DNA of 64,000 bases from NCBI GenBank assembly GCA_964016885.1, contig OZ024740.1:70432001-70496000 (forward strand), in the 5' to 3' direction. Position 1 is the first letter of the stretch. Every line of letters begins with the position of its first letter. The translations under genes were made by a program, and so were the position numbers. The stretch is from Eledone cirrhosa. Taxonomy: Eukaryota. Below, piece after piece: positions 1 through 64,000 of this stretch. The notes below the pieces were generated by a model. It saw nothing but the letters and a program-made list of their open reading frames with translations, was not told the DNA's origin and did no database searches.

Positions 1-629
1 ACAAATTCTAACAGGTCTATCGACTACGTGTAGGTTCCTTCGTCAATTTGTACTGGTGTTGTTGATGTTGCAGTTAATGTTCTAATATAAGATTTGGAAG
101 AATACATATAGTGATTATATTATGGAGTAAATTTCTTCTATGCGACAACAATACCACGAGATTAGCAACAAAAGCAACAATAACCACAACAACAGTAGCA
201 ACTACAATAAAAACATCTTCACCACGTACATCAACTCCAACAATAACAACAATACCACCCGCCAACGTTGTAGTAGTGGTAGCAGCAGCAGCGGCAAAAT
301 CAGTAGTAGTTGTAGTTGTAGCAGCAGCAGAATCAGTAGTAGTAGATGTAGTAGCAGCAATAATAACATCAACATCAACGATATCAACAATAGAAGTTTA
401 GTTTAAGTTGCCACATCTAGTGGTAATAGAGAAGGTTTCGGCATATTTAATGTGTTTAAATGTTAACACGGTGTATGTGTATGTGATTGGGAGAGGGTGT
501 TGATGAAAGGAAGGATGGAAAGACAGATTGATGGATAAATAGACTGATTAGATGGATAGATAGATAAATAGATGGATGGAAAGATAGATAGATAGATAAA
601 TAGATGGATGGAAAGATAGATAGATAGAT

Positions 630-780
630 ATCTTTCTTTATTTGCCACAGGGGCGTACAAAAATGGGACATTACAAGACGTGACGGCGGGGGTTTTACAT
701 AAAAATAACTTTAACATTAATAACTAACAATAAACTATATAGATAACTTTCTTTTTATTTGCCACCAGGGCATCAAAGAA
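630..780 (-). mobile_element. Two short Tx1-type LINE 3'-end fragments in a (GATA)n tract
   Basis: The minus strand reads CCCCTGTGGCAAATAAAGAAA (~630-655) and CCCTGGTGGCAAATAAAAAGAAA (~748-772). These match the 3' termini of the longer Tx1 copies at 1817 and 28905. Confidence 0.6.
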
Positions 781-919
781 TAAACTATATAGATAGATAG
801 ATAGATAGATTAGATGGTCAGATAGATAAATAGATTAGATGGACAGATAGATAAATAGATGGATGGAAAGATAGATAGATAGATATATAGGTAGGTAGAT
901 ATGACGATAGATAGCTCGA

Positions 920-1300
920 TGAAAAGAGTATATGAACCGAAATACAATATTTTTCACAAGCGACAGAATATCTGGTCTGTACATTTGTGTTTGTATATTT
1001 GTTATACGTGCGGGAGGTTGTATATGTGGTGTGGTAAATAAATATAGACATATACACCACGTCCGAACACAATGGAGCCAAACTCCCCACTGTCACTGCC
1101 TCCGTCTCTCCCACTCCCACACCACCCTCTCACTATTATAAACAAATGGGGACCCACGCACTGGCCTCCCCGTGTCCCCGGCGGAGAGATGAAAGAAGGC
1201 GTTTCCCCGGAGGATGGTGAGGGAGACGCACTGGAACTGCCATTCCAGCTCTCGAGGCTCACACCTGCGGTTAGCCAACTCCGTCTCTACGGTGGTGAGT
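920..1300 (-). mobile_element. 3' fragment of an RLE-type (CRE/NeSL-like) non-LTR retrotransposon
   Basis: ORF 1093..1362(-) contains LANRRCEPRELEWQFQCVSLTILRGNAF. This resembles the C-terminal 'QRxSxxxxRGNA' motif of restriction-like-endonuclease elements. A UTR-like stretch and (ATCT)n follow. Confidence 0.6.
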
Positions 1301-1635
1301 AGGGAGTGTATGTATAATAAACATTTATAGCCTCGCTGTGAGTACTTTATGCATGGGTCCATATAATCCAGGATTCTGAAGCAATATTAGGGGTGTCGCT
1401 ATTAAGATAGATAGACGTAGAACTAGTTGGAGTGGTAGATAGATAGATAGATATAGAAAAAAAGGTGGTAGAATTGACAAAATCAACATGAGATGAATGC
1501 TTTACATGTGTGTGTAAATACATGTGAACGTACTGGTCCAACAGCCTAAAAAACGAGTTCCGAACATTTATATCCAATACTCTCTCGAGCATGGGGAATT
1601 TAGGACACTGCCCTCCCTTTTCAAGGTGTAGTATA

Positions 1636-1762
1636 CAGGGGCAGTGGAACTGGGGGAGGTGGTGCAAGCCCCCCCCCCCCAATAATTATATTTTTCTCCC
1701 CAAATTACGAAAATACCCACCCATCTATTTGATATGCGTTACAATTTATGTACATGTTATGT
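1636..1762 (+). mobile_element. Partial hAT-like MITE (CAGGGGCAGTGGAAC terminus)
   Basis: It shares the terminus and the internal GATATGCG..ACAATTTATGTACATGTTATG with copies at 6310-6480, 21172-21382 and 29095-29243. Confidence 0.55.
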
Positions 1763-1816
1763 AGAGATAAACGGGAGAGATAGATATAGATATAGAGAGG
1801 TGGTAAATGATATAAA

Positions 1817-4800
1817 TTTCTATTTATTTGCCACCAGGGCATCAAAGATTGGGACAAATACAAAGGGGGGAGTTTACATACATTTAAAAAGACATGTAAA
1901 AAACATATAACAAATTAAATTTAACAATCGATGTCCTCAATAGGGAGGGGCGTTGACATGGGTCGCACACACCCCCGAAAAAATGTGCAACCCTCCGCTT
2001 CAGGAGCACAAAGAGCGGGTGCTTCCTTCCTCTTCTCATTCTTCCCCTCTCTCACCTACAGGCTGATATAGAGAGAGGGCCCATTCACTCGGGCCATTCT
2101 CGCTACTTTCACCCACCTTTCATAAAACTTGCTGTGGTAAAGCACCTCTCTCTCCATCCTGATCCTTCTTCTAAAGTGGTACTTGAAAAAAAAGACCAGT
2201 TGTTGGCCGGAGAGAAAGGTGTCTGACCTCAGCCCTTTCAACCTTGTCCACCATACAACTTCTTTCGCCATGGCTATCACACAGAGGAAAACCGCCTCTC
2301 CTTCGTTTTTGAAAGGGGGAGGCGGTTTGATCGTGACAATGTTCTCGGTGGTCAACCCGCGACAGTAGTCGTTCCACATAGCCCCACAGGTCAGCAACGC
2401 CCGGGCAGTATATGAATGCGTGTGCGACGGTTTCCACGTCACGCACGCATCTCGGACAGATCTTCTTCGAGGGGTCCCTACTCGGGCGCCCGTGTCTGTA
2501 GAGCTTGTCCCGAACGGGTAGAGCTCCTCGGTAACATTGCCAAACCAGGGACTTTTGGAAGTTGTCCATCGGTCCCGGGCCAAACGTCCTACCGAACAGA
2601 CTGGCCAGCTCATCTTCCTCCATGCCCAGAGCCTCTCCGAGAGCTTCGTCGCACTTACTGCGCACCAACCCTCTATAGAATGTTGAGGTTGAGTCTCCAC
2701 TGATTGCCGGATCCGCTTGCCAGAGAGCCGTGAGCGCCTGGGCACATTCAATGAGCCAGTGGCCCACTTTTCTCGGTCTTTGCTTGACCCAGGATTGCAG
2801 CTCGCTGAGTGAGACGAGTCTCGGAAAGGCTCGCCTCACAAACAGGGCCCACACCGGCTGACCGGTGAGGAATACCTGGAGGTGCCGTAGCCTTAATGCG
2901 TGTCTACGCATCGTCAGCCACAGCAACCCCAGCCCGCCGTTCGAAGGGTGTTGACAGCAGATGGATCTTCTCACCAAAGGAGCCAGCTTCTTCCAAAGAA
3001 ATCGGAAGAGCGCGCGGTCCATTTTGGCGAGTGTTTTCTCTGGGCAAGGCACGACGGTCAAGCGGTAGGAGATGACGGACGCTATATAAGCGTTCGCCAC
3101 CTCCGCTCGACCTTTCAGGGATAGTTTGCACTCAGCCCACTTCTGGGCGAGTGCAAACACCTTGCCCGTTACCTCGTCCCAGTTTTTCTCCACCTGGAGG
3201 TCCGGTCCGAACCAGACCCCGAGCAGCTTCACCGGTCCCTCCATCCAGCGTCCGACGATGCCGTCGGAGGGCATTGTTTTGCCCCTCCACGTCCCGAGTT
3301 GCAAACCGACGGACTTGTCCCGGTTCAGCTTGGCTCCTGTGAACCTTTCATATTCCTCCAGTAAGGTGCCGATCTGCCCGATTTCCGAGGCGCACAACAC
3401 CATTACTGTCACGTCATCGGCGTAGGCCGACACCGCTTTCCGCAATCCCGGTTCCAAGGGGATGCCCTGCAACAGCTCCAGCTTACGCAGTAGTGGCTCG
3501 AGCGCCAGCACATACAGGAGGGAGGAGAGAGGGCATCCCTGTCGGATGGATCGCGTGATTTGGAACGGCTCCGAGAGGTAGCCGTTCACCTTGACCCTCG
3601 AGCAGGTGTTGCTGCTGTGCATTGCAGCAATCCAACCCCTGAAAACGGGTCCTAAGCCTGCCGCCGCGAGCACCGCATCCAGGTACCGATGGTCAACCCT
3701 ATCGAACGCCTTAGTTTAACCCAAGTTGATCAGGGCCCCACCAAAGCCGGGTTCGTTCCCTACCCTCTCTACGATGTATCGCATGAGGTGGAGGTTGTCG
3801 TGTATGGACCTGGACGGGATTGCGCATGTCTGCGCTTCTCCCACCAGGTTCCCGACGACAAGCGCCAACCTCTTCGCTAACACCTTGGCCAAATTCTTTA
3901 ACTCTGTGCTTAGCAGAGTTATGGACCTGAAGTTATCTATGTCATCCCCCTTGTTCTCGTCCTTCCTCACCAGCGTGACTACGCCCTTGGTCACAGAACT
4001 GGGAATTCTCCCGTTCTGTTCCCAGTTGCAGTAGACCGCCCCGAGGAGACCGGAGAACAAGCCCGGCATCGCTACATAAAGTTCGTATGGTAGACCATCG
4101 AAACCCGGAGATTTGCGTTTGCCGCATTGGCTCAGCGCTTCCCCTATTTCAGCCTCTCGCAGGACTTCGCCTCCCCGTCCGAGAGCCGCGCCAGACCGTC
4201 GAGGTATGGACCGAAATCCATGGCCCCACCCGGCCCACCGCCCCTCCCGAACAGTCGTGCAAAGCGCCGTTGAAAGGCCGCGCTCATCCGCTCAGGTTCA
4301 AGGATCACGCGTCCATCCTGGTCCTTCAAAGTCCGAATCGTGGACTTGTTTCTACTTTTTGCCTCTGTCACTCGGGCCCAGCTAACAGCTTTGGCTCCCT
4401 CGTTACCCAGAGCACGTATTTTACTCCTGACAACGCAGCCCTCGTACTTCGCATCAAAGAACTGGTCTAGGGCCATTCTTGACGCCAGCACGCCGGCCAC
4501 GTTGCCACTCCTAATCGCCTCTTCTACTCTATTTGTTAATTCCCTTTCAGTTCTATTCCTATCTCATGCTAATTCCCGACTAAAACCTATCGATTCTATT
4601 CTAATTTCTCTCTTGAGAGAGCCCCACCACCTGTTGTTGACAATTGCCCCCATCAAACGCTGCTTAACTAGTGTGCTAATCCGCTTACTGTAAGCTTTGT
4701 TTGTCGGTAAAGACAAGTTTAGCTTCCAGTAACCGGGTCCCTGTCTATGAGTTCTATCAAGGTTGACCACTCCGGTCACCAACTTGTGATCCGAATAGTC

Positions 4801-6144
4801 AACCATGAACATTCGTGGACTGCTTAATATGTCCCTATCCTTATTTCTAACTAGGAACCTATCTAGGTACGACCTAGATGTTCCGCTACGATTAGTCCAC
4901 GTCCACATTGGCACAGTCGGAAAATCTAGTCGATATCTATCGGCCAGATCAAGTCGGCCGATTAATCTTTTGAGGCTGTTACACCCTCCTCTATCGGGAC
5001 ATGCCCCTACATAGTCCCAACGTGCATCCAGGATACCATTCCAGTCCCCCACTAAAAGCAAGGAGCGAGACGTTCCCAGGAAATTCTCCAGGCGTCGGAA
5101 GAAGTCCGGTCGCGGTGTCCCAGATGGGGCATACGCTGCCATCAGCCTGAAAGCTCCACCTTCACCACTGCCGACGTCTAAAACCACCAGTCGACCCTCC
5201 GGGTCCAGGTGTACCTTCTGTGTGGCAAGACCCAGGTATTTTCGCAGCAGAACGACAACACCACCCCCACCCCTCGGCTGACAGAGAGACGCGTAGATCT
5301 CAAAGTCGTCGAAGATGGGGGCCAGTTGGCGCTCGCTGCTGATCCTGGACTCGCAAATAACCATTACATCCACTCCGTGCGACCTGAGGTCATTTAAGAG
5401 TTTGCCCTGTTTCCAGGACATCCCCAAGCCGCGTGCATTCACACATCCAACTCTTATATTGGCCATGTTGGTGCTGAAGAGTTAAAAAGGAAGAGGAAAG
5501 GAAATTACTTACCTCTTCGTCTCCTGGGGACCAGGCTGCACAATTTCCATGAGGGTGTTGGAAGGGTTGTTTGGTGGGGTGGTGGTTTGTGGGGTGAGGA
5601 TATCAGTGTGTGGTGGGATTAGGGTGTTTGGTGTGGGGGTGGGGAAACATCTCAATAGGAAGTGGTTAAGTGGTTTGTGCAGTACGTCCCCACATGCATT
5701 GGATGGTTCTTTTTCAAAGTTACATAGGTTTCCGTTGGGACCCTAATCATCATTAGGTGCGGTTTGTTTGCTGCGTAGGTGAAAGTGATCCCTTCGGTTT
5801 GCACCGAAGTGTTATTTTCTATCGCTTTCATCAACGTTTTATTGTTCTTGTTAATGTATGTATAGAGTTTTTGTTGTGTTGTGTTTGTTTTTGTTTGTTG
5901 TTCTAGTGCGTGTTTGCGTTTTGTAGTATGTGTTATGTTTTGGGGAGGGGTGGGTTTTTTGTTTGTGATGTTTGTTCTGTTTGTGCCGGTGGTTGTGTGT
6001 TTGTAGCATTTTTGTTAATGTGGTGCCTTTTTTTTTCCTTTTCACCTGTTGAAAGGGTTCTCCCTCGTCGTCACTGGGTGACGTTGATACGGAGTCCTCT
6101 TCCGTGTTGTTGGGGAGGGGTATATTTTGGGGTTTTGTTGTGGT
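1817..6144 (-). mobile_element. Tx1/L1-clade LINE, family A copy 1, 5'-truncated within ORF1
   Basis: Contains an APE domain (4564..5466: NARGL, GDWN, YLDR, SDH), RT (QGCPLS, YADD in 2171..3673) and a C-terminal CPRC..H....C knuckle. It is closely similar to 24573-28924 in inverted orientation. Candidate TSD at 1800-1814 and 6140-6154. Confidence 0.95.
2056..5466 (-). pseudogene. ORF2 (AP endonuclease + reverse transcriptase), disrupted by stops and frameshifts
   Basis: ORF pieces 4564..5466, 4144..4500, 3716..4069, 2171..3673 and 2056..2751 tile one L1-type ORF2. Confidence 0.92.
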
Positions 6145-6300
6145 AATTGATATAGAGAGGTGGGTTGGAAGAGAGTTCCGTGTAGTAGATATAGAAAGGG
6201 GGATTGGGAGAGAATTTTGTATGGTTGATGTAGAGAGGGGGGAGAGTTTGGTGTTTTTTTATATAGAGAGGGGTATTGAAAGAGAGTTCCGTGTAGTAGT
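6145..6300. repeat. Degenerate ~30-33-bp minisatellite (..GAGAGTTCCGTGTAGTAGATATAGAGAGGGG..)
   Basis: Tandem units are visible. The reverse complement of the same unit occurs at 23060-23271 and 28940-28975. Confidence 0.7.
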
Positions 6301-6309
6301 GCGTCTTTT

Positions 6310-6480
6310 GGTAGTTTCTCCCCAAACTACCAAAACACACATCTATTTGGATATGCGCTACAATTTATGTAAATGTTATGTTTATCATTTTAGAGTGCAT
6401 AGAGGTAAACTAATCACTGCAACTAAATTGACCAAATTTTGCCCCTACCCCAATTCAGAAATGCTCCCAACGCCAGTGGT
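6310..6480 (+). mobile_element. hAT-like MITE copy (same family as 1636, 21172, 29095)
   Basis: Colinear with the reverse complement of 21172-21382. Ends in CCAACGCCAGTG. Confidence 0.55.
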
Positions 6481-7258
6481 ATAGTGTTGAAGGGGAAAGC
6501 GAATACATTTGGCAGAAAATCACGTGCATAGTTCGTTGTTGACGCTCATGAACGCATGTGGGTAAAATAAAAATGGACTAAGAAAATTAACAATGTTAGT
6601 GTTGGACGAAATTCCTGTCAGTGTTTAAGTTAGAACTCTTTATGTACTGAGTTCGAATCCACCAGTTGTCAACTTTCCCTTTCATCCTTCCGAAGTTCCA
6701 TCAAAGTAAAATACCAATTAAGTACTTGGATAGATTCCTATAATTCCATCCTAGATATGAATGGAATTAGGTGATGAATGAGCATAGGACAAATTACTTT
6801 GTTATTCGCTCCCGCTTTCGGCGCTCATAATACAAATCCTGCTAAGGTCAACTTTCATTTTTCCATCCTTTCAAGGTCAATATAATTATGTCCCACTATA
6901 AAGCGGAGAAATGGTGGACTTGAGAGAGCATCTGATGAGATGTCTTACTGCATTTGTCTCCCTCTTTTCATTCTGTGTTCAAAACATGGCGTGGCCTACT
7001 TGCTTGGTAAACTTAGTCAGTCACCTCGTTTAACGACACCATCTGGCTCCTGGAAAACTTTAGCAGAGTTCACTCTGTTGCAAGCATTGAGGCCAGGTCT
7101 CCAGTTTGAGGATGCTACCATCTCTTCCTCCTTCCCTCCTCCCCCTATTACCTCTTGCAGAAGCCTTGGACATCAAAAAGGAAATATGAAATGTTTCAAA
7201 ATAAAATAAAAAGGAAAAGAAATAAAAAACTATATTGTTATTATTTTTAAAGACCAAA

Positions 7259-7490
7259 TGAGCGCAGTGGATTGGCAGTATCGGTAGAGTGTCAGACGCC
7301 ATGCTTTGCAGCATAGAGTTACGGCTCTTTATGATCTGAGTTCAAATCCTGCCGAGGTTAACTTTGCCTTTTATCCTTACGGGGTCGATAAAATAAAATA
7401 AAGTGCCAGTCACGCTCTGGGTCGATTTAATCGACTTTCCCCTCCTCCCAAAAAGTGCTGGCCTTATGCCTATATAAGAAACCATTATTT
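7259..7490 (+). mobile_element. tRNA-derived SINE, family S1 (octopus-type)
   Basis: Has A-box-like TGGCAGTATCGG, B-box GAGTTCAAATCC, body GAGGTTAACTTTGCCTTT..GGGGTCGATAAAATAAAG and tail GGCCTTRTGCCT..AGAAAC. More than ten copies occur in the window. Confidence 0.85.
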
Positions 7491-9154
7491 TTAAAACCAA
7501 ATAAGTCTCGACTGTTGGTTGTTAGGGTGTTCGGCTCACGATTGTAAGGTCATGAGTTCGATTCCTGGCTGCGTGTTGTGTCTTTGAGCAAGACACTTTA
7601 CAGGTCTATTTACAGATCTACTTACAGGACAGGTGGAAAGGAGGGTGGGAGAAAGACATCCCAACAAATTTAACCAGTTTCACCCACAAAGTATGGTAAA
7701 TGACAGTTGTCCAAGATGTCACACAGTTGAATCGAACCCAAGACCCAATGACTAAGAAACCTACTCATTAACCATGAGGCCATGCTGCGTCCACAAATAG
7801 TGGGAACAAATACTAAAAGACATTTCATCCGATACTTTAACAATTCTGCTAATCCACAGCACTTCACTGGTACTGGTAATGTATTTTGTCTATCTTGATA
7901 GGATGAAAAGAGAAATTGAACGTGACGATACTTGAACTCAGAGCACAGAGATCCTGCAAAAATACCTGAAATTTTATTATACCAGTTCACCAGAGTAAGA
8001 TTAGTCCGCTATATTTAGTTTGAAATAGTAGTATTGTTCAGTCCATTTCTGTTTTCGTTTCGAAACCCAAATTACAAATTTTCACAAATTCAAATTTGTA
8101 TTTATTTCGTTGACGCCGCTGGCAAAATGGCTTACCCTTTACTTCTGAAGATTCAGGAAGGAGACACACTGAAAGAGTCATTCCACCTTGCGGCGTTCAT
8201 ACTTATGGGTTTCTAAAATTAATATTAGTGATTTTCCCCACTACAGATACACTCCTAAATAATCTTACTTAATTGAAATTTACACCTGATTCTAAAAGGA
8301 TGCCTCATAGCTGACGTGAAGGATCACTCGTCGGTTTGTAAAAGATATTGTTTAGACACAAGTCAGCCCAGATCCTGTAGGCCTATGATTAAAGATAATC
8401 TAGCCGTGAACATTGTGCCTTTATCCTTCGCGCAGGGAACGCAGGACTATATAATTCAATAAGACATTTTCCAAGACGTTAGGCTGTGTTTTGAGGAGAT
8501 TAAGCTGCCTTTGCTAGCTGGCTTAGTGACAACATAGAGGATACCCGTTTCCACGTTCGGGCTATTCCAAAGGTTATTGGTGACGTAAGTAAAACGCAAG
8601 CCAGTAGCGACGGAATAATAAAACAACTTTGTTATATTATATATGTGTGGAACTACCGTATATTGAGCCAATAAAACAGGTGGCCACATGCTGTCAATAA
8701 TGATGGTAATAGCGTGAAACAAATTTAATTTTCCTTGTTCAGAATTGGTATGCCATATATAACAGGATCAATGGGAGGAAAATTTGCATTCGATAAATTA
8801 AAGGTTTGCATAAAAGAAACCCTATAATTTATGTTGCTTACTGACATGTGAAAGTGATCACAAGATAACAATTTCTAATAATTTATTTCTAGAATATAAT
8901 TACATAAATGTTTAGCATATATGATTAAAGGTATCAGTAACTGTCAAGAAATATCTATTGACAGAAATAGGTATAGGATTAAAACACAGGACCTTGTGAT
9001 AGGATAGCGAACCTAATGTAGGGACATGACTGAGCTGGGAAATGTATATGAAACAGTCATGTCGAAGTCATTTCTATGTAAAATAAAGATGTATTCAGTA
9101 TTCAGTACCTTCTTTAACTGTGCTCATCTTCCGATCCTTTTCGGTAATCTACCA

Positions 9155-9446
9155 TATATGCGGAGTTCCTTCCTTGCTCACATTTCGACTAGGTTTGATG
9201 GTCTTTATTCTCTCTCATTCACGATTTCACCGAACTTATATTCATGGAAATCTGGGACTTGACTCCTTCTTCCTCACTTTTCGTTGCTTTACCATCTTTG
9301 TTTGTTTACATTCTCGCTCGTTCCCCTTAGTTACGTGTCCCAACGACTTTCTTTAGCCGTTGCTCGCACCAACCGGAGGTATATGGTCTTTAAAGCGATG
9401 AAATACCAATGATGGTTGGAAGATCACTGATGAAGGACTAACTTTA

Positions 9447-9452
<6 letters not shown>
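9155..9452 (+). repeat. Dispersed ~300-bp repeat next to (TA)n, probably a PLE pseudo-LTR derivative
   Basis: Near-identical to 21880-22180 and similar to 19487-19790. Contains CACTGATGAAGG (half of a hammerhead core). Confidence 0.7.
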
Positions 9453-9505
<53 letters not shown>

Positions 9506-9621
9506 TCACACACCCAAACAAACACACATGCCGTATTATTATGGCTGATCCCAAATCTGAGTAAAAATAGTGGCAGTGGACGTCAGCAAAAAGTAGTTTA
9601 TATGAGAGCTCATAGAAAAGT

Positions 9622-10785
9622 TCTTCTTCTTCAACCACTTATTTCTGAGAGGGTCGTTGGGAGAGGGTCGTGGGGACAGAGTCCTCAAACACTCCTTTCA
9701 GTGAGTCCTTTCAGAAGCAACCATCTCCAACTGATCCGGTTGGATCCCCAAGCGAGACCAACCAAGCTCTTGGATCTTATCCAACCATCTTGCTCGAGGT
9801 CTACACCTGGGTCTCCTGCCGGTTGGTTTTGTCCGTAAAATCTGTCCAGAAATTCTTTCCTGAGAGATTCTACTGAATTCTACTACACCAGCTCCTGCAA
9901 TTCTTGTACTTAATTCAGCCTCCTGCCTTCCATCACTCGTGAATACTACCCCGAGATATTTGAACCTCTCTACCTGCTTCAATGGAACTCCATTCACATG
10001 TAAATTGCACTGTGCACACTTCCTTAAGAGGACAAGTGTCTCAGTTTTCGCAGCACTAATTTTCCTTCCAGCCATGCAGTACTCGGCATCAAACTTATAG
10101 AGTGCAAGTCGGAGATCACCTTCTGTCGAGTTTAGTAACACCATGTCGTCTGCAAATTCCAGCCGTCAGATTTTACACTCGCCAATCATAATACCACTTC
10201 CAGCCCGGCTGCGCATATCAATCCTGTTCATGTAAATAATGAACAGAAGAGGTTGCAGTATGCACTCTTGTCGGAGTCTGACTCCCACTTTGAATGGTTT
10301 CGATTTAGCACTATTTATCCGAACTCAAATACTCGGGCATTCGTATAGAAACATCAAGGCAGCAAGAAGCTGAACATTGAGCCCATACTTCTGCACAACC
10401 TTCCACAGCAGGTCCCGATGAACGCGGTCATATGCCTTCTCAAGTTCGACAAAACAAAAATATATACTTCTTGGCAATACTACCACGATTTCTCGAATAC
10501 CATCTGCAGTGTGAATATTTGATCGACTATGTTGCGTCCGGGGCGAAAACCACACTGTTCATGAGCTAGCTTGGACTAGACCATCTCCCTGCATCTCTTT
10601 TCCAGACACTTAACATAGACTTTACCGGGGAGGCTTAACAAGGAGATCCCTTTGTAATTGAAACAATGTCTCTTTCTCCCTTTTTGAATATTGGGATTAT
10701 CACTACCGATTGCTATTGTTTAGGTGCCTTTCAAGACATTCAGGCCACTCGGCATACACGAGTCAGCCGAGAATACCTTCTTATG
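9622..10785 (-). mobile_element. RTE-clade LINE, 5'-truncated and degraded
   Basis: The minus strand encodes LEKAYDRV, FADDMVLL, FKYLG and the RTE-type C-terminus GRRPRCRPRARW. Short (GAA)n tail. Confidence 0.85.
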
Positions 10786-10835
10786 AATATAATTTCCGAT
10801 CTATGACCAGACGAACCAAAAGATGAAATTGAGGG

Positions 10836-11016
10836 ATTGGCAGTATCGGTAGAGGGTCGGACGCCATGCTTTCCAGCATAGTTACGTCCCTTTACGATCT
10901 GAGTTCAAATCCCGCCGAGGTTGACTTTTCCTTTCATCCTTACGGGGTCGATAAAATAAAGTGCCAGTAATGCACTGGGGAATTGCTGGCCTTGTGCCTA
11001 AAGTAGAAACAATTAA
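10836..11016 (+). mobile_element. SINE family S1
   Basis: Same A/B boxes and body as 7259-7490. Confidence 0.85.
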
Positions 11017-11325
11017 TGAAGTGTTGGAATCTATGAAACACCATATTACTCTACTCTTCATGTTGAGTACATTTTTCTTGTATTTAGATGTGCGGCGCCA
11101 TTTATTTTAATGAGAAGTAATTGATTATTAATGTTAATTGTTTCTGTTTATTAAACATATTTCAAAATTTATATAAATTTTTTAAAAGCGGTTTTCGCTA
11201 TATTTTTATTTTTTTTATTTAAGAGAATAAATAAACGGAAATATTTAACGTTTTATCAGCACAATCTTGTTTATAAACGAAGTGATGCCATCTATATTTT
11301 ACTAAAAATCTTTGATTGCTTGTTC

Positions 11326-11356
<31 letters not shown>

Positions 11357-11669
11357 GGTCTGTAATGTAATTATCCAAAAGGGTGCAAAATGGGAAAATA
11401 CTTTGAAAGTAAGTTGACCCTGAAATAGGAATAAAACAAGTTTCGCGTAAATCGGACGACGGGTTCCCGAGATATGCTGGGTTTCCGGGTGCCTTCATAA
11501 ACAAAGAGAGAGAATGATAGAGAGGAAGAGATAGTGGTTGTGAGAGAATAGATTGAAAGAGAGACATAGAGAGAGGGAGAGGAGACAGAGAAGGAGAATG
11601 GGAGAGAGAGAGCGCTGGTTGCGTTGTTGTGTGTGTGTATATATATATATATGTGTGTGTGTGTGTATG

Positions 11670-11725
<56 letters not shown>

Positions 11726-12145
11726 ACAAGTGTATATAGATCACAGATACCCACATATATATACACACACACTTATATATATGTATACAAACACACATAT
11801 CTGTATATATACATACACACATATCTATATGGGCCTTCCAGTTTCATTTCACATTATATAGATGTTTGGGTATATTTTAATTATTTAAAAATTATTTTTA
11901 AGTGAACAGGATTTTTTTTTTATATTTTGAAGTGAACGTGACCCAATGGGTCATGGGTGGTCTAGTTATATATGTGTGTGCGTGTGTGTGTGTGTGTGGG
12001 GGTGTGTGTGTGTGGGTGTCTGTGCATGAACATAGGCATACATGTATACATGTGTATCCTTTTCTCTCCCTCCCTATCCTTCCACTCTCTCTCTCTCTCT
12101 GTCCCCCTCTCTCTCTTTACACACACACACACACATATATATATA

Positions 12146-12205
<60 letters not shown>

Positions 12206-12835
12206 ATGTATGTATTAATCACATATTTTGTACCGCCCCCTCTACACCTGATGTTTTAAATAAAAATGGCCAGCCAGGTTCTTGTTTGCCTCTCATCACA
12301 CAAGGGAGTGTAGGAAATTAGGGTTGGAAGGGATGGGGAGGCCCCGAGACAGGGAGCGATAAAATACGCACTGCAGTCATGTATTGGCGTGTCGATTTAA
12401 TAGACTAAACACATATCCCATTGTGAGAAAGTAATAAATCCCCATTCACTTATGTAGTTGTCTAGCTTCAGTTCGGGTTCTGACCGTGTAGACCTGAGAT
12501 CAAAGATGCTCCAGCTGTGACCATCCAGTCTCTTATTTTCAAACATAATTTATGTGTCTTTCAGACTTGTTTTTTTCCCCATACAGTTGGTTATCTGATT
12601 TGAAATAGATTTAGCTGCTATTTCTAGAAGCTTGAGTGACATAAAATCTAAAGCGTTCCAACTGTGACCATCCTATTAGTTATTTTCAGACGTCATAGTT
12701 TAAATGTTCCACACATACTTTAATCAATTTTTTACTTAGGTTTCTTTTCTTTTTTTTTTCAAAACAGCATGTTGTTATTTGAGGGAGGTTTAGCTGCTAT
12801 TTCCAGAAGATCCAGATGCCACAATCCTGTCATAT

Positions 12836-13215
12836 TTTCTTCTTCTTCGTCTTCTTCTTCTTTTTCTTCTTCTTGAGAGGGTCGTAGGGACAGAGTCCTC
12901 AAACACTCCTTCGCGCGAGTCCTGTCAGAAGCAGCCGTCTCCAACTGATCTGGCTGGATCCCCAACCGAGACTAGCAAGCCCATAGATGTTATCCAACCA
13001 TCTTGCTCAGGATCTACCCTGGGTCTCCTGTCGGTTGGTTTTTCTCGTAAAATCTGTCCAGCGATTTTTTCCTGAGACATTCTAACCACATGCTCATAGT
13101 ATCAGAGCTGTGATCTCTCAATTCGGAGAAGTAGTGGCTCTACCTGGAGTGACTCTCTGATCCCCGAGATACGCACTCTATCAAGTAACGTTACTCCAAA
13201 GACCTTTCGGCCACT
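12836..13215 (-). mobile_element. RTE LINE 3' fragment with (GAA)n tail
   Basis: Homologous to 9640-9870 (GAGAGGGTCGT..GGACAGAGTCCTCAAACACTCC). Confidence 0.8.
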
Positions 13216-13620
13216 TGTCACATGTATTTAAAAACATTCTTTTAATTTGTAATTTTTTTCCAAAACTATTAGGTTGTGTGATTTGAGGGAAATTTAGCTG
13301 CTATTTCTTGAAGGTCATGCGATCACGTTGGCCTAATGTCTTATAGTATAGCTAAGTGAAAATAGTTCAGGGTATAGTTCTCCATGCCATGTACTAGTAG
13401 TCTAACATACATAAAACAGTAAGTTGAATAACATCGATTGACGAACATTGTCTAAGCAATTAATAGACAAAAACTCCATTTACAAGTGTTTAAAATTCAT
13501 TTTTTTTTTTTTAAGAAACAAGGAAAATAAATTCCATGGGATCAGTTGATCGAAATTCTTGAACAGTATAGTCAATGCTGATTAGAGTACATCAAGTATT
13601 TAAAGCAGATGTTTTGATAT

Positions 13621-14170
13621 TTGGCAGTATCAGTAGAGGGTCAGACGCCATGCTTTGCAACATAGAGTTACGTCCCTTTACGGTCTGAGTTCAAATCCTG
13701 CCGAGGTTAACTTTGCCTTTCATCCTTTCGGGGCCGATAAAATAAAGTACCAGTAATGCACGGGGTTAATTGCTGGCCTTGTGCCAAAAATAGAAACAAT
13801 TAATAATTCCTCTCAGAGTTCAAATCGCGCCGAGGTTAGCTTTGCCTTTCATCCTTACAGGGTCGATAAATTAAAGCAACAGTAACACACTGGGATCGAT
13901 TTAATCGACTTTCCCCTCCCTCAAAATTTGTTGGTCTTCTGCCTAAATCAGAAACCATTATTAATCCCTCTCGAAGGTCGGTGGATTGGCAGTATCGGTA
14001 GAGTGTCAGACACCATGCTTTGCAGCATAGAGTTACGACCCTTTAACTTTGCCTTTCATCCTTACGGGGTCGATAAAATAAAACACCAGTAATGCACTGG
14101 GGTTGATTTAATCGACGTTCCCCTCCCCCCAAATTACTGGCCTTGTGCCTATACTAGAAATCATTATTAA
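13621..14170 (+). mobile_element. Three head-to-tail SINE S1 copies (13621-13805, 13812-13963, 13978-14170)
   Basis: Three successive copies of the S1 body and tail. The middle copy is 5'-truncated. Confidence 0.85.
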
Positions 14171-14545
14171 TCCTTCTCAGTGAAGCACATTTTACTCAAT
14201 TGGCACGACTGAGGGTGATGAATAAATATAGAAATACTATAGAAAAATGTAGTTATGCTAATTATAAATATCAACAATATAGATGAGGGGAAATACCTTG
14301 GTGGACCATTTTGCATACTAAATACAAATACAGTAGGATATCACATATGTTTTTCATATACTCACAAAACCTTGGACGCATTATCAGTATCGTATTCTGA
14401 AGTCACTGGATGTTTCGCGTTTTACAACATACACCCACATGCAGATGACACAACCGAGGTTGATCAAGTTTCAGTCTGTGTCGAAGAAACATATACATAC
14501 TATTGCCCTCACTGGTCTTTTCTCTTCATCCATAGTGATCTAGAG

Positions 14546-14712
14546 CAGGCATGTCAAACTAAGGGTCCCCCAAGGGCCACATGGGTCACATATGTGTTGT
14601 CTGAAGGCCACACATGACAACTAATTGCGCCCATTACAGCTAATATTTTTTTATTTTATATTACGCTCTCGCTGTAAAAACCTTTGTGAGGTCCGCATGT
14701 TTGACATGCCCG
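14546..14712. mobile_element. Non-autonomous hAT (Charlie-like) MITE
   Basis: TIRs CAGGCATGTCAAAC / GTTTGACATGCCCG, with a perfect 8-bp TSD ATCTAGAG at 14538-14545 and 14713-14720. Confidence 0.9.
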
Positions 14713-15407
14713 ATCTAGAGAGCCTCCATACTGATTACACGTTACTTATAATGGCTTTCCCCCTGCTTACTCCCGTCATTTCCAGAGTTTCGTAGTCTAT
14801 GCTAAGGGATCGAACAGCAAACGCTTGACTGCCAACCTTCATTAGCATGCACTTAACCTTCCACCCGTTTCTACTCCTGGTATGTAGTATACTGGATTGA
14901 AAAATTGCGATCAACTAAGATTATTCAATCATTTAACAAAAACTCACTCTATGAGTGTTTAAAATTTAGAGCAAAAAAAAACCAACTATTAAGGAAGTTA
15001 ACACCAATATGGTCGGCTAATCGAAAAAATGTTGAAAAATATAGACGAAGCAGATTTGAGTGGATCTGGTCTTTAAAGCCAACCGGTGACATCAGTGATT
15101 CTAAACGCTTATATATATCATCTATTCCCTTATTTTAATGTATTTGCCTTTTAAATCCATGAAGAAAATAGACTAAACACTAGTATATATAGCAAGCATC
15201 AATATTTGTTATGATTTCGGTAAAGACACTATACTGTTTCGTTATATATGTATAAGGCAGCCTATTGGCAGAATCGTTAGAGCGTCAGGTAAAATGCCTT
15301 GTGGTATTCATTCTGGCCTTCTGCTCTCTAAGATCAACTATCGCTGGTGTTAATTTCGCGTCTTTCCCCATTTTGAAGTCAATAAAGACAAGCTCTGTAG
15401 TCGCATC

Positions 15408-15528
<121 letters not shown>

Positions 15529-16657
15529 ATACTCTCATTCTTACTCTTGTGTTGTGCCAGATTATTGTGGTTGTGTCTGTATTGATAGTGTAGGAGTGTG
15601 GCATTGTTTTAGTTGTGTTAGTTGGTTGTGTTGGTATAGTTGGTTGCGTTTGTGTAATTGATTAGTTAATTAGTAGAGTTAGTGTAATTAAATGTGTATA
15701 TGTATCTATGGTCGTGTTGATATAACTAATTAATTAGTTGTGGTGGTGTGTGTGTGTGTGTGTGTGTGTTTTCGTATGTTCGGCTCTTCCGTGTTCGGAC
15801 ACATTGGTAAGCACTTGGAATTTGGTTTATCGAAATATAACACCTCACTCTTATTTCAACTAACCTGGATCTTCTTACAAACTGCATGAACTCTCTTGCT
15901 CTTGACAGTAACACATTAGGTTCTGTTGTCTCAAGATGTTCCATTCAGTTCAACTCAGGTGTCTAATGTTATATATAATATTTAAGTAGCAGTTAGCATG
16001 TTAATGTGTAAATTGTATCAAATTTATAGTGTTAGCGTGTCTATTCGAAATTGGATATCTACTCGGCACCTTGGAACTCTTCGCCCATGGATTACCCACG
16101 GATTTCCCGCGGAATTCAAATTGCTAGATTTTATAAACATATATATGTGCTGGTCTCTGATATTTTCGCTCACACTAAACATATAGAACATAAAGATTGC
16201 TGGTATTTAGCCCCAGGTCAATCCCGGTCGAGGAGGCTTATGATCAAAAACGCGTCAGTTTTAAAAAAATGTCGTTTTCTCTGTGTTTTTCCTAAAATAT
16301 CTAGTATTGTGTTTCCTAAACTTGCTTTGATTCGCAACTCTTATAAAAAAAACGTCCGAAAACTGTAGAACCCATACCTGTATCATATGGACAATCCCCA
16401 CCACTCGAATTGTCAAAAGATATTAAATGAAACAAAAATGAAATTTATTCATTTTAAGCAACAACAAAGAAACAAACAAACAACAAAAACAACAAAACAA
16501 CAACTGATTTTTTTTAATTAAATCTTATGAAAGCACCTTGTTTCACAGAATAACAGGTTTTATAATACGGGGCCACTAAATGTTCCTCAGAATCCTCTTG
16601 GGGAAACATTCATCTAGATCTACATTTACCATTGTGACCTCCGTTATTTTGAAGCCT

Positions 16658-16835
16658 GTATCGGTAGAAGGTCGGACGCCATGCTTTGTAGCATAGAGTT
16701 ATGGCCCTTTACGTTCTGAGTTCAAATCCCGCCGAGGTTAACTTTGCTTTTCATCCTTGCGGGGTAGATAAAATAAAGTACCAGTAATGCACTGGCTTAA
16801 TTGCTGGCCTTGTGCCAAAAGTAGAAACAATTATT
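16658..16835 (+). mobile_element. SINE family S1
   Basis: B-box GAGTTCAAATCC, S1 body and tail. TTATTTTGAAGCCTGTA occurs at both ends. Confidence 0.85.
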
Positions 16836-17269
16836 TTGAAGCCTGTAGGGGTGTGACTTGAGGGAACTTTAGCTGCAAGTTATAGCAAGTCTAGGGAATA
16901 TGTAGGGTTGGAGCTGTCTAATTTCACTCTCCACCCGTCACTTTTATAACAAAATAAGTCAACAGCCAAGACCAGACGACACATCAATTCTTTCATGGCG
17001 TAGAAAGAGATAGGGGTGAGTGTGGCCGTGGTAGGAGTGAGTAAGTGAGAGAAAGAAAGGCAAAATCATTAAGTGTTCATAGTATGATGAAAGTGGAAGG
17101 AGAGGAAGAGACGTAGAAGACAGAACACATAGGTTAGAGGAAGAGAGAGAGAGGATGAAGAGGTGGAGGCAGAGGAAGAGAAATAAGAAACATAATACAT
17201 AAATGGATAAAGGAGAATAGGGAGGAAAAGGGAAAGTGGGAGTGAATTAAGGCAACTTCATGGGTAAAC

Positions 17270-17480
17270 AGCTATGTGTGTGTATGGCGAGGTTAGCTCT
17301 GTGTATGTGTGTGTATGGCGAGGTTAACTCTATATGTATGTGTGTGTATGACGAGCTTAACTATGTATGTGTGTGTGTGTACGGTGAGGTTAACTCTGTA
17401 TGTATATGTGTGGGTGTATGTATGGTGAGGTTAACTCCGCAAGTATATGTGTGTGTGTGGCGAGGTTAACTCTATGTATG
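17270..17480. repeat. ~28-36-bp minisatellite (GTGTATGGCGAGGTTAACTCT(TG)n), about 6 units
   Basis: Repeated GAGGTTAACT core separated by TG-rich spacers. Confidence 0.8.
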
Positions 17481-17754
17481 TATTTGTGTAAGTGTAGGTG
17501 TACATATGCATGTGTTTACATATCCACACAGACACATATATATATGCTTCTGTATGTATGTGTCTGTGTCTGTGTCTGTTTTTGCAATATAATAACGATA
17601 AAGATAAAAGATAAATAACGTTAAGTAACCTAAATGAACGAGGAAAGAAAGTAAGAGAGAAAAAGTGACAAGGTAGGATGAGTAGAAGACTGTAAAGGTA
17701 ATGGTGGCAAGTTGGGTCTACCATCATCCTTCCCTCTCTCCCTCTCTATCTGTT

Positions 17755-17799
<45 letters not shown>

Positions 17800-17808
17800 T
17801 ATATACAT

Positions 17809-17841
<33 letters not shown>

Positions 17842-17867
17842 CGCACATATACATATAAATATATATC

Positions 17868-17947
<80 letters not shown>

Positions 17948-18000
17948 CATATGTATATATATATATGTGTGTATATATAGATATGTAGATATATACATGT

Positions 18001-18049
<49 letters not shown>

Positions 18050-18160
18050 GTTATTCCGGGTTGAATCGGAGGTAACCACAGTAAGTAAGGTACTCAATAC
18101 ATTGCAGGGTATAATAGTTTTAATATAGATGAGATTCTACAGGACTAGAACTGTTTCATT

Positions 18161-18242
<82 letters not shown>

Positions 18243-18581
18243 ATATGTATATGTATAAAATATGTTTTTTTATATATAAATATATATTATATATATAATT
18301 TGTTTTCTTTTATTGTGATTAGAGTAGATCACAGAGTGTAAAAGGGTGATTATCACGTGAACAGCTGGAATGATTTTCATTGGTTGCTTTAATTTTCCTA
18401 GTCGAGTAATTTATTTTTCATCTTTTTTCTTAAGCTGTTTGTACCGATTGATATTAACCCCCTCTTCCCACCTGTCTCTCTCATCCAATTTTCTTTTCTT
18501 CTTCATTTTACTTCTTACTACAGTTTAAAATGTGATGGTAAGGAAGGAAAGAAGGAAGAAAAATAAGCATTGGAAGAAATA

Positions 18582-18766
18582 TAATTGTTTCTACAATAGG
18601 CACAAGGCCAGCAATTATCACAGTGTATTACTGGTACTTTTTATTTTATCGACCCCCGTTAGGATGAAAGGCAAAGTTAACCTCGACGGGATTTGAACTC
18701 AGAATGGCAAGGGCCGTAACTCTATGCTGGAAAGCATGGCGTCCGACCCTCTACCGATACTGCCAA
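18582..18766 (-). mobile_element. SINE family S1
   Basis: Reverse complement of the S1 consensus. Confidence 0.85.
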
Positions 18767-18845
18767 AAGAAATGTAATATTTATAAATTCACTCTCTTTA
18801 TTATATATGTAGTTTGGCTAAATGGTTAAGATTTTCGCTTCTTAA

Positions 18846-19066
18846 ACCCTGTAACATTTACATTATTCTATATATATACTATCATATTTTCACGGTTAAG
18901 GCTTTACCACACATAATTTTCTCACATATCGTATCTATGAGATTTTGATATTATTTATTTTGAGAACAATACATTAACATCAGTATGAGCAGCGGGATTA
19001 CGTCGGTTTGAACAGAAAGCGGTGAGAGAATTCTGGCCGGTTACAGCCAGTTTAAATGCTAAAGGG
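18846..19066. mobile_element. piggyBac-like non-autonomous element
   Basis: Flanked by TTAA (18842-18845, 19067-19070). Imperfect TIRs CCCTGTAACATTTA / TAAATGCTAAAGGG. It appears to interrupt a decayed tRNA-SINE head. Confidence 0.55.
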
Positions 19067-19438
19067 TTAATCATGAGGCTACGTATTTTGTTCCATTACG
19101 TGAAGTCTTGGATACGTTTCATATACCAACGTTTCATATACAATCGATCTAAGCCTTGTAAATGTCTGAGGTAAATGGTCTCTACATAGAGACCATTTAC
19201 ATCAGACATTTACCTCAGCAATTCAAAGGGCCAGAATTGTCATACATTGACACGCGCAATGTCCCGGAAAATTGAACAAAGGTTACATGTCCGATTTTCT
19301 TTTACTGACATGGTTCGCTTCATCCCATGGTTTCTGTTTCAGTTCCTCTGTGTGGTTTCTTGGATAAATGTCTTCTTGAGTTTGATCAATGCATTTTGAA
19401 TGAAATTTAGTAGACTGAAACTGTGCAGAAGGTCGTAG

Positions 19439-19486
<48 letters not shown>

Positions 19487-19488
<2 letters not shown>

Positions 19489-19830
19489 ACCTGTGCGAAA
19501 TTCTTTCCTTACTCACATTCCGACCAGGTTGGATGGTCTTTATTCTCTCTCGTCCACGATTTCACAGAACTTATGTTCATCGATTTCAGGGACTTGACTC
19601 CTTCTTCCTCACTTTTCGTTGCATTACTATCTTTGTTTGTATACTGTCTCGCTCGTTCCCCCGATTTACGTGTCCCAACGACTTTCTTTAGCCGTTGCTC
19701 GCACCAACCAGAGGTATATGGTCTTTGAAGCGATGAAATACCAATGAAGGTTGGAAGATCACTGATGAAGGACTAAATTTATTCATCTGTAACCCATTTG
19801 CAACCACGCAGCACGCCATGTTTTCGTGTG
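19487..19830 (+). repeat. Copy of the 9155/21880 repeat family
   Basis: Direct similarity to the other copies; (TA)n on both sides. Confidence 0.75.
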
Positions 19831-19854
19831 TATACATATATATATATATATATA

Positions 19855-20022
19855 TTGTTATACTTGGGGAGAGTCATATTGTTGTAATAATATTGCCAGA
19901 ATTAATAACAGAACACACTCACTGTTTTGGTTGGTTTTCGCTTCTGTATCTTTTATATCTCCATAGTTAATTTATTTGGCAATCAATGTTTATCATTGAT
20001 TGACCAACGGTTAAAAATACAG

Positions 20023-20067
<45 letters not shown>

Positions 20068-20935
20068 ATCAAAGTTCTTTCGTTGCACATCTGCAACATC
20101 ATCAGTGGTACTATTATCATGTTCCCTCCTATTGTATTGTAATGTTTACGCCATTTTTATTTTATTTATTTATTTTTGTCTCCGTCTCTGCGCATGCGTT
20201 TGCGTGAGTGTATAATGTTTGGTGTGTGTGTTCGTGTTTGAGTGTATGTGTTTTGGTTTTTGAATTCTATCTTTGTTTACTAGTATGTGTTTGTTGTTAT
20301 TGTTCTTGTGTATATATTTATTTATTTATTTATATTTCCCTTATGTCAGCATTGTTTGTTTGGGTGTGGTTGTTGTTTTTCTGTTTAACTTTGGTTTTCT
20401 AAGCTCTATTTCACTTGCTTCTCTGATTTGTCTACATGTTGGGTCATTTCTATGTTTAGATATTATTCTAATTTCTATGTTGTCTATATTACCGTCATGT
20501 CTTTGTCTGGCGTGTTCGTATAGTACTGAGCCCTTCTTTTTTTTTTTGTCCTTTTAATTCGCCCTAGTGTTGGTCAATTCTTTCTCCTATGCTCCGAGCT
20601 GTCTCACCTATGTATGTTGTTGTCATGTTTCTGCAAGTACCTTCTGTACATATTGTGCTATAGGCTACATTTCTAGTTTTACAGTTTATCTAGGGGTTCA
20701 TTTTACATATAACACATTTCGTATAAGTACAGTGGGGTTTCTTAAAGGGGTTTGTCTTGCTGCTCCGCGATGTTATGGTAGTTCCTGGCTTTTCTACCAC
20801 TTTAATCTTTAAATGGGTCTTTCTAAGGACTTTTCTACATTGGTTAGCTAATTTCCCCCCCAGGGGTAGCATCCAACAACATGATACTCTGGTATATCTG
20901 GTTGTTGTACCATGAAGTGGCTTTCCCTATCTTAT
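19855..20935 (-). mobile_element. Decayed Penelope-like element: GIY-YIG remnant plus pseudo-LTR
   Basis: The minus strand encodes TNPFKKPHC..CVICK..NCKTRNVAY..YIGETARSIGERIDQH. Hammerhead motif at ~20066-20112. The terminus TATTGTTATACTTGGGGAGAGTCAT resembles 52112. Confidence 0.8.
20066..20112 (-). ncRNA. Minimal type I hammerhead ribozyme motif
   Basis: CUGAUGA-U-GUUGCA-gaug-UGCAAC-GAAA-GAAC-UU. Helix II has 6 bp; helix I is imperfect. Confidence 0.65.
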
Positions 20936-21171
20936 GTTTAGTGTCCATTTCTATGAGGGTCTTATACTTCAAAAAAAGTCTAAGGTCTCTCTTAAGCCAG
21001 AAGGCTCATTTGGCCGGTGCTTATCCCGGTTTCATGGCGTGAAGCGACTGGGAGTACAAGACACCCCCAGGTCTTATACCTATATATATATATATATATA
21101 TAAATATATAGTAGTGATCCTAGACGAGATCTAATTGTCAGGCTCGTTATAATCAATGTGTGTATATATAT

Positions 21172-21379
21172 ACATGGGGCGTTGGAGGCATTTCCGAATG
21201 ATGGGGGAGGGGGGGGGAAATTTGCTCAATTTATTTGTAGTGATTAGTTTTACCTCTTTGCACTCTAAAATGGTCAGAAAACTTCGATATGGGATAAACA
21301 TAACATGTACATAAATTGTAGTGTATATCCAAATAGATGTGTGTTTTGGTAATTTGGGGATAAAGTTCCACCTCCCCTG

Positions 21380-21382
<3 letters not shown>
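21172..21382 (-). mobile_element. hAT-like MITE (both ends present)
   Basis: Termini CATGGGGCGTTGGA / TTCCACCTCCCCTG in TA context; same family as 1636, 6310 and 29095. Confidence 0.6.
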
Positions 21383-21425
<43 letters not shown>

Positions 21426-21546
21426 ATTGTGTTTAAAGTTTGCTCTGTATCCTTTCCTAAGGAGTTAATATATCGAGCTTCTTCGCATTTGGTAAGAAAC
21501 TAGTATTAAGCCCAATTTATTCATCTCTAATATATATGTATATATA

Positions 21547-21610
<64 letters not shown>

Positions 21611-21742
21611 AATATATACATATATTTCGTTCTTACTGCTTCCTCTTTCTTTGTATCTTTACCCTCTCTAACAGTCACTTTCTCTGTTAGCCTCTTCCTC
21701 ACCCTTCACTCACTCACTCACTCTCTGCTACAACCTCTCCTA

Positions 21743-22212
21743 CTTCCTCCCGTTTGACCTGTGCGTAATTCTTTTCTCTCGCACGCTTGACCAGGCTGGT
21801 TCCCCTTTTCTCTCTCTCGTCTACGATTTCACAGAACTTATGTTCACCGAATTCACGGACTGGACTCCTTCTTCCTCCCGTTTGACCTGTGCGGAATTCC
21901 TTCCTTGCTCACATTCCGACTAGGTTTGATGGTCTTTATTCTCTCTCGTTCACGATTTCACCGAACTTATATTCATGGAAATCTGGGACTTGACTCTTTC
22001 TTCCTAACTTTTCGTTGGTTTACCATCTTTGTTTGTTTACACTCTCGCTCGTTCCCCTTATTTACGTGTCACGACGACTTTCTTTAGCCGTTGCTCGCAC
22101 CAACCGGAGGTATATGGTTTTTAAAGCGATGAAATACCAATGATGGTTGGAAGATCACTGATGAAGGACTAACTTTATTCATATGTAACCCATTTGCAAC
22201 CACGCAGCACGT
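21743..22212 (+). repeat. Copy of the 9155/19487 family with an internal ~128-bp tandem duplication
   Basis: CTTCCTCCCGTTTGACCTGTGCG occurs at ~21743 and ~21871. Confidence 0.75.
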
Positions 22213-22225
22213 TTGTTCTCATATT

Positions 22226-22287
<62 letters not shown>

Positions 22288-22295
22288 GTGTGTAC

Positions 22296-22444
22296 ATTCA
22301 ATTATTATGGCTATTGGTGAGCTTTGTTACTCTAAAGTTTCACCTGCGAACTCGGAGGATCACCAGTCTTGTCTGATGGTCCTGTGAGTACGCAGGTGAA
22401 ACTCCAGAGTAACAAAGGTCATCACTTAGCCGTCATAAATGAAT
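22296..22444. ncRNA. Imperfect palindrome made of two divergent hammerhead ribozyme motifs
   Basis: Plus strand 22369-22415: UUGU-CUGAUGG-U-CCUGUG-agua-CGCAGG-U-GAAA-CUCCAGAG-UA-ACAA. Minus arm: CUGGUGA-U-CCUCCG-aguu-CGCAGG-U-GAAA-CUUUAGAG-UA-ACAA. Confidence 0.7.
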
Positions 22445-23059
22445 ATTTAAATATTGAGTTTTCCTTCTTAAGTCCGTCAATAATTCACGTACTCTCAGGT
22501 CTTGAATAATGCGCCCCACCCCACCCCACCCCACCCCACGCTTATTAATTTTTCAGACCCTCCCTTCCCTTTTTTTTCTATTCCAACATCCCCGCTTATT
22601 AAATGTTGCTAATCTAACACCATCGAAATTTTATTGTAAGTGATTCATATTGATACAACAGCTGGAGAATATAATAATTATTTTATTTTACATTGAAATA
22701 TATATATATACAATATATTAACAAATGGAAACTATATTTATAAAGCCATATTTATTTCATTATACATATTTCAAGGACACCAAAGCAAATTATGGTGCGC
22801 TTTCATCAGATAAATATAATATAGATCAGTTTTATAAACAAATATTGACATACCCTTAAAGAATGCGACCATGTCGGTTGGAAGCTCCCGGATAGATATA
22901 AATATGGTTTTATAAATATAGTTTCCATATTGTATTTTTACTCCAAAAATTTGTGGAGTGCTTTATATCAGTTATAAAAATATTTGCTTGCTGTATCCCA
23001 ACAAATTAAATATAACTTCTACATATATATATCGATTAGCAAAAAAATATATGTATCAA

Positions 23060-23271
23060 TTAACACCAAACTCTCCCCCTCTCTATATCAACTATACAGA
23101 AATCCCCCTCTTTATACTAATTACTATTTAAGCTCTCCTCTTCTCTATATCTCCTACACGGAACTCTCTTTCAATACCCCTCTCTCTATCTATTAACACT
23201 AGACTCTGCCATCTCTCTATATCTCCTACACGGAACTCTCTTCCAATACCCCTCTCTATATCTATTACCAC
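23060..23271. repeat. Degenerate ~30-33-bp minisatellite upstream of Tx1 copy 2
   Basis: Units such as CCTACACGGAACTCTCTTTCAATACCCCTCTCTATATC; inverse of 6145-6300. Confidence 0.7.
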
Positions 23272-23459
23272 TTGATATAGACGTGATTTACTTTGCTCCG
23301 GATTTTTACGGATTGTTGTCAAAAAAACTGTGAGTTTACTGATCAATTTAATAACATTGTTTGGTTTAGCCCCTTGCCTTGGCCGTCAGACGTTAAGTCA
23401 ACAAATTTTCGCCCCTTTCTGGGGCCAAATTTCATCTAAAAACTGTAGATTTGGTGGCA

Positions 23460-25233
23460 ATGGATGCCATTTCCACCTCGCACACTGTCGTGAGTGCCAC
23501 GCCCACTAAGAAAAGTGGTGGAGGGAAGGTAGAAGTACAAAGCTTGCAGCCGTCTCCCATCGTATCATCGAAAAACGTGGAAAATATCGAAACCGCGAAA
23601 CCAAACCCGGTAAATAATACCAGCACCAACAACAAGAACAATGACAACAACACCACAACCAACAACTGCAACAATAGCAACACCAATATTACCAATAGTG
23701 ACAGTAACACGAAAGACAACAACACTAAAATAACATTTGCACAGACTGTACAAGAAAACGAACTATACACGCCAATAGACATAAAAAATGCTAAACAACT
23801 ATTACAAGACGCAAAACAATTCGTGACTTTTGGCGAAAACGGTGCTTTTAGCATCAATTCTCCACAGGAATTACGTAGAGAGGCTGTCCTGAAAACTGTG
23901 GTTTTCAGGACAATATCGAACGTAACAAGAAAACCAGCTCAATTATCACAAAATGAAATTGTCCTGGTTCTAAAAGACGCAATGAAGGACTTAACCTTCA
24001 TACAAAAAGGTAAACTGTTTGGTAGCATTTCGGTGCTGACGAACAACCAGTCAACAGCTCAAAAGTACTCGATAGCACCCATTGTCCCCCCGCTTCACCT
24101 TTTACCCCACATACAGGGGGAAAAGGACACAAAGAATAAAAATAATGAGTATCACACCAAATGTAAACATTTGGTGGATACTATGTGGAATAATAAACTT
24201 TGACGAAGACCAGATAATTTCAATAGGAAAGTCCTCCAGAGGTGTATTTGGTGGGACCAGCGTAGAAGTTCTGGTGCAAATGAGCCCAGAACGAATAGCG
24301 AATATCCCACAACGCGTGCCTCTGGACGGGCTAACTTATATAAACATTTCAGTGGAGGGAAGGCGGCCGTCATGTTACCACTGCTTAAGCAGGGGTCACC
24401 TGAGGGCTGCCTGTCCTCAATTAATGAGTAAAAAAAAAAGGCTCTTCTGCCAACCCCGAACACAACAACACAACCACCACCACCACCACCACCACAACAA
24501 CAACACGAAAAAATAACAACACAAAACACTGTTCCACACAACCCCTCCCCACCTAAAACAAATACAAGAGCAACCACAACAAAACCCCAAAATATACCCC
24601 TCCCCAACAACACGGAAGAGGACTCCGTATCAACGTCACCCAGTGACGACGAGGGAGAACCCTTTCAACAGGTGAAAAGGAAGAAAAAAAAAGGCACCAC
24701 ATTAACAAAAATGCCACAAACACACAACCACCAGCACAAACAGAACAAACATCACAAATAAAAAAACCACCCCTCCCCAAAACATAACACGTACTACAAA
24801 ACGCAAACACGCGCAAGAACAACAAACAAAAACAAACACAACACAACAAAAACTCTATACATACATTAACAAGAACAATAAAACGTTGATGAAAGCGATA
24901 GAAAATAACCCTTCGGTGCAAACCGAAGGGATCACTTTCACCTACGCAGCGAACAAACCGCACCTAATGATGATTAGGGTCCCAACGGAAACCTATGTAA
25001 CTTTGAAAAAGAACCATCCAATGCATGTGGGGACCAACTGCACCAGACCACATAACAGCGTCCTATTGAGATGTTTCCCCACCCCCACACCAGACACCCA
25101 CACCCCACCAAACACCCTAATCCCACCACACACTGATGTCCTCACCCCACCACAAACCACCACCCCACCAAACAACCCTTCCAACACCCCCATGGAAATT
25201 GTGCAGCCTGGTCCCCAGGAGACGAAGAGGTAA
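23460..25233 (+). pseudogene. ORF1 (gag-like, CX2CX4HX4C), frameshifted
   Basis: Pieces 23451..24203, 24082..24516 and 24886..25233. The VEGRRP-C motif is shared with ORF1 at 42691..44139. Confidence 0.85.
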
Positions 25234-25275
25234 GTAATTTCCTTTCCTCTTCCTTTTTACCTCTTCAGCACCAAC

Positions 25276-28200
25276 ATGGCCAATATAAGAGTTGGATGTG
25301 TGAATGCACGCGGCTTGGGGATGTCCTGGAAACAGGGCAAACTCTTAAATGACCTCAGGTCGCACAGAGTGGATGTAATGGTTATTTGCGAGTACAGGAT
25401 CAGAAGCGAGCGCCAACTGGCCCCCATCTTCGACGACTTTGACATCTACGCATCTCTCTGTCAGCCGAGGGGTGGGGGTGGTGTTGTCGTTCTGCTGCTA
25501 AAATACCTGGGTCTTGGTACACCTGGACTCGGAGGGTCGACTGGTGGTTTTAGACGTCGGCAGTGGAGAAGGTGGAGCTTTCAGGCTGGTGGCAGCGTAT
25601 GCCCCATCTGGGACACCACGACCGGACTTCTTCCGACGCCTGGAGAATTTCCTGGGAACGTCTCGCTCCTTGCTTTTAGTGGGGGACTGGAATGGTATCC
25701 TGGATGCACGTTGGGACTATGTAGGGGCATGTCCCGATAGAGGGGGTGTAACAGCCTCAAACGATTAATCGGCCGATTTGATCTGGCCGATAGATATCGA
25801 CTGGATTTTTCGACTATGCCACGGTGGACGTGGAGTAATCGCAGCGGAACATCCAGGTCGTACCTAGATAGGTTCCTAGTTAGAAATAAGGATAGGGACA
25901 TATTAAGCTGTCCACGAATGTTCATGGTTGACTATTCGGATCACAAGTTGGTGACCGGAGTGGTCAACCTTGATAGAACTCATAGACAGGGACCCGGTTA
26001 CTGGAAGCTAAACTTGTCTTTACCGACAAACAAAGCTTACAGTAAGCGGATTAGCACACTAGTTAAGCAGCGTTTGACGGGGGCAATTGTCAATAACAGG
26101 TGGTGGGGCTCTCTCAAGAGAGAAATTAGAATAGAATCGATAGGTTTTAGTCGGGAATTAGCATCAGATAGGAATAGAACTGAAAGGGAATTAACAAATA
26201 GAGTAGAAGAGGCGATTAGGAGTGGCAACGTGGCCGGCGTGCTGGCGTCAAGAACGGCCCTAGACCAGTTCTTTGATGCGAAGCACGAGGGCTGCGTTGT
26301 CAGGAGTAAAATACGTGCTCTGGGTAACGAGGGAGCCAAAGCTGTTAGCTGGGCCCGAGTGACAGAGGCAAAAAGTAGAAACAAGTCCACGATTCGGTCT
26401 TTGAAGGACAGGATGGACGCGTGATCCTTGAACCTGAGCGGATGAGCGCGGCCTTTCAACGGCGCTTTGCACGACTGTTAGGGAGGGGCGGCGGGCCGGG
26501 TGGGGCCATGGATTTCGGTCCATACCTCGACGGTCTGGCGCGGCTCTCGGACGGGGAGGCGAAGTCCTGCGAGAGGCCGATTTCAGCCGCTGAAATAGGG
26601 GAAGCGCTGAGCCAATGCGTCAAACGCAAATCTCCGGGTCTCGATGGTCTACCATACGAACTTTATGTAGCGATGCCGGGCTTGTTCTCCGGTCTCCTCG
26701 AGGCGGTCTACTGCAACTGGCAACAGAACGGGAGAATTCCCAGTTCTGTGACCAAGGGCGTAGTCACGCTGGTGAGGAAGGACGAGAACAAGGGGGATGA
26801 CATAGATAACTTCAGGCCCATAACTCTGCTAAACACAGAGTTAAAGATTTTGGCCAAGGTGTTAGCGAAGAGGTTGGCGCTTGTCGTCGGGAACCTGGTG
26901 GGAGAAGCGCAGACATGCGCAATCCCGTCCAGGTCCATACACGACAACCTCCACCTCATGCGATACATCGTAGAGAGGGTAGGGAACGAACCCGGCTTTG
27001 GTGGGGCCCTGATCAACTTGGATCAATCTAAAGCGTTCGATAGGGTTGACCATCGGTACCTGGATGCGGTGCTCGCGGCGGCAGCTTCGGACCCGTTTTC
27101 AAGGGCTGGATTGCTGCAATGCACAGCAGCAACACCTGCTCGAGGGTCAAGGTGAACGGCTACCTCTCGGAGCCGTTCCAAATCACGCGATCCATTCGAC
27201 AGGGATGCCCTCTCTCCTCCCTCCTGTATGTGCTGGCGCTCGAGCCACTACTGAGGAAGCTGGAGCTGTTGCAGGGCGGTGTTGCGGAAAGCGGTGTCGG
27301 CCTACGCCGATGACGTGACAGTAATGGTGTCGTGCGCCTCGGAAATCGGGCAGATCGGCACCTTACTGGAGGAATATGAAAGGTTCACAGGAGCCAAGCT
27401 GAACCGGGACAAGTCCGTCGGTTTGCAACTCGGGACGTGGAGGGGCAAAACGATGCCCTCCGACGGTATCGTCGGACGCTGGACGGAGGGACTGGTGAAG
27501 CTGCTCGGGGTCTGATTCGGACCGGACCTCCAGGTGGAGAAAAACTGGGACGAGGTAACGAGCAAGGTGTTTGCACTCGCGCAGAAGTGGGCCGAGTGCA
27601 AACTATCCCTGAAAGGTCGAGCGGAGGTGGCGAACGCTTATATAGCGTCTGTCATCTACTACCGCTTGACCGTCGTGCCTTGCCCAGAGAAAACACTCGC
27701 CAAAATGGAGCGCGCGCTCTTCCGATTTCTTTGGAAGAAGCGGGCTCCTTTGGTGAGAAGATCCATCTGCTGTCAACACCCTTCGAACGGAGGGCTGGGG
27801 TTGCCGTGGATGACGATACGTAGATACGCATTAAGGCTACGGCACCTCCAGGTATTCCTCACCGGTCAGCCGGTGTGGGCCCTGTTTGTGAGGCGAGCCT
27901 TTCCGAGACTCGTCTCACTCACCGAGCTGCAATCCTGGGTCAAGCAAAGACCGAGAAAAGTGGGCGACTGGCACGTTGAATGTGCCCAGGCGCTGACGGC
28001 CCTCTAGCAAGCGGATCCGGCAATCAGTGGAGACTCAACCTCAACATTCTATAGAGGGTTGGTGCGCAGTAAGTGCGACGAAGCTTTCGGAGAGGCTCTG
28101 GGCATGGAGGAAGACGAGCTGGCCAGTCTGTTCGGTAGGACGTTTGGCCCGGGACCGATGGACAACTTCCAAAAGTCCCTGGCTTGGCAATGTTACCGAG

Positions 28201-28685
28201 GAGCTCTACCCGTTCGGGACAAGCTCTACAGACACGGGCGCCCGGGTAGGAACCCCTCGAAGAAGATCTGTCCAAGATTCGTGCGTGACAAGGAAACCGT
28301 GGCACATGCATTCGTACACTGCCCGGGCGTTGCTGACCTTTGGGGCTATGTAGAATGACTACTGTCGCGGGTGGGACCAATCCGGTTGACCACCGAGAAC
28401 ATTGTCACGATCAAACCGCCTCCCCCTTTCAAAAACGAAGGAGAGGCGGTTTTCCTCTGTGTGATAGCCATGGCGAAAGAAGTTGTATGGTGGACAAGGT
28501 TGAAAGGGCTGAGGTCAGACACCTATCTCTCCGGCCAACAACTGGTCTTTTTTTTCAAGTACCACTTTAGAAGAAGGATCAGAATGGAGAGAGAGGTGCT
28601 CTACCCCAGCAAGTTTTATGAAAGATGGGTGAAAGTAGCGAGAATGGCCCGAGTGAATGGGCCTTCTCTCTATATCAGCCTGTAG
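25276..28685 (+). pseudogene. ORF2 (APE-RT) with multiple frameshifts and stops
   Basis: Motifs GDWN, SDH, FRPITLLN, DQSKAFDRV, QGCPLS, YADD and CPR...H..C across the ORF pieces. Confidence 0.92.
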
Positions 28686-29094
28686 GTGAGAGGGGAGAAG
28701 AATGAGAAGAGGAAGGAAGCACCCGCTCTTTGTGCTCCTGAAGAGGAGGTTTGCACATTTTTTCGGCGGTGTGTGCGACCCATGTCAACGCCCCTCCCTA
28801 TTGAGGACATCGATTGTTAAATTTAATTTGTTATATGTTTTTTACATGTCTTTTTAAATGTATGTAAACTCCCCCCTTTGTATTTGTCCCAATCTTTGAT
28901 GCCCTGGTGGCAAATATATAGAAATATATATTAATTCACGCCAAACTTTCCCCCTCTTTATATCAATTACCACCAAACTAGCAATTGGCAAATAGTGATA
29001 TGTGGAGAAAAAGTTATGACATGATAAAAAAATTTACTATGAGAGTTAACATAATATATTACAAGGTTATTATCAAATATCAATCAAGATATAA

Positions 29095-29243
29095 AAAAAC
29101 TTCGATATGCGATAAACATAACATGTATATAAATTGTAGCCCATATACAAATGGATGAGTGTTTTGGGAGTTTGGGGAGAAAAATATAACTATTGGGAAT
29201 TGGGTTGCGCGCCCCCCCCCCCCCCCAGTTCCACTGCCCCTGT
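29095..29243 (-). mobile_element. Partial hAT-like MITE copy
   Basis: Ends GTTCCACTGCCCCTG-TA; inverse of 1636-1762. Confidence 0.55.
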
Positions 29244-30712
29244 ATATATATATATATATTGTGTGTGCATGTGGGTGGGGGTGGGGCCGTGCCTGTGTCT
29301 AGAATTACTTTTTGTATATATCCTGGTGCAACCAAACATATCGAGTTTTGGTAATGACATTAGCAGAATATAAGCAGAATATAAGAACCAAACCAACAAG
29401 ACACCCCTTTTTTACTCTAAGACAAACGGCATCAACCCGAAACGTTAGACTCTTCCTTGCAGTAACTGAATTTATTAAACTCTTTTAGTAACTGTCATTT
29501 ATGATAATATACCTCTTGCAGAATTGCCCAGTTTTTAAAGTGTGTTTTTTTCTTCTTTCTTTAAATTATTATTTCAAACAGATATTATTGAAATACATCA
29601 GATTTACAATGGATTGTTTCATTACAAATGATGGTATATATAAAACTGGCGTCATGTTTGGAAGTTCCAAAAGATATATCTAAAAGAGTAAAGTAAATCA
29701 TACACTCAAGATCAAAATAGAATTCAACATTTAATACGAATTCTAAAATAGATATCGCTCAGTATGGACTTGTTGATGAAATTCAGTGGAGTGGAATTGT
29801 GTGATTATGTTTTATTATGCGAGATATATATTACTGTTTAATCAGAGAGAAAAGGACAGTGCCCACGACTATTTTCAGAACCTCTGATACCGATGGGAGA
29901 GAGAGAGAGGTAGGGAGGAAGGAAGATACTCTTAAACTAGAGACTAGGCCCGTATACTTGCAACAGCGTGGACTCTAAATGCATCCGAAAGCTAGATGGT
30001 GGTGTAAAACTGAATGATGCATTAAGTATACCATCTAGGTAGGCCTCATCGGGATTTGATGTCAAATCATGGTGTGCCGGAACAAATACCACAAAACATG
30101 TCGTCCAGTGATCTAATAATTATGCAAATTATGCTATTTCTATTGTATTGAGTATTCCTGTTTGGCTTTATTGAACAGAAAGTTGTTTGGAATGTGGTTA
30201 TCACTATCGTTGACTCATAACATTTTACGCAGCAATTGACCTTTGCAGAAAATCATGGAAGGATCAATTAAATACGATTTAATTTTCGTGTTTACAATCG
30301 AATTGAAACTTAACATGATTAGGAAAAAATGAAGAGAATTATTTACAGTAAATTTCATAGCCATTTTTCAAAATGAAAGTTAATAGTGACTTTACTTGAG
30401 CGAAAATTATATAGTGTAATTGAATTAAACAATGGGCAATTTAACAAATAAATATTGTTTACTATCACAATATTAACTGTATAGGCGAGTACTGCAGAGA
30501 AAAATCTATGATGCTGGTAAGCTAAATTTAAAAACCTATTATTTATATATTTGGTTTTACTTTTTGATCTGGAGAAGTGGTTCCCAGTTTGTAATCCCTG
30601 GAGTGGACCTCCGGTGGTTCGTAAAGTCTCGTCCTGGGAGTCCGTGATCTACGTATAAAATACATATATACGTGTATGTGGGTGTGTGTGTTTGTGTTTG
30701 TGTGAGTGAGTG

Positions 30713-30760
<48 letters not shown>

Positions 30761-31850
30761 TGTGAGTGAGTGTGTGTGTGTGTGTCTGTGTGTGTGTGTG
30801 TGTAATAGAACCATTTATTTAATTACATATTAAGTTGCTTATATATTTCAATTGAGAGATGAAACAGGGAAAACAAGTTTGTTGTTATTTAACAAAATTG
30901 TCTTGTTGAGTAAAAAGACATTTCAAAAACCTGGACTTCTGGTTAAAATTGATTTAAATAAAATGTTCTTTGTTGTAAAAAGGTTAGCAACCATTAATCG
31001 GAGGTTTCGATTAGAATAATATGAAATTTCATGTATTTATTGGTATTTACAGAATATTGTAGTTTATTTCCAAGATTTCAATCTGTTGGCATTAGTCATT
31101 TCTAAGAACACAGTGCCAATTATGCATACATTTAAAGAACAGAAGGTGAAATATGTTAGACAGTTACCTCCAACCCCACTCAACTATAGGTTTAATCACT
31201 AAATGTCGAAGTGTGGCGTATGGCCAATCAGCTGGGTGAAGATATGGTATAAATGGGAAGAAGGCTCTAAGGATCACATCTCAACGTTTGGCCGATAATA
31301 TTGATACCACAAAACTACTCGGCCAGGGCTTAAGGCTTCATAACAACGACGGCGTTTAAGAGAAGCTTCACATGTCGTTCGGTTTTGCTATTAAAACTTT
31401 GATAATATTTTAATTTATTGTTTTATAAGAAGAAGGGCGGTGTCCATGAAGCTTTTTAAAGCTCTGACACATGTGGTTGGGAGGAAGGGAAGAAGAAAAG
31501 TATCCACAAACTGTAAACCTGGTTCAAGAATTTGTAATAAAGAGTACTTCTCTAAACCAAGCGACGAGTATGTTTACCATTCAAGCAGGCCATAGCAGAA
31601 CGTGAACTCAGAACGCCGACCAGTCAACTGTCCTGGCCTGGTACTTTATTTGATCGACCGCGAATGGCCGAAAGGCAAAATCGAACTCGGTAGGATTTAA
31701 ACTTACAGTGCAGAGAGACTGAACAAGTGTGTAAAGACATTTTGTCTTACGTTCTAACGATTCTACTGAGCCGATTTGCCGTTATTACAATAGGAAACTC
31801 AGTTTTGGCACTATTTAAATTAAAAATGTATAGCTATGTTGTAACCTTTG

Positions 31851-31906
31851 TGTTATTTCACTGAGGAACTGGAATCATATGCTTCCAGTTCCTCAGTGAA
31901 ATAACA
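31851..31906. repeat. Near-perfect 56-bp palindrome
   Basis: TGTTATTTCACTGAGGAACTGGAA-tcatatgc-TTCCAGTTCCTCAGTGAAATAACA. Confidence 0.9.
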
Positions 31907-31993
31907 ACCCAACCAGGAACTGGGCATATCAGAGTATTGACAAAATTATATACCTCAACAACATATGTACTTGTCTATACCACACTAATTCGG

Positions 31994-32048
31994 ACTGCCT
32001 GAAGAGGTCACAGCCAAAGATGGCTGTCACCGAAATATATATAGCAGT
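31994..32048 (+). ncRNA. Type I hammerhead ribozyme
   Basis: ACUGC-CUGAAGA-GGUcACAGCCA-aaga-UGGCUGUcACC-GAAA-UAUAUA-UA-GCAGU. Perfect 5-bp helix I, long helix II, palindromic helix III, AUA cleavage triplet. Confidence 0.88.
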
Positions 32049-32093
32049 AATAAACGAAGCTAAATTTTAAACATTTGACTTTTTATTTTACTT

Positions 32094-32150
<57 letters not shown>

Positions 32151-32156
32151 TCAAAG

Positions 32157-32864
32157 ATGACTCTAAAAACCGGTTTGTCTGTGTGTTTACATACAGAATA
32201 GCTGGCCACTCACAGTAAAGTGATCAGTGAAAAAAAACTTGGTACATCTACATATGTATACGTGTGTGTATTCATATACATACTAGTATTTCAGTATACA
32301 TATATGGATGTACATCTTTGACTTAATTGTTTGAGCGTCAGTCATACAAAAGTGAGTTACAAACGAAACGAAATTTAATTTCGTTTCGTTATTTGTTTTT
32401 ATCGTCTCCGTTGAACCGGTACTTACTCACACTCTATGCAAGTTGGTCTGCCCACTACTAATTTTCATAGAAAAAGCATATAGCGATATGTGCTTTTACG
32501 ATTCTCTAGAGAGGCCGGAAGATAGGTAAATATTGCTGATGAGTTGTAACAACAACGAAACTAGTTCAATATTCCTTGTCTGGCTTTCTGGAGAATAGAG
32601 GAAAGGTGTTTCCTCAAAAACCAGTATGACTCTAAAAACCGGTTTGTCTGTGTGTTTACATACAGAATAGCTGGCCACTCACAGTAAAGTGATCAGTGAA
32701 AAAAAACTTGGTACATCTACATATGTATACGTGTGTGTATTCATATACATACTAGTATTTCAGTATACATATATGGATGTACATCTTTGACTTAATTGTT
32801 TGAGCGTCAGTCATACAAAAGTGAGTTACAAACGAAACGAAATTTAATTTCGTTTCGTTATTTG

Positions 32865-32871
<7 letters not shown>
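32157..32871 (+). mobile_element. Non-coding 1.5-mer tandem element (469-nt period) carrying a hammerhead; retrozyme- or pseudo-LTR-like
   Basis: 32157-32402 is repeated at 32626-32871. (TA)n on both sides. The hammerhead lies in the single-copy part. Confidence 0.8.
32529..32573 (+). ncRNA. Type I hammerhead ribozyme (fully canonical core)
   Basis: AAUAUUG-CUGAUGA-GUUGU-aaca-ACAAC-GAAA-CUAG-UU-CAAUAUU. 7-bp helix I, 5-bp helix II, palindromic AACUAGUU helix III, GUU cleavage triplet. Confidence 0.92.
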
Positions 32872-32899
<28 letters not shown>

Positions 32900-32929
32900 T
32901 ATATGAGTATGTTGTATGTGAATGTATAC

Positions 32930-33763
32930 ATATATATAATGTGTGTATGTGTGTATATCTGTGTGAGGTCTGTGTGTATATGTGTGTCTATATAAGTCTG
33001 TGTGTGGGGAGATGTGTACATGTGTGTGTGTGTGTGTATGAGTCTGTGAGTCTCTGTGTGCATGTCTGTGTGTGTGTATGTGTGTGAGTCTGTGTATATG
33101 TGTGTGTGTGTGTGTCAGTACGAGTCTTTGAGAGTCAGTTTGTATGTGTGTGAGTCTGTGTGTGTGTATGTGTGTGTATATATGTGTCTGTATGTATGTG
33201 TGTGTGAGTTTCTGTGTGTCTATGTGTGTGTGTATGTGTGTGTATATGTGTGTCTGTAAGTATGATGAGTCAGAGTGTATGTGTATGCGCGTCTCTGTGT
33301 ATGTGTGTGTGTGTATGTGTGTGTATCTGTGTGTCTGTATGTATGAGTCTGTGTGTATGTGTGTGTGAGTCTGTGAGTGTGTGTGTGAGTCTCTGTGTGT
33401 GTGTATGTGTCTGTCTGTGTGTGTGTGTATGTGTCTGTCTGTATGTGTGTAAGTGTGTGTGAGTCTGTATGTGTGTGTGTGTGTGTGAGTCTGTGTGTGT
33501 GTGTGTGTCTGTCTGTGAGTCAGTGTGTGTGTGTGTCTGTATGTGTGTGTGTATGTGTGTGTGAGTCTCTCTCTATGTGTGTGTGTGTGTGTCTGTCCGT
33601 GTGTGTGTGTATGTGTGTAATGTGTGGGTATGCGTGTGTGTCTCTCTCTATGTGCGTGTGTGACTGTCTGTCTGTGTGTGTGTGTGTGAGAGAGTCTGTG
33701 TGTGTGTCTCTGTGTGTATGTGTGTGTAATGTGTGAAATGTGTGTGTATGTGTGTGTGAGTTT

Positions 33764-33812
<49 letters not shown>

Positions 33813-34390
33813 GTACGCAGTGACTTCTACTTCCAGTTAAAATGAACCAGAACAGCGACACATCTTCTCTGTCTCTTCTGAAGCCATTGTCTCGATATCG
33901 TTCAACACACTTCATCAATTAGGTTAACTTTGAATTTCAATCGGACATTAAACAGCCTTCTCCTTCTTAACGAACGGTCGAAGCAAACACACACACACAC
34001 ACACACACATACACACACAGACACACACAGAGATACACAGAGACACACAAACACAGATACGCACAGCGGCACACACAGACACATACACAGACACACACAG
34101 AGACACACACAGAGACACACACATACACACGCAGACACACGCAGACACACACATATACACACATACACACACCAGACACAAACACACAGACACACACATA
34201 CACACACACAGACACACACATACACACACAGAGGCACACACATACACACACACAGACACACACATACACACACAGAGACACACACATACACACACACAGA
34301 CATACACACATACACGCACACACACACACTAACACACATAAATGCACTTACACAAAGTTCACATGTATACTCATGCATGTGCACTCAGAA

Positions 34391-34422
<32 letters not shown>

Positions 34423-34460
34423 ACATACCTACACACCCACATACACACATGAATGCACTT
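32930..34460. repeat. Degenerate (TG)n tract followed by a (CA)n tract
   Basis: TG-rich 32930-33810 and CA-rich 33985-34460, with a unique ~175-bp spacer between them. Confidence 0.9.
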
Positions 34461-34832
34461 ACACATACACACAAGTACATTTAAGTACACATGTATACCC
34501 ATGCATGTACACTCACATAAACAAACACACACATACATCTACACACTCCCGCCCATGTTCACGCACGTATATACATCCACATGTACCTACAAACACATAC
34601 ACACGCACATATATATCAAACATGTATATCAAACACCAATATCTACATCCACATATACAATGACATATAAATGTATAAACTCACACATACATCCAGACGC
34701 CTTTACGTACACACTTAAATACACACACACTCGCAATTGTATATATTCAGGTATACATACACACAGAAACATAACTCTCCACACACATATATATTAGTAT
34801 ATATATATATATACGTTTATTCTCATATTTAC

Positions 34833-34895
<63 letters not shown>

Positions 34896-35029
34896 TACAC
34901 ACACATATACACATATATGCACATATATCCACATATACATGTACACATATCCACGTGCATTCTGCCATCCACGCACACACTCGTTATTCTCATAGACTTT
35001 GATATTTATCTGAATAAAAACAGATCACG

Positions 35030-36442
35030 GAGGTGGTGGGGGGTTGATAATGGTGATGATGGTGGTGATGGTGGTGATGATGGTGCTGGTGATGGTGGTG
35101 GTGATGGAAGCGATGGTGGGGGCGATGGTGATGATTGTGGTGGTGGTAGTGGTGGTGTGGTTGTGGTTGTGGTGTGATGGTGGTGGTGGTGGTGGTGGTG
35201 TGATGGTGGTGGTGGTGGTGGTGGTGGTGTGATGGTGGTGATGGTGGTGGTGGTGGTGGTGGTGGTGGTGGTGGTGGTGGTGGTGTGATGGTGGTGGTGT
35301 GATGGTGGTGGTGGTGTTGTGATGGTGGTGGGGTGATGGTGGTGGTGGTGGTGGTGTTGTGATGGTTGTGGTGGTGGTGTGATGGTGTGATGGTGGTGGT
35401 GGTGGTGTGATGGTGGTGGTGTGATGGTGGTGGTGGTGTTGTGATGGTGGTAGGGTGATGGTGGTGGTGGTGGTGGTGTTGTGATGGTTGTGGTGGTGGT
35501 GTGATGGTGTGATGGTGGTGGTGGTGGTGTGATGGTGGTGGTGGTGGTGGTGGTGGTGGTGTGATGGTGGTGGTGGTGGTGGTGTGATGGTGGTGGTGCT
35601 GGTGGTGGTCGTGGTGATGTGATGGTGGTGGTGTGATGGTGGTGGTGTGATGGTGGTGGTGGTGGTGGTGGTGGTGTGATGGTGGTGGTGGTGGTGGTTG
35701 TGATGGTGTGATGTGGTGGTGGTAGTGTTGGTGGTGGTGGTGTGATGGTGGTGTGATGGCGGTAGTGTTCGTGGTGGTGGTGGTGGTGTGATGGTGGTGG
35801 TGGTGGTGGTGGTGGTGGTGTGATTGTGGTGGAATGGTGGTGGTGGTGTGGTGGTGTGATGGTAGTGGTGTGGTGGTGGTGGTGGTGGTGGTGGTGTGAT
35901 GGTGGTGGTAATGGTGGTGGTGGTGGTGGTGTGATGGTGGTGGTGGTGTGATGGTGGTGGTGGTGGTGGTGGTGTGATGGTGGTGGTGTGATGGTGGTGG
36001 TGGTGGTGTTGGTGAAGTTGAAAGTAACGAGATTGATCTTGATCATGATGGGAATAGAGGAGGATTTAATAATGATACTCGTGATCATAATTATGGTATG
36101 TGTATTGTAGATGGTGATGGTGATGGTGATGGTAATGGTGATGGTGATGGTGATGGTGGTGGTGGTGGTAATGGTGATGGTGATGGTGATGGTGGTGGTA
36201 ATGGTGATGGTGATGGTGATGGTAATGGTAGTTGTTGTAATGGTGATGGTAATGGTGATGGTGATGGTGGTGGTGGTGGTAATGGTGATGGTGATGGTGA
36301 TGGTGGTGGTGGTGGTAATGGTGATGGTGATGGTGATGGTGATGGTGATGGTAGTTGTTGTAATGGTGGTGGTGGTAGTAATTTATTGCTGATGATCTGG
36401 TGGTGATTACGTCAGGATGCAGAGAGTAATGTTAGAATTGTT

Positions 36443-36474
<32 letters not shown>

Positions 36475-36575
36475 GGTGATGATGATGGTGATGGTGATGG
36501 TGATGAGGATGATGATGATGATGATGATGATGAGGAGGAGGAGGAGGAGGAGGAGGAGGAGGAGGAGGAGGAAGA
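35030..36575. repeat. (GGT)n/(GAT)n/(GAG)n trinucleotide low-complexity region
   Basis: Direct inspection. Confidence 0.95.
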
Positions 36576-37062
36576 GATTATGCTGGTGGTTCTGTTAGTG
36601 GTTGCTTCGTGCTGATACACTTGATAAGGGTTGAAGTAATAGACATAGCTGGTATAGATGATGATAATGATGATTATGATGACAATGATAGTAGTCGTAT
36701 AGTGGCGAGGTGGGGTTAAGAGGCTTGGAGGGGACGGATGTGTGACTGTGTTAGAAACATCAACGCAACCAACATTCAGCTTTATCACCTGACCATAACA
36801 TTTTGAAATGAAGATTTGTGTGGCCCTTAGGGAGCTTGGCAGAATGATTCGAGGGTCGGGCGAAATACACTGCAGCATTTAAATACGGCTTTTTATGTTT
36901 TCATTTCAAACCCTGCCAAAATCAATTTTGGCGTTTATCTTTTCCAGGTGGATAAAATAAAGTACCAGTTATGTACTGGGCCAATGTAATCTACTTTTCC
37001 TGTTCATCACCACCCTTACAAACATTGTTGTTCTTCTGACTAATTTACCATCAATTAATTAT

Positions 37063-37246
37063 TTGCAGCATAGAGTTATGGCCCTTTACGTTCTAAGTTC
37101 AAATCCCGCCGATGTTAGCTTTGCCTTTCATCCTTACAGGGTCGATAAAATAAAGCACCAGTAATGAACTGGGGGTCGATTTAATCGACTTTCCACTCCC
37201 CTTCAAATTGCTGGCCTTGTGCCTAAAGTTGAAACAATTATTATTA
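37063..37246 (+). mobile_element. SINE family S1 (5'-truncated)
   Basis: S1 body and tail. Confidence 0.8.
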
Positions 37247-37289
37247 TTTGAAACTTAGGCAATGACCGAAAGAATACGATCGCGAATAC

Positions 37290-37662
37290 CAGCGGCCGAA
37301 ATGGGGTTTCTCCGAATGGTTTGGAGCAGCACTAGTCGATAGAGTGCGTACCTCGGAGATCAGGGAATCACTCCGAATTGAGAGATCGTAGCTCCGATGC
37401 TAAGGGCATGTGGTTGGAATGTCTCAGGAAATTATGGATGGACAGATTTCATTGGCAAAACCAACTGGCAGGAGACCTAGGGGTAGACCCCGAGCAAGAT
37501 GGTCGGATAACATCCATGAGCTTGGTTGGTCTTGGTTGGGGATCCAGCTGGATCAGTTCGAGACGGTTGCTTCTGAAAGGAGTATTTGAGGCCTCTGCCC
37601 CAACAACTCTCTCAAGAAGAAGAAGAAGAAGAAGAAGAAGAAGAAGAAGAAGAAGAAGAAGA
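37290..37662 (+). mobile_element. RTE LINE 3' fragment with (AGA)n tail
   Basis: Inverse homolog of 12836-13215 and 9640-9870. Confidence 0.8.
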
Positions 37663-38935
37663 ATGATTTCATTTATTAGCCACAAGGGCCGACATGTAGG
37701 GGACAATACAAAGACAGGGACAGTGGGGTTTACAATAAGGTCGAGTAAAAGTGCACAATGGCAAGACTAATTTAACAATGAAAATATAAAAATATAGAAT
37801 AAACTATGCATAAATATAACAAAATAAATTCCCCGATAGGGGGTGGACGACCTGGGGTGATTCGGGTACCCCACCAATCCTGAACCACTCTGCGCTTCTA
37901 GGGCACCCAGGGAGAGCACCCCTCTCCTCAAGTTAGCCAGCCTATAGGCGCATGGTCAGAGTAGGCCCATTCACACGAGCCATTCTCGCCACATTCACCC
38001 ACCTTTTAGCAAATGTACTGGGGGGCAGCACTTCTCTCTCCACCCTCACCCTCCTTTCCAGGTGAAACTTGAAGAAGTTGATGAGGGATTGGCCGAAGAG
38101 AAAAATGTTTGTCTTTAGTCCTTTCAACCTGGTCCACCATATAATCTCTTTCGCAACTGCCACCAGACAGAGGAAAATGTCCTGCTCTTCCTGACCTAAG
38201 GAAGGTGGCGGCTCGATCTTCACTATGGACTCGGCCGATAGCCGGATTCGTTCCACGCGCGACAGTAGCTGTTCGACATAACTCCACAAGTCAGTAATGC
38301 ACGGACATTGGACAAGTGCGTGCAAAACGGTTTCGTCGTTCTGTGCGCATCTTGGGCAGGTCCGTCTGACAGCACTTCCGTGCCTGTAGAGTTTATCCCG
38401 AACCGGCAGTGCCCCCCGGTAGCACTGCCAAGCGAGGGATTTCTGGAAATTGTCCATCTTCCCCGGCTCAAAAGTCCTCCGGTACAGACTGGTCAGTTCG
38501 ACTTTGTCGAGGCCCAAAGCTTCTCCGAGTGCGTCATCGCACTTGCCCACCACTAATCCTCTATAGAACTCGAGAGTGGAAGTTCCACTGATCGCATTTC
38601 CCGCTTGGTAGAGGGCAGTGAGTGCCTGGCAACATTCCAGGTGCCAGTCACCCAGTCTCGGTCTCTTCTTGACCCAGGACTGCAGCTCAGTCAAAGAAAT
38701 GAGCTGCGGAAAGACCCGTCTGATAAACGGCGACCACACCTGTTCACCATTGAGGCAGAATATCTGGAGATGTCGCAGCCTCAACGCATGTCTGCGCATC
38801 ATTAGCCACGGCATGCCCAGCCCTCTGCGTAGAGGGTGCTGGCAGCAGATGGACCGCCTCACCAACGGAACTTGTCCCCTCCACAAGAATTTGAAGAGGA
38901 GCCGTTCCAACTTGACGAGGCGCGGACGGGGGCAA
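37663..38935 (-). mobile_element. Tx1-clade LINE, family B, 5'-truncated (ORF2 C-terminus plus 3' UTR)
   Basis: The open frame 38935->37942 is homologous to the ORF2 C-terminus (SLAWQCYRGALPVRDKL, CPRC..ETVLHALVQC). 3' end CCCTTGTGGCTAATAAATGAAA. Confidence 0.9.
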
Positions 38936-38996
<61 letters not shown>

Positions 38997-39237
38997 TTTT
39001 CTTTATTAACCACAAGGGTTCACATAAAGTAGACATTAAGGACAGTACAGGACAATACAGGACGGTACAAATGGGCATTTCTGCGTGTAAAAAACAGAGG
39101 TTGAAATAAAATAACAAAGAAAAATTCCCCAATAGGGGGGAGACTTCCAAGGGACATTTGTGGAGAAAGCCCATTAAAAGACCACAGTGGCCCTGACCAC
39201 CAGGGCAAGTGCCCTCTCCCAGTTTTCCACCTTTAAT

Positions 39238-42200
39238 TTACAGACACATACTCAGAGAAGGCCCATTCATTCGGGCCATACTTGCTTCTCTCACCCATCT
39301 TTCAACAAAATGCTGGGAAGAGAGCACTTCCCTCTCTACCCTGATTTTCCTTTTCAAATGAAATTTGAAAAAGTTAATCAGGGCATCACCGAAGAGGTAA
39401 GTGCTCGTCTTCAGCCCTTTCAAACGTGTCCACCATACTATCTCTTTCGCCATGGCCACCAGACAGATAAAAACTGCCTGCCCTTCCAGGCTAAAGGAAG
39501 GGGGCGGGGCAATCCTCACGATGGACTCAGCTGATAGCTGGATAGGTCCTACACGTGACAGCAGGTGTTCGACATAAACCCACAAGTCAGCAATGCTCGG
39601 ACACTGGACGAGTGCGTGCAGGACGGTTTCGTCGCCCTGCGCGCATCTCGGACATGCCCGGCTGACGGCACCTCCATGCCTGTAGAGTTTATCCCGAACT
39701 GGCAAAGCTCCTCGGTAGCACTGCCAGGCCAGGGATTTCTGGAAGTTGTCCATAGGCCCCGGCCCGAAAGTCCTTCCGAAGAGATTGGCTAGTTGATTTT
39801 CGTCGACGCCTAGAGTTTCTCCAAGTACGTCGTCGCTCTTCCCCTCCACTAATCCCCTATAGAACGCCAAGGTGGAGTTTCCACCGATCACATTGCCCGA
39901 TTGGTCGAGGGCTGTGAGCGCCTGAAGACATTCCAGTCTCCAAGCGCTCCCTCTCGGTCTTCGCTTGACCCAGGACTGCAGCTCCGTCAAGGAGACGAGC
40001 TGGGGGAAAACGTGTCTTGCAAACGGCGACCACACCTGATCACCGTCGAGGAAGAGGTGGAGATGTCGTAGCCTGAGCGCGTGTCTGCGCATCATCAGCC
40101 ACGGCATGCCCAGCCCTCCACGTAGCGGGTGTTGACAGCAGATGGACCGCCTGACCATCGGAGCGCGTCCCTTCCACAAGAAGCGAAAGAGCAAACGCTC
40201 CAGCGCAGTCAGGCGGGGCTTAGGACAAGGTACGACGGTCAGGCGGTAGTAGATGACGGATGCGATGTACGCATTCGCCACCTTCGCTCGACCTTTCAGG
40301 GATAGCTTCCTCTCGGCCCATTTCTGGGTGAGAGAAGCCACCCTGCTCGTCACCTCGTCCCAGTTTTTGTCCGTCTGGAGGTCTGGACCGAACCAGACCC
40401 CTAGCAATTTAACCGGTCCGTCCGTCCAGCGCCCGACGACGCTGTTGGACGGCATGGACCTGCCTCTCCAGGTGCCGAGCTGCAGGCCCACTGACTTTTC
40501 CTGGTTGATCATTGCTCCTGTCACCGCTTCGTATTCTCTTAGTGTAGTGCCGATCGCCTCGATGTGTTTGGCGTTCGACACCACTACGGTGACATCGTCG
40601 GCATATGCTGACACGGATCTTCCGCATCCTAGTTCGCGCGGGACCCCCCTCAACGTCTCCAGTTTGTGCAGTAATGGCTCGAGAGTCAATACGTACAATA
40701 GGGACGAGAGGGGACATCCTTGGCGGACCGAGCGCATGATGTTGAACGGTTCCGAAAGGTGACCGTTCACTCTCACTACAGAGCAGATGTCGCTGTGCAT
40801 GGCAGCGATCCAGCCTCTGAAGACGGGCCCAAAGCCAGCCGCCCTCAGGACTGCCGCTAGGTAACGATGGTCGACCCTATCGAAGGCTTTCGACTGATCT
40901 AAATTGATCAAAGACCCACCCGTGCCAGGTTCCCTAGCTACCCTCTCTACGATGTATCGCATGAGGTGGAGGTTGTCGTGGATGGATCTGTCGGAAATGG
41001 CGCATGTCTGTGCCTCTCCCACCAGACCACCAACGACAAGCGCCAACCTCTTTGCTAGCACCTTGGCCAAAATCTTGAACTCTGTGTTTAGCAGAGTTAT
41101 GGGCCTAAAATTATCTATGTTATCCCCCTTGTTCGGATCCTTTCTCAGCAGCGCCACCGCTCCTCGGCTCACAGAGCTGGGAATTCTCCCGTTCTGTTGC
41201 CAGTTGCAGTAGACGTCCGCCAAGAGGCCTCCGAACAAGTTTGGCATTTGTACGTAAAGTTCATAGGGCAGACCATCCAAACCAGGCGATTTACCTCTTG
41301 TGCAACTAGTCATTGCATCCCGTACTTCAGCGGTTGTTATCGGCTTTTCGCAACACTCCGCCTCAGTGGCCGAAAGCCGCGGCAGTCCGTCGAGGTAGAC
41401 ACTAAAGTCCATCCCTCGATCCGGCCCGCCACTGCCCCCGAACAGTTGAGCGAAGTGTCGCTGAAAAGCTTCACACATTTGCCCGGGATCGAGTAGCATG
41501 CGCCCGTCGTGGTCCACCAAAGACCGGATCGTGGCTTTGTTGCCACGACGCGCCTCCGCCACTCGGGCCCATTGAACGGCTTTCGTCCCCTCGTGTCTGA
41601 GAGCACGCACCCTAGCTCTGACAACGCAGCCTTCGTGCTTTGCATTGAAGAATTGGTCAAGGGCCAATTTCGCCGCAAGTACGTCGGTCGCGATGCCTTT
41701 GCTAAGCGCCTCATCTAATTTTCTAACTAATTCTCCCTCTGCTCTATTTTTCTCTATTGCTAAAGTCTTACTAAACCTAATGGACTCTATTCTAATTGCT
41801 CTTTTCAGAGCAAACCACCACTTGTTGTTGACGATGGCCCCCGTCAACGCCCGCTTAACTAGTTCGCTAATCCGGTCTCTGTAGGCCTTGCGCGCTGGTA
41901 AGGACGCGTTTAGCTTCCAGTAGCCGGGTCCTCGTCTATGAAGCCTATCTAAGTCAAGCACACAGATCACGAATTTGTGGTCCGTGTAGCTGACTATCTT
42001 GAATTGTGGACAGCCTATGCTAGACCTATCTATTTCCCTACAAAATACTCTATCTAGATATGATCTGGATGACCCTATGCGATTTGTCCAAGTCCACATT
42101 GGTACATTCGGGAAATCCATTCGGTACCTGTCAGACAGTTCAAAACGTCTGAGCAGGTTGGTGAGACTCTTGCACCCTCCTTCCCTATCCACTAATCCCA

Positions 42201-42656
42201 CACAATCCCAGCGTGCATCTAAGATCCCGTTCCAGTCGCCCACTAACACTAAAGAGCGGGACGTTCCAAGAAAGGTCTCCAGACGCCAGAAGAAATCAGG
42301 CCGCCCTGCTCCTGTCGGGGCATAGACGGCCACTAACCTGAAAGCTTGCCCGTCTCCGCTGGTCACGTCCAGCACCACCAACTTACCCTCTGGGTCCAGG
42401 AAGATGGCCCGTATGGCAAGATCCAAACCTCTCCGAAAAAGCACAGCAACTCCTCCCCCGATCCCGGACGGCTGGGAGATGCGTACACATCGTAGCCGCC
42501 GAAGATCGGTGCGAAAGCCTGTGCTTCGGAGATTCTGGTCTCGCTGATGGCCACTACATCTATGTTTAGTGACCTGAGGTCGTTGAGCAGGTGGCCCTGC
42601 TTCCATGACGACCCCAAGCCACGCGCATTTATGCTGCCTATTCTGAGTGAGGTCAT
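39238..42656 (-). pseudogene. ORF2 (APE + RT + zinc knuckle), one frameshift near 42475
   Basis: The true N-terminus MTSLRIGSINARGLG is in ORF 42363..42656. The rest (GDWN, YTDH, QGCPLS, YADD, CPRC) is in 39238..42690. Confidence 0.92.
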
Positions 42657-42690
42657 GTTGAAAAGGAGTGGAAAAGATGGGAAAGACCAC

Positions 42691-44540
42691 TTACCTTACT
42701 TCTCGTAGGGGAAGGACGGCTTTTCCATCCTTTTCACTGCTTGTGGCCTCCTCAGGAAGGATGTCCTTATAAATCCTCCTGGAGAGTGCTTGTCGGAAGT
42801 CTCCGATGTCTTTGGGGAATTTTTGTTTTAGTGTCATGTACGTTTTCTGTGTGATGCGAGTGATTTGTATGTGTGGAGGTGGTGTGAATTTTGGGGTTGT
42901 TGTGTAGTCTTTTTCTGTGATGCTGGTGTTGTGTTGGATGTAGTGTAATAATTGCTTGTTGTTCAAATTTAATGCTGTGTAGTGTGTATCGTTTTGGTTG
43001 TTTTGTTTTGTTTGCGTTTGTTGTGGGTTTGTTTCTGTTTCGCTTTTTGGTGACTTTTGTGGTGTAGGTGATGGTGGTGCTGGGGATAATGATGGTGATG
43101 GTGTTGGTGTTTGGGTTGATGGGGTTGGTGATGCTGGTGTGGATGGTGGCATATCTGTCCTAACTTTTTTGTTTCTTAGTTTATTTGTTTCCCTCTGTAT
43201 TTTGTTTTTGGAGGGGGAAGGAAGAGAATTTTTTCTATTTTGGTTTCTTTTTTTTTTTCCGGATATCGTTTCCCACTCCTCGTCGTCACAATCTGTCTCC
43301 AGTTGTGATAGGCCGGGGAGTGGAAAATCCTCCACAGCCGTTAGTTTTGGTTGTGGTGTGGTGGATGGTGTAGGCGCTGGTGCTAGTTCTGAAGCGTTGG
43401 ATGCTGGTGGTGTTGGTTTTGCTGGTGGTGGTAGTGGTGTTGGTTTTGCTACTGTTGCTGGGGTTGTTGCTGTTATAGTTGCTTCTGTTGTTGCTGCTAC
43501 AGTTGTTGCTGCCATCTCTGCTACTGGTGGTGTTGATGGTTGTGTCACTGGGGTGGGTAGGAGAGGTGGCCTCAACCTTTTAGCCTGAGGGCAGAAAGCC
43601 CTTAGGTGGGTTCCTTCACCACAAACGACACACCTAGGTCTTCTGCCCTCGACAATTACCGTGAGGTGGCTGCCGTCAGTGAGTTCTATTACCTCTGGGA
43701 TCTCCTCAATGCTTTTTTGGTCCGCTTGGATCAGGAGCTCCATCCCAGATCCGGACCAGTTTTCCTGCTTTTCTTTTGCTACTGCTATTATTTTCGTGTT
43801 GGCTTCGATGCCGGCGAGGACAGCCGCTATTAGCCAGGGAATTTCGATGGCCGGTGGAACGTGGGTCACCCTGATCTTTACGAGTCTCTGGCCACAATAG
43901 CTTGGGACGAGTGTGAGGTCGTCACTTTTTAATGGGGCCATGGAGTGTTCTCTAGCCTCCTCTGGTGTTTCAAAGAACACATCCACGGTTCCATACTTTT
44001 GCCCACGTCTGATGTGGGTTTTTCTTGCCCACACATGTCCCAAAGCTTTTTGGATTTGGGACTCGGATGCCCGTTCCACTCGGCGCGATTTTACATTTAT
44101 TGTTCTATACGACACGGTGCACAGGCGCCGATGCTCCATTTTATTAGGTGGGGGGTGAGGCTGACCCTGTACCCATCTTTCTTTACCATTTGTTTGGCAT
44201 TTTCTAAATCTTCTTGAGTTACCGTGAACGCTTCGAATTGTTTTGCTACGATGGCGAAACTGAGGGTCGGTTTTATAATGTCATTGTTGTTGTTGTTGCT
44301 ATCGTTAATATTAATTTTATTTTCAGTTGTGGTGGTGGTGACGTCAGTCGTCTTTGGTGGGGAAGAGTCCATTTTGCTTGATTTCATTTCGACGTCACGA
44401 GTTAATTTATTTTTTTCTTCTTTTGTTTCTGTTGTCGCGGTGGTGGTGGTGGTGGTGGTTGTCGCGGTGGTGGTGGTGGTGGAGGGTTTAACACCTGCAG
44501 TCATTGGTAATGGCGGGAAATGAATGTCTGCCTGAGACAA
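42691..44540 (-). pseudogene. ORF1 (gag-like, CVVCGEGTHLRAFC knuckle), one frameshift at the G-run near 44150
   Basis: ORFs 44097..44540 and 42691..44139 overlap at a homopolymer. The start codon is uncertain. Confidence 0.85.
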
Positions 44541-44884
44541 ATTTAAAATATTGCTACTGCGTATATTTTTTTTGTGTTGGCAAACGTAGTAACATTTACA
44601 ATGGTGGTGTCGGTGTGAGGTGTTATTTTGTGAGGAAGGCTTTCAGCTGCTTCGTGCAGAGGGGAATTAGCCATTTTTTTTTCAAAGAAATTTTTGGATA
44701 ATAATAAAAGTTAAAATTTTGGGCACAAGGCCCCAATCTTTTTGGGTGTCCTTTTCGGAAAACAATGTATGTGTGCTTATAAACAGTTTACAATAAAATT
44801 TTCCATAAATGGCAATTTTTAAACAGACGGAAATAACAAACCTTTGCGGAGCTCACGATAATACGATTTCCTACGTAGGTCGCC

Positions 44885-44926
<42 letters not shown>

Positions 44927-45045
44927 TGAAAAATTAGCTTTTAGATCATTTTTAATTCCTGGCACATGTTTCAGGAGACTTATACGTTTATGCAAATTAA
45001 TCAAATAATGTTGCTACAAACACACACACATATATAAATAAATAA

Positions 45046-45104
<59 letters not shown>

Positions 45105-46391
45105 AACACACACGTGTGTGTGTGTGTGTGAATGTGAGTAAGTGTTAAACTCGAAATTTGAAACTAAATCAAAGCTCAGTTCACCTGTCTTTGAAATGTT
45201 GACTAAGTTGTCATTCCAGTAAATTTAAATAATTAAGTAGTGTTTTTTTATTTTTTCACTTTCTTTGAAATTATTCATCACCGCACACTACTCTGTTTTA
45301 TTTCAGAACACTATTTTAGTTTTTTAGCCACGAGAATTGTAGAGCAAAAAAAATAAGTTTCCGACCTTCCAATATCTAGACTGTTTCTGCATTTTGTTGG
45401 GACGAATTCACTATACATACATCGCTCCTGGCTTTAATTTAATCCCACAATGCATATTGTTAATAAATATTGAGCTCAGTGAAATAATTATAGTCTTATG
45501 TCCATTTTTCCACACTTGCAAGGACTGGATGAAGCTCGGAGTTTATCTCCGTTTCAGAGGCGTATATCGAATGAGAGGATAAGACAGAACTGAGACTACA
45601 TGGACGGGATGCCAATCTGTCATATGGCGAAATCCCAGCTGACATTCTCATAGCCGTGGGCTTGTGAGTATCCCCACTCACTTGTACTTTATTGGAACTT
45701 ATAATAAGACAATTTCCTCTGACGATTAAGTTGGTAATCCTTTTCAGTTCAAAGTCATAAAGCGCGCCTCGTTCTGGTAATCGAAGGTCCTTATGATCAT
45801 GAGTACAACATCCTTACCATTCAACCACGCGCCATTACTAATAAGTTTCACATAATACCCTCTTGTGCTCAATATAACAAAGACAAAATTGAAAAGTGTT
45901 GTTGTTTAGCTCCCGATCGGACCTATTTCAGCGAACCTATGATCGAAAACATTTCAACTGTCCCATCTCTTTTGATTACCACATCCAATGTGCCCTTCTT
46001 CACGTCACTGCTGGCACAATAGACGTATGGTCGAAGTCATTCATGTTATAAACATGCCTTTCTCTTGGTTTGTCCTAGTTTTATCCAGTAAGCCTATGGC
46101 GAAAAACATCCCAGTCGTAACCATCCTATCTTTTTCTGAGGACCACATTATCCAATACGCCCTGTGATAAGCCAGTCATAGTTCAGTAGACATTCCATCT
46201 GTGACCAATACGTCTTTTTTTCGTGAACCACTTTATTCAATATACTCCTTTTATATGCTTGTCAAAATTATGACATCACCTCAGAACACTTAAAACGGAC
46301 TTTCAAATAACCTTGGTTGGTATAGACCTGTATCTGTAAGCGCCAAGTAACAAGTTCTCTTTCTTATTCTGTTTAATATGTGCCATTGGTG

Positions 46392-46510
46392 AAGGCGTGT
46401 GGCTGAGTGGTTAGAGAATTGGATTCACAATCGTGAGGTTGTGAGTTCGATTCCTGGACCGGGCGATGCGTTATGTCCTTGAGCAAGACACTTTATTTCA
46501 CGTTGCTTCT
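46392..46510 (+). mobile_element. tRNA-derived SINE, family S2 (head plus conserved core)
   Basis: TGGCTGAGTGG A-box, GAGTTCGATTCC B-box, TGTCCTTGAGCAAGACACT core. Relatives at 7515-7600 and 60900-61140. Confidence 0.75.
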
Positions 46511-47907
46511 TCTACCTGGAGTTGCGACCGATAGATAGCACTAGCAACTGGAAAGACCAGCGGAAAGCTTGTTTCCTCGGTCCTATTTGACAAAAGTCGA
46601 TCGTTCCAAAGATAGGTGATATCTCAGTTTGGTGTAAATCTCTTTCAGTTCTGAAATGATCAAACAGACCAGATGATCATCGATCACCTATTGAACATCC
46701 TGCTCCTCCCATTTCATTATATTTTCCAATGTGTCTTTCCGTTTACATAGATATATTGTCTTGGTATGTCTCGATATTTCTAGTCAATCGAATGTCAACA
46801 GAGAGGTACCATTTGATGGTTCATCTTGTCATCATTAGGGATTTTGTTTCTTTTTCCCTACCTTCTCCTCTTTCTCCTCTGCAATTCCGTTACATTCTCC
46901 AGACGCAAAGCAATATCTAAAATCTTAACAACAAAAGCCAATGAAACTAACCCTATATGCTGAATTGATGGAATTGGTAGGAAAACTTGCTGTATTGTGC
47001 TTACGCACTCCTTTGGGTTTTAAGTTCAAATCCCACTAAAGTCGACATTGCTATCTTATTTTATTGACACTCGGAAGGAGGAAAATCCCCGGTGTGAATG
47101 TATATGATAAAATTATAATCGACTTTCACCCACGGCCGTAAAAAAATCACTTTTGCCTATGTTAGTATTCAATGTTAGTATTATAACAATGTTCTCGGCT
47201 TTCAGTCATAAACGATCTCTGTACTTCCAGGATTGTACTTAGTAGCTACGTCACTGAGCTGTATGCCATCTAGACATATGCTACAGGAGTCATTTTATAA
47301 ACAAAAGCCAGGTGCCCTGAATCTTCCGGTCTCATTAGGTGCACAAAGATTAATTAATGTCGTTTATACGTAAAGATTATCCTTGGAATTAAACAAAATT
47401 AAGAAACAAGAAAGGTCTCCCGGTGCAAGGATTATAACCAGCTGAAGAATTTGAACTTAATAACTCCATAAATATGATTATTTTTATCATTACTACAGTG
47501 ATGATTAGTGATAGTTGTGGTGGTGAGGCTGGTGGGGTGTTATTGTAGTTAGTTGGTGTTGTGGGGTGTGGCGTGTTGTCATGTTGTTGGCAGGGGAGTT
47601 GTTGGTGTTGTCGGTGGGGGTCGATGGTGTTGGTGGTGTTAGTGTCAATGTTAGTGGAGGTGTCGGCGCTTTCGGTGGTAGGTGGACTGTTGTCATCATC
47701 ATTATATTAATTATTCATAAATATAATAAGGATCATTTCTGTATGATAAACACTCCGTTATTAATCAACAATAGGGACAACAAAACACGTTTGAATTATA
47801 ATGCGAGGCTGCAGTATTAGTAGAGTATTAGCGGACCGAAGAGATTCCAGCCAGCTATCGGCTCTGAACTCCAGGTTTTAACACACGATTTCTTCCGGAA
47901 TGAGGGA

Positions 47908-47956
<49 letters not shown>

Positions 47957-48115
47957 AGTGTGTGTGTGAGTGTGTGTGTGTGAGAGAGAGAAGATGGGAG
48001 AGAGAAGGAAGAAAGAGAAAATGAGAGACAGAAAGTGAGCGAGATTGAGTTAGTATAGAGAGAATTGGACTGGTAATTTCCCAAGGTGGCCGTTACGTAT
48101 ATATATGTATCTGTA

Positions 48116-48157
<42 letters not shown>

Positions 48158-48219
48158 TTGCGCGTATATATATATATATATATACACACTTACAGAAATA
48201 CGACATTAAATGTGTGAGC

Positions 48220-48264
<45 letters not shown>

Positions 48265-48508
48265 GATATATTTACATCCAGCAGAGGTCAACTTTGCTTT
48301 CCATTCTTTCTAGGTCGATAAATAAGGAACTAGTCCAGTACTACAATCGATTCTGCCTTTATATCTATTTTCTATCTGTTCCTCTCTCTCTCTGAATTCG
48401 ACTCCTTTCAGACCTGGAGAGGAATGGATTCCGCCAGGTTTAAATGCCCAATAAACGGGGTTTCAGCAACCCTACAACTCCATCAGGAGTAAAGGGCTCA
48501 TAAGCTGG

Positions 48509-48592
<84 letters not shown>

Positions 48593-48689
48593 CGTGTGTG
48601 TATACGTGTGCATACTTACATTTATGTATCAGCTGTGCTAGGGTGAGAAATAAAATTCTAATATATATACATATACTCTTCTCCGCATT

Positions 48690-50520
<1,831 letters not shown>

Positions 50521-51123
50521 ATATCAAGCGTAAAACTAATGATATATTTCTTCATTGTATTGTGCTGTTTGCTTTGTTATTTCTGTTTGCCTTTTGCATA
50601 TATACATACATATGTAACGTTTCGGTCATTAGTCCTTCATCAGACGATAGAATGAGAAATAAAATGAAAAAAATAGAAGGATAGAGACTGAAAAAAGGAA
50701 GAAACAGACAAAAAAAGTTGTTTGAAGAAAAAGCAGGTGTGTGTTCATGCCATCTAATTGACATAAAGTTACTACTTCTTTGAAATACAGTTGTTGCCAG
50801 TTTTATTGTAATGTTTTGTTGTTGATACCATTTTATTGTTGTTAAGGAGTAGTAGGAGGGGAGAAGGAGAGGAGGCGACCATATATTATATATCACAATT
50901 TGAACATCAAGCACACGATGTGATGAACAGCACTCACTAGCTTATCTGGACACCTGCCTAGATTGAAAAACCATTCATAACACACTCACTCACACATCCA
51001 CACACACATAAACACACACTAACTTATAAATGTAGTTAACTATATATATATATGTCAGTGAGAGTGGATCATGAATATATATTTATATTTATATATAATA
51101 TATAAATATATATTATATCTAAA

Positions 51124-51403
51124 AAGTCTAAAGTCTGTCTTAAGCCAGAAGGCTCATTTGGCCGGTGCTTATCTCGGTTTCATGGCGTGAAACGACTGAG
51201 AGTACAAGACTCCCCCTGGACAGGACGCCAGTCCATCGCAGGGTTAAACCTCCAGTTATTGCTGGTACTCATTTTCACCTGAGTATACTGGAGCAACGTG
51301 AAATGAAGTCTTTTGCTCAAGAACACAACACGCAACCCAGGAATCGAGCCAACGACATTATGATCGTAAGTCCAACACTCTTACCACTAGGCCACGTGCC
51401 TCC
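51124..51403 (-). mobile_element. Full-length tRNA-derived SINE (S2-type core)
   Basis: GGAGGCACGTGGCCTAGTGG head, core GTGTTCTTGAGCAA, tail ..GGCTTAAGACAGACTTTAGACTTT. A tail fragment also occurs at 20975-21070. Confidence 0.8.
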
Positions 51404-51450
51404 ACTATATATAATATATATATATGTGTGTGTGTGTGTGTGTATGTATG

Positions 51451-51492
<42 letters not shown>

Positions 51493-51495
51493 TAT

Positions 51496-51568
<73 letters not shown>

Positions 51569-51933
51569 TATGCACACGCACGAGCCATCACCAGCCAGAA
51601 TACTAAACGTTTGCTACACATAGTTGCTCTCCTTCAAAGTCAAATTTCCGCTACCAGACCTTTCTAATTGATTCATATTACGTTCTCTATGAGGCACACA
51701 TACACCTGCTTTTTCTGTTTCTCTCTTCCTGTCATCATGATTACTAACCGAGCAAACTTCATCGCTTTTTACCCAATCTCTGCTTTTAAAATATAGTTAC
51801 GGATGATACTGCACATCCGCTGTTAATGCTTCATTTTAACTTCGTTCTAACTAGTTTTCTTTTTAAGACAACAACAGTAAACAACACACACAATTAATCA
51901 GGTCTACCATTTATAAGGAAATAGGTACCAACA

Positions 51934-52052
<119 letters not shown>

Positions 52053-52263
52053 TATTTCGTTTCTGAATTTGTTTAGCAAGTTTCTTTATCTGAAAACGTG
52101 TGTTGAAACCGATATTGTTATACTTTGGGAGGGTCATGTTGCCAATAAGAAACACATGCACCAGTTGCTTTCACTTCAATTTATTATAAATTGAATTTAT
52201 AAATTCAGGAATTTATAAATTTCCAGTTGGTTGGTTCCACAACCAGACGATTGATCATATATT

Positions 52264-52306
52264 GTCAAAGTTCTTTCATCACACATTCTGTGACCTCTTC
52301 AGTGAC
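52264..52306 (-). ncRNA. Minimal type I hammerhead ribozyme
   Basis: GUCA-CUGAAGA-G-GUCACA-gaaug-UGUGAU-GAAA-GAAC-UU-UGAC. Confidence 0.7.
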
Positions 52307-52858
52307 TGGGGATTATTTTCTTTGTTTTTGTGCCTCACCTTTGTTCTGTCCTACGCGATCTTGTTTTTGTGTGTGTTGTGTGCTTAGTTTGCGCATGTGT
52401 TACATCCGGGTGTCTGTGTGTGTTTATATTTGTTTATTTATTTGTTTATTTACATGTTACTGGTTGGTTGTTTGTTCTATGTGTGTGTGTGTGTTTTCAT
52501 TTTGTCCTTAATTGTAAGTTGTGATGTTGCTATTCCATTCATGTTTTCTATTTAATTTTGGTTGGAGTTCATTTATGTTTATTGCCTCATAAATGAACTC
52601 CAACCAAAATTAAATAGAAAATATGAGTGGAATAGCAACATCACAACTTACAATTAAGGACAAAATGAAAACACACACACACACATAGAACAAACAACCA
52701 ACCAGTAACATGTAAATAAACAAATAAATAAACAAATATAAACACACACAGACACCCGGATGTAACACATGCGCAAACTAAGCACAAAACACACACAAAA
52801 ACAAGATGGCGTAGGACAGAACAAAGGAGAGGCACAAAAACAAAGAAAAGAAACCCCA

Positions 52859-52901
52859 GTCACTGAAGAGGTCACAGAATGTGTGAGGAAAGAACTTTGA
52901 C
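52859..52901 (+). ncRNA. Mirror copy of the minimal hammerhead (base of helix II mutated)
   Basis: GUCA-CUGAAGA-G-GUCACA-gaaug-UGUGAG-GAAA-GAAC-UU-UGAC. Confidence 0.6.
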
Positions 52902-53033
52902 AATATATGAACAATCGTCTGGTTGTGGAACCAACCAACCAACCGTAAATTTATAAATTTAATTTATAATAAGTTGAAGTGAAAGCAACTGGTGCGTGTG
53001 TTTCCTATTGGCAACATGACCCTCCCAAAGCAT

Positions 53034-53115
<82 letters not shown>

Positions 53116-53131
53116 TAAAATAACAGATTAA

Positions 53132-53182
53132 AGTTTAAGCAAAGAATCGCTGCTTTCACCCTTAACGGGATCTTCTGAAACT
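53132..53182 (-). ncRNA. Variant hammerhead motif (inverted pLTR copy)
   Basis: Reverse complement of 56700-56750. Confidence 0.5.
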
Positions 53183-53633
53183 AACAAAGTCAATCTGTAA
53201 ACGCAGAAGTGGATATTTCAAAAAACGCTGCAACCGGAGGAAAACAGGAAGACGATACTTTGGTCCGTGGAAACGTCCGCTGGCAAAGAACGGGAAAAAC
53301 GAATATAATACGTCATTAATAGGAGCGTTGAAAACCAATTACGCGCAAAGACAGAACCACGTTTATGGTATAAGAGAGGTCGTAGACTAATATTCTCTCA
53401 AATGTGGTTCATAGAGACGTTCTCTGGCAATGAACGAAAAAAACCAGGATAATACGTCATATGTGGAGCGTGGAGAACAATAGCACGCAAAGACAAAACC
53501 ACGTAAATGGTATAGCAGAAGTCGTAGACTAAAATTCTAACTAGGAGACCGAATGAATCTCCGATACAGAGTTAAGAACAAAGTAAATAAATACAATACA
53601 GAAGTAATAGAAATAAATAAATACATACACGCA

Positions 53634-55763
53634 ATGCAGAAACAACATCTGAATATTTCTACAGAGAACATACCCGTACCAAGCAGGAAAACATACCTAA
53701 AACTCCTGATACAGAAAACAGACGCGTTCATTAAAAGGTTGCGTTGGCGTGCCTTTTATTTCGATAATCCGCGAAAAGCAGACAACAAACAGGATAAATT
53801 TGGATTTAAAACCTATAATAACCCCCCGTGTAACCCAGCATTGCTACTCTTCGAAAATGATGTCTTGGAACTCATTCGGAGTATCAAATTTCGGAATAGG
53901 AGCAATTCCTTCCAGCAAGACCTGAAGAATAGAATTTTTTCTATTAAGGATTCTAATGCCGTGCACGTCCATTCCGACAAAACTGGCAACCTATATCAAG
54001 TGGAGCGCAGTACTTACCATCAACTACTACATAATGCTGTAACTAAGGATTACCGTAAAACTAATCGGTGCGTCATCAATGAAATCAACGATGCTGGGTT
54101 TAAAATCACATCTGATCTCAACATCCTGGACCGGACCGAACCTCTGGACCCTATTTCTCCCCACTTTACCCTGAAGGATCACAAATCCAATTTTCCGAAC
54201 AACCCCTCTATTCGGCTTATTAACCCTACGAAGACCGATTTAGGTAGACTTAGTAAAACGATTCTCGATGGAATTATACCTGAAATTAGAAGTTTGGCCC
54301 CTCTTGCACTGTGGAACAATTCTTTCGCGGTGATTGATTGGTTCAACGGCATATGTAACAAGGAACATTGCCGTTTCATCCAATTCGACATCAACAATTA
54401 CTACTCCTCCATCACTTTACCACTTCTCCTTAGAGCTATCAATTTCGCTAAAACACTCACAGTGGTTAAGGATTTCGAAGTTGATGTCATCCTCAATGCC
54501 CGTAAGTCGGTGATTAATTTCGACGACTCTATTTGGATTAAAAAATCCAATAGTACCCCATTCGACGTGAGTATGGGCGCCAGTGATTCCGCGGAGGTTA
54601 CTGATCTTATCGGCCTATTCCTTCGTTTCTCTATCAAGGACGAATTCCCCAACGCGGGCGGTGGTTTGTACCGTGACGATGGTCTTTTGACCATGGTTAA
54701 GAGCGGACCTCGTGCTTGCGACAGGTTCAGAAAAGAACTCACAGCCTTCTTTAAAGGCTTCAACATCTCTATACAGGTTGAGGCCAATCTCTCGGTCGTT
54801 AATTACCTCGACGTTACCCTCAATTTATTGAATGGGTTGTAGTACCCGTATAGAAAGCCGAATGATACGCTTAATTACATAAGTAAGCATTCCAACCATC
54901 CTGCCAGCATAACCAAGAACCTGGTAAGAAACGTTTCGTTGAGGCTTTCCCGTCTTTCCACCAACGAGCGTATTTTCAACGACCATTCCACTTATTACAA
55001 TGAAGCTCTTGCTCGAAGTGGATTTGTCGATAAGGTAGCATATACAGAGTACGAAAATAGACCTAGAAGAAATAGATCCCGTCGCATTTGTTGGTATAAC
55101 CCACCATATAATATGGAGGTGGCCACACCATTAGCTAAGATCTTTCTTTCCCTTATTACGAAGCATTTTCCCCCTACACATAAATATAGTAAAAATTTTA
55201 ATAGAAATACTATTAAAATTTCTTACTCTACGACTCCTAACCTTGCACATAACATCACAGCTTCAAATTTAGCTAAACTACCTAGCCGTAGGAACACGTG
55301 CAACCCTGTAGCTAGTACTAACTGTAATTGTAGGAATCGGGTTGATTGCCCCCTATCCGGGAAATGCCTCTCTAGTAACATTGTCTACAAATGTAAGGTT
55401 GTAACACCCACGTCCCGTAGGGCCTACATAGGATTAACCGCCAATAGATTCAAGCAGCGTCTTTACATGCATACCCATTCTTTTCGTTACCCTCTAAGAA
55501 GGAATATGACGTCACTTTCAGCTTATATCTGGAGTCTAAAAGACAACCACACCCAATATAAGTTACACTGGGAGATCCTAGCTAGGGCTAGATCGTATAA
55601 CGGAAATAAAAGACCATGTGACCTCTGCGCCGCTGAGGCCCTGGAAATACTCTACGCCACAGACCACATCTTAAACAAAAAATCTGAGGCAATTTCGGTT
55701 TGTAAACATAAATTGCACAAAACTTTCTTGTATTACAGCCCCACGTTATACCCTAACGGATAA
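53634..55763 (+). pseudogene. PLE reverse transcriptase-GIY-YIG endonuclease ORF with one in-frame TAG (54840-54842)
   Basis: Motifs STENIPVP, FIKRLRWRA, IRLINP, QFDINNYYSSI, MGASDSAEV, GLYRDDGL, YLDVTLNL, YPYRKPN..SNHP, CNCR..CPLSGKC, IVYKC..AYIGLT..FKQR, CDLC. The frame continues across the stop. Confidence 0.9.
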
Positions 55764-56699
55764 TACGATCTATACGTGGATAGTTTACGTCTTGATGTGG
55801 GAGCTAAGAATATGTTTTGTTTATACCATTACTTATTTGCATAGGTAAGTATATATTACCCGTATGTTTTGTGAAGGTACGTATACCTTCTCGTACGTAT
55901 ATTTGATTGTTTATGTTATGGCGTATAATTTTATATATTCTGGTACATATGGTTCGGCTATGTGTATACGGGAGTTTTGCGTCTGTGTGAGTTTGCTGGT
56001 TCGTACGTATGTGGGTGTGTGTATATGTGTACTTCATGTTTTGGTTGACTTACGTCTCCGAACATTCGTGTATTTACATGTAGGTATGTGTGTGCGCTTG
56101 TTATATACGTATTTATTTTTTTATATACGTTTATATAATTATTTATTTATTTGTATACACGCATACACACACACATATTTATATGTGCGTGGTTTTGTAT
56201 ACCTATGGTAAGTGTTTTGCGTATGCTTGTGTATGTACGTATTTGTTTGCGTGTATGTATTTATTTATTTCTATTACTTCTGTATTGTATTTATTTACTT
56301 TGTTCCTAACTCTGTATCGGAGATTCATTCAGTCTCCTAGTTAGAATTTTAGTCTACGACTTCTGCTATACCATTTACGTGGTTTTGTCTTTGCGTGCTA
56401 TTGTTCTCCACGCTCCACATATGACGTATTATCTTGGGTTTTTTCGTTCATTGCTAGAGAACGTCTCTATGAACCACCTTTGAGAGAACATTAGTCTACG
56501 ACCTCTCTTATACCATAAACGTGGTTCTGTCTTTGCGCGTAATTGGTTTTCAACGCTCCTATTAATGACGTATTATATTCGTTTTTTCCCGTTCTTTGCC
56601 AGCGAACGTTTCCACGAACCGAAGTATCGTCTTCCTGTTTTCCTCCGGTTGCAACGTTTTTTGAAATATCCACTTCTGCGTTTACAGACTGACTTTGTT

Positions 56700-56750
56700 A
56701 GTTTCAGAAGATCCCGTTAAGGGTGAAAGCAGCGATTCTTTGCTTAAACT
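56700..56750 (+). ncRNA. Variant type I hammerhead motif at the end of the PLE 3' pLTR
   Basis: AGUUU-CAGAAGA-U-CCC-guuaa-GGG-U-GAAA-GCA-gcgauucuu-UGC-UU-AAACU. All three helices form, but the core has U4->A. Confidence 0.55.
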
Positions 56751-56852
56751 TTAATCTGTTATTTTAATAAATATTTGCTCTACGGTTCTTATATATTTGA
56801 TATATATTCATCCTTATCGAGCCCTCTTTGGATTTTAGTCTTCAAATTTATT

Positions 56853-56883
<31 letters not shown>

Positions 56884-57112
56884 TTATATACAGTATATAT
56901 AAATATAAGTATGTATACGTACATACATATATGTATACAGACGTACAGTAGTATGTATATACATACATACATGCACACATATATATATATGTACGTATGG
57001 GCTTACCGAACATTTTTTATAATGTTTGGTTTGTTTGTAAACAAACAGCCCGAATTAAGCCGTACAGTGTTCGGCAACCATCGTTGCCCTTTTGTTCAAC
57101 ACTGACAAAGGA

Positions 57113-57155
57113 ACGATGAACTAGTTTCTATCTTATTAGCTGTCATCAGCACCGT
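57113..57155 (-). ncRNA. Type I hammerhead ribozyme motif
   Basis: ACGGUG-CUGAUGA-C-AGCU-aaua-AGAU-A-GAAA-CUAG-UU-CAUCGU. Confidence 0.7.
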
Positions 57156-57333
57156 ATACCTTCCTGTCAATCGATTGAACGTTTGAAAGTATATACTTTC
57201 CTTATGCATATTTATCGTTTTCGGTACGCCCGGCCGACTAACTCACTCGATATGCAAATTAAGCTGCTCAGCCGTTAATATGCATAAGGAAAGTATATAC
57301 TTTCAAACGTTCAATCGATTGACAGGAAGGTAT

Positions 57334-57376
57334 ACGGTGCTGATGACAACTAATAAGCTAGAAACTAGTTCATCGT
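57334..57376 (+). ncRNA. Type I hammerhead ribozyme motif
   Basis: ACGGUG-CUGAUGA-C-AACU-aaua-AGCU-A-GAAA-CUAG-UU-CAUCGU. Confidence 0.7.
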
Positions 57377-57716
57377 TCCTTTGTCAGTGTTGAACAAAAA
57401 TGCAACGATGGTTGCCGAACACTGTACGGCTTAATTCGGGCTGTTTGTTTACAAACAAACCAAACATTATAATAAATGTTCGGTAAGCCCATACGTACAT
57501 ATATATATATGTGTGCATGTATGTATATACATACTACTGTACGTCTGTATACATACATATATCTATGTACGCATGCATACTTATATTTAAGTATCAGCCG
57601 TACTAAGAATGAGAAATTAAATTTCATTTTGTTCTATTTATATATACATATACATAGTTATGTAATAAACAACATAATTATTTCATTTATTTCATTCATA
57701 CATATATACACACACG

Positions 57717-57786
<70 letters not shown>

Positions 57787-57791
57787 CATAT

Positions 57792-57856
<65 letters not shown>

Positions 57857-57872
57857 CATATACACACACACG

Positions 57873-57940
<68 letters not shown>

Positions 57941-58019
57941 CATACAGACATATATATGCGGTGGCGTTTGTGTTTATTAATAGTGACGATTTCCTTTGAA
58001 GTAAACGTTCCCTAATAAT

Positions 58020-58265
58020 AATTGCTTCTTTCTTTGGCACATGGCCAGTAATTTGAAGGTAATGGGGAAAGTCGATTGAATTGACCTCAGTGCATTACTG
58101 GTACTTTATTTTATAGACCCCTTAAGGAGGAAAGACAAAGCTAACCTCAGAAGGATTTAAACTCTGAACGTAAAGGGCCGTAACTATATACGCTGATTAA
58201 TAATAATTGTTTCTACTTTTGGCACAAGGCCAGCAATCACCCCCAGTATATTACTGGTGCTTTAT
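58020..58265 (-). mobile_element. SINE family S1 copy plus a tail fragment
   Basis: Reverse-complement S1 body and tails. Confidence 0.7.
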
Positions 58266-58672
58266 TACGCTCATTAATAATAGTAAATATTATTTTGACT
58301 TAACAAAGAATATTTGAATTTTTAATTCAGTGCATGTTTATTATAACAAAATGGAAATGATCCGATCGTCAGGTTGCATCAAGGAAACTATATTTCCATT
58401 GGTAATTTTTTGCTAATACTATAAGCCTTCGTAAATACTGGCAGAAGCGGCATCGAATGGGGGAGGGATGTGAATTCAGAACGTACAGAGCGAGATACCG
58501 TAAAGCATCCCGTCCAACGTTTCAACAATGCCACTAATCCACCGTTTCTAGACTGATACTTTATATATCAACTCTAAAAAGATGAAAGGCAACGTTGACC
58601 TTGGTAGTATTTGAATAAGTGAGCAGAAAGTCTACGGATTTGCCGCTCATAAAACAAACACATACACACGCG

Positions 58673-58751
<79 letters not shown>

Positions 58752-58845
58752 TTTCGTATCTCCAAGGAAATACGGTTTTAGGAAGCTGTAGCTATGCAAA
58801 CACCGGGGGGCTAACGCCCTCTGGTGATGTCCAGCAGAAGCAAGG

Positions 58846-58898
58846 GGGACAATGGTCTATGCATTTCAGGCTTAACTGGCCTTCGTCAGGACGGTCCC
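58846..58898 (-). ncRNA. Type I hammerhead ribozyme
   Basis: GGGAC-c-GUC-CUGACGA-AGGC-caguuaa-GCCU-GAAA-UGCA-UA-GAC-cauu-GUCCC. Canonical core, palindromic AUGCAU helix III, helix I with an internal loop. Confidence 0.82.
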
Positions 58899-58989
58899 TC
58901 CCACCGCTTGCGACTGCTGGACTAGAAGACAGCTGAGAATATATACTTTTCTCGTCTGTGTAAATGAGGTGATTAATCTCATTTGCATA

Positions 58990-59800
58990 TGAATACGTAC
59001 ATACATATATGTATACAGACGTACAGTAGTATGTATATATATATACATACATGCACACATATATATATGTACGTATGGGTTTACCGAACCTTTATTATAA
59101 TGTTCGGTTTGTTTGTAAACAAACACCTCGATTAAGCCGTACAGCCTTCGGCAACCATCGTTGCCCTTTTGTTCAACACTGACAAAGGAACGATGAACTA
59201 GTTTACAAACAAACCGAACATTATAATAAATATTCGGTAAACCCATACGTACATATGTACATGTGTGCATGTATGTATATATATACATACTACTGTACGT
59301 CTGTATACATATATGTATGTACGTATACATACTTATATTTAAGTATCAGCCGTACTAAGAGTGAGAAATGAAATTCTTTTCCATTTATTGTTTTCGGTAC
59401 GCCCGGCCGACTAACTCACTCGAAATGCAAATTAGGCTGTTCAGCCGTTAATATGCATAAGGAAAGTATATACTTTCAAACGTTCAATGATCTGACAGGA
59501 AGGTATACTGTGCTGACGATAGCTAATAAGCTTGAAACTAGTTCATCGTTCCTTTGTCAGTGTTGAACAAAACGGCAACGATGGTTGCCGAACACTGTAC
59601 GGTTTAATTCGGGCTGTTTGTTTACAACCAAACCGAACATTATAATAAATGTTCGGTAAACCCATACGTACATATATATGTGTGTGCATGTATGTATATA
59701 TATCTACATACAACTGTACGTCTGTATACATATATGTACGTACGTATACATACTTATCAGCCGTACTAAGAGTGAGAAATGAAATTTCATTTCATTCTTT
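58990..59800. mobile_element. Second locus of the ~410-nt hammerhead unit: inverted partial, direct partial, then full tandem copy
   Basis: ATCAGCCGTACTAAGAGTGAGAAATGAAATT occurs at 59345 and 59756 (period 411). Inverted arm 58990-59204. Confidence 0.85.
59507..59549 (+). ncRNA. Type I hammerhead ribozyme motif
   Basis: ACUGUG-CUGACGA-U-AGCU-aaua-AGCU-U-GAAA-CUAG-UU-CAUCGU. Confidence 0.72.
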
Positions 59801-59835
59801 TCTCTCTCTATATATATATATATACACACACACAC

Positions 59836-59889
<54 letters not shown>

Positions 59890-59917
59890 GTATGTATGTG
59901 TGAGTATATATATATAC

Positions 59918-59970
<53 letters not shown>

Positions 59971-59973
59971 ATG

Positions 59974-60041
<68 letters not shown>

Positions 60042-60071
60042 TATATGTATGTATGTTATGTATGTTATGTA

Positions 60072-60128
<57 letters not shown>

Positions 60129-62504
60129 TTAAGAAACCTAATTTGCTACATTCTATGTTAATACGCTCTGGAATTAAGCTTGAACTCGTTTTTTCCGATA
60201 AACCAGTTATATAAATTCGTTCGAGACGAAGTTGTTTGCAGCTGTCGTGGAGGGCTGATAACATAATCAGAATAAGTACACACACCTAATATTTCACCCT
60301 ACAATTCAGCAATTAATATATTCTCTATAACAACGTAGGTATTTTACTTGGCTTTCATGCCAATCAGAAGGCCGTAACTACAGATTAGTACCCCTCCTCT
60401 CATTTAACTGTGTTCCATACAACTTTGTAAGGTAATGTCTATTTCGTAAAATAAGATTTTGCAAGTACGTTTTTACATTTCATAGTTGTAGAAATAACAC
60501 TTTCTTGTAGAAAATATATATGCATTATTCTAATTGTTATCAATCATTATTAGCATGATACTGAAAGGTATGGTGAAAAAGGATTCATAGTTTTTGTTAG
60601 TCTATTTACAAACACAAATAGAAAGCATTAGGGAACGGAATTATACAATAATGAACATTTTAAATAATAGTTGTTGCTTTTGTTTTAATTTCATCAACCT
60701 AATTGCAATCCGCATCATGGAAAACGTATCTCTGTAAAACATAATTAAAAAAATTATGCATTATTAAAGTTATGAGTAATCAAAGCTGGTGGGATACTAA
60801 ACTGGTATTATATTCTACAAGTTTAGTATCATAAATATTTATCTGAAAATCTGTACCTCAGCCCTAATATACAAAAGTCTTATATATGTTCTTATACGTA
60901 GGCCTGATCGTAACGTCAGTTTGATTCCAGGCGGCGTGTTGTGCCTTGGGCAAAACACTTTATTTCACGTTTCTCCAGTACACACAATTGGCAAAATGAG
61001 TTGTGCCTCTAGTTCGAAGGACCAGCCTTGTCATATTCTGCGTCTGTGAAATGCTTAACCACTTACACGTTATTTCACAAGCAGGTTGATCTGTTGATCT
61101 CATAGACTGAAACACTCGTTGTCGCAACCGATCATTGCCAGTTTCATATGTAGGCTAGACTTGACTGGAGGAGAGTTGAGCCAGTTGTCAGGCGGTCTAC
61201 TCCCTTTAAGTTCAAGTTCTTTATTCTGTTCTCATATATACTATATGCACATGTATACTTCTGTAACCCATTCAAAAATCTAAAATATTTCATGGAGAAT
61301 TTGTTATGTGATCTACATTTCAGATCAAGCCTCAGTCTATTATCAGCTTGCTAGTAGTGGTAGTAGTGGTGGGGGAACGTTATATTTTACTAACTTTCCA
61401 CGAGCCTGTTTCTTCTTTTTCTTTGCACCTAAACTATTTTAAGTAAGCATACATAAATAACAATCTCTTCACAAGACACCCAACGTATTTCACCGGACTC
61501 TTTAACCTTCTACCCCAACGAGGATAAAACTTACTTTTTAAACCACGATTATTTGATTACATTTATCAACGATGTTAAATGCTGCCGGCAGAGGAATCTG
61601 TACATTCGCCATACTACTAAATAACATGTATTTTACGGCGGTGTCAACGATAAGCATTTAGCTGTTCGATCACGTGAAGTCCTGACTCGTTAATCAACGT
61701 GTTAGTGGTTGAGTATTCCACAGACTCGTGTAGTCTTAGCGTAATTCCCAAGCCAAATTAGCGTAACACACTACATGAAAAGGCTGAATCATTAAATTAC
61801 TGGTACAGTCTATCCGACGGGCTTCTATACTGTTTACGTTTGACTGAACGTGCAAGTGGTTGAGTACCTCACAAATACGTGTACCGTTAACGCAATTCTC
61901 AGGGATATTCAGCTTGGTACTGTGAGTGATAAGACTGGTCCTTTGAATTACAGGTACAATTTATTTTATTATCAGGTGAATGGCCTGGAACAACGAGAAA
62001 TATAATGTCTTGCTCACGGACAAAATCCGCCGCCGAGAATCGACATTACGATCATAAGTGGAACCCACTTACCTCTAAGCCACGTGATTTCCCAGAGACA
62101 AATAACATGCAAACATAAATATATACTATTTCATTTTATTATAAAATTTCAATTCTTTTAATAAATTCACTCAATTCCTTTCAGAAAATATTCTAAAAAT
62201 TTCTTGAAAATTCTCATAAAATTCCTCTCTACCCCATTTCAACAGGAATTCCCATAATTAAACTCTTCATATTACCTAGTTCATGGAACGAGAATAAAAA
62301 TAAAATCGAAGTTAGACAAAATACATGAACATATACGAACATACATATACACGCACAAATACATACATACCAACAGACAGATACATACTTACGTACACAC
62401 GTACGTGCACGCAAATACATACATACACTCAAATACGCACGGACATATAATACACACCATGTTCAACCTATACACACAAATACAATCATACATACATACA
62501 CACA

Positions 62505-62543
<39 letters not shown>

Positions 62544-62747
62544 ACGCAAATACATCACTCAGACGTACACACATACGAACACACAAATGCATATATGCAT
62601 ACGTAACTGCAAATATTTCACACACACGTAAAGGTAATGGCATACATACATAGGTACACGCAAATACACACATACGTACATTCTTCACACATACATACAC
62701 ACAAATATATGCGCACACTAAACATAAACATACCATACATACATATT

Positions 62748-62790
<43 letters not shown>

Positions 62791-63771
62791 ATATATACAT
62801 ACAGACAGACAGACAGACTGACAGACACACACACACAAACATGCAAAGAAAAAATAACAAAGAGACCACAACGAAGATGGCCGAAAGACAGTTCTGATTA
62901 CAGCCAGAGACTTTAAAATCCCTGGAAGCCGTTTTAGCTTATCATATTGCATGATATTTGGGATAAAGTCTGCAAGAATTGTTCCCCACACAACAGATTA
63001 AATGAAATTTGAACGCTGTCAGACCACATTGAAAACTACCCTTCAGTTTGATTGGAGGAGGGTTTTGTGTTTTTATTTTATTTTACTTTATTTTATACTA
63101 TTTTTTTTTCACTTATTTAATTTGTTTTTAATAAAATGTATTTTCTAGTGCTTAGGTTACACATTTGAATCACCGTTCATTAATCTTTCAAATGCAATAG
63201 AAATTTCTTTTTTATTTCTTTTTACTATAGATGGCGTTTTTGTTGTTGTTGTTGTTGTAATTGTTGTTGTTGTTGTTGTTGTTCATTTACAATATTTTCA
63301 TGGTTACTATTGCCGTTATCATCGTGGTGATACTAATATTGGTAGTAGTGGTCGTTGTAGGTATCTATAGTGCTATGTCATGGCTCCAATGAGGTGGAGT
63401 TATGATCTAAAGACATTCCAGCCGTGACCACCGGGACTAGATTCAATTATATCTGAAAAACCACAAAAGAAATGCTTATTGCTACTTTTTCAGATTCATT
63501 GAATTTAGGTTCTAGATTCATAATCAGCGGTAAGTGAGAAATGGGCAGTCCTTGTCGGACACAGGTGAACATTCTGCAATGCCTGTTATTTAAGGTGGGG
63601 GTGTTAAAAGTGACAATGCAAAATCAAACCCCATCACACACAGAGTGCTGCGAATTCTTGAAACGGCACCCCTCCAGGCATTTGAGTACCATATCGTATG
63701 GCGCAGAACAACGTCTACTGAAATACAAGGGTAAATGTGTACATGACATGTAATCTCAACAGTAGTAATAA

Positions 63772-63960
63772 TTGTTTTTACTTTTGGCACAAGGCCAGCA
63801 ATTATCCCGGTGTATTACTGGTGTTTTATTTTATCGACCCCGTAAGGATGCAAGGCAAAGTTAACCTCGGCGGGATTTGAACTCAGACCATAAAGGGCCA
63901 TAACTCTTTGCTGCAAAGCATGGCGTCAAACCCTCTACCGATACTGCCAATCCACCGCCC
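63772..63960 (-). mobile_element. SINE family S1
   Basis: Reverse complement of the S1 consensus, with both boxes. Confidence 0.85.
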
Positions 63961-64000
63961 AATAGTAATAATATCTTGAAAGTAGATGAAGAACTCCTGA

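What the first reader, a model, noticed from the sequence alone, without database searches (positions are those of the whole stretch)
56900..59800. Second hammerhead unit family (~411 nt) in palindromic and tandem arrangements, distantly related to the 469-nt unit
Seen: three hammerheads (57113-, 57334+, 59507+) have the same GAAA-CUAG-UU helix III as the 32529 ribozyme. The units share colinear blocks with the 469-nt unit: TTTATCGT..CCGG..ACTCAC..ATGCAA, TCAGYCRTAC.AARAGTGAG, and a terminal GAAA.GAAATT/TTTC.TTTC hairpin just before (TA)n. The end of one unit runs straight into the start of the next at ~59380. Inference: two diverged members of one ribozyme-bearing non-autonomous retroelement lineage, with conserved structure.
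Basis: partly seen in the sequence, partly recalled or inferred. Interest (0 to 1): 0.78.

Follow-up and report, generated by a model that had tools for sequence, protein, structure and literature searches.

The report
Ribozyme retrotransposons carrying U6-like promoter
A 429-base repeat with a hammerhead-ribozyme motif, estimated at tens of thousands of copies, shares its predicted fold with sibling families and carries the motif found upstream of the host's U6 genes; it is likely a parasitic RNA copied into TA microsatellites by Penelope-like retrotransposons, and both its promoter and its helper can now be tested.

Summary
It is a dispersed family (about 37,000 insertions, 95% CI 18,000-69,000) with a type I hammerhead motif. 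It is homologous to the 469-nt family outside the ribozyme (z 8.4), and 11 of 30 tested pairs show compensatory changes. A third related family (about 323 nt) lies inside the interval.

This is a non-LTR retrozyme by sequence; cleavage and circles are untested.

(1) Two-armed insertions have one short and one long outer end: 21 of 22 (429 family), 13 of 13 (469 family), and 19 of 20 for the adjacent Hydra-like Penelope element. This points to Penelope-type machinery.

(2) Each unit begins with the motif found at -77 of host U6 genes (3 of 17 U6 loci, 0 of 23 U1/U2 upstreams), followed by a TATA box. The spacing is 4-5 nt shorter than in U6.

(3) Arms of up to 31 units fit a circular template.

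The neighbouring Hydra-like family as the specific helper is only suggested: one chimera, no shared sequence.

The parts
56900..57212 (-). Inverted arm of the 429-nt unit (unit positions 68-378), outer end at the short (S) site; hammerhead core at 57149 with damaged helix II; lacks the promoter-like motif
57210..57638 (+). Full 429-nt unit, long (L) end into TA-rich DNA; core at 57340, predicted cut after 57370; helix II damaged
57251..57299 (+). U6-like motif (ATGCAAAT at 57252) and TATATA at 57294; predicted promoter
58753..58987 (-). Arm of a third related family (about 323 nt) with its own hammerhead (core 58889, UGCA palindrome, A17), S end in (TA)n; joined directly to the next arm
58988..59204 (-). 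Inverted arm of the 429-nt unit (positions 153-370), no catalytic core
59201..59382 (+). 5'-truncated upstream copy (positions 238-429) forming a partial tandem
59383..59802 (+). Full unit (420 nt, 10-nt deletion); motif at 59425, TATATA at 59467, core at 59513 with family-type helix II, predicted cut after 59543, L end
58675..58752 (.). (TA)n at the left end of the second insertion
59809..60123 (.). (TA)n at the right end of the second insertion
32149..32871 (+). Sibling 469-nt family: tiny inverted S piece (about 13 nt at 32149), partial unit 32157-32402, full unit 32403-32871, core 32536, between (TA)n runs
   Evidence: the tiny piece is read directly
53635..56860 (+). Hydra-like Penelope element (RT, CxCx5C linker, C-terminal GIY-YIG motif; in-frame stop at 54840), L end about 40 nt from the 56900 arm; candidate helper
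53108..53634 (-). Inverted 3' arm of that Penelope-like element, S end in (TA)n

Best explanation
The unit is a 429-nt non-coding repeat with a type I hammerhead motif, found in tandem and inverted copies in (TA)n, and it is likely a non-LTR retrozyme that is transcribed from its own U6-like promoter and copied into DNA by Penelope-like retrotransposon proteins. Shown: the family, its fold shared with the 469-nt and 323-nt families, the target, the two preferred 3' ends, the one-short-one-long rule, multimeric arms and the motif match to host U6. Inferred (0.6): Pol III starts near unit position 115 and usually stops at the T run at the unit end. Inferred (0.65): occasional read-through gives two hammerheads, which cut as a dimer through the ACUAGU palindrome; the monomer is ligated to a circle that now holds the promoter internally. 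Inferred (0.8): a Penelope-type endonuclease/RT cuts (TA)n, and the two target ends prime at two fixed RNA sites (L, the U-rich run after the last hairpin; S, the loop of a small hairpin 50-75 nt upstream); the two cDNAs are joined head to head. Inferred (0.4): the helper for the 429 family is the neighbouring Hydra-like family.
For: One S plus one L outer end in 21 of 22 classifiable 429-family insertions (p 5e-6), 13 of 13 for the 469 family, 9 of 12 for the 323 family and 19 of 20 for the Hydra-like element. This matches the 'tail at one end' of Penelope-like insertions (Craig et al., passages). Either arm can be the longer one (31 vs under 1 unit; 5 vs 24; 7 vs 13), and in one array all 18 full units on both arms are identical. 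5' truncations do not pile up at the ribozyme cut. The motif TATGC(A/T)AAT(T/G/C)AG lies at -76 to -78 of 3 of 17 U6 loci, in 0 of 23 U1/U2 upstreams, and all 11 of 11 hits in 800 kb of evenly spaced genome lie in the four related families. No T4 run lies between predicted start and unit end in 4 of 4 families (shuffles mean 3.5, P 0.0125). The motif hairpin has 0 of 8 compensatory pairs against 11 of 22 elsewhere. Direct chimeras: Penelope tail to 429 unit in L004, and 323 arm to 429 arm in the window.
Against: Motif-to-TATA spacing is 41-43 nt against 46-48 in U6. The window's 469 variant, which fills near-identical arrays, has ATGCAAGT (2 of 16 distinct contexts). T4 runs also lie in the promoter part of the 429 and 469 units, which read-through must pass. 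U1/U2 also have a TATA-like box and a TCAG element at a similar spacing, so Pol II is possible. Position 17 is U in 30 of 48 cores and helix II starts with a mismatch, which suggests slow cleavage (GUU weakness is recalled). One 31-unit array shows recurrent mosaic variants, not a single monomer template. Arm-to-arm identity in the 429 family is only weakly above background in most of 32 comparisons. The Hydra-like family shares no clear sequence with the units (best blastn E 0.057; nhmmer E 0.01 on its UTR alone) and has no hammerhead. The L004 chimera is the only one of its kind and has two long ends. The reverse association test is not significant (7 of 86, p 0.17).
Confidence: 0.7

Rival explanations
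1. Same element and same Penelope-type integration, but the template is a linear multimeric read-through RNA (Pol II or leaky Pol III), or is rebuilt by template jumping; the ribozyme is slow or dispensable and circles play no part.
For: The Hydra-like element also forms more-than-unit tandems without a detectable hammerhead. U17 and a mismatched helix II base. Mosaic, near-periodic variants in one array. Only 1 of 9 Xenopus retrozyme dimers cleaved in vitro (preprint 10.64898/2026.07.22.740005).
Against: Arrays of 18 identical and 26 nearly identical units split over both arms would need read-through of many T5 runs. Ribozyme stems I and II keep pairing through 6 of 8 double changes between families.
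Confidence: 0.2
2. The units are orphan pseudo-LTRs (3' ends) of an autonomous Penelope-like family not yet found, and not an independent non-autonomous lineage.
For: Same tail and inversion anatomy as Penelope-like elements; Xenopus retrozymes match pseudo-LTRs in 24 of 57 families. The Hydra UTR has a weak look-alike of the TATA hairpin at 55827-55860.
Against: The end of a unit joins the start of a unit with no ORF between. No 429-family locus showed a unit continuous with an RT/EN frame, and 14 other EN-like matches had no homologous 3' region.
Confidence: 0.06
3. A satellite spread by DNA-level processes (unequal crossing-over, DNA rolling circle); the folds are by-products of AT-rich palindromes.
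For: Near-periodic variants in the 31-unit array; weak within-family covariation.
Against: Fixed 3' ends with variable 5' truncation and the S+L rule; fold z -5.7, -9.8 and -5.1; cross-family compensatory changes.
Confidence: 0.04

Closest known systems
Metazoan non-LTR retrozymes (Cervera and de la Pena 2020, PMC7229834; coral, Mytilus mussel, axolotl)
   Same: Short AT-rich tandem units with one type I hammerhead, no ORF, highly paired fold. The short palindromic helix III and the U-U mismatch at the base of helix II resemble the axolotl motifs.
   Different: That paper showed cleavage and circles, which are untested here. In its main text 'inverted' and 'microsatellite' occur 0 times, and the helper is only proposed. 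Here the inverted two-armed insertions, the S+L rule, the (TA)n target and a promoter motif are visible.
Vertebrate retrozymes as non-autonomous Penelope-like derivatives (Li, Clavereau, Pollet, bioRxiv 10.64898/2026.07.22.740005)
   Same: Same proposal: retrozymes borrow Penelope-like machinery.
   Different: Their evidence is co-occurrence and pseudo-LTR similarity in Xenopus; no mollusc was sampled. Here no pseudo-LTR source was found, and the evidence is insertion anatomy and chimeras.
Hydra clade of Penelope-like elements (Craig et al. 2021, PMC8557442)
   Same: The neighbour has DKT, CxCx5C, a C-terminal GIY-YIG motif, (TA)n insertion, partial tandems, inverted copies and a one-sided tail.
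   Different: Hydra elements are said to carry hammerheads universally; none was found in this family. Tails here are 50-90 nt against the 30-40 nt described.
Newt satellite 2 and schistosome hammerhead repeats
   Same: Hammerhead repeats with internal promoters: snRNA-type Pol II in newt, Pol III in schistosome (cited in PMC2220036 and PMC6765202).
   Different: Here the motif matches host U6 and not U1/U2 upstream DNA. The primary newt papers were not held, so the motifs could not be compared.
MRC1-type non-autonomous Chlamys elements
   Same: Non-coding, pseudo-LTR forming, multicopy head-to-tail insertions.
   Different: They resemble their autonomous partner at the 3' end, and most Chlamys lack hammerheads; here the reverse holds.

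Membership tests
Non-LTR retrozyme | Type I hammerhead motif in the unit | tested here: met
   Core, stems I-III; Rfam HH9 below gathering score
Non-LTR retrozyme | Tandem unit of about 150-450 nt, GC under 50% | tested here: met
   Period 429; A+T 65% in the predicted transcript; the sibling is 469 nt, slightly longer
Non-LTR retrozyme | Two consecutive units with complete hammerheads (Li et al. 'active' rule) | tested here: met
   Not in the window; met at C1:43052138/43052572 for the 429 family and in many 469 arrays
Non-LTR retrozyme | No coding capacity | tested here: met
   Only microsatellite-derived frames of 120 aa or more overlap the units; PBS and PPT were not searched
Non-LTR retrozyme | Self-cleavage in vitro | not testable with these tools
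   Bench assay
Non-LTR retrozyme | Expressed as linear and circular RNA | not testable with these tools
   No RNA holder listed
Non-LTR retrozyme | Target-site duplication when present | tested here: inconclusive
   Flanks are (TA)n, so a duplication cannot be read
Non-autonomous Penelope-like element | Partial tandem, inverted 5'-truncated copy, tail on one end | tested here: met
Non-autonomous Penelope-like element | Sequence similarity to the pseudo-LTR of an autonomous family | tested here: inconclusive
   Best E 0.057 and 0.01 against the neighbour; none in 14 other EN-like matches; the genome's other families were not surveyed in full
Hydra clade (neighbour 53635-56860) | DKT, CxCx5C linker, C-terminal GIY-YIG, (TA)n target, single ORF | tested here: met
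   Motifs read; 713-aa open frames elsewhere; relatives of about 700 aa with DKT and CxCx5C. Pfam, NCBIfam and PDB gave no hit
Hydra clade (neighbour 53635-56860) | Hammerhead in the terminal repeat | tested here: not met
   No core in 55700-56870 on either strand; hence called Hydra-like
Hydra clade (neighbour 53635-56860) | RT phylogeny with named Hydra families | not tested
   No named reference set was fetched
U6-type (type 3 Pol III) promoter | Host U6 upstream motif plus TATA box | tested here: met
U6-type (type 3 Pol III) promoter | Same motif-to-TATA spacing as host U6 | tested here: not met
   41-43 against 46-48 nt; hence called U6-like
U6-type (type 3 Pol III) promoter | No T4 run inside the transcript, T run at its end | tested here: met
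   0 runs in 4 families, P 0.0125; T4, T5, T6 at unit ends
U6-type (type 3 Pol III) promoter | Drives Pol III transcription | not testable with these tools
   Needs 5' end mapping and reporter assays

The most novel reading that the evidence does not exclude
A lineage of at least four ribozyme retroelements captured the host U6 promoter and keeps this normally external promoter through retrotransposition by circular permutation: read-through, dimeric hammerhead cutting and ligation place it inside the circle. A hammerhead-less Hydra-clade enzyme then copies one circle from two fixed priming sites at once, giving one-short-one-long palindromic arrays. This would name promoter, template and helper for an animal retrozyme in one system.
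Probability: 0.33. Interest if true: 0.78.

Novelty: new variant of a known kind. Interest (0 to 1): 0.58.

Why it matters
Which enzyme moves animal retrozymes and what transcribes them are open points in the papers read. This genome offers old (429), very young (469) and sibling (323, a fourth) families, a near-strict two-ended insertion rule shared with an abundant Penelope-like element, and a promoter motif that matches host U6. Each gives a simple assay. The rule also constrains how Penelope-like elements integrate, which Craig et al. list as awaiting an in vitro system. The U6 upstream motif is a practical lead for guide-RNA expression in this animal.

Tried and rejected
RNA evidence: no RNA holder listed. 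Contigs of two coded runs of unknown kind cover the unit with many variants and say nothing on RNA. Rfam at gathering score: 0 hits; the microRNA matches are artefacts of TA hairpins. Fold-back copying of one arm into the other: rejected, because the S arm can be 31 units against under 1 unit in the L arm. Linear template with a 5' end at the ribozyme cut: no pile-up of truncations at unit position 161 among 103 values. More Penelope/unit chimeras of the L004 type: none. A hammerhead in the Hydra-like element: none. Pol II snRNA origin of the motif: absent from 23 U1/U2 upstreams. Family libraries and PDB for the Penelope-like protein: nothing. One search aligned the two ORF halves to each other and is uninformative. 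Earlier scan notes: nothing. PMC1636495 had no passage on GUU. The 323-family 3' end does not align significantly with the other two (z 0.6-0.8); only its 5' part does (z 6.2-6.3).

Full report
Setting. The window lies in a 3.0-Gb animal genome. Its repeats resemble those of octopods; this is recalled and untested.

Observation. The period is 429 nt. The interval holds two insertions. The first, 56900-57638, is an inverted arm (unit positions 68-378) joined head to head to a full unit. The second, 58753-59802, is an arm of a third family, an inverted core-less arm, a partial unit and a full unit. Both lie in TA-rich microsatellite. Helix II has 2 of 4 pairs broken in both cores of the palindrome; the 59513 core has the commonest family form.

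Abundance. A DNA search gave 2,668 candidates, of which 40 were scored, at 95-96% identity. In 80 evenly spaced 10-kb stretches, mostly from the largest chromosomes, there were 10 insertions in 9 stretches: about 37,000 per genome (95% CI 18,000-69,000). The 469 family was in 0 of those 80 but forms arrays; its 40 best matches were all 100% identical to the window query. The exact core pattern occurs 8,190 times against 0 for the control.

Relation between families. Outside the ribozyme rod and the TA hairpin the 429 and 469 units align at z 8.4. Both fold, at z -5.7 and -9.8, into the same order of elements: 5' hairpin, long-range helix, motif hairpin, TATA hairpin, ribozyme rod, hairpin, closing helix with inner hairpins, small hairpin, terminal hairpin, U-rich run. 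On 10 sequences from the two families, 11 of 30 named pairs change on both sides and 98.7% of cells pair; slid controls give 1-3 pairs. These are two lineages, not ten events. The third family (about 323 nt, core at 58889) has a similar layout, z -5.1, and a homologous 5' part (z 6.2 and 6.3), but its 3' end does not align. A profile of the 5' part found a fourth family in L124 and L232.

Ribozyme. It is type I. Helix III is the palindrome ACUAGU, the kind described as needing dimers (PMC4209133, parts 1-2 of 4 read; PMC7229834 passages). Position 17 is U in 30, A in 17 and other in 1 of 48 distinct cores. Activity is untested.

Insertion anatomy. 3' ends fall at two sites: S, in the loop of the small hairpin (position about 378), and L, in the U-rich run after the terminal hairpin (about 429). 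Of 53 clusters examined, 30 had two inverted arms and 22 of these could be classified; 21 of 22 have one S and one L outer end. Of 16 stretches for the 469 family, 14 had two arms and 13 showed both ends; 13 of 13 are S+L, with S in the homologous hairpin. The 323 family gives 9 of 12 (2 of 14 unclassified). The loci were best matches to the queries, so old decayed copies are under-sampled. Either arm may be long: 31 units against under 1, 5 against 24, 7 against 13. In the last array all 18 full units are identical across both arms; the 31-unit array instead shows recurrent mosaic variants. Unequal arms exclude fold-back copying. 5' truncations are scattered, with no peak at the cut site. This fits two target ends priming on a circular or long multimeric RNA (inference).

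Neighbouring Penelope-like element. [quoted passage not shown] These are Hydra-clade marks (Craig et al.: section 11 and passages read). It forms partial tandems with a fixed junction and obeys the same rule, 19 of 20 (6 of 26 unclassified). It lies within about 1.5 kb of 9 of 47 unit loci against 7% background (p 0.005); the reverse test gives 7 of 86 against 5% (p 0.17). In the random stretches 5 of 9 with a unit also hold it (p 0.007). A shared target can explain this. One direct chimera exists (L004), and two searches found no second. It has no hammerhead and no clear shared sequence. Other Penelope-like families and many other hammerhead families are present. Penelope-type machinery is therefore likely; this family as helper is a 0.4 guess, and less for the younger 469 family.

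Promoter-like block. The 5' strand of the motif hairpin is conserved in sequence in all four families: 37 of 45, 10 of 16 and 16 of 20 distinct contexts carry the commonest form, and the hairpin has 0 of 8 compensatory pairs. Host U6 genes carry the same motif at -76 to -78 with TATA at -30 in 3 of 17 loci: two single loci and the tandem cluster. Of the 14 without it, 10 are 5'-truncated and probably retrocopies; 4 are full length. It is absent from the 110 nt upstream of 23 distinct U1/U2 copies. All 11 hits in the 800-kb sample are in the four families. A start 30 nt after TATA falls just ahead of the ribozyme core, and no T4 run follows until the unit end (0 against 3.5 expected, P 0.0125). 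Against this: spacing is 41-43 against 46-48 nt, the window's young 469 variant has one change in the motif, and U1/U2 also have TATA-like boxes. PSE plus TATA defines metazoan U6 promoters (PMC1761439, abstract and introduction read). Internal promoters are known for newt and schistosome hammerhead repeats (passages in PMC2220036 and PMC6765202); the primary papers were not held.

Mechanism. Most likely: transcription from the unit's own promoter; read-through into the next unit; dimeric cleavage; ligation to a circle that contains the promoter; twin priming at L and S from a cut in (TA)n by a Penelope-like protein; joining of the two cDNAs by microhomology. The chimeric second insertion, with a 323-family S end and a 429-family L end joined directly, fits one event with a template switch, though nested insertion with loss of a flank is not excluded. 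Confidence in the core is 0.7.

Comparison and novelty. It works like, and by sequence belongs to, the non-LTR retrozymes (PMC7229834: passages and sections 14 and 17 read). Their link to Penelope-like elements is already argued in a 2026 preprint (parts 1-3 of 5 read; its supplements are closed and may list similar families). Ten literature searches showed no report of cephalopod retrozymes, of the S+L rule as a count, or of a U6-like promoter in a retrozyme. A 2026 Octopus vulgaris repeat annotation has 0 mentions of ribozyme, retrozyme or Hydra (passages). The library lacks most subscription journals and Repbase. Verdict: a new variant of a known kind, interest 0.58.

Noticed in passing
window 55835-55860: The Hydra-like 3' UTR has a reversed octamer, a splice-donor-like AG|GTAAGT and TATATA; the tandem junction has a branch-point-like and acceptor-like stretch just before the ORF. 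Possibly the pseudo-LTR intron known in Penelope.
   Followed up: partly
window 56330-56620 and 53273-53538: 142-nt tandem repeats in the 3' UTR of the Hydra-like element; function unknown.
   Followed up: no
window 22809(-), 31999(+), 52302(-), 52864(+): Further hammerhead-like cores of other families; 52060-53030 is an inverted pair of one abundant family.
   Followed up: partly
L003, L009, L023, L044, L100, L123, L127, L138, L205, L212 and others: More than 15 distinct type I hammerhead cores in about 1 Mb of loci, often as inverted pairs; several have U at position 17.
   Followed up: no
L232:100-950, L124:3253-3500, L361:5292-5548: Fourth related family with repeated octamer-like motifs and a longer helix III; about 19,000 insertions estimated.
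   Followed up: partly
G000:C1:5738000-5752800 (L242, L243): 31-unit arm of the 469 family with variants recurring at roughly 7-unit spacing: a higher-order repeat or a mixed template pool.
   Followed up: partly
L282-L341: Host snRNA promoters: U6 has the octamer-like motif at -77 and TATA at -30; U1/U2 have an AATTAAAT-like box near -90, TCAG near -57 and a TATA-like box near -31. U1, U2 and U6 occur in tandem clusters.
   Followed up: partly
window 2000-6300, 23400-28400, 37900-44600: Three L1/Tx1-like LINE copies with AP endonuclease and RT frames, one with a 1,150-aa open frame at 39238-42690; family name recalled.
   Followed up: no
window 48493-49780: Broken RT and GIY-YIG-like frames of another, probably Penelope/Poseidon-type, element; assignment recalled.
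   Followed up: no
window 31851-31916: A perfect palindrome around a CTGAGGA...GAAA core readable on both strands.
   Followed up: no
L288: A SINE-like insertion sits between a U6 copy and its upstream motif.
   Followed up: no
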